Source of the DNA: a virus
Length of the DNA stretch: 64,000 nt
Virus record (IMG/VR): IMGVR_UViG_3300032287_003622
Span: 1-64,000 of that record
Direction: 5' to 3' (one strand)
The position numbers and the translations under genes were made by a program. Shown here one piece after another: positions 1 to 64,000 of the stretch. The notes under the pieces were generated by a model. It searched no databases. It was not told the DNA's origin and saw nothing but the letters and a program-made list of their open reading frames with translations. Numbering within the stretch: the first letter of the stretch is position 1; the number at the start of each line of letters is the position of its first letter.

Positions 1-18
1 AGTCGTAGTCCCGAGGGT

Positions 19-1428
19 GTGATCGACACATTCTATGCTCGCAACTACGATGATGCCTATCAGCAGTACACTAAAAAATACGTCAACGACCCTCGCTGGA
101 CACAGACTGATATACGCCTAAAACAACCTTGGTTTGATGTGTATGATGACACGGGCAAGGTAGTGAAAACCATGCGGGCACATGACGGCGATACGGCCCA
201 GGACCGGGCCCAATATGAATTTGGTCAGCAGTGGACCGATGCGTGGCGGGTGTATCGCAGACCCGACGAGTCACCCGAACCGGAAAAGAAACTGAGTCCA
301 CGTGCCCAAGTGGCCAAGCGTATCACAACCAAACCCAAAACTGCGACCCAATACAACTACGACATCGTGGATCAACGCACTGTAGAACTGCGGGTGGTTG
401 ACCAATTCCGTGCAGAAACACCACAAGAAGCAGAACGAGTTTACAGTGCCTGGTTGAAGAGAAAAGACCTGCCCGATGACACTGCTAACTATGGCTATCG
501 CAAAAATGAGCAGGCCGCAGACAATCAAAGAGATAGTGTGGACATACAACGCAGACTGGGTGTGCAGGATATAGACACGGATGTGGCACAGAACTTTACT
601 CCCGACTACAGTGCATATGAACGCAACAGTGATCGTATAGATGCCATCAGAGCACAACAAAGGCAAGCACCAGATGCCACACAAAGATCAGGTTCCTGGA
701 GCATATACGATGTTACCCTGGGGCGCGAAATCACAAGAATGGACAATGTTCCATGGCAACAGGCCAATGATCGTGCCAACGAACTGGAACAAAGCACCGG
801 ACACAATATGTCAGTCCGAGGGTTATCAGAATCCATAGATCCCATCAGTGGTGCTGGTGCTGTTCCTCCAAGACAAGATCCAAAAAGCATTGGCAAGAAA
901 AGCGTAACCCCAGCGGAAAAGGTTTTCAAGAATCCTGTAAAAGGCCAGCCTTACCGCAGTGCCATTGGACAAGCCATTATACAACGAGACCTGGAAAACA
1001 TGACCCAACAAATACAAGTGGCTCGTAAACTAGGCGACAGTGTCATGGAGATGGAAGATACTCCACCTGAAGTATTGCGAGCTCTGGATCAGGCCGCACA
1101 GAAAAATGGTTATCGTAACTGGGCCGATGTCAAGGCCAACCCACGCAGTAACAGTGCTGTAATGACCGTGGCCAAGCTGGCTAACACTATCATGAAGACC
1201 ACAGGTCCACATCATGAAAAATTGTTTTACAAGAATAAGACAGATGTAGATGAAAACTTTGCTGATGGTAAAGTCAAAGGCAAAAGCCGCCCTGGACGGG
1301 TGAAACGTGCAGGTGCCAGTTGCTCGGGTAGTGTAACTGATCTACGTCGACGTGCTAAAAACTCATCGGGCGAAAAGGCCAAAATGTATCACTGGTGTGC
1401 CAACATGAAATCAGGAAAGAAAAAATGA
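19..1428 (+). CDS. Hypothetical modular virion/head-associated protein (may begin upstream of the window)
   Basis: 469-aa ORF; short segments separated by LSE/VME/VDE motifs; C-terminal block GKSRPGRVKRAGASC...MYHWCANMKSG. Confidence 0.6.
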   Translation: MIDTFYARNYDDAYQQYTKKYVNDPRWTQTDIRLKQPWFDVYDDTGKVVKTMRAHDGDTAQDRAQYEFGQQWTDAWRVYRRPDESPEPEKKLSPRAQVAKRITTKPKTATQYNYDIVDQRTVELRVVDQFRAETPQEAERVYSAWLKRKDLPDDTANYGYRKNEQAADNQRDSVDIQRRLGVQDIDTDVAQNFTPDYSAYERNSDRIDAIRAQQRQAPDATQRSGSWSIYDVTLGREITRMDNVPWQQANDRANELEQSTGHNMSVRGLSESIDPISGAGAVPPRQDPKSIGKKSVTPAEKVFKNPVKGQPYRSAIGQAIIQRDLENMTQQIQVARKLGDSVMEMEDTPPEVLRALDQAAQKNGYRNWADVKANPRSNSAVMTVAKLANTIMKTTGPHHEKLFYKNKTDVDENFADGKVKGKSRPGRVKRAGASCSGSVTDLRRRAKNSSGEKAKMYHWCANMKSGKKK

Positions 1429-2495
1429 AAAAATTATTTTTTGTATTAGCGTTACTGACCGTTAATGTTCAGGCACAAGATGCACCGACCACATTGTTAA
1501 GCTCTGGAACCATAAGCCCTTATGAAGCTCAACGAAATGGACTATTCATGGCTGCAGATTTTCTTGCGGCAGTTCCGGCCAACACACGATTTAAACTGAG
1601 CACACAGCCCTGGATGGATACCACAAACAACACCGTGGTCATCGCTAAGATGCCATTTGTGAGTGGCACCAAATATGCCAAAGACTATGCCAAGGAAGGC
1701 AGCGTGTTTGCTATAACCGAAGATGCCCGGTATCGTTATTTTGTGGGCAATGGATTACCAAACACTGCCATGGGCGACTTTCCGGTGCAACCTGGCACTC
1801 CTGCTTACAAATATTACCAGGCGGCTCCAGGCGGACACGATTTCAGAACAGGTTTTCCTGGCCACGACTATTCCAGTGCAGCGGCCATTGGTATCAGTCC
1901 TTATGAATTGAATATCCAACTGCCTAAATATCCCAAGCTAAGTGCCAAGCCAAATCCCATCGCCGCATTGCCAATTGGTGTCACACTCACAGGCACAGTA
2001 TGGCATGTTGAGATTGCCAATGCCAGCACCACAGCATGGTATCCACCAGCTTCAATCTTGCCTGTTGATCAGTGCTGGGGACATCCTTATGCTCAACAAT
2101 ATCATCTGCATGGTTACAGCTGGAAGTGTTTCCCCAACCAAGGAACCACAGGACACTCACCTTTGTTTGGCTATGCCCTGGATGGATTTGGTATCTATGG
2201 TCCCAGAGGCGATGATGGCAAAATGGTCACCAATGCCCAATTGGATGAATGTCATGGACATACTCATCCAGTGATGTGGGACGGCAAGATGCAGAATATC
2301 TATCACTATCACTTGAACCGTGAATTTCCATATGCCATTGGTTGTTTTAGAGGGGAAGTTAACTATGACCAAGCCCTAGGGTCGGCTGACATGAGAGCAC
2401 ACAACAAACCTCATGGAGTACCAGGCAAAGGACACAACCATAAGAGTCACGGAAAGCCAGGTATTATTGCAGTACCAATTGGAGCCTTCCAGTAA
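1425..2495 (+). CDS. YHYH-domain secreted protein
   Basis: Signal peptide MKKLFFVLALLTVNVQA; motifs GHP..QQYHLH, GYALDGFGIYGP, LDECHGH, YHYH. Confidence 0.85.
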   Translation: MKKLFFVLALLTVNVQAQDAPTTLLSSGTISPYEAQRNGLFMAADFLAAVPANTRFKLSTQPWMDTTNNTVVIAKMPFVSGTKYAKDYAKEGSVFAITEDARYRYFVGNGLPNTAMGDFPVQPGTPAYKYYQAAPGGHDFRTGFPGHDYSSAAAIGISPYELNIQLPKYPKLSAKPNPIAALPIGVTLTGTVWHVEIANASTTAWYPPASILPVDQCWGHPYAQQYHLHGYSWKCFPNQGTTGHSPLFGYALDGFGIYGPRGDDGKMVTNAQLDECHGHTHPVMWDGKMQNIYHYHLNREFPYAIGCFRGEVNYDQALGSADMRAHNKPHGVPGKGHNHKSHGKPGIIAVPIGAFQ

Positions 2496-3680
2496 ATGCG
2501 AGCACAAGAGCTGGGATCCGGCAAGCTGGTCATATTTGACATTGATGACACCTTAGTCAACACTGACACACGAGTCAACGTGGTGCAGGATGGCCGAGTC
2601 ATCAAGCAGTTGAACAGCCACGACTTTACTCACTACAAACTGGGTCCCGGTGAAACATTTGACTTTGGTGCGTTCAAAGATGCCAGAGAATTTTTTACCA
2701 AGGCTCGACCTATACCTGGCATGATCAAGCAGTTGAAACATGACATAGCCACAGGCAACAGAGTGATCATGCTCACAGCACGTAGTGACTTCAATGACCG
2801 TGATGTGTTCTTGGACACATTCCGACGCTTTGGCATAGACATGGATCAAGTTCACGTATATCGTGCAGGCAATCTTGCCATCAAAGCGGCCACTGAAGAA
2901 AAGAAAAAAATCATTCTCAAGCATTTGTTGGGTAAAGAACACTTTGACAAGCTGATCATGTACGATGACAGTGTACCCAACTTGAATGCCTTCTTGAGCT
3001 TGAAGCAGGATTATCCCTACAGCAAATTTTACGCCTGGCATGTAGATCCAAACGGTCAGGCCACGGAATATCATAGAACCGACGAAGGACAAGTCATGGA
3101 GATCGCACGAATCCCAGTGGGGGATTTTGGTGACAAAGACACCATCATACCCATGCGTGAGCCAAGAAATTCACGCCCCCTGCCTGGCGGCAGTGACTAT
3201 ACCTATGCTGTCAAAAGCACAGCCAACCGCCGAGAAATAACCTTGTTTGATCAGGGCAAGATCATAGCCGAACTGGATCTCATAGACAGCGTGTATCCTG
3301 CCAACACCTGGGAAGTGGCAGCCATTGTGGTGGATCCTGACTATCGTGGACAGGCCCTGGGCTTGGCCTTGTATGGCATAGCACTCAGTGAGTTGAAGCT
3401 GACTCTCCGAGCAGGACGCACACAGACCCGACACGGTCAGGCCATGTGGCTCAAATTGAATCAGATACCCGGAGTAGAAATACGCGGGGTCACCAAGGCA
3501 AGACGCAGTCAATACAAAGAAAAAGCTGGCAATGAAATCCTGGGACAAAACAAACAGTATGTGTGGTACACCTTCCCTGTTACCGCTGGCAGTCGTAGCA
3601 TGCGCAGCGGTCAGCGTGGAGTGGCCCTATACAGCTATGACACACCCAGCACCATGATAGCACAGTGGAGAGGCCAATGA
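2496..3680 (+). CDS. HAD-family phosphatase fused to a GNAT-like acetyltransferase domain
   Basis: FDIDDTL (HAD motif I), LTAR, YDDS; C-terminal VDPDYRGQALG acetyl-CoA-binding motif. Confidence 0.8.
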   Translation: MRAQELGSGKLVIFDIDDTLVNTDTRVNVVQDGRVIKQLNSHDFTHYKLGPGETFDFGAFKDAREFFTKARPIPGMIKQLKHDIATGNRVIMLTARSDFNDRDVFLDTFRRFGIDMDQVHVYRAGNLAIKAATEEKKKIILKHLLGKEHFDKLIMYDDSVPNLNAFLSLKQDYPYSKFYAWHVDPNGQATEYHRTDEGQVMEIARIPVGDFGDKDTIIPMREPRNSRPLPGGSDYTYAVKSTANRREITLFDQGKIIAELDLIDSVYPANTWEVAAIVVDPDYRGQALGLALYGIALSELKLTLRAGRTQTRHGQAMWLKLNQIPGVEIRGVTKARRSQYKEKAGNEILGQNKQYVWYTFPVTAGSRSMRSGQRGVALYSYDTPSTMIAQWRGQ

Positions 3681-3865
3681 AAGCCCGAGAAATATATCCC
3701 AAATACAAGTTATGGACCGCACCTGTGCGCATACAACAGCCCGACTATGTGGGCTACATTGACGTCACAGTCACGGCACCCAATCAGCAAGATGCCCGCA
3801 GACTCATGCGAGCCCAGTATGGTGTGCCCGACTGGCATGTGGGTTCGGTGCGTGAACTAAAATAA
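3677..3865 (+). CDS. Small hypothetical protein
   Basis: ATG overlaps the upstream stop; N-terminus MKAREI. Confidence 0.65.
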   Translation: MKAREIYPKYKLWTAPVRIQQPDYVGYIDVTVTAPNQQDARRLMRAQYGVPDWHVGSVRELK

Positions 3866-3883
3866 GCGGCTGCTAAATACAGC

Positions 3884-4171
3884 ATGAGCAAAAAGTTCGT
3901 GCGTGTGTTGGCAGATGTGGACTGTGAATGGGAAGGATTAAATCCCATTTATCGTGTGTATGTCAACGACGAACTGTTTGCAGAACGCACCTGGCGCTGG
4001 ACTAAGGAATACCTGGAAGAAATGTTGCAGATTGAAGCCGAACCCGGTGACTACCGACTGCGTTGGGAGCTGGTTCCACCGCACTTGGCCCGACTTTTAG
4101 TAAACAATGTGCATGTGGATTTTGGCCCTGGACATATGGTAGACGATTCGACACTTAGGATAACTGGATGA
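3884..4171 (+). CDS. Hypothetical protein
   Basis: 95-aa ORF preceded by a CTAAATA late-promoter-like motif. Confidence 0.7.
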   Translation: MSKKFVRVLADVDCEWEGLNPIYRVYVNDELFAERTWRWTKEYLEEMLQIEAEPGDYRLRWELVPPHLARLLVNNVHVDFGPGHMVDDSTLRITG

Positions 4172-4371
4172 GAGCACAAGAATTTATCGCAGAAACAGCT
4201 TCAGCAGGAGCCACAGGCTCGGGTAGCATAGCCACTGTAGCACAGCCCTTGGGCGGTGTGATCACAAGAAATGCTGGATCTTTCTTTTCTGGTAAATACT
4301 CTAACAGTGCGGATCCGTATCCCAATACGCCTGCCTACATGAAAAAAGGAAAGAAGTCACGTGCTCGCTGA
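4168..4371 (+). CDS. Small putative internal head protein
   Basis: N-terminus MRAQEFIAE resembles the T4 capsid-targeting sequence MKTYQEFIAE. Confidence 0.65.
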   Translation: MRAQEFIAETASAGATGSGSIATVAQPLGGVITRNAGSFFSGKYSNSADPYPNTPAYMKKGKKSRAR

Positions 4372-4801
4372 TTTGTTAAAGGTTTATCTAGCTTCAACAT
4401 TTGCTTATTATTTGAAAGCACACTATTTCCACTGGAATGTGGAAGGCCCAGATTTTGGCGAATTGCACGAATTTTTCAGCAACATCTACGAAGATGCTTT
4501 TGGAGCTGTAGATCCCATTGCCGAATACATAAGAACCACAGAAGAATATGCACCCGGAAGTTTTCAACGCTTCCAAGAACTCACACAGATACAGGGACAG
4601 ACCAAGGTTCCCCGTGCCCGATTAATGTTAGAAGAATTACTCGCAGACACACAGACCATGAAGGACATGAGCAAGCAGTTGTTTGATGCTGCCACAGCCG
4701 AAGGTCGTGAAGATGTAGCCAATTTTGCTGCCGAGCGCCAAAGCGCACACGGCAAGTACATGTGGCAATTAAAGAGTTATTTGAAAGACGCAAGGGCATG
4801 A
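4361..4801 (+). CDS. dps: Dps/ferritin-like DNA-protection protein
   Basis: KAHYFHWNVEGPDFGELHEFF and D-x-I-A-E ferroxidase motif; C-terminal HGKYMWQL. Confidence 0.92.
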   Translation: MLADLLKVYLASTFAYYLKAHYFHWNVEGPDFGELHEFFSNIYEDAFGAVDPIAEYIRTTEEYAPGSFQRFQELTQIQGQTKVPRARLMLEELLADTQTMKDMSKQLFDAATAEGREDVANFAAERQSAHGKYMWQLKSYLKDARA

Positions 4802-4804
4802 ATC

Positions 4805-5524
4805 GTGGCACAAGACCATAACGACATCTACACCATCGTGGAAAAATTGGCCATCCTAGAAGGCCGTATCACTCCCACTGGTGTAAAAAAAGGTCTCAAC
4901 CCACAACAGCGATCAGTGCCACAGATGCCGGCCCTGTTCCGACCAAAAACACAAAAAATACTTGGCGGCAATCCCAATGCCAAGAATCCCATGAGTGGCT
5001 ACATGGTAGGCAGTGATGAAAGTGCCGAACGTGAAGACGCTGTGCTGGAAGCAGAAATGGCCGAAGATGTCCTGGAAAAAGTCAAAAAATCATTTACAGA
5101 TTTTATCAAACAAGCCGAAGAAGAAATCAAAGACAGCGACATCAAAGACAAAAAACAAGAAGACACAGATCTCAAAAACAAAGACGCCAAGGATCGGGGT
5201 CTCAAAGCCAAGGACCATCCAGTCACTAAAGACCCCGACGATGATCAAGAAGACTTGCCCAGCGACCTTGCATATCAGCGTGGAGAAAGTCCTTATGATG
5301 CTCCAGAGCGTCAGGTGGAATCTGCGCCAGTGAAAACCGTAACCAACGAATGTGGAGTTTATGAAATGCATGGCAACGAACTCGACGGCTTTGAAGTGCG
5401 TCGTGCAGGACGTAGTCTGCCCACCAGATTTGCTACCTTAGATGAAGCCGAAATGGCCATAGAAATGTTTGCACATCGTCGCAGAATGGCCGACGAGTCA
5501 CAAGATTACCTGGATGAAGAATAA
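4805..5524 (+). CDS. Acidic hypothetical virion-associated protein
   Basis: 239-aa D/E/K-rich ORF, coupled to the next gene. Confidence 0.65.
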   Translation: MAQDHNDIYTIVEKLAILEGRITPTGVKKGLNPQQRSVPQMPALFRPKTQKILGGNPNAKNPMSGYMVGSDESAEREDAVLEAEMAEDVLEKVKKSFTDFIKQAEEEIKDSDIKDKKQEDTDLKNKDAKDRGLKAKDHPVTKDPDDDQEDLPSDLAYQRGESPYDAPERQVESAPVKTVTNECGVYEMHGNELDGFEVRRAGRSLPTRFATLDEAEMAIEMFAHRRRMADESQDYLDEE

Positions 5525-8484
5525 TGCTTAGTATAGATTTGTTTGATTCAAAATTTGAAAAGAAATTGCACGAAGGTGCTGTAGATGATGCAGAATATGC
5601 TCGCCTTAAAAAACTTGGCGAAAAGATTGATTACCTAAAACAAGCACGGGCCAAGACCAAAGATGCCGAAATGCAACGTGCCATAGATGGGCGTATCAAA
5701 GAATACAACGACGAACGCATGGAGATTCTCAGTGTGCGTGGCATGAAAGAAGCCGAACAACCCACACAACGTCCCAGCAAACAAGATCCATTCGCTTATG
5801 TCAAGCCCGATCCCCGAGGAATTGGTGACATACAAGATCCTAAACAAAAGATGGCGCAGTTGACACAACGGGCCAAGAAAGGTCCCTTGGCCAATGTAGG
5901 TGCTGGCATCAAAGGATTCTTGACCGGCAAGGAAGAACCTCTGGATGAAGAACAAGAGCTGGGCCGCCGAGGCATTGGCATGGCCAACATGAAGGCATTG
6001 CAGGCCACTGTGGAAAAAGGATTTGCCAGGACCATATTCCAGTTCCCCACAGGCAAATATGTGGTCGGCGAAGATGACACTGACAAAATGGCCGACTACT
6101 ACAATGGCCAGGATGCAGCTGGTCGCACCAATTTTGTTTACAATGTGCTAGGCGACGGAATGAAGTTTATACAAATGTGCAAACAGTTAGGCATCCAGGT
6201 CGCACCAGTGGAGCCACAACAGCCAGAACTACCTGGTATGCCCCAGGTCAGTCCACAAGGTCAATTGCCTTTATCAGAAAAAAAAAAGTCTAACAGCGAC
6301 GACCTAAAGGCCGGTGATGTCAAGACTGCCAGAGAAATACAGAAAATAAGAGCGCAATATCCAGCAGCTCGCAGCGACATAGAAGCCTTGGCCCGTGCGG
6401 AAATCGACAGCACAGAACGCAGCCAACAACAGATAGGCAACCTGCGCTCGGCCAATAGCAAACAAGACGAACTGCTCAAACAGATCATGGACCTGGATCG
6501 CGAGCAAAGCAAGGAAATTGACACCCTTGACAATGAAAACGACAGCCTAGAACAGCAGTTGGCCCGAGTACAGGGTCTTAATGACAGATTGACACAGACC
6601 GTGGCTCAGATGTCCGGCACACCAAGACCCGTGGCAAAAACTGCACAAAGGCAAGCACAAAAAACCGCAACATCCACTATTGATCTCATGCCTGATGCTC
6701 CAGCCGATCAGCCAAAAGTTGTCCCCGTGCGCGAACCTGAGGTAAAACCAGATCAAAAGAATGCCGCACAAAAAGACGAACTACCAAATTTAAACCCAGC
6801 CAAAGTTGATGACACAAATGTCATAAAATTTACCCCTCCAGAAAAACTGGTCAAACTTCAAAAGGCCGCGGAATCACGAATCAAAGAACACGGTGGCGGT
6901 ATAGGCCCTAAGCAACACTGGCAAGATCTCATGCAGGAAGGTCAGCCACAAGAACTCATACATCGTTATCTGGCCATTGACGCCGAAAACGATGTAGACG
7001 CAGTGCGAGCAGCCATACAGGCCATTAGCCGAGACTCTGGCTTGAGTGTGACCAGCAAGAGCCGCCTGCTGGGACAGATTGGCATGATAATCCGACGACA
7101 TCGCTTGCCCATTGGCAGATCATACTATCAGTTCATGCAACAGTACATGGAAGACATCAACGAAACTGCACTAAATCCAAAAGATCTCAAAGGCGATTAT
7201 GAGGCCAAGCGTCGTGCATTACATGACTTGTCATTGAACAAGAATGTCGATCAGCAAGCTGTTTTACAACGCAGATTGGATTTGGACCGAGAAGCCAAGG
7301 CCAAGGGGTTAGCAGAAACTGTGACCAATGTAAAGGCCGGCATGGCTGAAATATATCGCAGATTGGCTCCCAAAATTGAACGCCACAGAGACAGTTTCCT
7401 TGCTGGACAACTGTATGATGAACTGGAAAACTATGCTGAACTGCACGGTGCCGAAGGCGAGTTCAAACGCATGATGGCCACGGCTAGGAATAGTGCCCAC
7501 ATGGAATACGACACCAACCCCGGCGGATTCCAAAACTGGTTCTGGTTCCTACCGTTTGAGGATCAAGATGTAGCAGAAGGCGCCGATGACGTCAAAAAGC
7601 GAATGTCCAAGTTGGAAGCACTGGCTCTGGCTGCAAATCGTGCAGGTGATGATGCAAAATGCAAAATGTATCAGCAAAAGATTCAATCACTCAAACAAAA
7701 ACTGTCGCAAAGCATGGCGGAAGGCTGGAGCGATCAAGGCAACCCTACCCCTTATTCAGTCTACATCGACGGTCGTGAATGGCGGGCCTATAAGAGTGAT
7801 GATCATGCCAGAGCCGTGGCAGAAAAAGTGCGTGCCAATTTAAAACGTCAAAGTCGTGACCAGACCGTGACCATAGCACCCAGCAAGGCCAAACGAGTGC
7901 AGGAAGATTTTGGCATGCCCGGCACTACCATTCCACGCAAGAGTCTCATACAAGGTTACACAGTGTTTTGGAATCCCAAGACACAAGTAGTCAGTGTAAC
8001 CCGTGGTGGCGACAGTGAAGAAGCCGCCATTGAACAGGCACGTGTGGGCACACCCAGCATGAAGAATTTCCGCCAAGCGGCTGACAGATTGATTGACAGG
8101 ATAGAAAGCGATTTAACAGAAAACTTAACCCGCGAACCGCGCACAGCTCGTGAACGTGATGACATGATAGACAAGATACGCAGAATGATGACCCAGGATC
8201 GAAACCCTGCCAATCTGCAGATCATGAAGAAAGACATAGAGATGTTGCAGACCAAGTATCGTGATCTCAAAGAAGACAGCGGCAGTGGCGAAGCCGTGGA
8301 AATGGCCATCATGCGCAGAATGTTGGTGGCACACACTGATCTCATTGTTGAGTTTGGTCTTGACAAGGTAGTCGATGCCATAGAAGAAGTGGCCTACAAC
8401 GTGGGCGACACCGACGAAATTGGAAGCAGTGATGTATCGGGTTGGGTGCGACAGGTCAAACAGATCCTGGGTGCTGAAGTATGA
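5524..8484 (+). CDS. Large mosaic protein, probable protease-processed head cargo
   Basis: 986 aa; coiled coil; repeated hydrophobic-x-E junctions (LHE, LDE, LSE, INE, LAE, VAE, MAE, VQE, LTE, LKE). Confidence 0.7.
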   Translation: MLSIDLFDSKFEKKLHEGAVDDAEYARLKKLGEKIDYLKQARAKTKDAEMQRAIDGRIKEYNDERMEILSVRGMKEAEQPTQRPSKQDPFAYVKPDPRGIGDIQDPKQKMAQLTQRAKKGPLANVGAGIKGFLTGKEEPLDEEQELGRRGIGMANMKALQATVEKGFARTIFQFPTGKYVVGEDDTDKMADYYNGQDAAGRTNFVYNVLGDGMKFIQMCKQLGIQVAPVEPQQPELPGMPQVSPQGQLPLSEKKKSNSDDLKAGDVKTAREIQKIRAQYPAARSDIEALARAEIDSTERSQQQIGNLRSANSKQDELLKQIMDLDREQSKEIDTLDNENDSLEQQLARVQGLNDRLTQTVAQMSGTPRPVAKTAQRQAQKTATSTIDLMPDAPADQPKVVPVREPEVKPDQKNAAQKDELPNLNPAKVDDTNVIKFTPPEKLVKLQKAAESRIKEHGGGIGPKQHWQDLMQEGQPQELIHRYLAIDAENDVDAVRAAIQAISRDSGLSVTSKSRLLGQIGMIIRRHRLPIGRSYYQFMQQYMEDINETALNPKDLKGDYEAKRRALHDLSLNKNVDQQAVLQRRLDLDREAKAKGLAETVTNVKAGMAEIYRRLAPKIERHRDSFLAGQLYDELENYAELHGAEGEFKRMMATARNSAHMEYDTNPGGFQNWFWFLPFEDQDVAEGADDVKKRMSKLEALALAANRAGDDAKCKMYQQKIQSLKQKLSQSMAEGWSDQGNPTPYSVYIDGREWRAYKSDDHARAVAEKVRANLKRQSRDQTVTIAPSKAKRVQEDFGMPGTTIPRKSLIQGYTVFWNPKTQVVSVTRGGDSEEAAIEQARVGTPSMKNFRQAADRLIDRIESDLTENLTREPRTARERDDMIDKIRRMMTQDRNPANLQIMKKDIEMLQTKYRDLKEDSGSGEAVEMAIMRRMLVAHTDLIVEFGLDKVVDAIEEVAYNVGDTDEIGSSDVSGWVRQVKQILGAEV

Positions 8485-9785
8485 GATTCCAAGAAATCCA
8501 AGAAGCATGCTGGACAGGATACCAACAACAGGGCATGAAGAAGAAAGGTGACCGCCAGGTACCCAACTGTGTGCCCGTGGAAGAGGTCAAGATAGGTCCA
8601 GAAATCACTGGCCGGGATTTGCTATTCAAAGCAGCTGCCATGGCCATGCGAGATGCCAGCCATGAAGGCATCAGCTTGGACTATGAACAGGCTATCAAGC
8701 AAGCCAGCCGGATATATGGCATACCTTACCAACCCAGTGAGCTACCTAAGTTACTGGCACAACGAGCAGAAATAGACCGCCAGTTGGCCCTGCTGAAACA
8801 AGGTAAACAAGTGGCCAAAGCTCGTAGACAAGAAAAACGAGCACCCACACCGGCTGGCGCCGACGAATACTGGAAGACACATGCCTTGCCCACAGATCGT
8901 ATCAAGCCTGCTACCAAATCTCTAGAAGAAGCCATAGATCCATTCTTGGACAATGCGGCCAGAGAGCTACTGGGTCTAGTTATCATAGCCGGCGGCGCAT
9001 TTGCAGTAGGAACCTATTACACCATAGTCAACAAACTGAAAAAATATCAAGGAAGTCAAATCATAGATGCCCTGGAACACAAAGGCGTGACCATGAATCG
9101 CACTACCTATGAACAGGTCAAACCTTTACTGGATCAATTTCGTCAGGCACTCAAGGATGATGAAGGCGAGCAAGCCAAGATGTTGGCAAAACGTATTGAA
9201 CAAATGATAGTCATGGGCAAGTTAAGTGCCCCAGAGCCTCAAGCACAAGACACAACCCTAGTTGCCAAAGAAAAGGAACTGGCTGAGGATTTGAAAAAGT
9301 GGTTCAAAGAAAAGTGGGTGCGTTTTGGTCCCGACGGCAAGATCCGTGGCGACTGTGCCCGAGGATCCAGCAAAGAAGGCAAACCCAAGTGCTTGCCACA
9401 AAGCAAAGCACATGCACTAGGCAAAAAAGGCCGTGCGTCGGCCGCGGCCAAGAAGCGCAGAGAGGATCCCAATCCTGAACGCAGAGGCCCAGCCAAGAAT
9501 GTGGCAACAAAAGTAAAAGAAGCAAATGTAAAAAGACCTCAACCTTATCACGACAAGGATTGGCACAAAAAACTAAGTCCAGAAGATTTAAGAAAATTAA
9601 CTGGACCAGACTATAAGAAAATCAATCAACAAAGAAAAGAAAAAAAAGAACTAGATGAAAAACAAGACGCCTGCTACAACAAAGTAAAAAGCCGCTACAA
9701 GGTCTGGCCGTCGGCTTATGCGTCAGGTGCCTTGGTCCAATGCCGTAAGAAAGGTGCCGCTAACTGGGGCAATAAGAAAAAATGA
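8481..9785 (+). CDS. Mosaic basic phage protein, probable head cargo
   Basis: Blocks EACWTGY..VPNCVP, EDLKKWFKEKWV..KPKCLP and DACYNKVKSRYKVWPSAYASGALVQCRKKG. Confidence 0.7.
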   Translation: MRFQEIQEACWTGYQQQGMKKKGDRQVPNCVPVEEVKIGPEITGRDLLFKAAAMAMRDASHEGISLDYEQAIKQASRIYGIPYQPSELPKLLAQRAEIDRQLALLKQGKQVAKARRQEKRAPTPAGADEYWKTHALPTDRIKPATKSLEEAIDPFLDNAARELLGLVIIAGGAFAVGTYYTIVNKLKKYQGSQIIDALEHKGVTMNRTTYEQVKPLLDQFRQALKDDEGEQAKMLAKRIEQMIVMGKLSAPEPQAQDTTLVAKEKELAEDLKKWFKEKWVRFGPDGKIRGDCARGSSKEGKPKCLPQSKAHALGKKGRASAAAKKRREDPNPERRGPAKNVATKVKEANVKRPQPYHDKDWHKKLSPEDLRKLTGPDYKKINQQRKEKKELDEKQDACYNKVKSRYKVWPSAYASGALVQCRKKGAANWGNKKK

Positions 9786-10195
9786 GAAACTATATTAACT
9801 TGATTGAAGCCATAGAGTCAGGATGCCCGCCCGCAACACAGAGCATTGAGCTCAATCTCAAGAACAGACAGAAGGCCATAGATGAATATCATTATGGTCC
9901 GTTAAATCCCAACGAGCCCAATGAAGAATACTGGGCCGAAATTGCAGATCAATGGAACACTGATATAGAACAAGCCAAGAGTGCCCGTTGCGGTAACTGT
10001 GCCGCCTTTGATGTCACTGAAAAAATGCAGGCGTGTATAGCCAAAGGTATTGGTACAGAGCCCGGAAGTGATCCGCATGATACCATTGACGCAGGTACCT
10101 TGGGATATTGTAAATTCTTAAAATTTAAATGTGCATCTAAGAGAACGTGCTCGTCCTGGGTTGAAGGAGGCCCAATTCGAGATGAAGATCAGTGA
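9782..10195 (+). CDS. Cys-rich hypothetical protein (possible Zn binding)
   Basis: CGNCAAF...GYC...FKC...RTC..W. Confidence 0.7.
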   Translation: MRNYINLIEAIESGCPPATQSIELNLKNRQKAIDEYHYGPLNPNEPNEEYWAEIADQWNTDIEQAKSARCGNCAAFDVTEKMQACIAKGIGTEPGSDPHDTIDAGTLGYCKFLKFKCASKRTCSSWVEGGPIRDEDQ

Positions 10196-10820
10196 TTTCC
10201 GTATAGAGAATCATGACAAGTTAGATGGCATACTGGTCGAACTGTGCGAAATGGTTATCCGTGGTCAACAACAAGATCCTGATCAGTATGGCATGGTGGC
10301 CGCGGCCGTGCTGGATCCTAATCAACGACTGGTCATGGCACTGAATCACGCCCAAGGTGATAAAGATGTGCATGCCGAACGTGCGGCCATAGACAAGTAT
10401 AAAAAGCAGTATGGTGATTTACCAGAAGGTAGCATCATCATCACTACCTGTAGCCCTTGCACCGAACCCATGCCCGAGCGTGTGGGCGCAAGTTGTAGAG
10501 ATCTAATCAGTTCAACGCCGGTCCACAAAGTCTATGCCGGCTATCGGGATCCCAGCCAGCAAACAGGACCTGGCGACAAGACCTATCACTTACAAATTAC
10601 ACGCAATAAAAAGATACGAGAACTGTGTCGACAGTTTGCAGACACTTGGCTAAAACGGCAATTAGAAGAATTAAGTTTCTTAGGAAGTCCATGCACCCGA
10701 GACTGCTCGGGACATAGAGCTGGCTATGCATGGAGTCAAAGTCAAGGCGGACAAGTGGCACAAAGTCCATTCAGTCCCAGCTTCAATAAAGGTAGTCAAC
10801 TGCATGTGGACGGCAAATGA
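10182..10820 (+). CDS. Zn-dependent cytidine/deoxycytidylate deaminase-like protein with a C-terminal extra module
   Basis: HAE and SPC motifs with a later Cys; tail SPCTRDCSGHRAGYAW after an LEE junction. Confidence 0.78.
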   Translation: MKISDFRIENHDKLDGILVELCEMVIRGQQQDPDQYGMVAAAVLDPNQRLVMALNHAQGDKDVHAERAAIDKYKKQYGDLPEGSIIITTCSPCTEPMPERVGASCRDLISSTPVHKVYAGYRDPSQQTGPGDKTYHLQITRNKKIRELCRQFADTWLKRQLEELSFLGSPCTRDCSGHRAGYAWSQSQGGQVAQSPFSPSFNKGSQLHVDGK

Positions 10821-11143
10821 AAACATTTTTTTTATGGATGCAACGCGATGAAGGATGGAAAACTGTCATGGCCTCGGTGTATGCTGTGATCTGTCTGTTT
10901 GATTTTGTTGTGGCTCCAGCGTATTTTGCACACACACGAATCCGGGTGTTGAACGATTTTGAAAACATGCAGTTGGCCAAGCTCAGTCCTGCCATACAAG
11001 ATCAAGTGGCCAAGACCATAACACTGCGACATTCTCCATTTACACTGGAAGGTGGCGGCATGTTCCACATAGCCTTTGGCGCATTGCTCACAGGCAGTGC
11101 TATCAATAGGATCAAATCAGGAGCCAACAGTGACAAGGCCTGA
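10817..11143 (+). CDS. Membrane protein, possible holin
   Basis: Hydrophobic helices VYAVICLFDFVVAP and FHIAFGALL. Confidence 0.5.
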   Translation: MKTFFLWMQRDEGWKTVMASVYAVICLFDFVVAPAYFAHTRIRVLNDFENMQLAKLSPAIQDQVAKTITLRHSPFTLEGGGMFHIAFGALLTGSAINRIKSGANSDKA

Positions 11144-11175
11144 TCAATACCCAGTATATCCCGAGGACAACGGCA

Positions 11176-11766
11176 GTGATACTCCAAGACTTCCATACGC
11201 ACCAGTCTAGTCTTGATGAGTCAAGCGGCTACAGCCTAGCAGGCAGCTTCACCCGTGATCTCACGGCCAGTAAAGTCTGGTTGCTCACGGAGTTAGAACG
11301 CATACAACGAGATTTCAGCACTGTTTATGTGTTGGGATCTTGGTATGGAAATCTTGCACTATACATGACCTTGCAACCAAGAATTCACGCAGATCGAATC
11401 ATCAACGTTGAAAAGAATTTGGAAATGTTAGATGCCAGCCAAAGTTTGTTGGACTTGGCCGGAGCCAGCAACGTCAAATACATGTTGGCAGATGCCAACA
11501 AGTTAGACTACCGACAACTAGGAGACAGTGGCTGTGTGATCAATACCAGCCTTACCGACATGCCAGGACGAGCATGGTTCTTGAATATACCTGACGGTAC
11601 CTTGGTGGTGCTTCAAGGGCGCGACCATGATCCCAACAGAGATTTTTCGAGCACACAGGACATTGTAGACCGTTTTCCACTCAGCGAAGTATTGTATCAT
11701 GGACGTATGCAACTGCGTGATCCTGAAACTGAATATACTCGTTACATGGTAATTGGACGCAAATAG
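11176..11766 (+). CDS. Class I SAM-dependent methyltransferase-like protein
   Basis: VYVLGSWYG, INVE, ADAN, VINTS motifs. Confidence 0.7.
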   Translation: MILQDFHTHQSSLDESSGYSLAGSFTRDLTASKVWLLTELERIQRDFSTVYVLGSWYGNLALYMTLQPRIHADRIINVEKNLEMLDASQSLLDLAGASNVKYMLADANKLDYRQLGDSGCVINTSLTDMPGRAWFLNIPDGTLVVLQGRDHDPNRDFSSTQDIVDRFPLSEVLYHGRMQLRDPETEYTRYMVIGRK

Positions 11767-11770
11767 AATT

Positions 11771-11840
11771 TGGCCTTAGGACCGAATGGCCGGCTGCTGG
11801 CCTGGTGAAACGATTCGCTACCGTGACGCCTGAAGTGAGC
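11771..11840 (+). ncRNA. Candidate structured intergenic RNA of unknown family
   Basis: GC-rich intergenic stretch with stems GGCCG/UGGCC, GGUG/CGCC and ACG/CGU and a possible loop-tail pairing. Confidence 0.35.
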
Positions 11841-11851
11841 TAACTACTAGC

Positions 11852-12460
11852 ATGATTATTGCCAACCACAAACCCATAAGAATTATTGGTTACGCAGGAT
11901 CCTCAATGACACAGGAATTCGTCAACGAAATTTCAAAAACGCACAAACCGGTGATTATTACACTCAAAGATTTTGAGCTAGATATCAATGATCAATATCA
12001 ATATATTGTTTCCAACACATTTGACATGGCAGAAAGAAAAAATGTCATTGATCAAATTGACAAATATCAATTAGATCTTGTAACGGTCATACATGATTCT
12101 GTTTTAATAGGCACTAATCCCGAAGCTCTAATAGGAGCTGGCAGTTTTATATTTCCTTTTACTTGTGTAAGTCTGGGTGCGCAAATCGGTCGTCATTGTG
12201 TGATTGGGCCATATAATTTAATTGGTCACTATAGTGTGTTAGGCAATAACTGCATAACCCGTCCAGGAGTTACCATAAGTGACAAAAGTCAAGTAGGTAA
12301 CAACTGTATTTTTAACATCAAAGCAACTGTGACCAACAAGGTCCACATCGTTGATGATGTTGAAGTTCAAGGATTAAGCAACGTGGTCAAAGACATAACG
12401 GTAGCTGGCCAGTATGTAGGTGCTTTGGCACGGCGTGTTAGCGATTTCCAAATACAGTAA
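11852..12460 (+). CDS. Hexapeptide-repeat sugar acetyltransferase (NeuD/PglD-like)
   Basis: Left-handed beta-helix repeats (IGAGSFI, IGRHCVIG, LGNNCI, VGNNCIF). Confidence 0.8.
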   Translation: MIIANHKPIRIIGYAGSSMTQEFVNEISKTHKPVIITLKDFELDINDQYQYIVSNTFDMAERKNVIDQIDKYQLDLVTVIHDSVLIGTNPEALIGAGSFIFPFTCVSLGAQIGRHCVIGPYNLIGHYSVLGNNCITRPGVTISDKSQVGNNCIFNIKATVTNKVHIVDDVEVQGLSNVVKDITVAGQYVGALARRVSDFQIQ

Positions 12461-13100
12461 ACTCAGTTAAAGGTTTATAGTCTTGCCAACTCCAGATTTT
12501 TTCTTGAGGCACATCATGCAGTTGATCAAACAAAAGAATACCACGGGCAGCGTCTTCTGGTGTCATATAGTAGTGATATCCGATCAGTTTGATGTCGTCG
12601 TTGATCCAGAGCAGTTCTCTGTTTCTTCCATCACGCACCATGCATTGTAATTTTTTATAAAGATCAATATCGTCGGTCAATATCATTCCGCCGCGACCAA
12701 TGGGAATATGTTTTTTAAACTGAAAACTCAGGCATGTCAAGGTTCCAGGTAGATAGCTGTTTTGTTGCCATACTCGAGCCGCATCAATGACTGGCAGTGG
12801 ATCCAAGGCATATTGATTTTGCCATTTTAAATTAACAAATTTGTAATTTTGCCGTATTTTTTCTGCCATCATAGCCACACTCATGTAGGTATGGTCGGGT
12901 ATGGCAATTTGTTGATCAAGCTGATCTAGGGCCAACAAACTCAATTCCATAGCGTGAGTGCAACAGTCCGTGGCCACTGCATATGGTGCTCCAAAAAACT
13001 CTGCTATCTTTTTTTCAAACAAATCAACTATCTGCCAGTTATGCTCGAATTCATAACCGTGTTGTCTGAGTTGATCTAGTTCAAAGCGATTTATAGACAT
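12438..13100 (-). CDS. Short DegT/DnrJ/EryC1/StrS PLP aminotransferase-like protein
   Basis: FEKKIAEFFGAPYAVATDCCTHA, DAA, CLSFQFKKHIPIGRGGMIL. Confidence 0.82.
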   Translation of the reverse strand: MSINRFELDQLRQHGYEFEHNWQIVDLFEKKIAEFFGAPYAVATDCCTHAMELSLLALDQLDQQIAIPDHTYMSVAMMAEKIRQNYKFVNLKWQNQYALDPLPVIDAARVWQQNSYLPGTLTCLSFQFKKHIPIGRGGMILTDDIDLYKKLQCMVRDGRNRELLWINDDIKLIGYHYYMTPEDAARGILLFDQLHDVPQEKIWSWQDYKPLTEFTVFGNR

Positions 13101-14011
13101 GCTGAAAGTTGTTGTATGATTTGTTGGCAAGTCTTTAATTCACTGACATGATCTATACCGTGACCTAGATACACATGACCATCTTGTCTACCACGCATGC
13201 CACGCAATAATCCCATGGTGCCATTGGCATCGTCGGGTCCACGATAGGGCTGGAATTGCAAGGCACTTTGTTTACGCTCTACACCACCCACTTCATGCAC
13301 AAATTTTGTCAAATCGGCACTTTGTTTTTGTATGGCTGCTAATTTGGTTTCTATGCTCAGCGGACTTTCTACGCTCAAGGCCAGCACTGTGCCCACAGCA
13401 ACCATTTCTGCCCCTAGATTAATGTAATCCTTGACCTGTTCAGCTGTGCCCACACCACCGTATGGTATCAACATGGCTCTTGGGGTCAACTCGAGTTGTT
13501 TTAAAAATAATTCTCGTATTGGGGTGTGTCCGGTGAATCCAGCACTTTCGGCACCTTTGATACAGAATCCGTCCAGCAGATGTAGATCCATGGTAGCTTG
13601 ATCCACCGGATCATACATGCGTTTGAAAACCTTGGTTCCTAGAGCCTTGATCGGTTCCAACAATGCAATTAAATCTGTGGTCAACTCTTGTTCGGTGGCC
13701 GTGGGTCTGAATGTATTTTTGTCACCGTAAATTATTTCCATGGTAGGAATATGATGAGATTTTACAATGTCTTGCACAGCTATTGATTCGTATTCATGCA
13801 ATTCAAAACTAAGATGTATGCGATTGGTGCCAGTGCTTTGAACAAATTTGTCCAGATCGCGTTGCATGAGTTCTGGCTTGCCGTTGTAGGTCCAAGAACA
13901 CAGGCTAGGATAACCTCCTGCCTTGTGGACTGCAATGGCCAGTTCCACAGTTGACCCTTTGTTCATGCAGGCTTCTAAAATAGGATATTGAGATTGGAAT
14001 ACCGCGGACAT
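13091..14011 (-). CDS. Nitronate monooxygenase / FabK-like FMN TIM-barrel protein
   Basis: YPILEACM, LAIAVHKAGG, KGAESAG, YGGVG, LGAEMVAVGT. Confidence 0.8.
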   Translation of the reverse strand: MSAVFQSQYPILEACMNKGSTVELAIAVHKAGGYPSLCSWTYNGKPELMQRDLDKFVQSTGTNRIHLSFELHEYESIAVQDIVKSHHIPTMEIIYGDKNTFRPTATEQELTTDLIALLEPIKALGTKVFKRMYDPVDQATMDLHLLDGFCIKGAESAGFTGHTPIRELFLKQLELTPRAMLIPYGGVGTAEQVKDYINLGAEMVAVGTVLALSVESPLSIETKLAAIQKQSADLTKFVHEVGGVERKQSALQFQPYRGPDDANGTMGLLRGMRGRQDGHVYLGHGIDHVSELKTCQQIIQQLSACL

Positions 14012-14014
14012 GAA

Positions 14015-15106
14015 CTATTTACAATCAAAATGTTTGATCAACCATTTTCTTGACAATTTTCCAGAATCAGATCGAGGTATGTTTTGCAATTGCTTGATCC
14101 ATGAAGGATAACAGGCAGAGTGTATGAGTTGTAGTTTTTGGATAACCTGTGACATATCTACCTCACCAACATAGGCACAATTTACTGCCGTGATTCCAAA
14201 AATCATGATTTCTTGCAGTTCCGGAATAGCCTGTAGCATTTGTTGCTCTACACTGACTGGGTCTATTTTGTAACCTCGCACATTGATACGATCGACACTG
14301 CGACCCAGTATTCGATAATAGCCATGATCATCCTGCTCGGCCAAGTCACCGGTGTCAAACCAATCCTGAGTGTATGCTTGTTTACTCTTGATCCACAAAT
14401 GACCGTTCCTTATGTCGGCCTCTACACCAGTGGTAGGGACACCTACTGTGCCTGATCGTTGGGGACCTTGCAAGGGATTGGACAACACATGACTCATGGC
14501 TTCGGTCATGCCAAAATATTCCACTACCGGCACCTGAAATTTGTTTTGAAGTTGTTGAAAAAGTTCCGGGCTCAGTGGAGCACTACCGCTGCGGATCAAT
14601 CTCAATGTAGACAATGGCAATTCATGCACCACGGACAATATGTCAGGTATAGCCGACACAAAGGTGGGTTGATATTTGATCATCTGTCGCGCTTGGCGAA
14701 CCGATAAAAAATGTGTTTCACAGCCTGCGTCTCGTGTGGCCCAATACAACGATTGTCCGTGAGCATGCCACAGACTCATCACTCCCACATATCTATCATT
14801 GGCTGTGATTTCCAAATCTTTCTGTATTGAGCTCACTAAATTGTTCAGTTGTTGTTGTGAAAAACTATAGAATTTGCTGTCGCCTACAGTGCCCGAAGTA
14901 TACCATAGCAGGCGTTCGTTGCTGTAGTCACCGCCGGATCTTTGTTGTTGGTAATTGGGTTCAATCAAAAGGCTCCAATCTACTTGATCCAAAAGGTATT
15001 TTTTCCTCGCAGGAGTATAATCCGGATTCACGATCATGATGCTATAATCATCCAATTGACCTATGTAGTCCTGTGGATTGGGGACACACAAAACTGCTCT
15101 TTTCAT
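14015..15106 (-). CDS. AMP-dependent acyl-CoA synthetase/ligase
   Basis: YTSGTVGDSK, FGMTEA, FDTGDL, GRSVDRINVRG, SGKLSR. Confidence 0.88.
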   Translation of the reverse strand: MKRAVLCVPNPQDYIGQLDDYSIMIVNPDYTPARKKYLLDQVDWSLLIEPNYQQQRSGGDYSNERLLWYTSGTVGDSKFYSFSQQQLNNLVSSIQKDLEITANDRYVGVMSLWHAHGQSLYWATRDAGCETHFLSVRQARQMIKYQPTFVSAIPDILSVVHELPLSTLRLIRSGSAPLSPELFQQLQNKFQVPVVEYFGMTEAMSHVLSNPLQGPQRSGTVGVPTTGVEADIRNGHLWIKSKQAYTQDWFDTGDLAEQDDHGYYRILGRSVDRINVRGYKIDPVSVEQQMLQAIPELQEIMIFGITAVNCAYVGEVDMSQVIQKLQLIHSACYPSWIKQLQNIPRSDSGKLSRKWLIKHFDCK

Positions 15107-15160
15107 TGACCTACCTGGGAAATTTAATATATAATAAGTTACTTATAAAGAGCATCCACA

Positions 15161-16078
15161 ATGAAAAAGATATTTTTGACCTTGAGCATGGTCTGGATTT
15201 CTGTTGTCCAGGCCCAGGAAATCATACGCATACAAACTCCCTACACGGCCAGCCACAGTGGCACTCCGGCCATGTTGCGTATCATCGAAACAGCCAATAA
15301 CATGCAAAAAGACTATACCTTTGTGTTGGAATTCCGGCCTGGTGGTAATCAAGTTATCGCAGTCAAACAAATGGATCAAGATCCACAGCGCAATTTGGCC
15401 ATCATAGCCGCCTCGTTCGTGGAAAATACCGAACAGAAAATTTTGTCAGCCGCAGACTATGTGCCTGTGTGGAGTCTAGGTGACGCTTGCTGGATGGTCA
15501 TGTCAACCGTGGCCCGTAGTTCATCTATTTTTGGACTACGAGATTCCAAGGAGCTCACAGTAGGCACTGTGGGATTTGGCAACGCCACACATCTCACCGC
15601 CTTGCAGATTGGAAAAAAATACAATTTGAAAGTGCGTTTGGTTCCATTCAAGTCCAACTATGATGCGGTAGTAAACATGATCGGTGACAATGGAGTGACT
15701 TTTGGTATCGACACTCCGGCATCATTTGAAAATCTACGTTCAAGGAATCCACGCCTTAAAAATTTGGCCGTAAGTTGTCCTAAACGTCTGCTTGACTATC
15801 CAGATGTGCCCACACTGCGCGAGCAAGGCATAGTGGCACCATCGGTTATCAACATTGTGGTAGCCAACCAGATCATGTCTGCAGACCGCAGGCAACAACT
15901 GGGCAAAATACTTGAACAGGCCACCAATATGATCGGTGAACCAGAAATAGTCAAGTCAAGCGGATTCGTGCCACCACAGTTTGATCAAATAACTGCACAA
16001 CAACATTTTACCAAAAGTATGGAGTTGATCAGCAAATTGCGCAGACAATTTGAAAAAGAAATTATGCAATCGCAGTAG
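15161..16078 (+). CDS. Tripartite tricarboxylate transporter substrate-binding protein (TctC/Bug family)
   Basis: Signal peptide; RPGG, GTVGFGNATHL, VPFKS, PDVPTLREQG. Confidence 0.8.
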   Translation: MKKIFLTLSMVWISVVQAQEIIRIQTPYTASHSGTPAMLRIIETANNMQKDYTFVLEFRPGGNQVIAVKQMDQDPQRNLAIIAASFVENTEQKILSAADYVPVWSLGDACWMVMSTVARSSSIFGLRDSKELTVGTVGFGNATHLTALQIGKKYNLKVRLVPFKSNYDAVVNMIGDNGVTFGIDTPASFENLRSRNPRLKNLAVSCPKRLLDYPDVPTLREQGIVAPSVINIVVANQIMSADRRQQLGKILEQATNMIGEPEIVKSSGFVPPQFDQITAQQHFTKSMELISKLRRQFEKEIMQSQ

Positions 16079-16081
16079 TTA

Positions 16082-16110
16082 TTGACAGGCTGTCAAATAT
16101 TCTGTATAGT
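16082..16110 (+). promoter_or_regulatory. Sigma70-type promoter with an inverted repeat over the -35 box
   Basis: TTGACA-17-TATAGT; TTGACA-GGC-TGTCAA palindrome. Confidence 0.7.
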
Positions 16111-16131
16111 AAACAATTAAAGGAGAAATAA

Positions 16132-16392
16132 ATGGCAACAAAAAACTTTAACTCAGAACAAACTAAAAAGCTCAATCAAGTGATCAACGAAGGTATGCAG
16201 GTCATGCACGAAATCGAAACCTTGACCGGTGGACTCAATGACACTGTCAAGGCAATAGCAGAGGAACTAGAAATTAAACCCAACATCCTCAAAAAAGCCA
16301 TTAAACTAGCACACAAGAGTGAGTTTGGTCGTGAGCAACAGGATCATGAGTTGTTGGAACAGATCTTGACCACGGTAGGTAAAACTCTATAA
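16132..16392 (+). CDS. Small dsDNA-binding protein (T4 DsbA/GapR-like coiled coil)
   Basis: 86 aa; IAEELEIKPNILKKAIKLAHK; strong SD AAGGAG. Confidence 0.6.
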   Translation: MATKNFNSEQTKKLNQVINEGMQVMHEIETLTGGLNDTVKAIAEELEIKPNILKKAIKLAHKSEFGREQQDHELLEQILTTVGKTL

Positions 16393-16467
16393 ATATCTCT
16401 AGCAAGAGACGAGTCGTTGCCGTAAGCAACATGAATCATGGCCAGCCAGCCATAACTGGAGAATAGT
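16388..16467 (+). promoter_or_regulatory. Late promoter TATAAATA and a structured 5' leader of the DNA polymerase gene
   Basis: TATAAATA at 16388; hairpin GTTGC-CGTAA-GCAAC; AUGG/CCAU plus CCAG/CUGG pairing overlapping SD GGAGA. Confidence 0.5.
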
Positions 16468-19125
16468 TTGAGTTACGTAGACGCACTTTTTGATCGTGAA
16501 CACGATCGCATACATGTAGTTGAACGCAGAGATAGCGAACGTCGCTATCAGGAATACCCGGCCAACTATGTGTTCTATTACGATGATCCCCGTGGCAAGT
16601 TTGTCAGTATCTATGGCAACCCAGTCAGCCGCTTTAGCACTAGAAACAACAAAGAATTCCGTAAAGAGATCCGCATACAGTCGGGCAAACAACTGTATGA
16701 ATCAGACATCAATCCCATATTCCGTTGCCTAGAGGAAAACTACAAAGGACAAGATGCACCACGCCTGAACGTGGCGTTTTTCGACATTGAAGTAGACTTT
16801 GATTCCGATCGTGGATTCAGTCCACCAGAAGATCCATTTAATCCTATTACTGCTATTTCTGTTTACCTAGGCTGGGTCAACAGATTGATTACCTTGGTAG
16901 TTCCACCCAAGCACATGACCTGGGAGACTGCACAGGAGATTGTGGCCGAGTTTGACGACACCCTGTTATTTGAGCGTGAGGAAGACATGCTCAACACGTT
17001 CCTGGATCTCATTGAGGATGCCGATGCACTTTCGGGTTGGAATTCAGAGGGCTATGATATCCCTTATACTATTAATCGCGTGACCCGTGTGCTCAGCAAA
17101 GATGATACACGCAGATTCTGCTTGTGGAATCAGTATCCCAAAGGCCGAACCTTTGAACGCTTTGGCAATGAAAGTCAGACCTATGACTTGATCGGTCGTG
17201 TGCATATGGACTATATGCAACTGTATAGGAAATACACCTATGAAGAGCGTCATAGTTATAGTCTGGATGCCATCTTGGAGTATGAAGGCCTAGAAGGCAA
17301 GACCAAGTTTGAAGGCACACTAGATGCGTTGTATAATCAAAACTTCAAGAGGTTCATTGAATATAACCGACAGGACGTCAACGGCCTGGCCCAGTTAGAC
17401 AAGAAGCTGAAATTCTTGGACTTGGCCAATACCTTGGCACATGAGAACACAGTGTTGCTACAGACCACCATGGGTGCCGTGGCCGTGACAGAACAGGCCA
17501 TTATCAATGAAGCGCACGAGCGTGGACTTGTAGTGCCTAATCGCAAAGAACGTTACAGTGACGAGGACACACAGGCCGCGGGTGCTTATGTGGCTTATCC
17601 ACGCAAAGGCATACACGAATTTGTGGGCAGCATAGACATCAACAGTCTATATCCTTCGGCAATTCGAGCACTCAATATGGGACCCGAGACCATTGTAGGA
17701 CAACTGCGCCCTGTAATGACTGAACGCTACATTGCTGACAAGATGCGTAGTGGATCGAGTTTTGCTGCGGCCTGGGAAGGCCTGTTTGGCAGTCTTGAAT
17801 ACACTGCTGTCATGGAACAAAAACCGGGCACAGAAATCACTGTAGACTGGCAAGACGGTGAAGAAAGTATTCACAGCGCCGCAGATGTTTGGCGCATGAT
17901 CTTTGACAGCAACCAACCTTGGATGGTCACAGCCAACGGCACTATCTTTACCTATGAACGCGAAGCAGTGATTCCTGGCTTGTTGAAACGTTGGTATGCA
18001 GAACGCAAAGAAATGCAGGCTCGACTCAAAGAATGCAAGAATCTCGAAGATGAAGAATATTGGGACAAGCGTCAGTTGGTCAAAAAGATTAATTTGAATA
18101 GTTTGTATGGCGCTATCTTGAACCCAGGTTGCCGTTTTTTTGACAAACGCATTGGACAAAGCACCACACTCACAGGTCGTGCCATTGCCCGTCACATGGA
18201 TGCCTATGTCAACGAGTGTATCACGGGTGAGTATGATCATGTGGGTGAGGCCATCATTTATGGCGACACAGATTCATGTTACTTCTCAGCCTATCCGGTA
18301 TTAAAACCCGAGATCGAAGCTGGAAACATGATCTGGTCGAAAGAAATGGCTGTGCAGTTATACAACAGCATCGCAGATCAAGTCAATGAAAGTTTTCCTG
18401 GATTTATGGAACAGGCATTCCACGTTCCTCGAGCCATGGGCGAAGTCATACGTGGTGGTAGAGAGATTGTGGCCAGCAAAGGCTTGTTCATTACCAAAAA
18501 GCGTTATGCTGTGCTATACTATGACAAAGAGAACAAACGTGTGGACACACATGGTGAGCCCGGACGGGTCAAGGCCATGGGTCTAGATTTAAAGAGATCT
18601 GACACACCCAAGGTCATCCAAGACTTCCTCAGCGAGATCCTCAACGATGTGCTCACAGGTAAAACACGTGAGCAGGTCATTGAAAAGATCCGTGAGTTTA
18701 AATATGCTTTCAAAGAGAGACCGGGTTGGGAAAAGGGCAGTCCCAAGCGTGTGAACAACTTGACCAAGTATGCCAAGGAAGAAGAACGCTTGGGCAAAGC
18801 CAACATGCCCGGCCATGTGCGTGCCGCAATCAACTGGAACAACTTGCGTAAAATGAACTCGGACAAGTATAGCATGCAGATCGTGGATGGCATGAAGACC
18901 ATTGTGTGCAAGCTGAAATCAAATCCGTTGGGGTGGACCAGCATAGGTTATCCCACAGACGAAACCAACTTGCCCGCATGGTTCCGGGAACTGCCGTTTG
19001 ACGATGCAGACATGGAGCAGACTGTGGTAGATCAAAAACTAGACAACTTGCTGGGTGTGTTGGATTGGGATCTCAAATCAGCCACCAACACAGAAAACAC
19101 TTTTCAAGCACTGTTTGATTGGTAA
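16468..19125 (+). CDS. Family B DNA polymerase (T4 gp43-like)
   Basis: Exonuclease motifs FDIE and GWNSEGYD; polymerase motifs DINSLYPS, KINLNSLYG, YGDTDS, KKRY; TTG start. Confidence 0.97.
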   Translation: MSYVDALFDREHDRIHVVERRDSERRYQEYPANYVFYYDDPRGKFVSIYGNPVSRFSTRNNKEFRKEIRIQSGKQLYESDINPIFRCLEENYKGQDAPRLNVAFFDIEVDFDSDRGFSPPEDPFNPITAISVYLGWVNRLITLVVPPKHMTWETAQEIVAEFDDTLLFEREEDMLNTFLDLIEDADALSGWNSEGYDIPYTINRVTRVLSKDDTRRFCLWNQYPKGRTFERFGNESQTYDLIGRVHMDYMQLYRKYTYEERHSYSLDAILEYEGLEGKTKFEGTLDALYNQNFKRFIEYNRQDVNGLAQLDKKLKFLDLANTLAHENTVLLQTTMGAVAVTEQAIINEAHERGLVVPNRKERYSDEDTQAAGAYVAYPRKGIHEFVGSIDINSLYPSAIRALNMGPETIVGQLRPVMTERYIADKMRSGSSFAAAWEGLFGSLEYTAVMEQKPGTEITVDWQDGEESIHSAADVWRMIFDSNQPWMVTANGTIFTYEREAVIPGLLKRWYAERKEMQARLKECKNLEDEEYWDKRQLVKKINLNSLYGAILNPGCRFFDKRIGQSTTLTGRAIARHMDAYVNECITGEYDHVGEAIIYGDTDSCYFSAYPVLKPEIEAGNMIWSKEMAVQLYNSIADQVNESFPGFMEQAFHVPRAMGEVIRGGREIVASKGLFITKKRYAVLYYDKENKRVDTHGEPGRVKAMGLDLKRSDTPKVIQDFLSEILNDVLTGKTREQVIEKIREFKYAFKERPGWEKGSPKRVNNLTKYAKEEERLGKANMPGHVRAAINWNNLRKMNSDKYSMQIVDGMKTIVCKLKSNPLGWTSIGYPTDETNLPAWFRELPFDDADMEQTVVDQKLDNLLGVLDWDLKSATNTENTFQALFDW

Positions 19126-19126
19126 T

Positions 19127-20107
19127 ATGAAACTTAGTGAATTAGTTGCCTACAAAAATCAATTAGAATCTATCAGCGTCATGCCGATAGCTCGCACAAC
19201 TTTGGATGATTTAGAAAAAATCAATCATGTTGTGAAAAACAACAAATTGCAAATGAATTTTCACGTTCAGCAATTGCAAAATCAAAAAGAAGTAATACAT
19301 CAGGCTTTTGATTGTTTTGAATCAAATTTACAAATACTGAAACAAGAAGTGCAAGAGTTGATTACTCACAATGAAAAGGCATTGTTTCAAAAAAGTTATA
19401 GTCAGTATGAAAAAGTCAAACAAGAACTCAATTGCGAGCAACTGATAAACGCTCACAATGAGCAGATACTCAATAGAACTATATCTACTGGGCTAGATCC
19501 CGAGCAAATTCAACTTTCAAGGATAGCACGCTACAGCGATTGGCGTCAAGCTGCGGTGATCATACGCCCGGCAAGAGAAATTTTTATTGAACACATGGTA
19601 GCCAATGATCCTCTTTATATCTTAGACGAAAGTCATGATCTTTTGAAACCGGCCATGTCAAAGTTCAACGAACTTTATCAAAATAGACTACGACCATACG
19701 TGGTTGATGAAGATGCCAACACGCCCTTGTTGATAAAAATTCCTGATGCTCAAATTGGCACATTTTTAGTATATAATTTTTTCAACTACAAACCTTTTGA
19801 AGTTATCAAAAACTATTTGGAACAAATTTATCAAAAACTCAGACCTGGCGGGATATTACTAATGACCTTCAATGATTGCGATCGTTACAAAGCAGTGATT
19901 TTGGCCGAAAGTGGTTATGCCTGTTACACTCCTGGCGGCATGGTAAGGAGTTGGGCCAAGAAAGTTGGTTTTGAAGAAATATTTTGCTATCACGACGACA
20001 GTCCTAGCACATGGATTGAATTTAGGAAACCAGGTGAATTTGTTTCATTGCGTGGCGGGCAGGCGCTGGCAAAAATATTACCTAAAACCATTGAAAAATC
20101 TAAATGA
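19127..20107 (+). CDS. Coiled-coil plus degenerate class I methyltransferase-fold protein
   Basis: YNFFNY, IYQKLRPGGILLMTFND. Confidence 0.6.
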   Translation: MKLSELVAYKNQLESISVMPIARTTLDDLEKINHVVKNNKLQMNFHVQQLQNQKEVIHQAFDCFESNLQILKQEVQELITHNEKALFQKSYSQYEKVKQELNCEQLINAHNEQILNRTISTGLDPEQIQLSRIARYSDWRQAAVIIRPAREIFIEHMVANDPLYILDESHDLLKPAMSKFNELYQNRLRPYVVDEDANTPLLIKIPDAQIGTFLVYNFFNYKPFEVIKNYLEQIYQKLRPGGILLMTFNDCDRYKAVILAESGYACYTPGGMVRSWAKKVGFEEIFCYHDDSPSTWIEFRKPGEFVSLRGGQALAKILPKTIEKSK

Positions 20108-20138
20108 TCCCCGTATAATCAAACACAAGGAGAAATTC

Positions 20139-20861
20139 ATGAAAGATCATTTGTTAGACTTAGTAGAACACACACAAAAATTAGGCTGTATTGACTTGAT
20201 TAAAATCACCGGTGACGACAAAAACACGTCGATCAGTGCAGTTGCTGAAGATCGGTCAGTGGTGATAGAAGGTGTTTTTGCTGCGCCTGTGGCCGAATTC
20301 ATTGGCAATTTTGGTATGCCTAACTTGCCCAAACTGCGTATCCTACTGGGCTTGCCAGAGTATCAAGAAAAGGCCAAGCTGAGTATCACACGCAAGGACA
20401 CTGGTGCGCCCGACGGCATCAATTTTGAAAATGCTGCCGGCGACTTCAAAAACAACTACAGATTCATGGCGTCAGAGATTATCAACGAAAAACTCAAGCC
20501 AGTCAAGTTCAAAGGAGTGAACTGGCACATTGAGTTTACTCCCACAGTGGCGGCTATTCAACGACTCAAGATGCAGGCACAGGCCAATGCCGAAGAAATA
20601 AACTTCCAGGCTCGCACAGTTAGCAAAGATTTACAATTTGTGTTTGGTGATCACTCAACGCACTCGGGCAATTTTGTGTTCCAGCACGATGTAACTGGCA
20701 CACTCAAACGTGCATGGTCTTGGCCCATTGGCCTGGTTACTTCTATCTTGGACCTGACCGGTGACAAAACATTCCGCATCAGTGATGATGGCGCCGCCCA
20801 GATCACCGTGGATTCGGGTCTGGCTGTTTACAACTACATACTTCCAGCACAAAGCAAGTGA
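20139..20861 (+). CDS. Putative sliding clamp (gp45-like)
   Basis: 240 aa near the polymerase gene; ends YNYILPAQSK; SD AAGGAG. Confidence 0.6.
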   Translation: MKDHLLDLVEHTQKLGCIDLIKITGDDKNTSISAVAEDRSVVIEGVFAAPVAEFIGNFGMPNLPKLRILLGLPEYQEKAKLSITRKDTGAPDGINFENAAGDFKNNYRFMASEIINEKLKPVKFKGVNWHIEFTPTVAAIQRLKMQAQANAEEINFQARTVSKDLQFVFGDHSTHSGNFVFQHDVTGTLKRAWSWPIGLVTSILDLTGDKTFRISDDGAAQITVDSGLAVYNYILPAQSK

Positions 20862-22432
20862 CCCAAGACAACCTGACTGCCAAACAGTCAGACTACGCCA
20901 TCTTTCTCCCAGCCATTTCGGGATTCTATGCCACATTCATAGGCAAGCAACGTGATCCGGTGAACGGTCCTTATGTGGATCCGGCCAGGATGCCTGTGGG
21001 TATCCAGGACATGGAGCAGATGAACTGGCTGAATCCGCAAAAAGCCTTGTTTCCATATCGGTGGAGCCTGTATTCGGGTGGTCATGCCAACTTGGATCTC
21101 AACAAACAGGACTGGAGTGAAGACATGGTTCGCAACCGTGATCCCAACACTCTCATGCTAGGCGACTCGGGCGGATTCCAAATTGCCAAGGGTCTGTGGG
21201 AAGGTGACTGGCGTGCCGGATCTGGTTGTGCCAAAGCACAGAAGAAAAGAGAAGCTGTGCTGAAATGGTTGGACACAATCAGTGACTATTGCATGACGCT
21301 CGACATTCCAACCTGGGTCATACACGACAAGAAAGCTGCTGCGGCTTGTAAAATCAGCACCTTGCAAGAAGCTGTGGATGCCACCAAGTTCAACAACGAA
21401 TACTTCATGCGGCATCGTCGAGGCAAGGCCAATGGCGGAACCCGGATCTTAAACGTGCTACAGGGTGCCAATCATGCCGACGCAGATCGCTGGTATGACA
21501 TCATGAAACACTACTGTGACCCTGTGAAATATCCTGACACCCATTTTGATGGCTGGGCCATGGGTGGTCAGAACATGTGCGATGTGCATCTGGTACTACG
21601 ACGTCTTGTGGCCTTGCGTCACGATGGCTTGTTACGAGAAGGCGTGCATGATTGGATGCACTTCCTGGGCACAAGTAAATTGGAGTGGGCAGTCCTGCTC
21701 ACCGACATCCAGCGTGCTGTGCGTCGGTATGTGAATCCGGCCTTTACTATCAGCTTTGACTGTGCGTCGCCGTTCTTGGCCACAGCCAATGGACAAGTAT
21801 ATCATCACATTGACTTGCCAGATCGTGAAAAGTGGTGCTATCGCATGAGCCCCATCGTGGATGACAAAAAGTATGCCACAGACACACGTCAATTTGGACC
21901 AGCTGTGTTGGCCGATGGCTTGATCAATCACTTTGATGAAAGCCCGATCAGTCGTCGACTACAGATGAAGGACATCTGTATCTACAAGCCCGGTGACCTG
22001 AACAAGATCGGCAAGGAAGGCAAGACGTCGTGGGATAGTTTCAGCTATGCTCTGCTTATGGGTCACAATGTTTGGATGCACATAGAAGCCGTGCAACGTG
22101 CCAACCGCGAGTATGATTCGGGCAAGTGGCCGGCCATGATGTGGAATCAAAATGGTGATCATGCCCGATTCCGTGACATCGTAGATGCCATATTCGTCAC
22201 TGACAATCGTGAAGAATCTGAAGCCATAATCGAACACTATGACCGTTACTGGATGGACATCGTAGGCACACGTGGATTCAAAGGCAAGAAAGCCAAAAAC
22301 GCACACAGCCAGTTCAACGCCTTGTTCGAAACTGTTGACGACGAAGCAGATGATAGTGTAAACTTAGATGTAGACTTTAGCCCGGACCAACAGGCCCGAT
22401 TAGATCAACTCGAACATGAACAAATCCGATGA
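20858..22432 (+). CDS. dpdA: TGT-family DNA-guanine transglycosylase (DpdA-like)
   Basis: GDSGGFQ, MTLDIP, NVLQG, GWAMGG, HFLG, SFDCAS; folE/queD/queE present in the window. Confidence 0.85.
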   Translation: MTQDNLTAKQSDYAIFLPAISGFYATFIGKQRDPVNGPYVDPARMPVGIQDMEQMNWLNPQKALFPYRWSLYSGGHANLDLNKQDWSEDMVRNRDPNTLMLGDSGGFQIAKGLWEGDWRAGSGCAKAQKKREAVLKWLDTISDYCMTLDIPTWVIHDKKAAAACKISTLQEAVDATKFNNEYFMRHRRGKANGGTRILNVLQGANHADADRWYDIMKHYCDPVKYPDTHFDGWAMGGQNMCDVHLVLRRLVALRHDGLLREGVHDWMHFLGTSKLEWAVLLTDIQRAVRRYVNPAFTISFDCASPFLATANGQVYHHIDLPDREKWCYRMSPIVDDKKYATDTRQFGPAVLADGLINHFDESPISRRLQMKDICIYKPGDLNKIGKEGKTSWDSFSYALLMGHNVWMHIEAVQRANREYDSGKWPAMMWNQNGDHARFRDIVDAIFVTDNREESEAIIEHYDRYWMDIVGTRGFKGKKAKNAHSQFNALFETVDDEADDSVNLDVDFSPDQQARLDQLEHEQIR

Positions 22433-22944
22433 ACCGAGAAGGACACGAAGACATAAGTTTCTTTGTAGGCACTGAAGTAGAACACACGCCGGCATTTGGT
22501 CTAAAGACCCTGTTTGTGATTGGAATACAACCAGTGGAAGACATACGGCACTGGTACAAACATCACGGTTGTGAACACATTTACTTTGGTGCCAATCAAA
22601 GTTTTCCTAACCTAGAAATCTATGATGCGGACGGATGGCGTCCATGGGAAAGGATGATCCAGGACTGTCTTGACACCAGATTACTATGCACACTTGATCT
22701 GGATGTGACTTGTGCCGAGGGACTGTTGGAAAGCAGTCTGGTTGAGTATAACAACTTTATACCCATGTTGTCGGTCAAACTACCTTACATCAGACAGTTA
22801 GGCTACAATGCCACACTCAAGATCGACGACCGAGATTTTGAAGCAACCAATGCCGGAGTTTGGTGTCACAGTCTACATGATTTACAAAAACGTCGGATGT
22901 TTACACCTTGGTCTAAATATACCCAAGATGAGGTCATAAAATGA
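22429..22944 (+). CDS. Hypothetical protein coupled to dpdA
   Basis: 171 aa; overlaps the dpdA stop; FFVGTEVEHT, HIYFGANQS, GVWCH. Confidence 0.75.
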   Translation: MNREGHEDISFFVGTEVEHTPAFGLKTLFVIGIQPVEDIRHWYKHHGCEHIYFGANQSFPNLEIYDADGWRPWERMIQDCLDTRLLCTLDLDVTCAEGLLESSLVEYNNFIPMLSVKLPYIRQLGYNATLKIDDRDFEATNAGVWCHSLHDLQKRRMFTPWSKYTQDEVIK

Positions 22945-23165
22945 ATGTCAAAGAGCAAGCAGAAAACGCAATTTATCGTGCCATGAACTTGCAGGAGTTC
23001 ACGGTGTTGCGAGATGAAAACGACATGATTCTCAACGGAACCATACGCTATGACATCTGGCATAAGCCAGGAACCGCATACCGCATCACAGTGCCGGCCA
23101 TGAGCCAGGCCGAAGCCGAAGCCCGTGTGGATGAATGGATCCGTGAAATGAGGAACGCAGGATGA
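22941..23165 (+). CDS. Hypothetical protein
   Basis: ATGA-coupled ORF. Confidence 0.65.
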   Translation: MNVKEQAENAIYRAMNLQEFTVLRDENDMILNGTIRYDIWHKPGTAYRITVPAMSQAEAEARVDEWIREMRNAG

Positions 23166-23500
23166 TACGCTGGTTATGGAGCCGCATGTTGAAGTGGGGG
23201 TGGGATTTCAGTCGCGAACTGGATCGGTTAAATGACGATGATCCTGTAGCACGCTTTCGAAGTAGAGTGGCAAAGATCAGAGGTGAAGTCGTAAGCATAG
23301 ATGATAGTGATTCGGGAGTGGAACTACACGATCCTATCACATTCCGTGTGCAGGCCGTGAGTGGTGGTACCTTGGTCGAAACACGTTGGTATGACTCTAA
23401 AACTGACAATCAAATTCGCAAACTGCACATCGTAACCGGCGAAGAAAACTTAGGTGAAGCTGTTGGTAAAATTGTAACCATGGAGTTGTTAAAACGATGA
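23162..23500 (+). CDS. Hypothetical protein
   Basis: ATGA-coupled ORF of 112 aa. Confidence 0.7.
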   Translation: MIRWLWSRMLKWGWDFSRELDRLNDDDPVARFRSRVAKIRGEVVSIDDSDSGVELHDPITFRVQAVSGGTLVETRWYDSKTDNQIRKLHIVTGEENLGEAVGKIVTMELLKR

Positions 23501-23545
23501 TATAATATGGGTCAGTTTCCATAAATAAACATAAGGAGAAAACTT

Positions 23546-24169
23546 ATGTATTACATATATGGATTATTTGACCCACTTAAAAACGAGCTGTTCTATATAG
23601 GAAAAGGTAAAACATCTAATAATAGACACAAAGATCATCTGACAGAAAGACGAGGGAAAGAAAATAAACTGCGTTGGCAAAGAATATGTCATTTAAGAAA
23701 GGCTGGAACTGAACCTGTTGTTCAAATATTACAGGACAATATAGAATGTGAAGAAACTGCTTACAATGAGGAAACAAAACTTATTAAACATTATGGCAAA
23801 ATCATTGACAACACCGGTATCCTTACAAACATATTAGATGATGCTAGACCACCTAGTTGGAAAGGTAGGATCAAAAGTGCCGAACATAGAAAAAACTTAT
23901 CGTTAGCACATATTGGAAAAAAACTTTCAGAAGAAACAAAACAAAAAATATTAGAAACCAAAAGAAAGAACGGAACATTTAAATCTGGTATGGAAGGTAA
24001 AAAACATAGTTCAGAAACCAAACAAAAAATCAGTGATAAAAAGAGAAATGTTTCAATGAGCATTGACAGCAGTATGAAAAAAAGTGTAAAATTAAAAGGA
24101 AAGCCTTGGTCAGAAGCAAGACGATTGGCATCTCTAACTCAACGCAAAACAGGACCCAAACCAAAATGA
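23546..24169 (+). mobile_element. Free-standing GIY-YIG homing endonuclease with NUMOD3 repeats
   Basis: YIY..LFYIGKG, RHKDH; repeats KKLSEETKQKI and KKHSSETKQKIS; AT-rich; own CATAAATA motif and SD. Confidence 0.85.
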
Positions 24170-24630
24170 TTCAAGAACAAAGAGAAACGATTGAAAGAAT
24201 CAAAGAACACGCAGAAAGAAAAATATATGTGCAGTTTCAAAAGGAAGGCATTCATTGCTATCCAGCGGCCGCCACAGACCCCAAGTTAAATACCGCAGGA
24301 GAGTATGATGTATCGTTTCTTGCTAATGCTCATAGGCACATTTTTCATTTCCGGGTGTGGATCGATGTATTCCACAATGACCGAGACATTGAATTCATCC
24401 AGTTCAAACGCTGGCTCGAAAACCTTTACAGTGGGACCGGTCCCTATAATGAAAATCGAGTTTTAGAATTAGATTTCAAATCGTGTGAGATGATCGCCGA
24501 TGACCTGTACACTCAGATAGCCGGTCGCTACCCTGAGCGTGCTGTATGGATTGAGGTAGCCGAAGATGGCGAGAACGGTTGCCTTATCAAGTATGAACTT
24601 TCTCGTCCTAACTTATCAATCAAAATTTAA
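24166..24630 (+). CDS. dpdL: QueD paralog with LxxxHRHxF motif (DpdL-like, putative CDG decarboxylase)
   Basis: FLANAHRHIFHFRV, DRDIEF, SCEMIA, VAEDGENG T-fold motifs. Confidence 0.72.
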   Translation: MIQEQRETIERIKEHAERKIYVQFQKEGIHCYPAAATDPKLNTAGEYDVSFLANAHRHIFHFRVWIDVFHNDRDIEFIQFKRWLENLYSGTGPYNENRVLELDFKSCEMIADDLYTQIAGRYPERAVWIEVAEDGENGCLIKYELSRPNLSIKI

Positions 24631-24641
24631 GAGGAAACACT

Positions 24642-24863
24642 ATGGGCAAGCGTGAATATCGTCCCAATCCCAGAGCCATCCAGGTCATGGAAGAACTAGA
24701 TCGCTTTTTGGATTTTTGTAAAGACTTTGGTTACAGATTCCGTGAAGAAGATCTTTACAACTTCAAAGCCTATGCCTGGCAACAATACAACAAGTTCAGC
24801 CAAGGAAAAAACGCCAAAAACATGTGGGTGGAAGATGCCCGCAGACTGGGACGCAACATATGA
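24642..24863 (+). CDS. Hypothetical protein
   Basis: 73 aa with SD GAGGA. Confidence 0.7.
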   Translation: MGKREYRPNPRAIQVMEELDRFLDFCKDFGYRFREEDLYNFKAYAWQQYNKFSQGKNAKNMWVEDARRLGRNI

Positions 24864-26065
24864 GAAAGCTGTTCTACATGGGTCTGGAGAGTTACGAAGC
24901 CCGCTATACCTTGCAACTCACAGAATGGAATCGGCGGGTATTTGATCGCCGCGGTCTTGACGTTGTTTATGTTCCTGGTAGCACCATTGACAACACACAG
25001 AGCATCAGTGTAGGACAGGTCTTGGACGCACACGGTCGCAGTTACTTTAGCATGAGCCAGATGATGAATCTGGTTCAAATGATGCGTAATGGAGAAGTAA
25101 TCAATGAAGATGTTATCTATTTTGAAGACATGTTTCAGCCCGGTATCGAGAGCTTACCTTATATTCTGGATCAAGTGCCTGAGTCTCAGCGTCCTAGGAT
25201 TTTTGTTCGTTGTCTTGCTCAAGCCATTGATCCGGATGATTTCGTCCATGTGTGGGGCATGGCAGAGTGGATGTCGACATATGAAAAAATGGTTAACCAA
25301 TTTGTAACAGGTATATTAGCCACCAACGAAGAAATGGTTGCCCACATGCGCATCGCAGGCTGGTCAGCACCAATCTACAATATCAGTGGCTTGGCCTTTG
25401 GCAAACAGGAAGTGCTGGAACGCATCGGTGGGGCCGATAATATCCGATCATTCGCGGACAGGAAGATGCGTGTGGGCTTTGCCGCAAGATTTGATCAAGA
25501 AAAACAACCAGACTTTTATATGGATTTGATTGAAATGTATCATGCCCAAGGTAGGCACAAAGACATCGAATTCGCAGTGTTCCAAGGTGGTCCATTGCGA
25601 TCGAACAATGTGCGTTATATCTTGCGAGCCAGAGAACTAGAGAATCAAGGCAAATTAAAAATATACGAAAACTTGAAGAAAAATGATTATTACGCTCTGC
25701 TCAATGACACTCGTGTGCTGTTTAATTGTGCTCTACAGGATTGGGTATCCAACACGGTCTCAGAAGCAGACACTCTGGGAGCCAATGTGCTGTATCCTGC
25801 TTATCGCAGTTTCCCTGAAACTTTTGCTGATGATCCTAACAGGTTATACGTTCCTTGGTCAATAGACGACGCTTTCCACAAGTTGGAAAACCTGTTACAG
25901 GCTCCACATCACAACCAGGGCTTGATCTCAGATTGGACCGATGGCACTGTGGATCGTATTGTAGACATACTTGAAGGCAAAGGTGAGCAGTGGAATCGCG
26001 CAGGTAATCGCTATCGTGATCATGTGAGCAAGGCCAAGTATCATGTAAGAAAGATTGAGTCGTGA
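24860..26065 (+). CDS. GT-B (GT4-like) glycosyltransferase
   Basis: FAARFDQEKQPDF, ALQDWVSNTVSEA, YPAYRSFPE. Confidence 0.8.
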   Translation: MRKLFYMGLESYEARYTLQLTEWNRRVFDRRGLDVVYVPGSTIDNTQSISVGQVLDAHGRSYFSMSQMMNLVQMMRNGEVINEDVIYFEDMFQPGIESLPYILDQVPESQRPRIFVRCLAQAIDPDDFVHVWGMAEWMSTYEKMVNQFVTGILATNEEMVAHMRIAGWSAPIYNISGLAFGKQEVLERIGGADNIRSFADRKMRVGFAARFDQEKQPDFYMDLIEMYHAQGRHKDIEFAVFQGGPLRSNNVRYILRARELENQGKLKIYENLKKNDYYALLNDTRVLFNCALQDWVSNTVSEADTLGANVLYPAYRSFPETFADDPNRLYVPWSIDDAFHKLENLLQAPHHNQGLISDWTDGTVDRIVDILEGKGEQWNRAGNRYRDHVSKAKYHVRKIES

Positions 26066-27009
26066 GAGTCATAGTCACCGGCGGTGCCGGCTACATAGGC
26101 GGTCAAACAGTTTTACAACTACTGGATGCTGGGCACAGCGTATTGGCCATTGATCGCAGTTTAGAACGTAATCCCCTGATTGATTACGGAGCCAAGTGGT
26201 TGACAGCAGACTTTGCCGGAGAAGTGGCCTTGCAGGCTATAGAAACATTCCAACCTGATGCAATCATACACTGTGCTGGTACCAGTCTTGTGGGTCCCAG
26301 TATCGCCAACCCTGAAGAATACTACAATAACAACTTTGTAAAAACCAAACGCTTGTGTGACTTTTTGGTAAAGGAAAAAATCAAGACCAGATTGATTTTT
26401 TCAAGTTCGGCTGCCACATACGGTAATCCTGTAATGACCCCGGTTCAGGAAATTGATCCTGCCGAACCGATCAGTCCATATGGTCAAAGCAAGCTCATGA
26501 TAGACTGGATGTTGCAGAGTTATCATCGTGCCTATAACTTGGATTATGTCAGCTTTCGTTATTTTAACGCCTGCGGAGCAGACAGCCAGGCACGTCATGG
26601 CCAGGCCTCAGGTGCCACTCATATTATTTCTCGTGTGTTAGAATCAGTTAAAAACAAACAAGATTTTATACTATATGGCACTGATTATACCACCGAGGAT
26701 GGCACCTGCGTTCGAGACTATATACATGTAGAAGACTTGGCCCAAGCACACATTCTGGCCTTAAATCAAAATATTCCAAGCGACATTTATAATCTTGGCA
26801 CCAATACCGGTAATAGTAATCTTGCTGTGGTGCAGTTAGTTGCACTAATAACCAACACTAACATTTCTGTTCTACATGGCCCTAAACGCGAAGGAGACCC
26901 TGCTACCCTTACCGCTGACGCTGGCAAGTTCATGAGTGTAAGTAACTGGAAACCGCAGTTTACTCTTGAAGATATTATACGTCACGCCTGGGCTTGGTAT
27001 AATCGATGA
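26062..27009 (+). CDS. galE: UDP-glucose 4-epimerase
   Basis: VTGGAGYIG, FSSSAATYG, PYGQSK, RYFNACGA, DGTCVRDYIHV. Confidence 0.93.
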   Translation: MRVIVTGGAGYIGGQTVLQLLDAGHSVLAIDRSLERNPLIDYGAKWLTADFAGEVALQAIETFQPDAIIHCAGTSLVGPSIANPEEYYNNNFVKTKRLCDFLVKEKIKTRLIFSSSAATYGNPVMTPVQEIDPAEPISPYGQSKLMIDWMLQSYHRAYNLDYVSFRYFNACGADSQARHGQASGATHIISRVLESVKNKQDFILYGTDYTTEDGTCVRDYIHVEDLAQAHILALNQNIPSDIYNLGTNTGNSNLAVVQLVALITNTNISVLHGPKREGDPATLTADAGKFMSVSNWKPQFTLEDIIRHAWAWYNR

Positions 27010-28133
27010 CATGGTCGGTATACCAACACTGGGATCCTCTCAAAGTTTGTATAGTAGGGCGCGGTTATCCTCCTGAATTTTATTCTTGGATCGAAAAGTC
27101 TGACATCCGAAATCTGTTTGAACGGATGGCTTTGGAAATGGAGGAAGACTTTGCCAAACTCATAGCCCTGCTTGAGTCATTTGGGATAGAAATACTAAGA
27201 CCAGATCTGCCAGATCCTAGTTTTGTGGACGGCAGATACCCGATGCCTCCTGTGTCCCCAAGAGATTACATGGTCATGATTGGTCAAATATTTTATCATG
27301 GTCTGCAATCAAGATTTGACTTTCTTGAGTTCTACAACAATGTTAAAGACCATTCTTGGCCCAAATGCGGTGATCTACAACAGTTCAAACAATTGCCTGA
27401 AATCATAAAAGATGAGTGCATACATCACCATAGGATGTATGACCACATGAATCTCAATCACTGTTATTCAAAAATTTTTGATCTGATAAATCTTCAAGGA
27501 AACATTCTCAAATACAATGACCAATTAAGAGTGATCAATGGAGCCATGGTTACCAGATTAGGACAGGACTTGTTTTTTGGAACTCCATCTCTTGACAGCG
27601 ATCAATCGCAACAAAAAAATTTTTTAGATGCTGAATTTCCAAACAACAAAAATCACATTGTCAACACCGGTGGACACATAGATGGAACTCTTTGCCCGGT
27701 ATGCCCTGGATTGATATTTGCTATCGAAGATGTCAAAGATGTTGAAAAACATTTCCCGGGTTGGGAAATTGTTAGATTACCAGGAAAAAGCTGGGCCAAT
27801 ATCGAACCTTTGCTAAACCTCAAACAAAAAAACAAAGGTCGATGGTGGATCCCTGGATTTGAAACATCCAATGACATGATTGATACCGTCGAAACTTGGC
27901 TAAGTCATTGGACCGGACATGTAGAAGAAACTATTTTTGACGTAAATATGTTGATCATTGATACAAAAAATGTTATAGTAAGCAATTATAACAAACAAGT
28001 ATTTGATGCTTTATATCGTCATGGCGTAACTCCGCACATTGTTCCTTTTAGATCTAAATATTTTTGGGATAGCGGAATACACTGTGTAACTACGGATTTA
28101 CATAGAGACGGAAAGGATCATCTCAGCACATGA
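27006..28133 (+). CDS. Amidinotransferase (glycine / inosamine-phosphate type)
   Basis: WDPLKVCIVG, PRD, GHIDG, FDVN, catalytic WDSGIHC. Confidence 0.82.
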   Translation: MTWSVYQHWDPLKVCIVGRGYPPEFYSWIEKSDIRNLFERMALEMEEDFAKLIALLESFGIEILRPDLPDPSFVDGRYPMPPVSPRDYMVMIGQIFYHGLQSRFDFLEFYNNVKDHSWPKCGDLQQFKQLPEIIKDECIHHHRMYDHMNLNHCYSKIFDLINLQGNILKYNDQLRVINGAMVTRLGQDLFFGTPSLDSDQSQQKNFLDAEFPNNKNHIVNTGGHIDGTLCPVCPGLIFAIEDVKDVEKHFPGWEIVRLPGKSWANIEPLLNLKQKNKGRWWIPGFETSNDMIDTVETWLSHWTGHVEETIFDVNMLIIDTKNVIVSNYNKQVFDALYRHGVTPHIVPFRSKYFWDSGIHCVTTDLHRDGKDHLST

Positions 28134-28717
28134 GTTTCAAAGCACTTTTTGATTTCGAGGCCGCCCTGGCTGACTACACTGGAGCACCTTATGTGGTGGT
28201 CACTGACGGTTGCACTCATGCTCTTGAACTGTGTTTCAGATATGAGCGTGTGCGTGAATGTAGATTCACGGCCTATACCTATCTCAGTGTGCCCATGATG
28301 TTGAAACATCTGGATGTGGATTACGAGTTGATCGACCAAACCTGGCACGGTGAATACAAGTTTCTTAATACTCGTATATGGGACAGTGCCAGAAGACTAG
28401 AACCCGGCATGTACAGATCTGGGGCCATGCAGTGCCTGAGCTTTGGATGGAGCAAGCCATTACAGTTGGGCCGAGCAGGTGCTATATTACTAGATGATCC
28501 AGAAGCTTATCGATTGCTCAGTCGCCAACGCAGCGATGGAAGAGATTTGAACATTCCTTGGGAAAACGAAACTGATCTGATCCTGGGCTGGCATTACTGT
28601 CCGACCTTGGAAAATTGTGAGCGTGGACTGGAGTTGTTGCCGTCGCTGATACCAAAATCACAACCAGGACGATATCCTGACTTGAGGAAAATTCCATTTA
28701 ATCTTGCAAAAATCTAA
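28130..28717 (+). CDS. Short DegT-like aminotransferase
   Basis: FEAALADYTGAPYVVVTDGCTHA, WDSA, CLSFGWSKPLQLGRAGAIL. Confidence 0.8.
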   Translation: MSFKALFDFEAALADYTGAPYVVVTDGCTHALELCFRYERVRECRFTAYTYLSVPMMLKHLDVDYELIDQTWHGEYKFLNTRIWDSARRLEPGMYRSGAMQCLSFGWSKPLQLGRAGAILLDDPEAYRLLSRQRSDGRDLNIPWENETDLILGWHYCPTLENCERGLELLPSLIPKSQPGRYPDLRKIPFNLAKI

Positions 28718-28742
28718 ATAAGCTGTATAATAAGAGGAAGCA

Positions 28743-29576
28743 ATGACAACATTTACCACAGAAGATCTTAAAAACGCAATGAAAAATATAATCCCAGCCA
28801 CCGAAGTAGCCGATCATGCACAACTGGTACGAGAAGCGCCATATCATCCCGGCTATGAGGATGCTGTAGTAGATCCGGAGTGGGGTCGACCGCTAAGTTC
28901 AGTCATCCGTGACAGCATGCGGGCGTCGGGCAAACGCTTCTGGGCCGGTGACAACATCAGCGAGTTCATCGAAGGCGAACAAGAGCAACAACAGTTGATA
29001 GATGAAGCCACCCAAGCATTTGAACAGGTGCTGGATGCCTTGTTGATTGACAGAGAAACAGATCCCAACAGCCAGGGCACAGCACGACGCCTGGCAAAAA
29101 TGTATTTCAATGAAATCATGGCCGGACGCTATGAACCACGTCCAGATGCCACGGCTTTCCCTAACGATAGTGAGGATAGATATGAAGGCATGTTGGTCGT
29201 CAGAAGCGAGCTTCGTAGTATGTGTAGTCACCATCATCAGCCTGTGTCTGGTGTCGCTTACATTGGTATCATTGCTGCCCAAAAACTTATTGGTCTATCT
29301 AAGTATACTAGGATTGCTCAGTGGTGTGCTAGACGTGGAACTCTACAAGAAGAACTGGCCAACGACATCGCGCGAGAAATAGCCCGAGCCACAGGCAGTG
29401 AAAACATCGGTGTGTATATCCAAGCCACTCACGGTTGTTGCGAGAATCGCGGCATCATGGCGCACTCGAGCTTGACTCAGACCACAGTGCTCAAAGGTGC
29501 ATTTAAGACCGACTCTGGCACCAAGAAAGAGTTCATGGACAATATCAAACTGCAACAGGAATTCGCACCGAGGTAA
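28743..29576 (+). CDS. folE: GTP cyclohydrolase I
   Basis: SMCSHHHQP, IGLSKYTR, LQEEL, ATHGCCENRG. Confidence 0.95.
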   Translation: MTTFTTEDLKNAMKNIIPATEVADHAQLVREAPYHPGYEDAVVDPEWGRPLSSVIRDSMRASGKRFWAGDNISEFIEGEQEQQQLIDEATQAFEQVLDALLIDRETDPNSQGTARRLAKMYFNEIMAGRYEPRPDATAFPNDSEDRYEGMLVVRSELRSMCSHHHQPVSGVAYIGIIAAQKLIGLSKYTRIAQWCARRGTLQEELANDIAREIARATGSENIGVYIQATHGCCENRGIMAHSSLTQTTVLKGAFKTDSGTKKEFMDNIKLQQEFAPR

Positions 29577-29578
29577 TC

Positions 29579-29797
29579 ATGGAAGTCTTATTAACCGCCG
29601 TATTAGTAGTTCTCACAGGATACACATTCGTCCATCCCAGCGTGGACAATGGTGCTTTCACTCCCATAGTGCTCAACGGACAGATGTATAGGATGAACAG
29701 CCGAGATGGTTCATGGGAGATTTGTGAACCTCCTGCCATGAAGTGTGTGCCCACCGAACTACAAGTCAAACAAGAATTCAAATCCGACGCCAAATGA
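29579..29797 (+). CDS. Small membrane-anchored hypothetical protein
   Basis: N-terminal hydrophobic helix. Confidence 0.6.
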   Translation: MEVLLTAVLVVLTGYTFVHPSVDNGAFTPIVLNGQMYRMNSRDGSWEICEPPAMKCVPTELQVKQEFKSDAK

Positions 29798-30150
29798 TCC
29801 AGGATCTACATCGAGCGCATGATTGGTATCGACAGTTGCCCAAATGGCAACAGTGGCTGACCTTGGCTACCCTGGCGGTGTGGATCGTGGCCATGGCATT
29901 GTGGGTAACACACGAGCCCAGAGAGCGCACAAATCGACCACCTTATATCTTGAAAAACTGCGACACCTGTGGAGTGGATCCGGCTAGACAGATCAGTGCT
30001 CAAGAATACAACGCCACAAAGAAACAGGCCTGGCGTAGCAGTTATGAACAAGAACGACAACGACTGCGGCAAGAGGAATGGGACCGTAGAGGTCGTGAAC
30101 GCTGGTGTCGCAATCATCCTCGAGACCCCAACTGCAAAAACGTCAAATGA
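29794..30150 (+). CDS. Membrane-anchored hypothetical protein
   Basis: One TM helix, a CxxC motif and a charged tail. Confidence 0.6.
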   Translation: MIQDLHRAHDWYRQLPKWQQWLTLATLAVWIVAMALWVTHEPRERTNRPPYILKNCDTCGVDPARQISAQEYNATKKQAWRSSYEQERQRLRQEEWDRRGRERWCRNHPRDPNCKNVK

Positions 30151-30572
30151 TCCAACCTTTACGTGATGATCTTATGGTGCAACAGCAGTTGCCTGCAGGA
30201 TTAGAAGGCCTGGTAGCTGCCTGGCAACACATGGTGGCAGTGATCATGCTGAATCAGACTGGTCGCAGGCCTGTGAAAACTGTATTTCCCATCTTCATGC
30301 ACTATTGGCCTACGCCAAGCAAGTTTGTGCAAGCGTCCGAACAACAAGTAAAGGATGTGATCTGGAGCCTGGGCATGGTCAATGTGCGAACCAAAAGATT
30401 GCAGAAGATGACTTGGGATTTTGCCATTTGGGATCTCGATGATGCCACCCAGTTATACGGCATTGGCAAATACGGTTCGGATTCGTATGAGATCTTCTTC
30501 AAGCAGAATTACACCGTAGAACCCACAGACAAAGAGCTGATACGCTATTTAGAACATGAAGTTGGTGTGTAA
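30147..30572 (+). CDS. HhH-GPD DNA glycosylase, MBD4-like
   Basis: AVIMLNQT, WPTP, LYGIGKYGSDSYEIF. Confidence 0.8.
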   Translation: MIQPLRDDLMVQQQLPAGLEGLVAAWQHMVAVIMLNQTGRRPVKTVFPIFMHYWPTPSKFVQASEQQVKDVIWSLGMVNVRTKRLQKMTWDFAIWDLDDATQLYGIGKYGSDSYEIFFKQNYTVEPTDKELIRYLEHEVGV

Positions 30573-30581
30573 TAACCAAAG

Positions 30582-30610
30582 TTGACACAAAATACCTGCG
30601 GTGCTATAAT
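30582..30610 (+). promoter_or_regulatory. Sigma70 consensus promoter
   Basis: TTGACA-17-TATAAT with extended TG. Confidence 0.85.
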
Positions 30611-30640
30611 AGCAGTATTGTAACTTTTTCTAGGTCTGGC

Positions 30641-33127
30641 ATGCAACGTAAACTACTTTGGGTGGCACTTTTTGGCACAGTTGTAGTCATCACTGGTTGT
30701 GGAGGTGGCGGTGGAGGTGGTGCAGGAAATCCAGGAACTGCATACATGGCGCCCGGAGTACCTGTACCTGGTCCGGTGTCACCCAATCCTATACCTCCTA
30801 CCTATCGAGATGTACCATATGCTACACCTGTCAGAGTTGGTTCAGTCACCCCCATAAACAGCACTGCACGAGAATATGACTCCAGTGCCATGTATTCGGC
30901 CAATCTCAGTGGTACCGGTGAAGAATTAATCACAGCCGGTAGATCTGGTACTAGCAATCAAGGGTCCTATCCCACATATAATCTCAATGTGTTTGGTTGG
31001 AGCAACGGTACTTTAGTCAATCGAACCAGTCAATGGTTTTCCGGCACAGACAATGTGATCCTGGGCACAGAACCCAGTGTCAAATTTGCAGACTTCGACG
31101 GTGATGGTCGCAAAGACATGTATGTGGCGCCCAATACTGATGCCAACTCCACCGGAAGTGGATGGGTGTTTTTCAACAACGGCACACAGTTTACACGAAC
31201 CAACTTGAATCTCGGCATCCATGGACATGACAGCGCAGTTTATGACATCAACGGTGATGGTCGCAGTGATATATTCACCACTGGCAGTAGAGTTAGCTTT
31301 GGCCAGGCGGATCGAACTTTTACCACGCACACAGTTTCGGGCGCAAATTATGGCGGCACCGCAGCATCAGTGGCCATAGCGGACTTCATGGGCACTGGCG
31401 GTAGCAGCGTCATACTCACTGATCAAAATGCCTGGCAGACAGGAAATAATCGACTGTATAGTTGGAGCATGGTTGACGGTGGCAGACCCACACTGGATTT
31501 CCAGTTGAACATGATCAGCACCCTGCCTGATTCAAGATTCCTCCTGCCCAAGTGGAGCGGGTATGGATTTGTTGGCAGCCATGATTACAGAAGCCTGGCA
31601 TTTGACTTTGACAACTCGGGCCGGACCAGTGCTGTCATATTCAGTCGTCCGGTCAAGTCCAATGGTGCCGGAGGTCATACTTGGCCTGCGTACAGTGAAA
31701 TACAGTTTTTGAAAAATCGTGGCGGTGGAACCTTTACAGATGTAACAGATACCACCTTGGTTGGCTACAACACCGCCAGCTCACCCAGTTATAATCCCAC
31801 GCTTATAGACGTGAACAACGATGGTCTCATTGACATTGTGTTAGGCGGAACCAGTTGGACCAGTGCTACTGGGGCGCAGGTCTTGATACATACCTCAGAA
31901 CACAAATATGTGGCCAGTTATGGCACAGTGATTGACGCATTCTTGGGGCAGTCCTTGGCCTTGGAAAAAGCCATCAATGCCAGTGCGGAAACAGGAGCCA
32001 ATGGCATAGTATTTGTCAAGGGACCTGATGGCAACATGTACCTGGCCACTGCGGTCAGTTATGTCAGTGGCGGTGTGCAACAAAAAGCCATTTATCTCAG
32101 CAAACTGGGTGCTACTGTTGCTTCAGCACCGGCTACGGCCACGCTAATCAAACAGACCTGGCCTTGGATGAGCGACGGACAGATCAACACTGTGTTGGCA
32201 CAAAGTTCGACCACATGGTTTGGCATGAATGTGTTGGATCCAGAACGTGCATTCCAGCCCATTGGCAACTTAGGCTTGCCCTTGGCCACTGGCGGGCTGG
32301 CGCCCATACGTGGTTATATCACCGGCTTGGACATCGGTGACGGAGCAGCCGTGGTCACCGACAGCCTTGGACGTGCATTCGCTATCAATATCAAGCCCAT
32401 GAACATTAACACCATGAATGCGTTTGGATACAATACCGAACACAATGATCAATATGAACTGACCAGTCATGCCGAATACCTGGTCAACGGCGGTTTGACC
32501 ACCGTGGGCAATCTGCGCATTGGCAGTGATTTTGCCGGACGTGACAACACAGGCATGGGTCTAAACCGGCCCCGACAATACACCGTAGGCGTGCCAAGAT
32601 GGTATTCAAAAGGCAACTGGAGTTTAGGCACACAATACACCTATCTCAACAGCAATCCTTGGATGGCCTTTGGTGGAGCCTGGGGCGAGATAAATGGATC
32701 GGGCATCATGGACAATGTTGTGACCTATCGCAATCGCGGATTCAGCACACAGGCCAGTCTCATGCACGTGACCACCAACATACAACCGGGGTTAATTACC
32801 CGAGTCAACAACATGTGGGGAGCCTGGGCTGAAACCGGATACAGATTTGGTCACGCTCGACGAGAGGGCGATTTTGGTTTATACGCTGGTCTAAAACCGG
32901 TGGTGTTGTCAGGGTCAGTTGAAGCCAAAATGCCCACAGCCGTTGACACCACTGGCAATATAGTTTACACTAGCAAGACATTGGCCATACAGAATCAGAC
33001 CACCGGATACATTCGCGCACTATACACCAATCAGCTGGATCGTAGGACACAGTTGAGATTGAGTGCTGTCAGCACTAGTTCTGGTCAGTATCGAGCCATG
33101 ACCGAACTCAAATTTTGGATAGACTAA
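30641..33127 (+). CDS. Lipoprotein with FG-GAP/VCBS repeats and a probable C-terminal beta-barrel (autotransporter-like)
   Basis: Lipobox VITGC then a Gly run; DFDGDGRKD, DINGDGRSD, DVNNDGLID; amphipathic strands ending ELKFWID. Confidence 0.75.
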   Translation: MQRKLLWVALFGTVVVITGCGGGGGGGAGNPGTAYMAPGVPVPGPVSPNPIPPTYRDVPYATPVRVGSVTPINSTAREYDSSAMYSANLSGTGEELITAGRSGTSNQGSYPTYNLNVFGWSNGTLVNRTSQWFSGTDNVILGTEPSVKFADFDGDGRKDMYVAPNTDANSTGSGWVFFNNGTQFTRTNLNLGIHGHDSAVYDINGDGRSDIFTTGSRVSFGQADRTFTTHTVSGANYGGTAASVAIADFMGTGGSSVILTDQNAWQTGNNRLYSWSMVDGGRPTLDFQLNMISTLPDSRFLLPKWSGYGFVGSHDYRSLAFDFDNSGRTSAVIFSRPVKSNGAGGHTWPAYSEIQFLKNRGGGTFTDVTDTTLVGYNTASSPSYNPTLIDVNNDGLIDIVLGGTSWTSATGAQVLIHTSEHKYVASYGTVIDAFLGQSLALEKAINASAETGANGIVFVKGPDGNMYLATAVSYVSGGVQQKAIYLSKLGATVASAPATATLIKQTWPWMSDGQINTVLAQSSTTWFGMNVLDPERAFQPIGNLGLPLATGGLAPIRGYITGLDIGDGAAVVTDSLGRAFAINIKPMNINTMNAFGYNTEHNDQYELTSHAEYLVNGGLTTVGNLRIGSDFAGRDNTGMGLNRPRQYTVGVPRWYSKGNWSLGTQYTYLNSNPWMAFGGAWGEINGSGIMDNVVTYRNRGFSTQASLMHVTTNIQPGLITRVNNMWGAWAETGYRFGHARREGDFGLYAGLKPVVLSGSVEAKMPTAVDTTGNIVYTSKTLAIQNQTTGYIRALYTNQLDRRTQLRLSAVSTSSGQYRAMTELKFWID

Positions 33128-33128
33128 T

Positions 33129-33500
33129 ATGACACTAACTGAAGCACAACAAGCAGGGATAGCACCCTGGGACAACGAAATAGACAATAGAAGCCGGGTC
33201 GTAGTCTATTTGGACAAATATCCATGCACTCCTGGACATAGGCTATATGTGCCCAAGGACAACGACAATGCCAACTGGACAGTGCGTGCCTTTGAAGAAG
33301 CCCTGGTAGATGGTATACACATGGTCAATCAAGGAGAATGTGATGGGTTCAATATTGGTTTCAACTATGGCCAGGATGCTGGTCAAACTGTGATGTATCC
33401 GCATGTGCATCTCATACCACGTAGAAAGGGAGATGTGGAGGATCCTGTGGGAGGTGTTCGCAATACTATTCCAGGCAAAGGCAATTATCGAAAGTGCTAA
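33129..33500 (+). CDS. HIT-family nucleotide hydrolase
   Basis: PGH, AGQTVMYPHVHLIPR. Confidence 0.92.
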   Translation: MTLTEAQQAGIAPWDNEIDNRSRVVVYLDKYPCTPGHRLYVPKDNDNANWTVRAFEEALVDGIHMVNQGECDGFNIGFNYGQDAGQTVMYPHVHLIPRRKGDVEDPVGGVRNTIPGKGNYRKC

Positions 33501-33701
33501 CACAAAACGCAGATGCAATGAAAATAAATGGAAGAAGCCTGGCAACAATATCGTTCATTGAGTGAAATGATTGTCAGATTGTCAGATTGCCCGATCAACA
33601 ATTGAGCGCACTGAAGCAACACCATAGAAATTGGTTAGCCATAAAAAATCCACTGTAAATATCATCAACTAAATATTTTTTTCAAGAGAGACCAAAAAAA
33701 A

Positions 33702-33923
33702 ATGAACCAGGAAAGAACCATTGAACTCACATTAAAAAATGATCAAGTAGTGACTTTGCAATTCACGTCCATTGGACCCACTGGTCATCAGTTGTGGCAA
33801 ATGTTTGCTACCTCTGAATCATTGGACACAGTGCAACAGCTCATGAACATGCCTTTAGAATCAAACGACAATTCTAAAAAAACTGGGTTGATTACCAAAA
33901 TGATCACCCGCAAGAAAAAATAA
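33702..33923 (+). CDS. Hypothetical protein
   Basis: 73-aa ORF after a CTAAATA motif. Confidence 0.55.
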   Translation: MNQERTIELTLKNDQVVTLQFTSIGPTGHQLWQMFATSESLDTVQQLMNMPLESNDNSKKTGLITKMITRKKK

Positions 33924-33927
33924 ATCC

Positions 33928-34001
33928 AGCGGTCTTCTTCGGCGTCATCCCGCTTTACAAACTCTGCCGCCTATGCTATAATCTAACATAGGAGATTCAA
34001 C
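33928..34001 (+). promoter_or_regulatory. preQ1-I-like pseudoknot riboswitch candidate overlapping a sigma70 promoter, upstream of queD
   Basis: P1 AGCGG/CCGCU, tail UUACAAA, P2 CGGCG/UGCCG, SD-occluding hairpin CCUAUG/CAUAGG; TTTACA-17-TATAAT also present. Confidence 0.6.
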
Positions 34002-34526
34002 ATGGCAACTTACGTATCGACAAAAACATATGGCACGGACCGCGGCCTGAGCTGTTGCTTTCGGCAATGGCGCAGCACTCACAGTCATTGCAGTTTGCTA
34101 CACGGCTACTCAATCGGCATCAAATTAATCTTTGAAAGTGAGACCTTGGATGATCGCAATTGGGTCATGGACTTTGGTGGGCTCAAGGCCTTCAAAGAGT
34201 GGGCCGAATGGCAGTTTGATCACACCACTTGCGTGGCCGAAGATGATCCACATCTGGACCTGTTTTTGGAAATGGCCAGACTGGGCCCTTATGACAAAGG
34301 TGGCGTGATTGATCTACGCATCGTTGAAGCAGTGGGTTGTGAAAAGTTCGCCGAACTGGTTTACCGAACCATGGATCATATACTAAAGGCCTATCAGGCA
34401 GGTGGTGAATGGACACATCCAGATGGACGCACATTTTCGGCACGTTATCCAGTGGGTCAAGGTGTGCGCCTACGCAGTGCAGAAGTGTTTGAGCACGCAG
34501 GCAATTCGGCCATCTACGAAGGCTAG
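34002..34526 (+). CDS. queD: 6-carboxy-5,6,7,8-tetrahydropterin synthase
   Basis: HCSLLHGYS, WVMDFGGLK, FDHT, GCEKFA, VFE. Confidence 0.9.
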   Translation: MATYVSTKTYGTDRGLSCCFRQWRSTHSHCSLLHGYSIGIKLIFESETLDDRNWVMDFGGLKAFKEWAEWQFDHTTCVAEDDPHLDLFLEMARLGPYDKGGVIDLRIVEAVGCEKFAELVYRTMDHILKAYQAGGEWTHPDGRTFSARYPVGQGVRLRSAEVFEHAGNSAIYEG

Positions 34527-34568
34527 TATTTGTTGACTGGATAAACGGCATATATAAATATTCGTTCA

Positions 34569-35438
34569 ATGACAAATGAATATTCCATAGCGGTATTGTT
34601 GCCTACACGTAGTAGGACCACCGCGCTCACTGACAGTGTGACCAGTATAATTAATTTGGCCGCGGATGTGGCACATTTACAACTGCTTTTTGGTTTTGAT
34701 AACGACGACTCCGTGGGCCTAGACCATTTTGAAAAAGTCATACAGCCGTTCCTGGACGAACATGATGTAAGTTACGAAGCCCAAGCCTTTGACAGTTTGG
34801 GATATGCCGGACTAAATCTTTATTACAATCATCTCGGAAAAAGTGCGTCGACGGATTGGTTATTTGTTTGGAATGACGATGCGATCATGCAAACGCAGGA
34901 TTGGGATAAGGTTATAGAATCTTACACCGGACAGTTTAAACTACTGAAAGTTCACACCCACAACGAACACCCATACAGTATTTTTCCCATAGTTCCGCGA
35001 GCTTGGTATGATCTGTTTGGTCACTTTAGTCGGCACCAGATGATCGATGCTGAAATGAGTCAAATGGCCTTTATGTTAGACCTCATGCAAATTGTAGACA
35101 TTGACGTGGTTCACAATCAGGTAGAATTGACCAAAGATGCATCTGATCCTCTCAAACCTAAGATGAGATTTGAAGGCAATCCCAACAATCCTTATGACTT
35201 TCATAATCCTTCTGTTACTCAAAGAAGGATCCAGGACTGTGACATTATCGCAAATTACATGAAATCTAATAACCTGGATACCACATGGTGGGACAATGTC
35301 AAGGCTGGAACTCAATATCCCTGGACACGCATGGAGGCACTTGATATAAACAATCAGATGAGACAGTTCGAACTCAAAGCCGATTCGGCTGGCCGTGTGG
35401 TAGAAATCAATCCTAGCAAACGTCACGATGCCAAATAA
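34569..35438 (+). CDS. GT-A (GT2-like) glycosyltransferase
   Basis: IAVLLPTRSR, FDNDD, WNDD; TATAAATA at 34553. Confidence 0.78.
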   Translation: MTNEYSIAVLLPTRSRTTALTDSVTSIINLAADVAHLQLLFGFDNDDSVGLDHFEKVIQPFLDEHDVSYEAQAFDSLGYAGLNLYYNHLGKSASTDWLFVWNDDAIMQTQDWDKVIESYTGQFKLLKVHTHNEHPYSIFPIVPRAWYDLFGHFSRHQMIDAEMSQMAFMLDLMQIVDIDVVHNQVELTKDASDPLKPKMRFEGNPNNPYDFHNPSVTQRRIQDCDIIANYMKSNNLDTTWWDNVKAGTQYPWTRMEALDINNQMRQFELKADSAGRVVEINPSKRHDAK

Positions 35439-36666
35439 TCAAATAAACCACAGCCAACTGATTGATCATTGCAAGATCACCAAGCAACCAGTGACAAAAA
35501 TTCTTGACTTTGGTCAGCATGCTTATGCTGACACATTTATCAAATCTGATCAACTGAATCTCAGTGAACCTATTTTTCCATTACAGGTATATTTGAATCC
35601 CAAAAGTGGTAGTATTCAATTAGGTTATGTGAGTCAGGCAGAAGATCGTTATAATCTTTACAGTTATAGTTATACTTCAAGCAACAGCGCCACGGCACGA
35701 GCACACTGGGACGAATACAGCCGCACCGTTCAAACCCCTCCGTGGCAACGTCCTGCCATGGCCGTGGAAATTGGCAGCAACGATGGATACTTGATTGAAC
35801 AATTTGGCCGACTTGGTCGTAGAATCTTGGGCATTGACAGCTCCAAGTCCATGTGCGACCTGGCGCGATCTCGTGGCGTGCCAACTATTAATGCCTTGTT
35901 CGATAAGGAAGTGGCCCAGCGTGTGATCAACGAACATGGTCATGCAGACATAATCATGGCCAACAATGTATTCAACCACGCCAATGATCCAGTCACATTT
36001 GCTAGAGCTGTGGCCACCTTGCTGGCCGACGATGGTGTATTTGTGTTTGAAGTGCCTTATTGGCTCAGCATGATCGAAAGCGGTCGTTTCACTGACATGG
36101 TGTATCACGAACATCCTACTTACTTCACAGTCAAAATGGCATGGAACGTGCTAAAGGCAGCTGGATTAGAAATTGTTGACTTTGATGTGGTAGATTATCA
36201 TGGCGGAAGCCTGCGAGTATTTGCGAGGCGCGACACTGGAGGTGCAGTGCCTGTCAAAGTAGAAGATGCTGTTACACGTGAAACACAGATAGGTTTATTT
36301 GATCCACGTTTCTACGAAGTGGTGCAACGCAGATTTGAACAACAGCGAGACGCTTGGTTGCAAGAATTTTATCGGTTACGCCTGGCCGAGCCCGATGCTG
36401 TGTTTATAGGAGTGGGTGCTGCTGCCAAGGCCAATACTTGGCTGACCTGGCATGGACTCAACAAAACGCATCTCAAGTATATCACAGATGCCAGTGAGTT
36501 TAAACAAGGCAAATACACACCACTGAGTCGTATTCCCATAGCCAGCGACAACATATTTGCTCAGTATGATCGGCCCTATGCCTTGATACTGAGTTGGAAC
36601 ATTGGCGACGGCCTGCGCCGAGCCATTTTAGACATTAATCCCAACACAAGGTTCTTATCGCAATGA
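35428..36666 (+). CDS. NDP-hexose C-methyltransferase
   Basis: EIGSNDG, NNVFNH, YHEH, HGGSLRVF, GAAAKANT, KQGKYTP, ILSWN. Confidence 0.9.
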   Translation: MPNNQINHSQLIDHCKITKQPVTKILDFGQHAYADTFIKSDQLNLSEPIFPLQVYLNPKSGSIQLGYVSQAEDRYNLYSYSYTSSNSATARAHWDEYSRTVQTPPWQRPAMAVEIGSNDGYLIEQFGRLGRRILGIDSSKSMCDLARSRGVPTINALFDKEVAQRVINEHGHADIIMANNVFNHANDPVTFARAVATLLADDGVFVFEVPYWLSMIESGRFTDMVYHEHPTYFTVKMAWNVLKAAGLEIVDFDVVDYHGGSLRVFARRDTGGAVPVKVEDAVTRETQIGLFDPRFYEVVQRRFEQQRDAWLQEFYRLRLAEPDAVFIGVGAAAKANTWLTWHGLNKTHLKYITDASEFKQGKYTPLSRIPIASDNIFAQYDRPYALILSWNIGDGLRRAILDINPNTRFLSQ

Positions 36667-37067
36667 AATACTACAACATCAACAAAAACATCGAAAAAGG
36701 TCTAGGTCAGTTCACTGATGAGCGTGGCTCTATCACCGACATTTTTTATGGCAAAGTCATGAATCATGGATGTATCATCACCAATGCGCCTGGTGCTGTG
36801 CGTGGCAATCACTATCACAAGCTGACCACACAATACACCTTGGTATTGAATGGCACGCTGAACTATTATAGCAAACCTGTGGACAGCACTGAACCAGCAC
36901 ACTTGTTTGTGGCCGGACATGGCGACATGATCATCAGCGAACCCATGGAAATACATGCCATGAAAACTGGCGAACATGGTTGCACATTCCTGGCATTTGC
37001 CGAAGGTCCTCGTGGCGGCGAAGATTATGAGTCTGATACCTATCGAGTAGACAGCATAGTCAAGTAA
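36663..37067 (+). CDS. Cupin-fold sugar epimerase/isomerase (WxcM/RmlC-like)
   Basis: DERG, VRGNHYHK, HAM. Confidence 0.8.
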   Translation: MKYYNINKNIEKGLGQFTDERGSITDIFYGKVMNHGCIITNAPGAVRGNHYHKLTTQYTLVLNGTLNYYSKPVDSTEPAHLFVAGHGDMIISEPMEIHAMKTGEHGCTFLAFAEGPRGGEDYESDTYRVDSIVK

Positions 37068-37678
37068 TGAGAAAACCACGTGCCGTAATTTTTGGAGCCA
37101 AAGGCGGAATAGGTGCTGCTGCTAGGCAGATGTTTTTGGATCAGGGTTGGCAGACGATTCCCATTGACAGCGGCCAACTTGACTTTGATCGACCCGACAG
37201 CTATCAAAAACTACAAGAGCTTTTGGACAATGCCGAAGCAGATGTCATTGTCAATTCCGTCGGAGTGTTCCAAAATGGCTACAGCAATGATCATCAAACT
37301 ACGATGAACGTAAATTTTGGTAGCAATTGGCATATCATTAGATATTTGGAAACACATAGAGCTATGTCTGTGACAGTGATAATGTTAGGAAGCAGCAGCT
37401 ACACCAGGGGTAGAAAACTGTATCCACTCTACAGTGCCAGCAAAGCAGCCCTGTTTAACCTGTGGCAGAGCGCCCGAGATCAATTCGTAGATACCAATAT
37501 ACGCATTCACTTATTGAATCCGGTGCGCACACTGACCCCTATGGCTACCGCTGGTAAACCAGCTGATCCAGATTTGGACTATCTTGAACCTCGACAGGTC
37601 GCTGTAGAGATTTTTAGGCTATCGGATCCAAGTTGCGTAAGTAGTTGCGTAGATATGACTTTTGAGGACACTAAATGA
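37067..37678 (+). CDS. Short-chain dehydrogenase/reductase
   Basis: GAKGGIG, VNSVG, YSASK. Confidence 0.88.
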   Translation: MRKPRAVIFGAKGGIGAAARQMFLDQGWQTIPIDSGQLDFDRPDSYQKLQELLDNAEADVIVNSVGVFQNGYSNDHQTTMNVNFGSNWHIIRYLETHRAMSVTVIMLGSSSYTRGRKLYPLYSASKAALFNLWQSARDQFVDTNIRIHLLNPVRTLTPMATAGKPADPDLDYLEPRQVAVEIFRLSDPSCVSSCVDMTFEDTK

Positions 37679-38451
37679 AAATAGGAATAATTGGAAAAGG
37701 CACTGTTGGATCTGCTGTGTTTGAAGGTTTGGAATATCTTGGTCATACCATGAGTTTCTTTGATCCCAAGCATGAAGGATCTAAAATGGATCATGTGTTG
37801 GACACCGACGTGGTGTTTATCAGTGTGCCCACAGACCAAGCACCCAATGGTGACTGTGACACCAGCATTGTAGACAATGTAGTGGCCGAATTGGCAGTCA
37901 ACAATTATAAAGGACTGGTATCGATCAAAAGTACCGTGATTCCAGGAACCACTGATAGACTACAAAAACAGTATCCGACTCTACGTATGAGCATGGTGCC
38001 AGAATTCCTGCGTGCCAAGAGTGCCTTGGCCGACTTTGTTTACAATCATGACCTACTGGTGGTAGGTTGCTACAACAAGAAAGATGCCGACATCATAGTA
38101 GAACTACACGGCAGTTTCCCACAACATGTGAGTCGTGTGACTCCAGTCGAAGCTGAAGTAATAAAATATTTCAACAATGTGCATCATGCCATGAGCGTGA
38201 CCTTTGCCAACATTGCCTATGATGTGTGTGGCAAGCTGGGTGCTAACTATATGAATGTTTACAAGGCCATTGTCAAACGTGAATGTTTCAATCCTGCCTA
38301 TTTGATGGCCAACAAAAACATGCGTGGTTACGGCGGACACTGCCTGCCCAAGGACACCGCGGCCTGGAATAATTTGATTAAAAAATTGGATCTACCATAC
38401 AACATGATCCAAAGTGTAATAGACGACAACGAAAAGGTTCTCAAACAATGA
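37675..38451 (+). CDS. UDP-glucose/GDP-mannose dehydrogenase-like protein (lacks the C-terminal domain)
   Basis: GKGTVG, SVPT, KSTVIPGT, PEFLR, GYGGHCLPKD. Confidence 0.88.
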   Translation: MKIGIIGKGTVGSAVFEGLEYLGHTMSFFDPKHEGSKMDHVLDTDVVFISVPTDQAPNGDCDTSIVDNVVAELAVNNYKGLVSIKSTVIPGTTDRLQKQYPTLRMSMVPEFLRAKSALADFVYNHDLLVVGCYNKKDADIIVELHGSFPQHVSRVTPVEAEVIKYFNNVHHAMSVTFANIAYDVCGKLGANYMNVYKAIVKRECFNPAYLMANKNMRGYGGHCLPKDTAAWNNLIKKLDLPYNMIQSVIDDNEKVLKQ

Positions 38452-39350
38452 AGATACTAGTGACCGGTGCCAGCGGCTTGTTGGGCACAGAAATTTGCCG
38501 ACAACTCAAGCAAGAGGAAGGCATAGAAGTATGGGCCGTGGACAATCACAGCCGTAGTTCCACAGTGCCCGACTGTGACAAGTTCTTGGAATTAGATTTG
38601 ACCAACGGTGCTAATTTTGCACAGTTGCCCACGGACTTTGATTATATCTATCATTATGCAGCCATCAACGGCACCAAGAATTTTTATGACCGTCCCAATC
38701 AAGTCATGTGGACCAATATGTGTGCTGATTTTAACATGTTTGAATTTGCTATGTTATGCGGAAAAAATTTACAAAAGTTTGTGTATGCATCTAGCAGTGA
38801 AGTGGTTTCAGATGACCCACAGACACCGGTCAAAGAAAACACAGACATTGTTATAAAAAATATACACAATGCTCGTTGGAGTTACCGATTGCCAAAAATT
38901 TGTAGTGAAAATTTCTTGGTCAACAGCAAGATACCTTATGTGATGTTTCGTTACTTCAACGTATATGGTGACAACTCAAAGGCCGGGCACTTTCTGGCCG
39001 ATCAAATCGCCAAGATTAAATCTGGAGTATTTGACGTTGTTGGACCCGAGGAAACACGCAGTTTTTGCCATGTGGAAGATGCTGTGCGAGCCAGCATACA
39101 TGTTAGTCGTGCGGTGAAAAATGAATTGGTGAACATCGGCAACGATAGAGAAATCACTGTCATGGAGGCTGCACAAACCATTGCCCGTGCCATGGGACAT
39201 ACCGATGCGGTCTGGATCACCACGCCCGGCAAGGCCGGAAGCACTGCTACACGCAGGCCCGATATCTCCAAACTAAAAAGTGTTTTAAAAGACTATCGTC
39301 CCAGGACTTTTGAGCAAGGTGTCCAAGAAATCATTGACAAAATGAAGTGA
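38448..39350 (+). CDS. NAD-dependent sugar epimerase/dehydratase
   Basis: TGASGLLG, ASSSEV, YRLPK, RYFNVYG. Confidence 0.9.
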   Translation: MKILVTGASGLLGTEICRQLKQEEGIEVWAVDNHSRSSTVPDCDKFLELDLTNGANFAQLPTDFDYIYHYAAINGTKNFYDRPNQVMWTNMCADFNMFEFAMLCGKNLQKFVYASSSEVVSDDPQTPVKENTDIVIKNIHNARWSYRLPKICSENFLVNSKIPYVMFRYFNVYGDNSKAGHFLADQIAKIKSGVFDVVGPEETRSFCHVEDAVRASIHVSRAVKNELVNIGNDREITVMEAAQTIARAMGHTDAVWITTPGKAGSTATRRPDISKLKSVLKDYRPRTFEQGVQEIIDKMK

Positions 39351-39362
39351 TTGCCGTATAAT
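39334..39362 (+). promoter_or_regulatory. Sigma70 consensus promoter with a very short leader
   Basis: TTGACA-17-TATAAT, 5 nt before ATG 39368. Confidence 0.75.
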
Positions 39363-39367
39363 AAAGT

Positions 39368-39904
39368 ATGAAAAAAATCTATCATACTTGGCAAGACGTA
39401 GAAAGCCAGACACAAGAAATTCTACGACAGATGCATTTAGATGCCTGGCGCCCGGACTATGTGGTTGGACTCACCCGCGGTGGCCTGGTTCCGGCCAATT
39501 TGATCAGCCAATATCTTGGTTGTAGGATGGAAACACTCAAAGTCAGCCTGCGTGACGGTAGCCAACAAGAAACCAACTGTTGGATGGCCGAGGATGCGTT
39601 TGGTTATGGCGGTGACGACGGTTATCCAACCGACTCCCTGAAAAAAAATATCCTGATCGTGGATGACATCAACGATTCGGGTGCTACGTTAAACTGGATC
39701 AGGCAAGATTGGATGGGCAGTTGTTTCAGCACCAGTCCAGTGTGGGATCACATCTGGGGTCACAATGTGCGTGTGGCAGTGCTGGTTGATAACGAATCAA
39801 GCAAGAATGAAATTCCTGTCAGTTACAGTGCAGTTGATCTAAATAAAGCTGAAGAAGATTGTTGGATTGTTTTTCCTTGGGAATCATGGTGGCAATCTAA
39901 ATAA
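39368..39904 (+). CDS. Type I purine phosphoribosyltransferase (Gpt-like)
   Basis: VGLTRGGLVP, LIVDDINDSGAT PRPP loop, WIVFPWE. Confidence 0.9.
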   Translation: MKKIYHTWQDVESQTQEILRQMHLDAWRPDYVVGLTRGGLVPANLISQYLGCRMETLKVSLRDGSQQETNCWMAEDAFGYGGDDGYPTDSLKKNILIVDDINDSGATLNWIRQDWMGSCFSTSPVWDHIWGHNVRVAVLVDNESSKNEIPVSYSAVDLNKAEEDCWIVFPWESWWQSK

Positions 39905-39908
39905 ACAT

Positions 39909-40106
39909 ATGAAAATAAAATATCGTAAACCCACATTAGTTGAACAGATGAACGAGGCCATAGACACGGCTAAACAACCCATAGATTATTTTGAACTCTC
40001 GCAAGCCGAATTTCAATCAGTGTTTAATAACTTAGATAAAACCAATTCAAAAAATACAGTTGCATATTCATACAAGGGTATTACCATAAAGGTCTCCAAT
40101 GAGTAA
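39909..40106 (+). CDS. Hypothetical protein
   Basis: 65-aa ORF overlapping the queE start. Confidence 0.55.
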   Translation: MKIKYRKPTLVEQMNEAIDTAKQPIDYFELSQAEFQSVFNNLDKTNSKNTVAYSYKGITIKVSNE

Positions 40107-40977
40107 AATAAAAGTTTCGGAAGTTTTTTATAGTTTACAAGGCGAAGGTCGGTTTGTAGGTGTGCCAAGTGTGTTCTTGAGAACATATGGTTGCAACTTT
40201 ACCTGTGCAGGGTTTGGCTGTAAACCCGGCGAAAAAAGCACAGGTGCCGACGAAGTAGCCAAGATTGTTGAGCAGTTTGACAGCTTTGAACGCTTGCCCT
40301 TGGTAGAAACCGGTTGCGATAGTTATGCATCGTGGCATCCGGCATTCAAACATCTCAGTCCCAATTACACCACTGAAGAATTAGTGGACAAGATGTTGGC
40401 ACTCACACCCAACAACGCTTGGGTGCAGAACAATGGCAACGACGTGCATCTCGTGATCACCGGCGGCGAACCTTTGTTGGGCTGGCAACGTGCCTATGGA
40501 GAATTGCTGGGCCACGAACGCATGCAAGATCTGCGTAACATCACTTTTGAAACCAATGGCACACAAGAACTACACAAGGACTTCCGTCACTTTTTACTAG
40601 ACTGGACCTTGAATCCAAAATTTGGAAAACGTGGTAAAGCAACACTTACATTCAGTGTCAGTGCCAAGTTGAGTGCGTCGGGCGAAAAGTGGGAAGATGC
40701 CATATGTCCCGACATCGTGATAAGCTATGCAGAGATTGGACATACATATTTGAAGTTTGTTGTAGAGACTGACGCTCACATCGAGGAGGCCATACGTGCA
40801 ACAGATGAATATCGGCGAGCAGGATTTAAAGGTGTAATTTATTTGATGCCACAAGGTGGTGTAGTCCAGCCTTACGATAGAAACAAACTGAGAATCGCAG
40901 ACATCTGTGTGGAGCAAGGTTGGAACTACAGTCCTAGATTGCATGTAGATTTATGGGGTAACGGATGGGGCAAATGA
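40099..40977 (+). CDS. queE: 7-carboxy-7-deazaguanine synthase (radical SAM)
   Basis: EVFYSLQGEG, FLRTYGCNFTC..(insert)..CDS, ITGGEP, ETNGT, SPRLHV. Confidence 0.93.
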   Translation: MSKIKVSEVFYSLQGEGRFVGVPSVFLRTYGCNFTCAGFGCKPGEKSTGADEVAKIVEQFDSFERLPLVETGCDSYASWHPAFKHLSPNYTTEELVDKMLALTPNNAWVQNNGNDVHLVITGGEPLLGWQRAYGELLGHERMQDLRNITFETNGTQELHKDFRHFLLDWTLNPKFGKRGKATLTFSVSAKLSASGEKWEDAICPDIVISYAEIGHTYLKFVVETDAHIEEAIRATDEYRRAGFKGVIYLMPQGGVVQPYDRNKLRIADICVEQGWNYSPRLHVDLWGNGWGK

Positions 40978-42212
40978 CAAACATTGGATTTATTGGGTTG
41001 GGCAAACTGGGCATGGACGCAGCAGAAGTGTTCGCCCAACATTACAAAGTTCGCGGCTACGATATCTTGCCAAGAACATCAGACACAGTTGAGGTGTGTG
41101 ATATTCGAGAAGTAGTGCAGGCCAGCGATTGGATTTTTGTTGCTGTGCCTACTCCGCATGCTGAGGGCTACGATGGTTCAGTTCCGTCAAGTCATATGAC
41201 TCCCCGAGACTTTGGACACGACGCTGTGCAAGACAGTTTGATCAAGATAAATCACTTTGCGACCACACCCAAAAAAGTAGTGTTAATCAGCACTGTGTTG
41301 CCAGGCACCACCAGACAACGTTTTGTAGGACTGTTAAACAAACAACATCAATTCTTGTATAATCCTTACTTGATTGCCATGGGATCAGTCAAATGGGACA
41401 TGGTCAATCCAGAAATGATCATGATTGGCACCGAACATGGAGATCGCACTGAACTGGCCGAAGAACTGGTAGAACTTTACCGCCCTATGGTTCAAAACAA
41501 TCCCAGATTTGAAATCGGGACCTGGGAAGAGTGCGAAGCCATCAAGATATTTTACAACACGTTTATCAGCGCCAAGGTTGGATTGGTCAACATGATACAA
41601 GATTTTGCCCAACGCATAGGAAACATCAATGTAGATGTGGTGACCTCGGCCTTAGCACGTAGCACCATGCGTATCATGGGACCCAAGTATATGACCGCAG
41701 GCATGGGCGATGCCGGTGCTTGCCATCCCCGAGACAACATAGCCCTGCGCTGGTTGGCCGAAGAATATGATATTGGTTATGACTTGTTTGATACCATCAT
41801 GTTGGCACGAGAACAACAGGCTCGCAATCTTGCCCGATTCTTGATCGAGCTAGCCAACAAGCACAATTTGCCCGTGGTCATCCACGGCAAAGCCTACAAA
41901 CCCGATGTGCCTTACTGCATCGGCAGTTATTCGACCTTGATCGGGCACTATGTTCAAGAGCTGGGTCAGCAAATATTTTACGTCGACCCTTTAGCCGATG
42001 ATCAGACATCAGTGGTCTCAGATGTAGACCGTGCCGTGGTGCTCATGGCACACAATCGATCTGTGACCTACAACTATGTAGACGGAGATCATACCGATCA
42101 TTTTTATTATGATATCAAGCCCGGTAGCGTGATAGTCGACCCTTGGCGCCAACTGCCTCTGGACCTGTTGGGTATGACCGTGATACATTACGGAAATACT
42201 CGTCGAAAATGA
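40974..42212 (+). CDS. UDP-glucose 6-dehydrogenase family protein
   Basis: GLGKLG, AVPTP, STVLPGT, GDAGACHPRD, GKAYKP. Confidence 0.9.
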   Translation: MTNIGFIGLGKLGMDAAEVFAQHYKVRGYDILPRTSDTVEVCDIREVVQASDWIFVAVPTPHAEGYDGSVPSSHMTPRDFGHDAVQDSLIKINHFATTPKKVVLISTVLPGTTRQRFVGLLNKQHQFLYNPYLIAMGSVKWDMVNPEMIMIGTEHGDRTELAEELVELYRPMVQNNPRFEIGTWEECEAIKIFYNTFISAKVGLVNMIQDFAQRIGNINVDVVTSALARSTMRIMGPKYMTAGMGDAGACHPRDNIALRWLAEEYDIGYDLFDTIMLAREQQARNLARFLIELANKHNLPVVIHGKAYKPDVPYCIGSYSTLIGHYVQELGQQIFYVDPLADDQTSVVSDVDRAVVLMAHNRSVTYNYVDGDHTDHFYYDIKPGSVIVDPWRQLPLDLLGMTVIHYGNTRRK

Positions 42213-42442
42213 GCCCTATACCAGAACACATTGGTCGTTTAGATGGAGGTTTTTACATTCGAGCTGAATGGCGATTGTGTAGAGTGCTATGGCCACATCG
42301 TTGTGAACTCACAGGACGTAGGTTGTGGCCAGGAACCTTGGCCTATCGTGGTCGTGCTGAGTGGCATGGTCCAGGAACTCCAGTGGTAGAAGAACATTGG
42401 CACAACAAAGTAGAACATTTAATATGGCAACTAAAGGAGTAA
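42209..42442 (+). CDS. Hypothetical protein
   Basis: ATGA-coupled ORF. Confidence 0.6.
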   Translation: MSPIPEHIGRLDGGFYIRAEWRLCRVLWPHRCELTGRRLWPGTLAYRGRAEWHGPGTPVVEEHWHNKVEHLIWQLKE

Positions 42443-42444
42443 TC

Positions 42445-43407
42445 ATGAATAAAATGACAATTTGGCCCCTTTGGGCCTCGGCAGTATTGATCACTTGGTT
42501 ATACTTGATCTTGACTGGGCCAGGATTCGCTCTCTATGACACACACTGGCTTTATGCCTTGATGATGGTATTTGGAAGTGCTGTAGCTGGATTCACTCCC
42601 GAAGGTGGTGGGGCTGTGGCATTTCCTATTTTGAGTTTGTATTTTAATATTACTGCTCCAGCAGCCAGAGATTTTAGTTTAGCCATACAAAGTATTGGCA
42701 TGGTATCAGCAGCCATATGGATTCTCACACGCAAAGGACACAGTCTACACACCTTTAGACACATACCATTTTATGCGGCTGTGAACATGCTGGGATTTGT
42801 GATAATGACTGCGGTGGCTGGTGCCTTTGCTTTCAAGACCATACAGATGTTGTTTGTTAGTTTGGCCTTGGCCTTTATTGTGGCCTACTTGATCAGCCGT
42901 GGTCGCAGCACTGTGGATGATGTTGAGCTCAAAGGATCTCGATTTGTCAGTTTCATGATATTTTCATTCGTTGGCGGCTGTGCGTCCGCCATGTTTGGTA
43001 CCGGAAGTGATATGTTGATCTATATTGCTTTGACCTGTTACTATGGCATGAAAGAAAAGATCAGCACCGACATCAGCATTGTTCTCATGGCCGTAATCAC
43101 GGTATTTGGTATTGCTTATAGAGGTCTATTCCTGGATGCTGTGCATCCAGACGTTTATTTGATGTGGCTGGCAGCTGCACCGGTGGTTTTGTTTTTCGCA
43201 CCATTTGGCAATATCCTGTTGGGATGGGTAAAAAAAGAAACCATGCTGTATACTGTGCTTGCCATGAATGCTGTGAATTATTTTTACTTTATAAGCAAGA
43301 ATATAAATTTAATTGTGCCTACAACTATTGCACTTGTGTCATTTGTTGCACTATTTGTTGCCAGCTTTTATGTCAAAAGACTAAGGAAAAAAAATGAAAC
43401 TGTTTGA
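42445..43407 (+). CDS. TauE/SafE-family membrane transporter
   Basis: Multiple TM helices; AGFTPEGGGAVAFP; SAMFGTG. Confidence 0.82.
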   Translation: MNKMTIWPLWASAVLITWLYLILTGPGFALYDTHWLYALMMVFGSAVAGFTPEGGGAVAFPILSLYFNITAPAARDFSLAIQSIGMVSAAIWILTRKGHSLHTFRHIPFYAAVNMLGFVIMTAVAGAFAFKTIQMLFVSLALAFIVAYLISRGRSTVDDVELKGSRFVSFMIFSFVGGCASAMFGTGSDMLIYIALTCYYGMKEKISTDISIVLMAVITVFGIAYRGLFLDAVHPDVYLMWLAAAPVVLFFAPFGNILLGWVKKETMLYTVLAMNAVNYFYFISKNINLIVPTTIALVSFVALFVASFYVKRLRKKNETV

Positions 43408-43780
43408 TCGTTTTTTGAAAAAGAAACCCGAAACAAAAAAAGAAACACCACCTCCCAAACCCAAAAAGTCCGAAAAAGAATTGGCCACCGAACGTGGCGA
43501 ACCTTATGTGTCTATACTCAGCATGGAAATTGATCCAGAAAACATGCAGAGTGGTGCATTTGAGCTAGACTGGAACGAAAAATTTGTAGCTAATCTGATA
43601 CGTGCTGGCTATCAAATGGATGCCAAAGATACCGACTCTGACATAGTGGATCGTTGGTTTACAGCAGTGTGTCGTAACATCGTTCTTGAAACCTACGAGC
43701 AATACGAAGCTATGAATCCCGAGCGAGACAGATTGATCAAGACCCGTGATTTAGGTGATGGCAGATCGGAAGTATCATGA
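43394..43780 (+). CDS. Hypothetical phage protein
   Basis: 128 aa; GAFELDWNEKF. Confidence 0.75.
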   Translation: MKLFDRFLKKKPETKKETPPPKPKKSEKELATERGEPYVSILSMEIDPENMQSGAFELDWNEKFVANLIRAGYQMDAKDTDSDIVDRWFTAVCRNIVLETYEQYEAMNPERDRLIKTRDLGDGRSEVS

Positions 43781-44310
43781 TATTCAATCACATCAAACAA
43801 CTACATGCCGAAGGTAAAAAGATCGGCATCACATTTTCAACATTTGACATGTTGCATGCTGGACACATAGCCATGCTATCAGAAGCCAAAAATCATTGCG
43901 ATTATCTAATTTGTGGTTTACAAACTGATCCAACTATAGATCGTCCTGATACCAAGAATCGTCCGGTGCAGAGCATAGTGGAACGTCAGATACAGTTGGC
44001 CGCTTGCCGTTATGTTGACGAAGTGGTGGTCTACCAAACCGAACAGGACTTGGTGGACTTGTTGCTGATCCTGCCCGTGGATGTGCGTATCCTGGGCGTG
44101 GAATACGAAGATAAAGCATTCACAGGCAAACAAGAATGCTGGCAACGCGGCATTGAAATTGTTTACAACGGGCGTGATCACTCGTTCAGCTCCAGCAGTC
44201 TGCGCAAACGGGTGGCACAGGCCGAAAGCGAAAGATTGCTCAAAAACGGCCCGGTTGAGAAGGATCTAGAGATTCCTATCAATCCACAAGACTATATCCA
44301 ACTGAGATGA
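43777..44310 (+). CDS. Cytidylyltransferase (TagD-like)
   Basis: STFDMLHAGH, GLQTD, YVDEV, FSSSSLR. Confidence 0.9.
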   Translation: MIFNHIKQLHAEGKKIGITFSTFDMLHAGHIAMLSEAKNHCDYLICGLQTDPTIDRPDTKNRPVQSIVERQIQLAACRYVDEVVVYQTEQDLVDLLLILPVDVRILGVEYEDKAFTGKQECWQRGIEIVYNGRDHSFSSSSLRKRVAQAESERLLKNGPVEKDLEIPINPQDYIQLR

Positions 44311-44933
44311 TTTTATACGTCAATGGTGACAGTCACAGTTTGGGCATCAACCTCGAAACCAAAGATACCTATGCGGCACGTGTGTCACACGCACTGGAAC
44401 TGGAGCTGATAAATCATGCCACTATTGGTGCCAGCAATCAACGCATATTGAGAACCACTCATGAATATCTAGAAAACAACACTTCGGATTTGATCATAAT
44501 AGGATGGAGCACCTGGGAGCGTGAAGAATGGCAAGACGCTGACAGATACTATGATGTCAACAGTTCTGGTTCAGATCATTTGCCTAAATATTTGCAAGAG
44601 AAATATAAAATCTGGGTTACTCAACAAGATGCTGATACCATGGACGCCAAATCAAGAATGTGGCATGAAAAAATTTATCAATTACACACCGATCTATGTT
44701 TGAGACAAATACCGCATGTGTTTTTCAATTGCATGTATAATTTTTTCTCTATCAAACAGCCGCTAGATTGGAAAAATTGCTACATAGGTCCTTATGAAAA
44801 TGAACGTAGTTTTTATTGGTATCTATGCAATCAGGGTTACAAAACAGATACCTGGTATCATCATGGAGCACAGGCACATGGTGCCTGGGCAGACTTGTTG
44901 TTAGATCACCTAGACCGTTACGAAATCCTATGA
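44307..44933 (+). CDS. SGNH/GDSL-like hydrolase or acyltransferase
   Basis: NGDSHS, GASN, DTWYHHG. Confidence 0.7.
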   Translation: MILYVNGDSHSLGINLETKDTYAARVSHALELELINHATIGASNQRILRTTHEYLENNTSDLIIIGWSTWEREEWQDADRYYDVNSSGSDHLPKYLQEKYKIWVTQQDADTMDAKSRMWHEKIYQLHTDLCLRQIPHVFFNCMYNFFSIKQPLDWKNCYIGPYENERSFYWYLCNQGYKTDTWYHHGAQAHGAWADLLLDHLDRYEIL

Positions 44934-45634
44934 TACTTTACACCAACGGAGATAGTCATACCGCAGCTGCCGAAGCTGTAAATCCGCATGCCTTTGCCGA
45001 AGATGATTCACAGTATTTCTATATGGGACGAGCTCCACATCCTGACAACCTGGCCGCGAGTTGGAGCAAGCTATTGGCCAATACACTGAATGCCGGACTC
45101 AAATGTGAAGCAGAAAGTGGAAGTTCCAATGCCCGGATAATGAGATCCACACGCGATTGGTTGCAACAACATGGCAAAGATTTTGATCATCTGCTGGTGA
45201 TTATTCAATGGAGCACCTGGGAGCGTGAAGAATGGTTGAACCAAGGGCAATATCTGCAGGTAGGAGCCAGTGGCACCGATCATGTTCCTCAAGAACTGCA
45301 AGAACGATACAAAAATTATGTGATTGGCACAGACTGGAATCAAAAAACTCAGCAAGCACACGACGACGTTTGGGCCTTCCATCTCGAACTCAGTGAAAAA
45401 CGGATACCACATATATTTTTCAATGGCAACAATGATTTCAGCAAAATCAACTATAAAAAGGACTGGGGAGTCAGCTACATAGGACCTTACGATCCCAAAA
45501 TGACCTATGATGCCATAATCCGAGCACAAGGCATAGACACAGTTGCACCCAATTCCTGGCATTTTGGACGCGATGGCCATAGCTATTTTCACCGTTTTGT
45601 GTTACAATATATTATTTCTAACAAATTCATCTAA
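44930..45634 (+). CDS. SGNH/GDSL-like protein (paralog of the upstream gene)
   Basis: NGDSHT, GSSN, shared WSTWEREEW, SWHFG. Confidence 0.7.
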   Translation: MILYTNGDSHTAAAEAVNPHAFAEDDSQYFYMGRAPHPDNLAASWSKLLANTLNAGLKCEAESGSSNARIMRSTRDWLQQHGKDFDHLLVIIQWSTWEREEWLNQGQYLQVGASGTDHVPQELQERYKNYVIGTDWNQKTQQAHDDVWAFHLELSEKRIPHIFFNGNNDFSKINYKKDWGVSYIGPYDPKMTYDAIIRAQGIDTVAPNSWHFGRDGHSYFHRFVLQYIISNKFI

Positions 45635-45643
45635 GGCGGTTGT

Positions 45644-46654
45644 ATGAAGTATGTGCTGATTGACACAGCAAACATGTTCTTTCGTGCAAGACACGGTGCT
45701 TTTCGCGCCAGTGACACCTGGGAAAAATTAGGCTTTGCTCTGCATGTCACGTTAATGGCCGCCAACAAGGTGGCCCGACGCTTTGAGGCGGATCACGTGG
45801 TTTTTGCATTAGAGGGTCGTAGCTGGCGCAAGGACTTGTATAAACCCTACAAAAACAACCGTGCCGTGGCCCGTGCTGCACTCACAGAAAACGAGCTAGA
45901 AGAAGATAAAATGTTTTGGGAAACCTATGACGCTTTGACTAAATACTTGAGCGACAGGACCAATTGCAGCGTTATACGGTGTCCGACCGCAGAAGGCGAC
46001 GATATCATAGCTCGCTGGATTGCACTACATCCCCAAGATGAACATGTTATAATTAGCAGTGACACTGATTTTGTTCAGCTAGTTGCCGCGAACGTCAAGC
46101 AGTATAACGGAATCACCGACGAATTGATCACTCTAGAAGGAATCTTTGATGCCAAAGGAAAATCGGTCATCGACAAGAAAACAAAAGAAGCCAAGCAAAT
46201 CCCAGATCCGCAGTGGTTACTTTTCGAAAAGTGCATGCGAGGCGATAGCAGCGACAATGTGTTCTCTGCTTTTCCAGGCGTCCGTACTCGGGGAACTAAA
46301 AACAAGGTCGGCCTCCAAGAAGCCTTTGAGGACAAAAACAAAAAAGGCTATGCCTGGAACAACTTGATGTTGCAACGCTGGACCGACCCCGACGGTGTAG
46401 AACATCGTGTGTTGGATGATTATGAAAGGAATCGCACTTTGATTGATCTCACTGAACAACCCGAAAAGGTCAAGGCTGTAGTAGACAGTGCCATACGTGA
46501 ACAGATCAGTCACAAGGACGTGGGCCAGGTGGGAGTCAGGTTCATGCAGTTTTGTGGAAAATATGAACTTAACAAATGCAGTGAATCCGCAGAAAGTTTT
46601 GGTCGTTGGATGAATCAAACATACAAAGGAGTTCTCAATGAAATTGATAGCTAA
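45644..46654 (+). CDS. 5'-3' exonuclease / T4 RNase H-like flap nuclease
   Basis: LIDTAN, SWRK..YK.NR, EGDDII, SSDTDFVQL, GDSSDNV. Confidence 0.92.
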   Translation: MKYVLIDTANMFFRARHGAFRASDTWEKLGFALHVTLMAANKVARRFEADHVVFALEGRSWRKDLYKPYKNNRAVARAALTENELEEDKMFWETYDALTKYLSDRTNCSVIRCPTAEGDDIIARWIALHPQDEHVIISSDTDFVQLVAANVKQYNGITDELITLEGIFDAKGKSVIDKKTKEAKQIPDPQWLLFEKCMRGDSSDNVFSAFPGVRTRGTKNKVGLQEAFEDKNKKGYAWNNLMLQRWTDPDGVEHRVLDDYERNRTLIDLTEQPEKVKAVVDSAIREQISHKDVGQVGVRFMQFCGKYELNKCSESAESFGRWMNQTYKGVLNEIDS

Positions 46655-47096
46655 ACCAGTAATAGACAAACAATTTTGGATCTTGCAAGACGGCAATCAA
46701 AAAATTGGTAACATAGAAGCCTGTGCCGGGGGCTACCAAGTTAAAATCCGCAATCAAGTGGCACAGTTCAAGACCATCAAGATGGCGGCCAGAACTGTGA
46801 ATATAGAATTTGAACCGGCTGTGAAAAAATCACAATCAAAACCTAGCACAGATTCGGTACATGGATATCCAGTTGCAGGACGTGTTCATAATCCCATGTG
46901 GGACGTTCCACAACAATTGCCCGTCTACACCAAGACAGCCAAAAGTAAATCGTGGTTCGCAGCCGGTTGGTACAACGTCAAGCGAGGAAGACAGTGGCGG
47001 ACCATACATGCTCCCAAACTGATCATGTTGCAACGCTATCCCTACCAAGGACCTTTCCAATCCGAGCAAGAGGCCAATGACCATACATCTCAATAA
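46638..47096 (+). CDS. Hypothetical phage protein
   Basis: 152 aa; SD AAGGAG. Confidence 0.75.
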   Translation: MKLIAKPVIDKQFWILQDGNQKIGNIEACAGGYQVKIRNQVAQFKTIKMAARTVNIEFEPAVKKSQSKPSTDSVHGYPVAGRVHNPMWDVPQQLPVYTKTAKSKSWFAAGWYNVKRGRQWRTIHAPKLIMLQRYPYQGPFQSEQEANDHTSQ

Positions 47097-47286
47097 ATTT
47101 GTTGATCGTGTGCGGGGTCATGAGTCGCGTGGTGCACGAGACTTTGTGATGAGCATGGCCGATGCCAAGGATCTACATGCGGACATCACACGACTGTTGG
47201 CAGAACTGGTTTCCTTGCGATCACAGCTGGAACAACAACAAGATACGCAGGTCATTACCGTAAAAATGAACGGGGGCAGTTTCTAA
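47077..47286 (+). CDS. Hypothetical protein
   Basis: 69-aa coiled-coil ORF. Confidence 0.65.
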   Translation: MTIHLNKFVDRVRGHESRGARDFVMSMADAKDLHADITRLLAELVSLRSQLEQQQDTQVITVKMNGGSF

Positions 47287-47331
47287 ATCTACATATATTT
47301 TGGCATAAATAACATGTAGGAGTTTAATGCC

Positions 47332-47619
47332 ATGAGCCGACCCAAACCCAGTGTCATAATCGAACACGCCAACAAAAGCACATACAAAACCGAGCAGGTC
47401 CTGGCCAGCGAAGGTGTATGGGCGGTTTTCTATGATTCACGTCCCATCAATCTAAAAACTTCAAATCTCTTGGTGCAATATCCTGGGCCCAAATACAAAA
47501 AAGTAAGTTTCAGCAATCCCGGGCATGCCCGTAACTTGGCCCGCAGACTCAACACACAATTCAAGACCGACAAGTTCACAGTGGTTCTGCTTAAATCGGG
47601 CGATCAGGTCTATCCTTGA
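47332..47619 (+). CDS. Hypothetical phage protein
   Basis: CATAAATA motif and SD AGGAG; GPKYKKVSFSNPGHA. Confidence 0.8.
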   Translation: MSRPKPSVIIEHANKSTYKTEQVLASEGVWAVFYDSRPINLKTSNLLVQYPGPKYKKVSFSNPGHARNLARRLNTQFKTDKFTVVLLKSGDQVYP

Positions 47620-47620
47620 T

Positions 47621-47992
47621 GTGCGAGACAAAAGAAAACTGACCGAACAATTGGTGCGCCAACTGGACCCAGATCTGGGCATAACAGCCAAATTGGCCAT
47701 GCACACCTGGTGGTTCAATATAAGAAAAACTGGAGGCATGCGACTGACCGGCCCAGGTTATCGTGTGTTTACCGAAGAGTTGGATCTGTCCCGTTACGAA
47801 TTTGCCATACCTGACCCACATCAATTCAATCAACACGTGATCCTGGATTTAGATAGGAAAATGCAAATGCCTTACTATATTTCGGCCACCAAAGGCATAC
47901 CCAAAAAAATTGTGTTTTTTGGAAGCAAAGAAGCGGTCATGGTAAACTTATATGGTAATCTCAAACAATTTCTTGACAACTACCGGCCTTGA
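47621..47992 (+). CDS. Hypothetical phage protein (start uncertain)
   Basis: WWFNIRKTGGMRLTGPG; GTG start after the upstream stop. Confidence 0.65.
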   Translation: MRDKRKLTEQLVRQLDPDLGITAKLAMHTWWFNIRKTGGMRLTGPGYRVFTEELDLSRYEFAIPDPHQFNQHVILDLDRKMQMPYYISATKGIPKKIVFFGSKEAVMVNLYGNLKQFLDNYRP

Positions 47993-48001
47993 TGCTATAC
48001 T
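47973..48001 (+). promoter_or_regulatory. Sigma70 promoter for the tRNA
   Basis: TTGACA-17-TATACT, 8 nt upstream of the tRNA. Confidence 0.8.
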
Positions 48002-48009
48002 GTAAATCA

Positions 48010-48097
48010 GGGCCGAACGCCGTATGGTTTGCAGGCACCGGCCTCATAAGCCGGCTCAGAAATGACACTGTGGGTTCAAATCCCTCTCGGCCCACCA
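48010..48097 (+). tRNA. tRNA with CAU anticodon and an atypical long variable arm
   Basis: Acceptor GGGCCGA/UCGGCCC-ACCA; CCGGC-CUCAUAA-GCCGG; UCA-GAAA-UGA extra arm; UUCAAAU T-loop. Confidence 0.85.
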
Positions 48098-48110
48098 AAA
48101 CAAGGTAAAT

Positions 48111-48293
48111 ATGATGACCGTGGAACAGCAAAAGAAGCAGCCAGTAGAAAGTTATTACTACTCCGAAGACGAGTGGAACAGGCTGGGTTGTGGCCCATTG
48201 CCACCCGAACGTGATCGTGCTCGCCAACTTGAAAATGTGGCCGCACGAGGCAATCCTGTCATTGACGGCAAAAACATCAAAGGGTATAATTAA
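48111..48293 (+). CDS. Small hypothetical protein
   Basis: 60 aa; SD AAGG. Confidence 0.55.
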   Translation: MMTVEQQKKQPVESYYYSEDEWNRLGCGPLPPERDRARQLENVAARGNPVIDGKNIKGYN

Positions 48294-48577
48294 CATGTGG
48301 TTGATATTTTTTGCATTCATGGCCATAGTGATTTGCTATGGTATTATGTGGTTGAATGAACATCAGGACGAACAATGAACATATCTAAAAACATTCCCTG
48401 GGCGGCCATTGCGGCCCTGGCAGTATTTGTGGCCATGGGGGTTGTGGCTCACTTGTTTGGTAAATGAAATGAATCAAGATCTCAGTTTTGCCATTGGTGT
48501 AGTTGTGGTAGCTATTGTGTTTTTATTGATTTTATAGTTTCCACGTTTGACCAAACGTGGTGGTAGGACGGGCCCGA

Positions 48578-48606
48578 TTGACAAATAAATAGGTGTGTCG
48601 TATAAT
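48578..48606 (+). promoter_or_regulatory. Sigma70 consensus promoter of the tmRNA
   Basis: TTGACA-17-TATAAT. Confidence 0.85.
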
Positions 48607-48612
48607 ATTAAA

Positions 48613-48867
48613 GAATTGTAGTTTAATGCCTTGACAGAAAGGTGTTGCGGACTCGGGGGCAGTGCCCGACGGGTCCACCATAAGAGCATACTGTGTTTTT
48701 ATGATGGGCCCGACACAGTTTCGACGTGGCAACAAGTATGAACAGGATCTACACAGTAGGCGATGACTGTAAATCAAGCAAACCTAAATAACCGCTAATG
48801 ATGAGTTATTTCTAGCAGCCGCTTGATCGGTATGCGTGAGCAACTATGCTTAGAAACAGAAAATAGC
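48613..48867 (+). ncRNA. ssrA: Circularly permuted two-piece tmRNA; tag ANDELFLAAA
   Basis: Acceptor piece ends CGGGUCC-ACCA at 48680; coding piece starts GGGCCCG at 48706 giving the G3-U70 pair; tag frame 48794-48826; outer ends approximate. Confidence 0.9.
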
Positions 48868-48891
48868 AATAGGGCCTTCGGGCCCTATTTT
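48868..48891 (+). terminator. Rho-independent terminator
   Basis: AATAGGGCC-TTCG-GGCCCTATT followed by T residues. Confidence 0.9.
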
Positions 48892-49023
48892 GTTGACCAT
48901 AATAGACTCAGTTTACTCTAAATACCCGCAAAACCCCTGTAATTTTTGTTGGCCGTCAGTGAAAACCACTAAATAACTTGTTGGGTGTTCACCCAGCATT
49001 CTTTTAAAAGGAAAATCTCAAGC

Positions 49024-49764
49024 ATGAAAAAATTATTATTAGCATTGGCCTTGTCCGCTGGCTTTGTTGCCTCGGCTCAAGCTCAACTCACCGGCAATTT
49101 AGGTTTGACCAGCGACTACCGTTTCCGCGGTGTTAGCCAAACCCAAAATGCTCCTGCAGTTCAGGGCGGCATCGACTATGCACACAAGAGTGGCTTCTAC
49201 GTTGGTAACTGGAACAGCTCGGTCTCTAGCCAAGTCTACACCGCAGGTGCAGGTTTAGAAAGTGACTTGTATGCTGGTTACAAGAAAGAAATCTTCAAGG
49301 GCATCAGCATTGACGTTGGTAGCTACAACTATTTCTATCCACGTGCAACCACTTCAGCACGGACTGGTTCAAACTTTGACACCTATGAAGCCTATGTTGG
49401 TTTATCACATGGCGACCATATCAGTGCCAAGTATAGCAGAGTCCTAGGCGATGGCTATTTTGGTACAGCCAATGCTCAAGGCACAACCTACATGCAAGCC
49501 GATGGCAAGTTGCCAGTTCCTGTAATCAAGAACCTAGCAGTTGTAGCTCATTATGGTCGTACCAATGTGGCCAACAGTTCAACCTTGGATTACAATGACA
49601 TCAATGCTGGTATTGTTTACAGTCTACCCAAAGATTTTGATTTAAGTGTCAAGTATTTTACCAATACTGGCACCACAAGAACTTTTGAAACTGCAAACAC
49701 TGTGAGCGGTCAAAAACTCTACAAGAATGCAGTGGTAGTGGGCTTGACAAAAACTTTTAATTAA
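49024..49764 (+). CDS. Outer-membrane beta-barrel, TorF/TIGR02001-like putative porin
   Basis: Signal peptide; SDYRFRGVSQT..PAVQGGIDY; terminal TKTFN. Confidence 0.88.
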   Translation: MKKLLLALALSAGFVASAQAQLTGNLGLTSDYRFRGVSQTQNAPAVQGGIDYAHKSGFYVGNWNSSVSSQVYTAGAGLESDLYAGYKKEIFKGISIDVGSYNYFYPRATTSARTGSNFDTYEAYVGLSHGDHISAKYSRVLGDGYFGTANAQGTTYMQADGKLPVPVIKNLAVVAHYGRTNVANSSTLDYNDINAGIVYSLPKDFDLSVKYFTNTGTTRTFETANTVSGQKLYKNAVVVGLTKTFN

Positions 49765-49779
49765 TTTTAAAAGTAATCC

Positions 49780-49812
49780 AAAAAAAAAAGCTCCTCCGGG
49801 AGCTTTTTTTTT
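49780..49812. terminator. Bidirectional intrinsic terminator
   Basis: A-tract, GCTCC-TCCG-GGAGC hairpin, T-tract. Confidence 0.88.
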
Positions 49813-49824
49813 GGTAAGTAATCC

Positions 49825-51303
49825 ATGTGCGGCATATTACTGGTCAAAAGTCGATCGAACATTCCCTTAGAAAAACATCTGTCAACTTTTGTGAAATTAC
49901 AAAGCCGTGGCCCAGATTTCTGCAGATATCAATACCAAAACAACACGTTCATTGGACATGCTGTGTTACACATAACTGGCTCCGCTGATTATTATCACAC
50001 CCAACACCAAAACTTCTTGGCCTACAACGGTGAGATATACAATTACAAGGAATTTGGTCCCTGGGAGACCGACACCGCTTTTGTTCATCATGCAGTGGAA
50101 CACGACCTTGATCTGCTAAAAGAAGCCTGGGGTCCCTGGGCCTGGGCATGGACAGATGGTGACGTTGTGCGGTATGCCACAGACCCGCAGGGCGAGCGTG
50201 CCCTGTATCAATATCAAGACGATGACATCTTGATAGTGTGTAGCGAAATAGCACCCATACTTGAATATATCAATTCAGCCAAGGCAGATGTTCCATATGT
50301 CAACAAGACTTGGACCATGCTGGACCGCACACCCTGGCAAGGTATCACCAAAATCACTCCTGGCCTATTGTATCTGGACGGACAAGCCACCTACCAGATC
50401 GACAGCATATGGTCTTGGGTGGCCGAACCATTACATCATACACTGGACGAAGCCTATGAAGATTTCGAGTCACGTTGGCGGCAGGTCATCAAGCAGATGA
50501 CTCCAAACTGCCCAGCGGCTTTGACCTATTCTGGTGGCTTGGACAGCTCGGTTATCCTGAGTCACCTGCCCGGACTTGATCTCTATTCGATCAACTGCGT
50601 GGGCAAGGATCCCATAGTAGATCAAATAAATGAATTTTTACATCCCGAAGAACAGGCAAGGTTACACGTGACTGCGCTGTCAGAATCGCAATGGGCTGAT
50701 GAAATGTCGCAAATGATGGCACGGACCTGCATGCCACCCTTGAGCTGGAGTTGGGTAGGGCAGTGGACGGTCACACGTCACTGCCAACAGCGAGTATTGT
50801 TTACCGGAGCTGGAGCCGACGAACTGTTTGGAGGGTATGACGTGTACAGGAATATTGACTACAGCACAACCAGTTGTTCCAGTCCCTACAGCCGGTATAC
50901 AGATCCTGAAACCTGGCAACGGTGTCTGTCAGTGTATGACAATGACCCTGTGCAGGCCACCTTGCTCATGGACTACTGGCATCAGATCGTGGGCTGTGAT
51001 GCACGGGCTGTAGATCTAATCGCGGGTGCATGGGGTATTGAACCCAGGAATCCATTTTTGGCCAAGCCCATCATGCAGTTGGCTTTGAACTTGCCCAGCC
51101 GTTTCAAGGTGACTTCCGAATCCAAACCTTTGATACGCAGGTTATTTTTGCAACGCTGGACCCTTGATCACATATTACCAAAAAAAGGATTCACTGGGCA
51201 TGCCAATGATTCAGCAACTTGGCTGGCAACAGACATCAAGCCATCTGGCGATCGCATGGTTGATTGGCAAAAAATCGTGAGACAATGTTTTTATGCAAGC
51301 TAA
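49825..51303 (+). CDS. Asparagine synthetase B-like glutamine amidotransferase
   Basis: MCGI Ntn start, RGPD, YNGEIYN, SGGLDSS, TGAGADELFGGY, RNPFL. Confidence 0.92.
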   Translation: MCGILLVKSRSNIPLEKHLSTFVKLQSRGPDFCRYQYQNNTFIGHAVLHITGSADYYHTQHQNFLAYNGEIYNYKEFGPWETDTAFVHHAVEHDLDLLKEAWGPWAWAWTDGDVVRYATDPQGERALYQYQDDDILIVCSEIAPILEYINSAKADVPYVNKTWTMLDRTPWQGITKITPGLLYLDGQATYQIDSIWSWVAEPLHHTLDEAYEDFESRWRQVIKQMTPNCPAALTYSGGLDSSVILSHLPGLDLYSINCVGKDPIVDQINEFLHPEEQARLHVTALSESQWADEMSQMMARTCMPPLSWSWVGQWTVTRHCQQRVLFTGAGADELFGGYDVYRNIDYSTTSCSSPYSRYTDPETWQRCLSVYDNDPVQATLLMDYWHQIVGCDARAVDLIAGAWGIEPRNPFLAKPIMQLALNLPSRFKVTSESKPLIRRLFLQRWTLDHILPKKGFTGHANDSATWLATDIKPSGDRMVDWQKIVRQCFYAS

Positions 51304-51862
51304 CAAGATTGACCAACCTTGGACACACTGGATAGCCGATGACTTCCTGACTCCATCCTGTTTGGCTGAAGTCAAAGGCATACAGCATACAGTGACTCAG
51401 ACCATTCCCGGCAAGCGCCGTGACAGCCAACGATTGTTTGTGGACCATGATGTGGCTGATCAGTATCCAGAGTTGTATGCCCTGTATCTGAGTTTGCATT
51501 CGGGCACCTATAGAGATTTTTTTGAAAGACACACAGGGATCAGCTATCAAGGCCTGCATCCCAGAATAGAAGTCATCAGTGATTGGGGAGATTTTTATCT
51601 AGAACCACACTATGACCTACCAGAAAAACGACTCACGGCTTTGGTCTACACCGACCATGAGATTCTGTATCCAGGCACTGGTCTGGGCGACGGCACACGG
51701 ATTGAAAGCCGAGACAATCGCTGTTTCTTTTTTGTGCCAGGGCCACACAGTCTTCATGATTATCCACTGACTCATTTTGATCGTGTGCGCAGATGTCTAC
51801 AGATCAACTATTGGACTTATAATCTGCCCAAGGACGCAAAATATCAAACCACTCTGGTGTAA
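51293..51862 (+). CDS. 2OG-Fe(II) oxygenase
   Basis: PHYD (HxD), distal His in SLHD, RRCLQINYW. Confidence 0.8.
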   Translation: MQANKIDQPWTHWIADDFLTPSCLAEVKGIQHTVTQTIPGKRRDSQRLFVDHDVADQYPELYALYLSLHSGTYRDFFERHTGISYQGLHPRIEVISDWGDFYLEPHYDLPEKRLTALVYTDHEILYPGTGLGDGTRIESRDNRCFFFVPGPHSLHDYPLTHFDRVRRCLQINYWTYNLPKDAKYQTTLV

Positions 51863-52508
51863 AAACACAAGCTGGATGTTGTTGTAGCCAACCCTGCATG
51901 GCGTCAACACACCAAGGCTCGCCGGGAGTCACTGCAGAAGTCTTGGCACTGTTGTATTCATACCAAAATATGCCATAGGGTGCAGAAGGATCTGTCAGAG
52001 TGAACAAGAACTGTTGGCCAACCACGGCACCACACAAGGTAGCAAACTGATCAAACGAAGTTACTGGCACTAGATGATCAAATCTATTCTTGTGCTGACA
52101 GCCAGTGCTGACAAAGGCTCGCACTGTTTGTATGGCAGGTATGCGTTCAAGAGCACGCAGGCGACTTTCACCATTGTTGATTCCATACTGATCCTGGCCA
52201 TCATAGAACAACATCATAGGTTTGACAATTCCTTGTGTTTGTATGTCAGCGATCCACATGTTGAGTTTGACTATGTTGGCAATGTCATAATGATTGGCGG
52301 TGTTTGCTATGAAACCTTGATGTCCATGAGTCTTTATTTGTCGATTGGCCCAGTCGCAGATGTCCTGCAAGGTCTGTTGATATCGTATCTGATCAACTGG
52401 CACCTCTGGATCGTAATATAGACAGTGGGCTCCATCGTGCAAGCTCTGCACTATGGGATCCTGATCCGTGGGCCAAAGGCATTCTATCCTGGGATTATTC
52501 CAATACAT
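51804..52508 (-). CDS. Hypothetical protein with a ParB/Srx-like motif
   Basis: GIVKPMML..NNGESRLRAL. Confidence 0.6.
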   Translation of the reverse strand: MYWNNPRIECLWPTDQDPIVQSLHDGAHCLYYDPEVPVDQIRYQQTLQDICDWANRQIKTHGHQGFIANTANHYDIANIVKLNMWIADIQTQGIVKPMMLFYDGQDQYGINNGESRLRALERIPAIQTVRAFVSTGCQHKNRFDHLVPVTSFDQFATLCGAVVGQQFLFTLTDPSAPYGIFWYEYNSAKTSAVTPGEPWCVDAMQGWLQQHPACVFTPEWFDILRPWADYKSNS

Positions 52509-52524
52509 ATAAGTAGTTATTCAC

Positions 52525-53502
52525 ATGACAGCTTCCAAAGAAAAAACACACACCGATGGCATTTGGATTTCTGAGCAAAGAGAGATTGCTATAATCGATC
52601 AATTCTGTAAAGTTATTTTGGCCAAGGGTTTTGTTCCTATACGTCAAAATGCCAATAATTTTGGACGTCCTTATCTGTATTCACAAGGCAAGACCTTCCT
52701 GCATTGTAGATTTGTAGACAGTGTGTTCCTGGAAGATCCAGAGGCCTGGCACCGTCCCAGACCCAGTATTATTATCACCGACAATATTCCTACAAAACCT
52801 ATGTCATCTGACTTGATTTTGGCATTGCCAGAATTTTGGCACATTTGGCATTTTGATCCGGTGTTTGAAGATCGTCCAGCCACCTGGAGCTATAATTGTT
52901 TTATGAATCGTTGCCGTGGTGATCGTTCACGCACATTTTATGAACTGATCCGCAGAGATATCCTGCAACATGGACTGGTCAGTTACAATGTAGACAATGA
53001 ATTATATCAACAACAACACATTTCAGCGGATCTACACAACTACGAAAAAGAATATCAAATAGGTCAAACTCTGATACCTTACAACAACCTAAAGGGATCA
53101 CTGGAACAGTGTGTGATTGATTCGGCGGTGAGCTTGATTTTAGAAACTTATACCAGCGACGATCACATAGTGTTCAGTGAAAAATTGTTCAGATGTCTGC
53201 AATTGCCAAGACCCTGGTTGTTGTATTGCGGTCCCGGTGCCGTTGAACAACTCAGAGTTTATGGATTTGATGTGTTGGACAATTATGTAGATCACAGTTA
53301 TGATCGTGTTAAACCTCACGGACATAGACTAAATGCAATAATCAATCACTTAGAAACTTTTATAAACAAAAAATATACCGAGAGTGATTATGATAGGTTT
53401 CGTAGGGCCGCTCAGCATAATCGATCTCAATTAAAAAAATTTGCATCAGCATGGCCAGCGAAATTTCAAAACATTTTAGATAAATTAAATCAATATGCTT
53501 GA
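52525..53502 (+). CDS. Glycosyltransferase-like hypothetical protein
   Basis: YNCFMNR, LILET, FSEKLFR, GFDVLDNYVDHSYD. Confidence 0.6.
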   Translation: MTASKEKTHTDGIWISEQREIAIIDQFCKVILAKGFVPIRQNANNFGRPYLYSQGKTFLHCRFVDSVFLEDPEAWHRPRPSIIITDNIPTKPMSSDLILALPEFWHIWHFDPVFEDRPATWSYNCFMNRCRGDRSRTFYELIRRDILQHGLVSYNVDNELYQQQHISADLHNYEKEYQIGQTLIPYNNLKGSLEQCVIDSAVSLILETYTSDDHIVFSEKLFRCLQLPRPWLLYCGPGAVEQLRVYGFDVLDNYVDHSYDRVKPHGHRLNAIINHLETFINKKYTESDYDRFRRAAQHNRSQLKKFASAWPAKFQNILDKLNQYA

Positions 53503-54526
53503 AATATTTGGACCTACCTACAAATACCAGGGCGAAATCCTGTCTGAGCCAGAAATCATTTTCATCGAAGATCATCACTATGACGAACAAAATCATTGTT
53601 TCCAGGTGCAACAACTTTTGGAAAACAGTGCTTGTGATCCGCGCCTGCATTTGATAATCGTGGGAGGTCTTGGACACGATGATGTGCTTGATCAATATCG
53701 TTGTGTTAGTTTGCCTTATTTCACAGCCGGAACTTGCGAACAGTTCAATCGCGGAAACATCATACCTGATTGGACACAAAAAACACATTGTTTCAATTTC
53801 ATGATCAACAAACCGCGTCTGCACCGAAGGTTTTTGCTAATGTTGCTACAGCATTTTGAACTAGACAACTATACCTATTGTTTGCCCTGGAAAAATTTAG
53901 ATCTCAATCCCAGGGAACTGATGGGCCGAACATCAAATGCAGAATATCAGTCTATCATTACACAAAATCCAAAATTCAACCGATCTGGGACCAATTATGC
54001 TTTTGGCAATGAGGCCACCTTAGACCAAGGAATAAAAAATGGCAGCTGGAAGAACGCCCAAACCTACAATCAATTTTTGAAATCACAGGTGTTTGAGCCC
54101 AGTTGTGTGAGCCTGATCACTGGCAGTTTGTTTTATGAACGTGAAACCAGGATTTCCGAGACCACACTCATGGCCATGTATGCTGGCACCATACCAATCT
54201 GGGTGGGTGGATGGCGGGCGGCACAAAGGTTGAAAGATCTGGGATTTGATGTGTTTGATGACCTTGTTGATCACAGTTACCAAGACATGCCAGACCCAAT
54301 GGATAGATGTTACTTTGCCATAAAAAACAATTTGAAAATCTTGCAGGATTTCGAAGGCACCAAAAAATTTGTGGATCAAAATCATGCAAGACTACAAAAG
54401 AATTTGGATTTGTGCAAGAACAACGTTTTTTTAAAACACATAGGAGATCAAGTATCAAAATTGCCTGGCAATCTACAACCCATTGTAAAAACCTTTGTAA
54501 ATCAACAAGTAATGGGGTTGACCTAG
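53495..54526 (+). CDS. Glycosyltransferase-like hypothetical protein (paralog)
   Basis: FNFMINKPRLHR, GFDVFDDLVDHSYQ. Confidence 0.6.
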   Translation: MLEIFGPTYKYQGEILSEPEIIFIEDHHYDEQNHCFQVQQLLENSACDPRLHLIIVGGLGHDDVLDQYRCVSLPYFTAGTCEQFNRGNIIPDWTQKTHCFNFMINKPRLHRRFLLMLLQHFELDNYTYCLPWKNLDLNPRELMGRTSNAEYQSIITQNPKFNRSGTNYAFGNEATLDQGIKNGSWKNAQTYNQFLKSQVFEPSCVSLITGSLFYERETRISETTLMAMYAGTIPIWVGGWRAAQRLKDLGFDVFDDLVDHSYQDMPDPMDRCYFAIKNNLKILQDFEGTKKFVDQNHARLQKNLDLCKNNVFLKHIGDQVSKLPGNLQPIVKTFVNQQVMGLT

Positions 54527-54546
54527 TATAAATAATTGTATATAAT
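54518..54546 (+). promoter_or_regulatory. Dual promoter: sigma70 with an embedded T4-type late box
   Basis: TTGACC-17-TATAAT; TATAAATA at 54527-54534. Confidence 0.8.
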
Positions 54547-54555
54547 AACACTATT

Positions 54556-54657
54556 ATGTTGAATCACAAATTATCCTATCTTGTGCCACAACCCAATTTT
54601 GAAGGGAGTGCCGTGCTATGGGCGATTTGTGAAGATGGGATTCGAGGTAACGAATAG
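54556..54657 (+). CDS. Putative attenuator leader peptide MLNHKLSYLVPQPNFEGSAVLWAICEDGIRGNE
   Basis: 33 codons, near-leaderless start, 19 of 20 amino acids; 3' end overlaps the antiterminator strand. Confidence 0.7.
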   Translation: MLNHKLSYLVPQPNFEGSAVLWAICEDGIRGNE

Positions 54658-54720
54658 TATAACACACTATACAAAAATATTCGAAACCTCGGAACTATAA
54701 ACTCCGAGGTTTTTTATTTT
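54641..54720 (+). terminator. Mutually exclusive antiterminator / intrinsic terminator (attenuator)
   Basis: Antiterminator pairs 54641-54661 with 54668-54693; terminator AAACCTCGGA/TCCGAGGTTT plus T-tract shares 54686-54693. Confidence 0.85.
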
Positions 54721-54735
54721 AGAGAAAGGAATGTG

Positions 54736-54909
54736 ATGTCGATTGATTATACAAAATTAAACGATCAAGTTGTTAAACAGGCCTATGATGCCAGCAGTGC
54801 TTTTTTGACTGAAGCACAACGGCAGAGACTGTTTCAGAACAAGATCGATCGTGCGGCCGCAATGATACGGGCGCAGGAACAGTTTCGTCAGTTAGAGCAA
54901 GAACAGTGA
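54736..54909 (+). CDS. Small helical hypothetical protein (57 aa; not in the ORF track)
   Basis: SD AAAGGA; MSIDYTKLNDQVVKQAY...QFRQLEQEQ. Confidence 0.65.
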   Translation: MSIDYTKLNDQVVKQAYDASSAFLTEAQRQRLFQNKIDRAAAMIRAQEQFRQLEQEQ

Positions 54910-54915
54910 AACAAT

Positions 54916-54989
54916 CGCGGGTTGTGATAGTCATACTCTGGTCTCATAAGCCAAGATGGAATAGGGAGCGTTACCCTAGCCCGCAACCA
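54916..54989 (+). tRNA. Degenerate initiator-like tRNA (CAU)
   Basis: CGCGGGU/GCCCGCA-ACCA with C1xA72; CUCAUAA loop; shrunken D-arm; T-loop AGCGUUA. Confidence 0.7.
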
Positions 54990-54995
54990 TGTCAC

Positions 54996-55073
54996 AGTGA
55001 GGTGGCCGAGTGGTCCAAGGCAAGTGCCTGCAAAGCATTCAAGTCGTGAGTTCGAATCTCACCCTCACTTCCA
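54996..55073 (+). tRNA. tRNA-Cys (GCA)
   Basis: AGUGAGG/CCUCACU, U73, CCA; CUGCAAA loop; UUCGAAU T-loop. Confidence 0.93.
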
Positions 55074-55075
55074 AG

Positions 55076-55152
55076 TCCGGAGTAGTTCCAATTGGCAGAA
55101 CAGCGGTCTCCAAATCCGCGTGTTGGCGGTTCGAATCCGTCCTCCGGTGCCA
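55076..55152 (+). tRNA. tRNA-Trp (CCA)
   Basis: CUCCAAA loop, G73, CCA end, UUCGAAU T-loop. Confidence 0.9.
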
Positions 55153-55180
55153 ATTTATTTAGAAAAGAAAGGAGGCACGT

Positions 55181-55771
55181 ATGCCAGCAGTATTTTTAGT
55201 CAGCGACACACACTTTGGCCACGCAGGTGTATGTCGCTTTAAGCGCAACGATGGTGTTACAAAATTGCGGCCTTGGGACACAGCCGAGGAAATGGATGAG
55301 TTCATGGTTGCAGCATGGAACGAGCGTGTAAGGCCAAACGACAAAGTTTATCACTTGGGTGATGTTGTTATGAGCCGTAAAAGTCTTGCTATCATGCGCA
55401 GGCTCAACGGTGACAAGGTTCTTATCCGTGGCAATCATGATATCTTCAAGGACACTGACTATCGTGAACACTTCCGTGAACTGCGTGCTTATCATGTGAT
55501 GAATGGCATGATACTCAGTCATATCCCTATCCACTCAGAAAGTCTGGGTCGGTTTGGCACGAATATTCATGGTCACTTGCACGCCAACCGGGTGATGTTG
55601 CCCGGATTCAATGGCAAGGTCACTGACATTGTTGATGTTCGTTACCACTGTGTTTGTGTGGAACAAACCGACTTTGCTCCTATCCTGTTTGAAGATGTGA
55701 TCAAGAGGATTGAAGCAGAAGGTGGCCAAATCGGTTTTCAAAACGGCAATGGCACTACGCAAGCCATGTAA
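55181..55771 (+). CDS. Calcineurin-like metallophosphoesterase
   Basis: SDTHFGH, HLGD, GNHD, LSH, HGHLH. Confidence 0.92.
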   Translation: MPAVFLVSDTHFGHAGVCRFKRNDGVTKLRPWDTAEEMDEFMVAAWNERVRPNDKVYHLGDVVMSRKSLAIMRRLNGDKVLIRGNHDIFKDTDYREHFRELRAYHVMNGMILSHIPIHSESLGRFGTNIHGHLHANRVMLPGFNGKVTDIVDVRYHCVCVEQTDFAPILFEDVIKRIEAEGGQIGFQNGNGTTQAM

Positions 55772-55776
55772 GGACG

Positions 55777-55854
55777 ACCCCTGTAGACAAATTGGTAAAG
55801 TCACCTGTTTAAGGAACAGGAGCATTGTAGGTTCAAATCCTACCAGGGGCACCA
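55777..55854 (+). tRNA. tRNA-Leu (AAG) with a short variable loop
   Basis: CCUGU-UUAAGGA-ACAGG; A1xC72; UUCAAAU T-loop; ACCA end. Confidence 0.82.
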
Positions 55855-55883
55855 TTGACATCCAGTGAGTTTTATAGTATAAT
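55855..55883 (+). promoter_or_regulatory. Sigma70 consensus promoter
   Basis: TTGACA-17-TATAAT. Confidence 0.85.
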
Positions 55884-55905
55884 TAACATTTTACAAGGAG
55901 AGGTT

Positions 55906-56127
55906 ATGAGTGTTAGAATTGAAAGTCGTAGCACCGAAATTGACACCGAACGCTGTGTGCGCAATGCCGGCGGTCGCTATGATCTAGTTGTGGCAGCAGC
56001 TCAACGCCTGAGAGAAATGAAACGTCGTGCCCGTGAAACCAACACTCATGTGACCACCATTGATGCACTCAAAGAAGTTGAATCTGGCACTTTTAATATG
56101 ACAGACTATTTGATAAAGATAAAATAA
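55906..56127 (+). CDS. rpoZ: RNA polymerase omega subunit-like protein
   Basis: CVRNAGGRYDLVVAAAQRLRE..ALKEVESG; SD AAGGAG. Confidence 0.72.
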   Translation: MSVRIESRSTEIDTERCVRNAGGRYDLVVAAAQRLREMKRRARETNTHVTTIDALKEVESGTFNMTDYLIKIK

Positions 56128-56283
56128 ATGAAAAAGCAATCAGCAGGTGAACTCAGTAGAACCATTGCAGGACAATGGTCAAAAAGTGAAAAGCGGTCGG
56201 CTGCATCTCGCAGTATCACAGCTGCCAACAAGCGAATACATCAGATTCTCAAAACATTTGCTCAAAAACAAAGAATGCAGTAA
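56128..56283 (+). CDS. Small basic hypothetical protein (51 aa)
   Basis: MKKQSAGELSRTIAGQW..., directly after the upstream stop. Confidence 0.55.
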   Translation: MKKQSAGELSRTIAGQWSKSEKRSAASRSITAANKRIHQILKTFAQKQRMQ

Positions 56284-56292
56284 CAGTGGTAT

Positions 56293-56367
56293 GCACCGTT
56301 CGTCTATCGGTTAGGACACCCGCCTTTCACGCAGGTAAGAGCGGTTCGATTCCGCTACGGTGTACCA
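56293..56367 (+). tRNA. tRNA-Glu (UUC)
   Basis: GCACCGU/ACGGUGU-ACCA; CUUUCAC loop. Confidence 0.92.
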
Positions 56368-56424
56368 AATATTTTGTAGAGCAGTCACGCAAAATAAGTA
56401 AACATATCAATTAGGATCACAAAC

Positions 56425-56640
56425 ATGGCAAAAAAACTACAGCGCAAAAAACCTGGCTACACCCGTGCCGGCGAAGTCAAGATCATCAGTCTCAGCGTGC
56501 GACAGCTCACTGAGTTAAAAGCAAAAACACAGGCCACAAAAAAACAGGTCAAGATACAGCGCAGGATTGACTTGCTGAAACGTCGTCCCGGATATCGCGA
56601 GCCAGTGGTTGAGGCAACACCCGACGCCCTCGTCGCATAG
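56425..56640 (+). CDS. Small basic hypothetical protein
   Basis: K/R-rich 71 aa; last 15 nt overlap the tRNA. Confidence 0.6.
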   Translation: MAKKLQRKKPGYTRAGEVKIISLSVRQLTELKAKTQATKKQVKIQRRIDLLKRRPGYREPVVEATPDALVA

Positions 56641-56709
56641 TGGGATTGCAACGGATTTGTAATCCGTCGAGGAAACTCAAAGGGTGTTCGATTCACCCCG
56701 GGGGCACCA
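56626..56709 (+). tRNA. tRNA-Thr (UGU) with an atypical long variable arm
   Basis: GCCCUCG/CGGGGGC-ACCA; ACGGA-UUUGUAA-UCCGU; GAG-GAAA-CUC arm. Confidence 0.85.
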
Positions 56710-56725
56710 CACAAAGGAGAATTTA

Positions 56726-56890
56726 ATGAGTAAAATGAGCGATCTACTTAAGAAGGCCTTGGACAAGAAGCGAGGTATCCATCACATTGAAAATGAAGAT
56801 GCACCAGTGGTGGAAAAGAAAACCGCCAAACAGCGAGCACCCGTGATAGGCAAAAAACCACCTACCAGATCGGCCGGTCGAGGCCGATAA
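56726..56890 (+). CDS. Small basic hypothetical protein
   Basis: SD AAGGAG; ends RSAGRGR. Confidence 0.6.
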   Translation: MSKMSDLLKKALDKKRGIHHIENEDAPVVEKKTAKQRAPVIGKKPPTRSAGRGR

Positions 56891-57594
56891 TGCGTTCAAT
56901 CAAGGAAATAAAAAAAGACAGTAAACCAATCGTATTTTTAGGTAGCTGTCACAATATCCAAAATTTGGTAGAACTGTGTAATTCAAGTGGTAGAGAAGTG
57001 ATTGGGTTGATAGATCCTGATTATGATTCTCAAAAAGAATTTTATGGACTGCCTGTCCTGCAAAAAAAACCCTACATCAACGAGCCCGAAAAATATGAAT
57101 TTTTCGTGGCCACATGGTGGACACCTTTTCAAAATAACGTTCATCGGCGCAATCTCAAAAAACGCAGATTGTTTTTGGCCTGGATGGAATCATACAAATT
57201 TACAGGTGCCACAGTAATTCACGATACTGCTGTGATCAGTCCCAAGGCCATGATTGACTCGCATGTCAGTGTGGGTGCGTTGTCAATACTCGTGCAAAAT
57301 TGCCAAATACACAAACATACCAATATAAGAGAACAATGTTATGTGAGTCATGATGTTGTTGTTGACTCTAACTGTGTGCTACAGATGAAGTCCACTGTGA
57401 CCGGAAGTATCACTGTTGGTTCCAACACCTACATAGGCCCTGGAGCAACTGTGGTCAATGGCAGTCCATTAAATCCCATGCACATAGGCAACAACGTTAT
57501 AATACATCCAAATCAGCTGGTTTTAGAATCAGTCGCAGATAACACCATTGTAAGCTACAAAAAAGCTCCGTTCGTGGTGACGGTTGACCAATAA
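56890..57594 (+). CDS. Hexapeptide-repeat acetyltransferase (NeuD/PglD-like)
   Basis: VIHDTAVIS, VSHD, VGSNTYIGPGATV. Confidence 0.8.
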   Translation: MRSIKEIKKDSKPIVFLGSCHNIQNLVELCNSSGREVIGLIDPDYDSQKEFYGLPVLQKKPYINEPEKYEFFVATWWTPFQNNVHRRNLKKRRLFLAWMESYKFTGATVIHDTAVISPKAMIDSHVSVGALSILVQNCQIHKHTNIREQCYVSHDVVVDSNCVLQMKSTVTGSITVGSNTYIGPGATVVNGSPLNPMHIGNNVIIHPNQLVLESVADNTIVSYKKAPFVVTVDQ

Positions 57595-57612
57595 TCCAAT
57601 TTGTTGTATAAT
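57584..57612 (+). promoter_or_regulatory. Early sigma70 promoter
   Basis: TTGACC-17-TATAAT; similar to the promoter at 62522. Confidence 0.8.
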
Positions 57613-57666
57613 AGTCCTATAGTAGTAAATTGTTATCAACCTAAATAACTTACAAAGGACACAGCC

Positions 57667-58752
57667 ATGTCAGACACAAGAACAGTAACCTCAGTGCAGG
57701 CCCGCAAGAGCTTGCTCAAAGCATTTTCGAAAAAACGCCCACTCTTTTTGTGGGGTCCTCCTGGTATCGGTAAAAGTGAATTGGTAGCCGATATTGCCCA
57801 AGAACTTGGTGGCCACATGATCGACCTCCGACTTGGTCAGATGGAGCCCACTGATATCCGTGGTATTCCGTTTTACAACAAAGATTCAGGCAAAATGGAC
57901 TGGGCTGAACCGGTAGACTTGCCAACTGCGGAATTTGCCAGCCAGTATCCTATCGTGGTGCTATTCTTGGACGAGATGAATTCAGCGGCTCCGTCGGTAC
58001 AGGCCGCGGCCTATCAGTTGATCCTTAATCGTCGCTGTGGCAAATACTTTTTGCCCGACAATGTGGTGTTAGTTGCTGCCGGTAATCGCGAAAGCGACAA
58101 AGGTGTTACATATAGAATGCCCACGCCCTTGGCCAATCGTTTCATACACCAAGAAATGCGTGTGGACTTTGCCAGTTACCAGGAATGGGCAGTCAACAAC
58201 AACATCCATAAAGACGTGGTGGGTTATTTGAGTTTTGCCAAGCAAGATCTCTATGACTTTGATCCCAAATCAGCTTCGCGTGCCTTTGCTACACCAAGGT
58301 CATGGACATTCGTCAGCCAGATTCTTGAAGACGAAGACGGCGATGATGACACTATCATGAACCTGATTGCTGGCACTGTGGGTGAAGGACTTGCTGTGAA
58401 GTTCATGGCACATCGCAAGATTGCTGGCAAGATGCCCAAACCTGAAGATATCTTGAGTGGCAAGGAAAAAGATCTCAATGTCAAAGAAGTATCGGCTATG
58501 TATTCTCTGGTCATTGGCATGTGCTACGAGCTCAAGGGTGCCATTGAAAAGAAGGTGCCAGACAAGCAGTTTCATGAAATGGCCGACCATTTCTTCAAGT
58601 ACATGATGCAGAACTTTGAGACTGAGCTTGTGGTCATGGGTGCCCGTATTGCACTAACCACCTACAACTTACCGTTCCAGCCTACCAAGCTCAAGAACTT
58701 TGATGAGTTCCACAACCGCTACGGCAAGTATATCCTGCAAGCTTCGGCCTAG
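57667..58752 (+). CDS. MoxR-like AAA+ ATPase
   Basis: Walker A GPPGIGKS, Walker B LFLDE, AAGNR, LANRF, TPRSW. Confidence 0.92.
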   Translation: MSDTRTVTSVQARKSLLKAFSKKRPLFLWGPPGIGKSELVADIAQELGGHMIDLRLGQMEPTDIRGIPFYNKDSGKMDWAEPVDLPTAEFASQYPIVVLFLDEMNSAAPSVQAAAYQLILNRRCGKYFLPDNVVLVAAGNRESDKGVTYRMPTPLANRFIHQEMRVDFASYQEWAVNNNIHKDVVGYLSFAKQDLYDFDPKSASRAFATPRSWTFVSQILEDEDGDDDTIMNLIAGTVGEGLAVKFMAHRKIAGKMPKPEDILSGKEKDLNVKEVSAMYSLVIGMCYELKGAIEKKVPDKQFHEMADHFFKYMMQNFETELVVMGARIALTTYNLPFQPTKLKNFDEFHNRYGKYILQASA

Positions 58753-58762
58753 AAATAGGCCC

Positions 58763-58805
58763 GGAAGGCTGTGGTCATCACAGGCTGTGTCCATCACAGC
58801 CTTCC
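58763..58805 (+). repeat. Inverted repeat enclosing a 16-nt tandem repeat
   Basis: GGAAGGCTGTG/CACAGCCTTCC; AGGCTGTGGTCATCAC then AGGCTGTGTCCATCAC. Confidence 0.7.
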
Positions 58806-58822
58806 ATCTTTATTGAGTGCAT

Positions 58823-59167
58823 ATGAAATATACTGTTACCCGATTAGATCGTAGATACGCATACTGGGAAGAATTCAACTACATGATTGAGTTCCATAAA
58901 AATCGTGAGTGGGGTATGGGCACAGGTGTCTTGGACTTTGACCGTGCTAGAAAGTGGTTCAACGAGACCTATGGGTGGAGCCAGGAAGTGGACACCCGCA
59001 GAGAAATGGTTGCCAGCAAGGTACGCATGAACATAGACATACACGACTTCAGTTACCTCAATACTGACTGGGCCTGGAGTTGCAGATATCAAGAATACAG
59101 GATCTATGTCAGCGATCCAGCCCTGACCATGTTTGAACTTCGGTGGAGACAGCATGCGCCTGCCTGA
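58823..59167 (+). CDS. Small protein, FxL(R/K)W-tail family
   Basis: Contains VSDPALTMFELRW near the C-terminus. Confidence 0.7.
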   Translation: MKYTVTRLDRRYAYWEEFNYMIEFHKNREWGMGTGVLDFDRARKWFNETYGWSQEVDTRREMVASKVRMNIDIHDFSYLNTDWAWSCRYQEYRIYVSDPALTMFELRWRQHAPA

Positions 59168-59372
59168 TCCAGACTGGCCTTACATTTGCTATACCAGCCA
59201 CCCTTGGCCAGAAGTGTGTGATTGGTGCAAGGCAAACATTGGTGAGTTTGATCAGGAGTGGTACAAGCTGGGCGAAGACATTGCAGCCCAAAGCATATAT
59301 AGTGACTACAAGAGCACCTACATGTTCCGAGACGAGCAGCATGCTGTGCTGTTCCGGTTGAGGTGGGCGTGA
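59154..59372 (+). CDS. Small protein, FxL(R/K)W-tail family
   Basis: Ends FRDEQHAVLFRLRWA. Confidence 0.7.
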   Translation: MRLPDPDWPYICYTSHPWPEVCDWCKANIGEFDQEWYKLGEDIAAQSIYSDYKSTYMFRDEQHAVLFRLRWA

Positions 59373-59581
59373 TACGAGTTCTTGTGCAAAACGCACAGCA
59401 AGCCCTGGACCTCAAACAGCAAGTGCTAGATGCCGGCTTGGTCTTGCATGAAGATTTTTCTTGGGAATACATTCCCGATCACTACGATGGCTACGATGAC
59501 AGCAGTCACAGCCATCCAGAAGCTAGATTCATATTCCGTGATCCTGCACAGGAAACATTTTTCCGCATGCGGTTTGAATGA
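59369..59581 (+). CDS. Small protein, FxL(R/K)W-tail family
   Basis: Ends FRDPAQETFFRMRFE. Confidence 0.7.
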   Translation: MIRVLVQNAQQALDLKQQVLDAGLVLHEDFSWEYIPDHYDGYDDSSHSHPEARFIFRDPAQETFFRMRFE

Positions 59582-59805
59582 ATCAGTTAGAAACATGGCC
59601 GCCGCCCAACTGGACCGAGGTTGTGATTTCCTGGGATACCATGTTAAATAATGCTGACCGTAGCCCCAATGCCATAACCAATTGGTGCGCTTGTTATCCT
59701 GGTCACGGCCGTTGGCACTTGCATGGTTGGAAGAAAACTGAAGGATTTGCATTTAGATTTGAGGATGCCAGAGATGCAACAGCTTTTGGATTGAGGTGGG
59801 GATGA
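59578..59805 (+). CDS. Small protein, FxL(R/K)W-tail family
   Basis: Ends FEDARDATAFGLRWG. Confidence 0.7.
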   Translation: MNQLETWPPPNWTEVVISWDTMLNNADRSPNAITNWCACYPGHGRWHLHGWKKTEGFAFRFEDARDATAFGLRWG

Positions 59806-60092
59806 ACTATTATTACGAACTAGATGAACGCACACAAAAGGCCAACTTGGAACAGTGGCACCTTTGGTGCATGCCCAACTGTTCGCCGGCTGACGGAGGA
59901 CGCATGTGTTTCAAAACACACGACGCCTTCATGGCCAACAGCCGCAGGGTCTGGTTGGAAAATCGCAACGGTGTTTACTTGGTCAAACCCACCTGGGGTA
60001 TATACAGAGGACAGGTAGATGATCGTGAGTTTACCATGATCAAACTCAGAGCAAAAACTATCAAATGGTGGGAAGATGAATATCAAAGTTAA
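59802..60092 (+). CDS. Small hypothetical protein
   Basis: ATGA-coupled; VDDREFTMIKLR resembles the family tail. Confidence 0.65.
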   Translation: MNYYYELDERTQKANLEQWHLWCMPNCSPADGGRMCFKTHDAFMANSRRVWLENRNGVYLVKPTWGIYRGQVDDREFTMIKLRAKTIKWWEDEYQS

Positions 60093-61659
60093 ACGAATAA
60101 TCGTGCTTGGCGGCGGAACTGCCGGCTGGTTGAGTGCTGGCTTTTTGAGCAGTCAGTTAGAGGATGTAGAAATCACGGTAATACACAGCCGGGAAGTGCC
60201 TATCATTGGTGTAGGCGAAACCACGGTGCCACAGTTCCGTAACCATTTGGAAAAGATGGGTCTCAGCGAAGATGTATGGATGCGTGAGTCAGGTAGCACA
60301 TTCAAATATGGAGTGACCTTTGATGGTTGGCGCACAGGGTCAGATACTCGTTGGCACGGCTTTGGCGATTTTGTCACAGAAAAAGGTCTTAATCGTAGCC
60401 CAGATGAGTTTGGCAAACGTCAAAGCGTGGCCAAGGATGACCAAGTGTTATTAGCGGACTACTGGATCGAACTTCTTAAACGCGGTTGGATTGCCGAACA
60501 GGATCTTTATCAGTATGCGTCAGATACCTATCATCTAGTGCAAAATCGTCGAGCACACAGAAATCTCGACGGACATCAATATATGAGTCGTGTGCCCGGA
60601 TATGCTTACAACATAAATGCTTTCAAGGTCGGACAAACCATAAAGAATCATGTGGCATTGCCGAAAGGCGTGCGAGCTTTGGAAAGACACATAGTTGAAG
60701 TGCGCCGTGGAGAAAATGAAGAAATCACAGGTCTTGTGGATGACACTGGAGAAACGCACACCGCTGATCTCTACATAGACTGCTCAGGATTCAAGCGCCT
60801 GCTGATAGGTACAGTGGCCAAATGGATTTCGTTTGAAAAGAGATTGCCTTGTAAGAATGCCATCGGTGGTCGTGTGTATTATCAAGACGACCAAGAAGAA
60901 TTTTGTGTGCCTAATCTACATGCAACTGCTCTTAAACACGGTTGGTCATGGCGTGTGCCGTTGCGTGATGACTTGGGTTCGGGCTATGTATATGATACTA
61001 GATTTACCACCACAGACCAGGCCATTGCTGAATTACAAGATTATTGGCATAGCCAAGGAAAACAATGGGATCACAAGGTCACGTTGAGTTTTGAAAATGG
61101 TATCTTAGAAAAATCTGCCCACCGTAACGTGATTGCATGTGGACTCAGCTCCAACTTCCTAGAGCCTTTGGAAGCCACGTCAATAAGTTTTACTACCTTG
61201 GTCAACGAACTGTTGGTAGCAGTGCTGAAAAAACACGACAACCATTGGTCATGGAAAGAAGCTGAAGTCATCAGCAGACTCATGCATAGAGAGATCAAGA
61301 TCACCGGCGACTTCTTGTGGTGCCATTATGCACTCACCGAAAGAACAGATACCGAGTTCTGGCGTGAAGTCGCAAAACAACGTGAGGAAGCCATAGAAAC
61401 TTGTCATAACTGGTTTGGACGTCATTTCAGCGATATCTATCGTAGAGAAAAAGACTTTGATCACACACGCTACAACAAATATGACTGGGCACAGATGATC
61501 ACTACCATGCGTATCTGGCAGGATTGTCCTACACGTGAAATCACAGAGGCCTTGTTGCCTAGAGCACGACTATGGTATCAGCATAGAGACGAAATGGCCC
61601 AAGGTGTGCTGGATCTTGTGCCCACACACTGGCAACTGATACAACATATCAATCAATGA
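60076..61659 (+). CDS. Flavin-dependent tryptophan halogenase-family protein
   Basis: GGGTAGW, IGVGETT, STFK lysine, IDCSGF, GWSWRVP, FLEPLEATSI. Confidence 0.9.
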   Translation: MNIKVKRIIVLGGGTAGWLSAGFLSSQLEDVEITVIHSREVPIIGVGETTVPQFRNHLEKMGLSEDVWMRESGSTFKYGVTFDGWRTGSDTRWHGFGDFVTEKGLNRSPDEFGKRQSVAKDDQVLLADYWIELLKRGWIAEQDLYQYASDTYHLVQNRRAHRNLDGHQYMSRVPGYAYNINAFKVGQTIKNHVALPKGVRALERHIVEVRRGENEEITGLVDDTGETHTADLYIDCSGFKRLLIGTVAKWISFEKRLPCKNAIGGRVYYQDDQEEFCVPNLHATALKHGWSWRVPLRDDLGSGYVYDTRFTTTDQAIAELQDYWHSQGKQWDHKVTLSFENGILEKSAHRNVIACGLSSNFLEPLEATSISFTTLVNELLVAVLKKHDNHWSWKEAEVISRLMHREIKITGDFLWCHYALTERTDTEFWREVAKQREEAIETCHNWFGRHFSDIYRREKDFDHTRYNKYDWAQMITTMRIWQDCPTREITEALLPRARLWYQHRDEMAQGVLDLVPTHWQLIQHINQ

Positions 61660-61973
61660 AAAATAACTCTATACGAGCACGTCTCACTGCATTGTCTCAA
61701 AAAATTGACTCACCCAGCCGAGATGAATACTATGATACTCCTGAAGCCAGGATCGATACCATAGTGGGTCGAGACCGTGTATATTATCTTCGTCTGCGTG
61801 CAGTCAAACAGGAATGGGACAAAAGTGACAACCCTGTCAGGCAAGAGTTCCAGGAATATCTCAGGGAAACATATGGCATAGAAATGACCATACAACCCGA
61901 GGGAATAGATTTACAATATCGAATCTTGGACGAAAAAAAGCACACCTTGTTCTTGCTCAAGTTTGGCGGATAA
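61656..61973 (+). CDS. Small protein, FxL(R/K)W-tail family
   Basis: Ends ILDEKKHTLFLLKFGG. Confidence 0.7.
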   Translation: MKNNSIRARLTALSQKIDSPSRDEYYDTPEARIDTIVGRDRVYYLRLRAVKQEWDKSDNPVRQEFQEYLRETYGIEMTIQPEGIDLQYRILDEKKHTLFLLKFGG

Positions 61974-62221
61974 TGCACTTAAACAACTACACCATTCCTA
62001 GGCCTGCCGACAAGGTTCTTGATCAATGTCATGCAGTTTACATCCGTGATCCAGCATTTCGTATGCGGCAGATGAAACAGTATTGTCGAGAACAGAATTT
62101 AAGTTTGGTATGGTCAGAGCTGGTTGATACCACAGATGTCAGTGCATACTTTGATGAATCTGCAGCATTCTATTTTATTGACCCAGCAGATGCTACTTTA
62201 TTCAGTTTGAAATACAAATGA
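61973..62221 (+). CDS. Small protein, FxL(R/K)W-tail family
   Basis: Ends FIDPADATLFSLKYK. Confidence 0.7.
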   Translation: MHLNNYTIPRPADKVLDQCHAVYIRDPAFRMRQMKQYCREQNLSLVWSELVDTTDVSAYFDESAAFYFIDPADATLFSLKYK

Positions 62222-62532
62222 AAATAACTGTTAAAAAAAATCTAATCATATTCCACCGGGTGGATGAGTGGAGTGCGTTGTTCCAACGGTTGCTGAAGGA
62301 ACATGGTGCCAAGATCGCTATCAGCACAGTATGCCGTCGTGAGTTGGGATTTACTATACGCAGACACAAGGGACTTGAACCGCACGATGAAAACACCTGG
62401 GAAGTTATGAAAAGCGAAGGGTGGCATCATCGTTATTACTACCAAGATCAGATACATCTTGATTGGTATGATGAAGCAAAAATGACCTGGTTTGTGCTAA
62501 AATACCTAAATAACTGCACGGTTGACCAATAA
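62218..62532 (+). CDS. Small protein, FxL(R/K)W-tail family
   Basis: Contains WYDEAKMTWFVLKY near the C-terminus. Confidence 0.7.
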   Translation: MKITVKKNLIIFHRVDEWSALFQRLLKEHGAKIAISTVCRRELGFTIRRHKGLEPHDENTWEVMKSEGWHHRYYYQDQIHLDWYDEAKMTWFVLKYLNNCTVDQ

Positions 62533-62550
62533 ATCCGTTTTTGCTATAAT
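62522..62550 (+). promoter_or_regulatory. Early sigma70 promoter
   Basis: TTGACC-17-TATAAT with extended TG. Confidence 0.82.
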
Positions 62551-62579
62551 ATTATATACAGTCAGATAATAGGAGCAGT

Positions 62580-63875
62580 ATGAGCACAGCCGCTACAAGC
62601 CAGAACAAGAAAGAAGCCGACAAGTTCAAGGACTTGATTGGACCCATGGATCCCAAACTGGATCGTGAGGTTCGTGAAAAGCTGATCACAGCTCGTGTGG
62701 GTCTATTGCTTCGTGCCAGCTTCTTTGGTAACTTGGCCACCCGCCTAAAGTTAGTAAACGCTGACGAATGGTGTGGCACAGCCGCAACTGACGGACGTCA
62801 TTTCTATTACAATAGCAGATTCATTGACATGCTCCGTCCCAAAGAGATCGAGTTCTTGTTTGGGCATGAGGTCTTGCATTGTGTGTATGATCACTTTGGT
62901 CGCAGAGGCGATCGTGATCCCATGCTGTTCAATGTGGCCAATGACTATGCTGTCAACAGTGACTTGAAAAAACACAGGGTAGGCGAGTTTATCACATCAG
63001 TGCCCTGCTTGTATGACAGCAAGTTTGAAGGCAAGAGCAGTGAAGAGATCTATGATATCTTGTACGAGAATGCTGAAAAGATCAATCTTTCTGATCTTGT
63101 AGACAAGCTCTTGGACGATCACTTGGATGGCGAAGGTGATGGTGAAGGTGACGACGATGGCGATGACAAAGACGGCAAAGGCAAAGGTCGTCCCAAACTC
63201 AGTCAAGAAGAACGTCAAAAGATCAAGGACGAGATCAAAGAAGCGGTCCTATCAGCAGCCGCGGCATCGGATGGCGCCGGTAACTTGCCTGCAGGTGTCA
63301 AGCGTCTTATCCAAGACATGACTGCGCCCAAGATGAACTGGCGTGAACTGCTTCGGATGCAGTTGGAATCAACCATCAAGAGTGACTTTACCTGGATGCG
63401 GGCCAGCCGACGTGGTTGGCACATGGACGCTGTCATGCCCGGTATGAAGAATGACGAAATGATTGATATTGCCATAGGCATTGATGCATCAGGTAGTATT
63501 GACGAGCGCATGCTTCGGGACTTCTTGGCAGAAACCCAGGGTATCATGGACCAGTTCCAGAGCTACAAAATCCATATCTTTACCTTTGATACCAAGACAT
63601 ACAATCCTGAAACCTATAACTCAGACAACTTAGACAGCATCTGCGATTATGAAGTCAAGGGTGGTGGTGGCACAGACTTTGATGCCATCTACAACTACTT
63701 GAAAGAAGAACAGATCGAGCCCAAACGCTTGGTCGTGTTCACAGATGGTTACCCATTCGGATCCTGGGGTGATGAAAACTATGCCGACACGGTGTGGATT
63801 ATTCATGGTAATCAAACTGTAGTTCCACCATGGGGTCAATATGCTTACTATGAAAAGGAAACAGCACATGCTTGA
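62580..63875 (+). CDS. Metallopeptidase-like plus vWA domain protein (DUF2201 type), likely MoxR partner
   Basis: TAATDG, HEVLH (HExxH), acidic linker, MIDAS DASGS, GGGGTDF, FTDG. Confidence 0.9.
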   Translation: MSTAATSQNKKEADKFKDLIGPMDPKLDREVREKLITARVGLLLRASFFGNLATRLKLVNADEWCGTAATDGRHFYYNSRFIDMLRPKEIEFLFGHEVLHCVYDHFGRRGDRDPMLFNVANDYAVNSDLKKHRVGEFITSVPCLYDSKFEGKSSEEIYDILYENAEKINLSDLVDKLLDDHLDGEGDGEGDDDGDDKDGKGKGRPKLSQEERQKIKDEIKEAVLSAAAASDGAGNLPAGVKRLIQDMTAPKMNWRELLRMQLESTIKSDFTWMRASRRGWHMDAVMPGMKNDEMIDIAIGIDASGSIDERMLRDFLAETQGIMDQFQSYKIHIFTFDTKTYNPETYNSDNLDSICDYEVKGGGGTDFDAIYNYLKEEQIEPKRLVVFTDGYPFGSWGDENYADTVWIIHGNQTVVPPWGQYAYYEKETAHA

Positions 63876-64000
63876 ACGTTTTAGACATTGGTATTTGGCC
63901 AACGCAACCCAAATCACTTGGTTTATCATTGGTGCCATGATCATGAGTGGACTAATCTACTTTGGTCAAGGACAGTGGTTGAATGCTCTAGTTTGTTTTG
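63868..64000 (+). CDS. Membrane protein, truncated by the window end
   Basis: MLERFRHWYLANATQITWFIIGAMIMSGLIYF...; SD AAGGA. Confidence 0.6.
   Translation, partial: MLERFRHWYLANATQITWFIIGAMIMSGLIYFGQGQWLNALVCF

Follow-up and report, generated by a model that had tools for sequence, protein, structure and literature searches.

Positions 54518–54720 of the window, the 64,000-nucleotide stretch of DNA from a giant lake phage analyzed here, probably form a ribosome-mediated leader-peptide transcription attenuator that gates the expression of p58, tRNA-Cys, tRNA-Trp, a metallophosphoesterase, and tRNA-Leu(AAG). The best reading of the sequence is that the attenuator senses decoding by the tRNAs that are under its own control; production of the phage's own tRNAs is probably restricted to conditions in which ribosomes lack them. 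This reading builds on the parts of the element, their conservation, the covariation of both helices, the maintenance of the open reading frame (ORF), and the correspondence of leader codons to downstream tRNAs, all of which are observed computationally in the window and its relatives. Comparison of the homologues indicates that the anatomy is conserved, with covariation, over a large phage family, and that the conserved feature of the leaders is the mirroring of the downstream tRNAs by their codons, lineage by lineage.

The element begins with a sigma-70-type promoter on the + strand (54518–54546), which was read directly and scores 11/12 in a promoter scan. The −35 box TTGACC (54518–54523) is separated by a 17-nt spacer from the −10 box TATAAT (54541–54546), and the promoter is kept together with a spacer motif, ATAAATA, in all 28 homologues of alignment A1. 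Besides this promoter, the scan found no strong + strand promoter until the next consensus promoter at 55855. The leader ORF (54556–54657, + strand), read directly and present in the ORF list, has 33 codons followed by TAG and encodes the peptide MLNHKLSYLVPQPNFEGSAVLWAICEDGIRGNE, for which family searches found no protein family. Its ATG at 54556 lies 9 nt 3′ of the −10 box, as the earlier note on this DNA had described. This spacing leaves no room for a Shine–Dalgarno sequence; therefore, the leader mRNA should be leaderless or nearly so, with a predicted 5′ untranslated region of 0–3 nt in the window. The ATG is positioned 6–10 nt past the −10 box in 28/28 close homologues. The distant member L120 has a longer 5′ leader, with a purine-rich stretch ahead of its ATG.

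The leader peptide contains 19 of the 20 amino acids, with Thr absent, and uses four different Leu codons (TTG, TTA, CTT, and CTA) and two codons each for Ser, Pro, and Ala, in agreement with the earlier note. The amino-acid diversity is mildly unusual relative to random peptides of the window's composition (P 0.019) and to real 33-residue windows (P 0.012), whereas the number of distinct codons, 27 of 33, is not (null 23.6 ± 2.2, P 0.08). The candidate control codons, TGG for Trp (54619–54621) and TGT for Cys (54628–54630), are conserved in homologues, have cognate tRNAs downstream, and together delimit positions 54619–54630 of the + strand. They are located 36 and 27 nt upstream of the leader stop, respectively, with GAA GAT GGG following the TGT. 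Each occurs once in the leader of the window, without tandem runs, and leaders across the family contain mainly single codons of many kinds. The sensitivity of the attenuator is uncertain, because the candidate control codons are single and do not form tandem runs as in classical attenuators.

The end of the leader ORF is part of a long hairpin, the putative antiterminator (54641–54693, + strand), which is identified by folding, by its presence in the minimum-energy folds of homologues, and by covariation. It is composed of the helices UUCGAGGU/ACCUCGGA, CGAAUA/UAUUCG, and GUAUA/UAUAC, and has an energy of −17.5 kcal/mol in the window. The 5′ arm corresponds to the last five leader codons and the stop codon, which sits inside the inner stem GAAUA/UAUUC, and the 3′ arm contains the 5′ strand of an intrinsic terminator. 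The terminator, AAACCTCGGA-loop-TCCGAGGTTT followed by a T-run (54684–54720, + strand), was identified by a terminator scan (13 pairs) and by folding; its strands AAACCUCGGA/UCCGAGGUUU and the ensuing T-run are located at 54684–54715, and its energy in the window is −13.5 kcal/mol. Folding confirms the earlier proposal that the two structures are mutually exclusive in the window. Where the terminator 5′ strand pairs with the end of the ORF, the energy is −9.7 kcal/mol, compared with −2.1 kcal/mol in 200 dinucleotide shuffles (z −4.55), none of which pairs as well. The overall fold of the element is also steadier than that of shuffles (z −3.34). The body of the ORF folds as a long hairpin, and the antiterminator arm can also find a partner in the 5′ portion of the ORF, which varies in detail between homologues. 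A T-box riboswitch was considered and rejected: an Rfam scan of 47000–58000 at E ≤ 1 gave no match to the T-box covariance model, nor any match at 54518–54720.

The first gene past the terminator is p58 (54733–54909, + strand; read directly and in the ORF list), the Shine–Dalgarno sequence of which, AAAGGA, starts 5 nt past the T-run. Family searches assigned p58 to no reliable family; a p58 homologue is found directly downstream of 18 of the 28 close elements. For segment 54916–54989 (+ strand), named as a tRNA-Met gene in the earlier note, ARAGORN makes no call and the Rfam tRNA model has no hit at E ≤ 1. The segment aligns to the genuine initiator-like tRNA-Met(CAU) genes of the relatives L204, L167, L127, and L101, but its D arm and T loop are degraded, and it is better described as a degenerate copy. 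The other genes of the earlier note are in place on the + strand: tRNA-Cys(GCA) at 54996–55073 and tRNA-Trp(CCA) at 55076–55152, both called by ARAGORN and by the Rfam tRNA model (60 and 47.5 bits); a calcineurin-like metallophosphoesterase at 55181–55771 (PF00149, E 5.6e-5; phrog_547, E 4.1e-48), which also matches a hypothetical protein, PDB 1xm7 (E 6.5e-8); and tRNA-Leu(AAG) at 55777–55854, called by ARAGORN and the Rfam tRNA model, which is the final gene ahead of the promoter at 55855.

These parts suggest a switch for which we infer the transcription start, leader translation, the kinetics, the direction in which it switches, and the physiological trigger. A search for RNA runs that contain this stretch listed none. 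Host RNA polymerase would initiate at the consensus promoter, the transcript would start at or just before the AUG, and the 33-codon leader would be translated. A fast ribosome that arrives at the stop codon would cover or unwind the 5′ arm of the antiterminator, so that the terminator forms and transcription stops before p58. A ribosome held further upstream, for lack of a tRNA for a leader codon, would leave the ORF end free to pair with the terminator 5′ strand, and the polymerase would read into the tRNA genes. Since the leader holds codons read by the downstream tRNAs (TGG, TGT, and CTT), the products of the operon would relieve the stall at their cognate codons, which would impose negative feedback on the phage's tRNA supply. 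As a trigger, the earlier note proposed host tRNAs that are uncharged or cut, for example by anticodon nucleases.

Relatives of the element were collected in three sets. A promoter-pattern scan provided a close set of 28 distinct sequences, and an nhmmer profile run over 204 loci added five distant members, giving 33 distinct homologues in total. A pattern of the terminator only provided a terminator-ascertained set of 62 distinct members, 61 of which are analyzable. Short ORFs with antiterminator and terminator pairs ahead of tRNA arrays, which the earlier note had proposed to look for in related phages, were found, and the short ORF is present in every full-length member. The leader frame is open in 28/28 close homologues, 5/5 distant members, and 61/61 terminator-ascertained members, and each of the 27 close pairs compared has stops in both other frames. 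The ORF ends 31–40 nt ahead of the terminator pattern in 61/61 members, and the promoter is positioned 0–11 nt upstream of the ATG in 57 of them. The leader frame has a pN/pS of 0.47, with 118, 143, and 203 differences at codon positions 1, 2, and 3. Codons for both Trp and Cys occur in all 33 close and distant homologues (the probability that a random 33-residue window holds both is 0.19), and Cys alternates between TGT (20 times) and TGC (15 times). The Trp and Cys codons do not vary within the window's own close subgroup of 28 sequences, in which tRNA-Trp and tRNA-Cys occur downstream more often than any other tRNA.

The RNA structures are conserved together with the ORF. When the stretch from the ATG to the terminator 5′ strand is folded, the antiterminator is part of the minimum-energy fold in 27/28 close homologues (mean z −2.75 relative to shuffles) and in 17/18 further representatives (mean z −3.6). 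The partner of the terminator 5′ strand occupies positions −17 to 0 nt, counted from the stop codon. Across the 33 sequences, the antiterminator is 73.8% paired, compared with at most 53.6% when slid. The antiterminator contains 27 double-side changes versus 11 ± 3.7 expected, a number reached in 0/500 shuffles. The terminator has 94.7% of its cells paired in the same 33 sequences and 12 double-side changes versus 1.9 ± 1.3. One compensatory example is CGAGG/CCUCG in the window and CAGGG/CCCUG in L101. All 28 close homologues have a terminator stem (−10.5 to −17.6 kcal/mol) and a T-run, and the sequence of the terminator loop is unusually conserved. The two helices differ little in stability, with means of −15.5 kcal/mol for the antiterminator and −13.7 kcal/mol for the terminator, and the full-length minimum-energy fold contains the terminator in 27/28; therefore, the outcome of the switch would hinge on kinetics. 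The first tRNA starts within 300 nt past the terminator pattern in 23/61 members and within 600 nt in 46/61. In several relatives, another strong promoter is located between the element and part of the tRNAs.

The codons of the leaders correspond to the tRNAs encoded downstream. For this comparison, an array was defined as every + strand tRNA within about 3.5 kb, irrespective of operon boundaries. In the window, TGG, TGT, and CTT are cognate to tRNA-Trp, tRNA-Cys, and tRNA-Leu(AAG). A cognate leader codon exists for 114 of the 130 downstream tRNAs of the 28 close elements, for 71/80 in 14 representatives (46.3 ± 4.2 for random ORF windows), and for 34/37 in the held-out distant members. Among 20 lineages of the terminator-ascertained set, 183 of 197 tRNAs are matched. 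ORF windows drawn from each lineage's own locus match 128.8 ± 5.4 of them, and random re-pairing of leaders with arrays gives 163.1 ± 4.6, with none of 4000 permutations as high as observed. All P values overstate independence, because the loci are related. Counted by amino acid, the leaders cover 178 of the 182 tRNA species downstream of them, and a residue missing from the leader is accompanied by a missing tRNA in 50/54 cases. Neither Trp nor Cys occurs in leaders of the MLNLNLNLLGTTGNAAEDTLRG type, and tRNA-Trp and tRNA-Cys are absent from the arrays behind them. The leader of L234, composed of only 9 amino acids, has codons for 9 of its 10 downstream tRNAs, which together carry 8 amino acids. 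The enrichment is weaker, at 34/50 versus 28.5 ± 3.3 (P 0.06), when the last eight codons of the close set are removed and Trp, Cys, and Met are excluded. The mirror is inexact: of 504 leader codons, only 215 (43%) have a cognate tRNA within 3.6 kb, and in the window's leader only 6 of 32 do. Stalls at non-cognate codons would cause read-through as well.

By contrast, near-complete amino-acid coverage, to which the earlier note had tied its codon-sampling attenuator, is not the conserved property of these leaders. Close homologues have 14–19 distinct amino acids per leader, with different residues missing, and the range in the wider family is 9–20. Five of the 20 lineage representatives contain all 20 amino acids and one contains 9; on average, the leaders are more diverse than random peptides (mean z +0.92). 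The anatomy, its conservation, and the sampling of codons are supported by the comparison, whereas pan-amino-acid sampling is not supported as the conserved feature. Every relative ascertained by its terminator has retained the ORF, and the diversity of residues can fall to 9.

The element could be a generic translation-status attenuator, which reports only whether ribosomes keep pace with the polymerase and has leader codons unrelated by design to the downstream tRNAs. The triggers named for such a device are a global slowdown, ribosome-targeting inhibitors, and failed initiation, and its logic is close to the "any codon" stalling of the earlier note. It would fit with the expectation that a delay at nearly any codon before about −25 nt frees the antiterminator arm, with the 57% of leader codons that have no cognate tRNA within 3.6 kb, and with the above-random diversity of the leaders, including the five with a complete set of residues. 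However, it is unlikely, because the leader–array match exceeds both the permuted and the own-locus expectations, the absence of a residue from the leader goes along with the absence of its tRNA, and even the low-diversity leader of L234 matches nearly all of its tRNAs.

Two further explanations dispense with attenuation by the ribosome. The ORF could be a small-protein gene in its own right, with a promoter and terminator that serve it alone; the peptide would then be the functional product, and the downstream genes would be reached by constitutive leaky read-through or from other promoters. The maintenance of the ORF, with a pN/pS that leaves room for some peptide-level function, the strong terminators, and the second promoter ahead of tRNAs in some relatives are in line with this; nevertheless, we regard it as improbable. 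The peptides belong to no family found and can hardly be aligned between lineages, whereas the RNA switch is retained and keeps its place relative to the stop codon, and compensatory changes preserve the helix that competes with the terminator. Furthermore, the next Shine–Dalgarno sequence or tRNA follows directly after the T-run without a promoter of its own, and the codon match with the downstream tRNAs is left unexplained. The arrangement of a promoter, about 160 nt, and a terminator also resembles a small-RNA gene, and the stability of the fold beyond that of shuffles and the conserved terminator loop would suit a non-coding RNA, be it a small RNA, a riboswitch-like element, or a tRNA-binding leader analogous to a T-box, in which the open frame is incidental. 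This is very improbable, given the lack of any Rfam family, T-box included, at 54518–54720 with E ≤ 1, a frame that is open in all 33 homologues and all 61 terminator-ascertained members despite strong divergence, the coding signs of third-position bias and TGT/TGC alternation, and the purine-rich stretch before the ATG in the longer 5′ leader of L120.

An attenuator that senses the tRNAs under its own control resembles the leader-peptide attenuators of amino-acid operons, such as trpL, hisL, leuL, and pheL, and the multivalent thrL and ilvGMEDA leaders. It shares with them a promoter-proximal short ORF, a mutually exclusive antiterminator and intrinsic terminator, and control codons upstream of an antiterminator arm that the terminating ribosome would mask; the product of the regulated genes would likewise relieve the stall. 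Unlike in those operons, the cargo in the window is phage tRNA genes and not biosynthetic enzymes, the element would sense the decoding capacity for many different codons, the codons are single or nearly so, and the leader is predicted to be leaderless or nearly so, without a Shine–Dalgarno sequence. For a 1:2 pause or anti-antiterminator helix, which would synchronize ribosome and polymerase, the candidates in the element are the long hairpin of the ORF body and the variable pairing of the antiterminator arm with the beginning of the ORF. Ribosome stalling also decides the read-through into translation-apparatus or resistance genes in the attenuation of pheST by the pheM leader and in antibiotic-responsive attenuators, including the erm and vmlR leaders. 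Each of these systems responds to one amino acid, tRNA, or drug, and none is known to have tRNA as its cargo or to be encoded by a phage. The tRNAs of phages are usually discussed as constitutive helpers in codon usage or as replacements for host tRNAs destroyed by defense systems.

Leaderless short ORFs with polycysteine tracts are described in mycobacteria as first cistrons of operons in which codon-specific ribosome pausing controls downstream expression (Canestrari et al., bioRxiv 10.1101/834739). That account describes a Cys "ribulon" in which control is exerted by sequestration of the ribosome-binding site (bioRxiv 10.1101/834739). The ORF in the window is similarly predicted to be leaderless or nearly so and first in its operon, and ribosome pausing at specific codons would likewise control what follows. 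By contrast, its output would be an intrinsic terminator, its codons are diverse, and its cargo is tRNA genes; most leaders in the family have a single Cys codon and no polycysteine tract. The long tRNA array of Anabaena sp. PCC 7120 is supernumerary and horizontally spread; it is normally silent, and impairment of translation induces it (Santamaria-Gomez et al. 2021, PMC8421152). The element in the window is proposed to follow the same physiological logic, whereas the Anabaena array is bacterial and not phage-encoded. The main text of PMC8421152 describes no leader-peptide switch and contains no occurrence of "attenuat", "leader peptide", or "terminator". Our literature search returned no description of such an attenuator ahead of phage tRNA genes.

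It is possible, at somewhat less than even chances, that giant freshwater phages run a tRNA-pool homeostat, in which each tRNA block is preceded by a leaderless test ORF with about one codon per tRNA species. If any matching host tRNA became scarce, uncharged, or cleaved, the ribosome would stall, the antiterminator would be opened, and precisely the replacement tRNAs would be expressed, together with the metallophosphoesterase; leaderless initiation would itself serve to sense the initiator tRNA, the rising supply of phage tRNAs would shut the operon off, and the inputs of this multi-input attenuator would evolve with the cargo. If the attenuator works as proposed, tRNA genes would themselves be under classic attenuation control, one short ORF would integrate many codon-specific signals, and sensor and cargo would co-evolve. 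With its sigma-70 promoter, its intrinsic terminator, and a length of about 200 nt, the cassette should lend itself to reporter assays. The attenuator suggests a compact natural sensor of decoding capacity and bears on when and why phages need tRNAs of their own.

The regulatory element lies on the + strand ahead of tRNA genes. Its promoter consists of a TTGACC box (54518–54523) and a TATAAT box (54541–54546) separated by a 17-nt spacer, with a score of 11/12 in a promoter scan. The leader ORF of 33 codons begins with ATG at 54556 and ends with TAG at 54655–54657. Its last five codons together with the stop codon constitute the 5' arm of a predicted antiterminator hairpin (54641–54693), which has the strand ACCUCGGA in common with an intrinsic terminator (54684–54712, followed by T6-A-T4) identified by scanning and folding. 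Pairing of the terminator 5' strand with the ORF end has an energy of −9.7 kcal/mol, compared to −2.1 in shuffled sequences (0/200 as good). The arrangement of promoter, ORF, hairpin, and terminator described in the earlier note is confirmed by reading of the sequence, the promoter scan, and folding.

The first gene behind the terminator, p58 (54733–54909, + strand), has a Shine–Dalgarno sequence that starts 5 nt past the T-run, and searches of Pfam, PHROGs, and a protein atlas provided no reliable match to indicate its function. The promoter scan detected no + strand promoter comparable to that of the element between the element and position 55855; therefore, the predicted transcription unit contains the leader, p58, a degenerate tRNA-Met copy, tRNA-Cys, tRNA-Trp, a metallophosphoesterase, and tRNA-Leu(AAG), in this order. 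Five further near-consensus + strand promoters are located in the region 47000–60000. Two of these, directly ahead of a tRNA-Met gene and a tmRNA gene, demonstrate that the phage clearly uses host-type promoters. In the related locus L023, a separate intrinsic terminator (3570–3592) is positioned just 5' of the −35 box of the cassette, which thus begins its own transcription unit there. The IMG/VR record to which the window belongs is 134.9 kb long, with the window as its initial 64 kb, and has an estimated completeness of 39%, which implies a giant phage. A second copy of the element was not found in the 134.9-kb genome fragment, and the leader has no match in Rfam at E ≤ 1. No RNA run was listed as containing the element. 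A 1059-nt contig of a relative (run X20, guessed to be RNA) spans the terminator and p58 and extends into the phosphoesterase gene; DNA may be present in the X20 library, and a contig does not reveal where transcripts end.

The element is probably an attenuator that gates the tRNA genes by means of a leader sampling codons matched to the downstream tRNA array. Fast translation to the stop codon would mask the antiterminator arm, the terminator would form, and the operon would be off. If the ribosome were held up farther upstream, the ORF end could pair with the terminator 5' strand, and the polymerase would continue into p58, the tRNA genes, and the phosphoesterase gene. In the window, the distance to the stop codon is 36 nt for TGG and 27 nt for TGT, and the antiterminator arm begins at approximately −16 nt. 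Considering the size of the ribosome footprint, a ribosome held at TGG or TGT would leave the arm free, and a ribosome at the stop codon would cover it. Full-length minimum-energy folds contain the terminator in 27 of 28 close members, and the mean energies of the antiterminator hairpin and terminator are −15.5 and −13.7 kcal/mol; therefore, the choice between the two helices would be kinetic, as it is in classical attenuators. Folding indicates that the body of the ORF folds on itself and that its 5' part can serve as a pairing partner for the antiterminator arm; the details of this possible 1:2 helix are not conserved. As candidate triggers, the earlier note suggests host tRNAs that are uncharged or cut, a plausible proposal.

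A blastn search of positions 54300–55900 against GenBank phages provided only matches of the size of tRNA-Trp and no close DNA relative. Relatives were gathered using the metallophosphoesterase (55181–55771, phrog_547), for which at least 597 related stretches exist in viral contigs, 80 of which were kept. The cassette was spotted in the relatives by eye and afterwards by its promoter pattern, which yielded at least 28 distinct sequences including the window. This close set was filtered for a promoter, ATG, ORF of 24–40 codons, W-x(2-3)-C motif, and T-run, and counts of 28/28 for the filtered features are therefore partly built in. Because of the W-x(2-3)-C filter, the family was re-ascertained in two ways. 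An nhmmer profile run over 204 loci added five more distant members, each with an ORF, antiterminator, and terminator. A terminator-only pattern, comprising the terminator loop and 3' stem, identified 78 stretches. These comprise 62 distinct sequences, 61 of them analysable; one stretch incomplete at its upstream end and L227, which has too little upstream sequence, were dropped. The ORF ends 31–40 nt before the terminator pattern in all 61 members, and a TTGAC-type promoter is located 0–11 nt before the ATG in 57 of them.

Strong terminators are present 25–33 nt past the stop codon in 28/28 close members. When the segment from the ATG to the terminator 5' strand is folded, 27 of the 28 contain a pairing between this strand and the ORF end (the exception is L140), with a mean z of −2.75; the equivalent fold of the wider family contains the pairing in 17/18 representatives (the exception is L234; mean z −3.6). 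The strand pairing with the terminator 5' strand occupies positions −17 to 0 counted from the stop codon, and the inner stem GAAUA/UAUUC takes in the final sense codon plus bases 1 and 2 of the stop codon. Both helices covary. In the alignment of 33 sequences, 73.8% of antiterminator cells are paired, compared to at most 53.6% when the helix is slid, and 27 cells are changed on both sides (11.0±3.7 in shuffles, 0/500 as high), with a covariation score of 0.166 versus 0.131 (1/500). The terminator is paired in 94.7% of cells, with 12 changed on both sides versus 1.9±1.3. The terminator loop (54694–54702 in the window; consensus CUAAACAC) and stem have diverged far less than the leader ORF, including in very divergent members. 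This conservation is not explained by a plain terminator; it could reflect contact with a protein or RNA, or a mobile regulatory cassette.

The leader ORF looks translated. Its sequence differences number 118, 143, and 203 at codon positions 1, 2, and 3, with a pN/pS of 0.47; among the Cys codons, TGT occurs 20 times and TGC 15 times. The other two frames contain stops in all 27 within-group pairs. By contrast, the leader frame is open in every member, which makes it very improbable that the element is a non-coding RNA. The frame might instead belong to an independent small-protein gene; however, the peptide diverges fast, being barely alignable between lineages, while the switch is conserved, and this explanation is therefore also improbable, if somewhat less so. 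In the close members, the ATG is positioned 6–10 nt past the −10 box, so the mRNA would be leaderless or nearly so.

Further genes of the phage begin 4–5 nt past a −10 box, at 39334 and 48262. From 39334 onward, TTGACA-17-TATAAT is followed by the ATG of a long ORF (MKKIYHTWQDV...) 5 nt past the −10 box, a spacing which suggests that leaderless mRNAs may be used more widely by this phage. At 48262–48378, a near-consensus TTGACG-17-TATAAT promoter is followed 4 nt later by a hydrophobic ORF of 27 codons, MWLIFFAFMAIVICYGIMWLNEHQDEQ, located between the tRNA-Met and tmRNA genes, which may be a second leaderless mini-ORF. The tmRNA (48564–48917; Rfam RF01850, 125.5 bits; tag ANDELFLAAA) has its own perfect TTGACA-17-TATAAT promoter (48578–48606) and is of the betaproteobacterial type, which hints at a betaproteobacterial host.

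The leader of the window contains 19 of the 20 amino acids, more than expected from random peptides of the window composition (P 0.019) or real 33-residue windows (P 0.012). Its codon diversity is not unusual, 27 of the 33 codons being distinct (null 23.6±2.2, P 0.08). The 28 close homologues contain 14–19 distinct residues and differ in which ones are absent, and the leaders of the wider family contain 9 to 20. Sampling of all amino acids was, on these grounds, rejected as a conserved design.

Trp and Cys are present in 33/33 leaders of the close subgroup, as its only invariant rare residues. The corresponding tRNAs are the two commonest in the 18 loci whose downstream sequence extends to 2.5 kb or more (tRNA-Trp in 17, tRNA-Cys in 15), followed by those for Glu, Met, and Gly. 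A sensor specific for Trp and Cys nevertheless fails as a family rule, because the terminator-ascertained set includes leaders without one or both residues, and it was replaced by the array-matched reading. For each downstream tRNA, the leader was inspected for a codon readable under simple wobble rules, with the array defined as every + strand tRNA within approximately 3.5 kb regardless of operon boundaries, internal promoters being known to occur. The 28 close elements have 114/130 matches, compared to 72.9±5.4 for random ORF windows. Fourteen representatives have 71/80, compared to 46.3±4.2 for random ORF windows and 64.8±2.7 after permutation of leaders and arrays (P 0.014; the P values of all match tests overstate independence, because the loci are related). 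Without Trp, Cys, and Met, the representatives have 44/50 matches, compared to 33.1±3.1 (permutation P 0.017), and the five held-out distant members have 34/37.

In the terminator-ascertained set, the tests were limited to those 31 of the 61 elements that have three or more tRNAs and no less than 2 kb of downstream sequence, from which 14 (loose 45% threshold) or 20 (60% identity) cluster representatives were selected. The 20 lineages have 183/197 matches, compared to 128.8±5.4 for ORFs from their own loci and 163.1±4.6 after permutation (0/4000); the reading put forward in the earlier note, an attenuator with a codon-sampling leader, is partly supported, except that the sampling follows the array and is not pan-amino-acid. 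Removal of the last five leader codons leaves 178/197 matches. At the amino-acid level, 178/182 tRNA species of the terminator-set representatives are represented in their own leader, and a residue absent from the leader lacks its tRNA downstream in 50/54 cases; the pooled odds ratio is 13. Leaders of the type MLNLNLNLLGTTGNAAEDTLRG contain neither Trp nor Cys, and the arrays behind them lack both tRNAs, encoding those for Gly, Glu, Ala, Leu, Ile, Asp, Asn, and Thr. The leader MMNRNANTFIVIPSTPRWCGCFCGST precedes an array for Trp, Pro, Cys, Met, Thr, Ser, and Gly, 7/7 of which are matched. Cognate tRNAs within 3.6 kb exist for only 43% of leader codons, and for only 6/32 in the window. There, TGT, TGG, and CTT match Cys(GCA), Trp(CCA), and Leu(AAG) of the unit, and GAA matches tRNA-Glu(UUC), which is located behind the next promoter (55855). 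The leader lacks no residue other than Thr, and tRNA-Thr(UGU) is located farther downstream, also behind that promoter. The element could be a generic sensor of translation status, with a codon content that is not designed; however, the codon match is lineage-specific, and such a sensor is unlikely, although less so than a small-protein gene.

The tRNA-Met gene claimed in the window is called by neither ARAGORN nor Rfam. Alignment to intact tRNA-Met(CAU) genes of relatives identifies a degenerate initiator-like copy at 54916–54989 (+ strand), with C1 opposite A72, the anticodon loop CUCAUAA, the 3' end CCCGCAACCA, and a degraded D arm and T loop. Intact genes occupy the equivalent site, just before tRNA-Cys, in four relatives (L204, L167, L127, and L101). 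Most of the 80 loci examined (L006–L085) have tRNA genes next to the metallophosphoesterase gene, either on one side or on both, and the enzyme could act in tRNA-end healing or tRNA processing. The tRNA region also includes a 73-residue ORF (55906–56124) behind a consensus promoter (55855–55883), whose protein match to RNA polymerase Rpb6/omega is borderline (PF01192, E 1.2e-5, 25.6 bits; cut-off 26). Unusual anticodons recur in the phage arrays (55777–55854 in the window, and relatives): Leu(AAG), Ser(ACU), Phe(AAA), Ile(UAU), and Lys(CUU). A tRNA of L032 with a CUA anticodon, labelled Pyl by ARAGORN, is a possible amber suppressor.

The overall anatomy of the element is that of the leader-peptide attenuators of the trp/his type. 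Unlike these, the element has phage tRNA genes as its cargo, many single codons instead of runs, and predicted leaderless initiation. The idea of a leaderless sensor is shared with mycobacterial polycysteine ORFs, which are reported to act on access to the ribosome-binding site (10.1101/834739). A long tRNA array of Anabaena is induced by translational stress; the strings “attenuat”, “leader peptide”, and “terminator” are absent from the main text of that article (PMC8421152). Full-text searches of main texts, with few subscription journals among them, yielded nothing on tRNA genes, from phages or elsewhere, being controlled by leader-peptide attenuation. As predicted from its sequence, the element would be a known attenuator type of control in a new form, matched to its array and with tRNA genes as cargo. 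Because the leader samples codons read by the tRNAs of the array, the products of the operon would relieve the stall and thus provide negative feedback.
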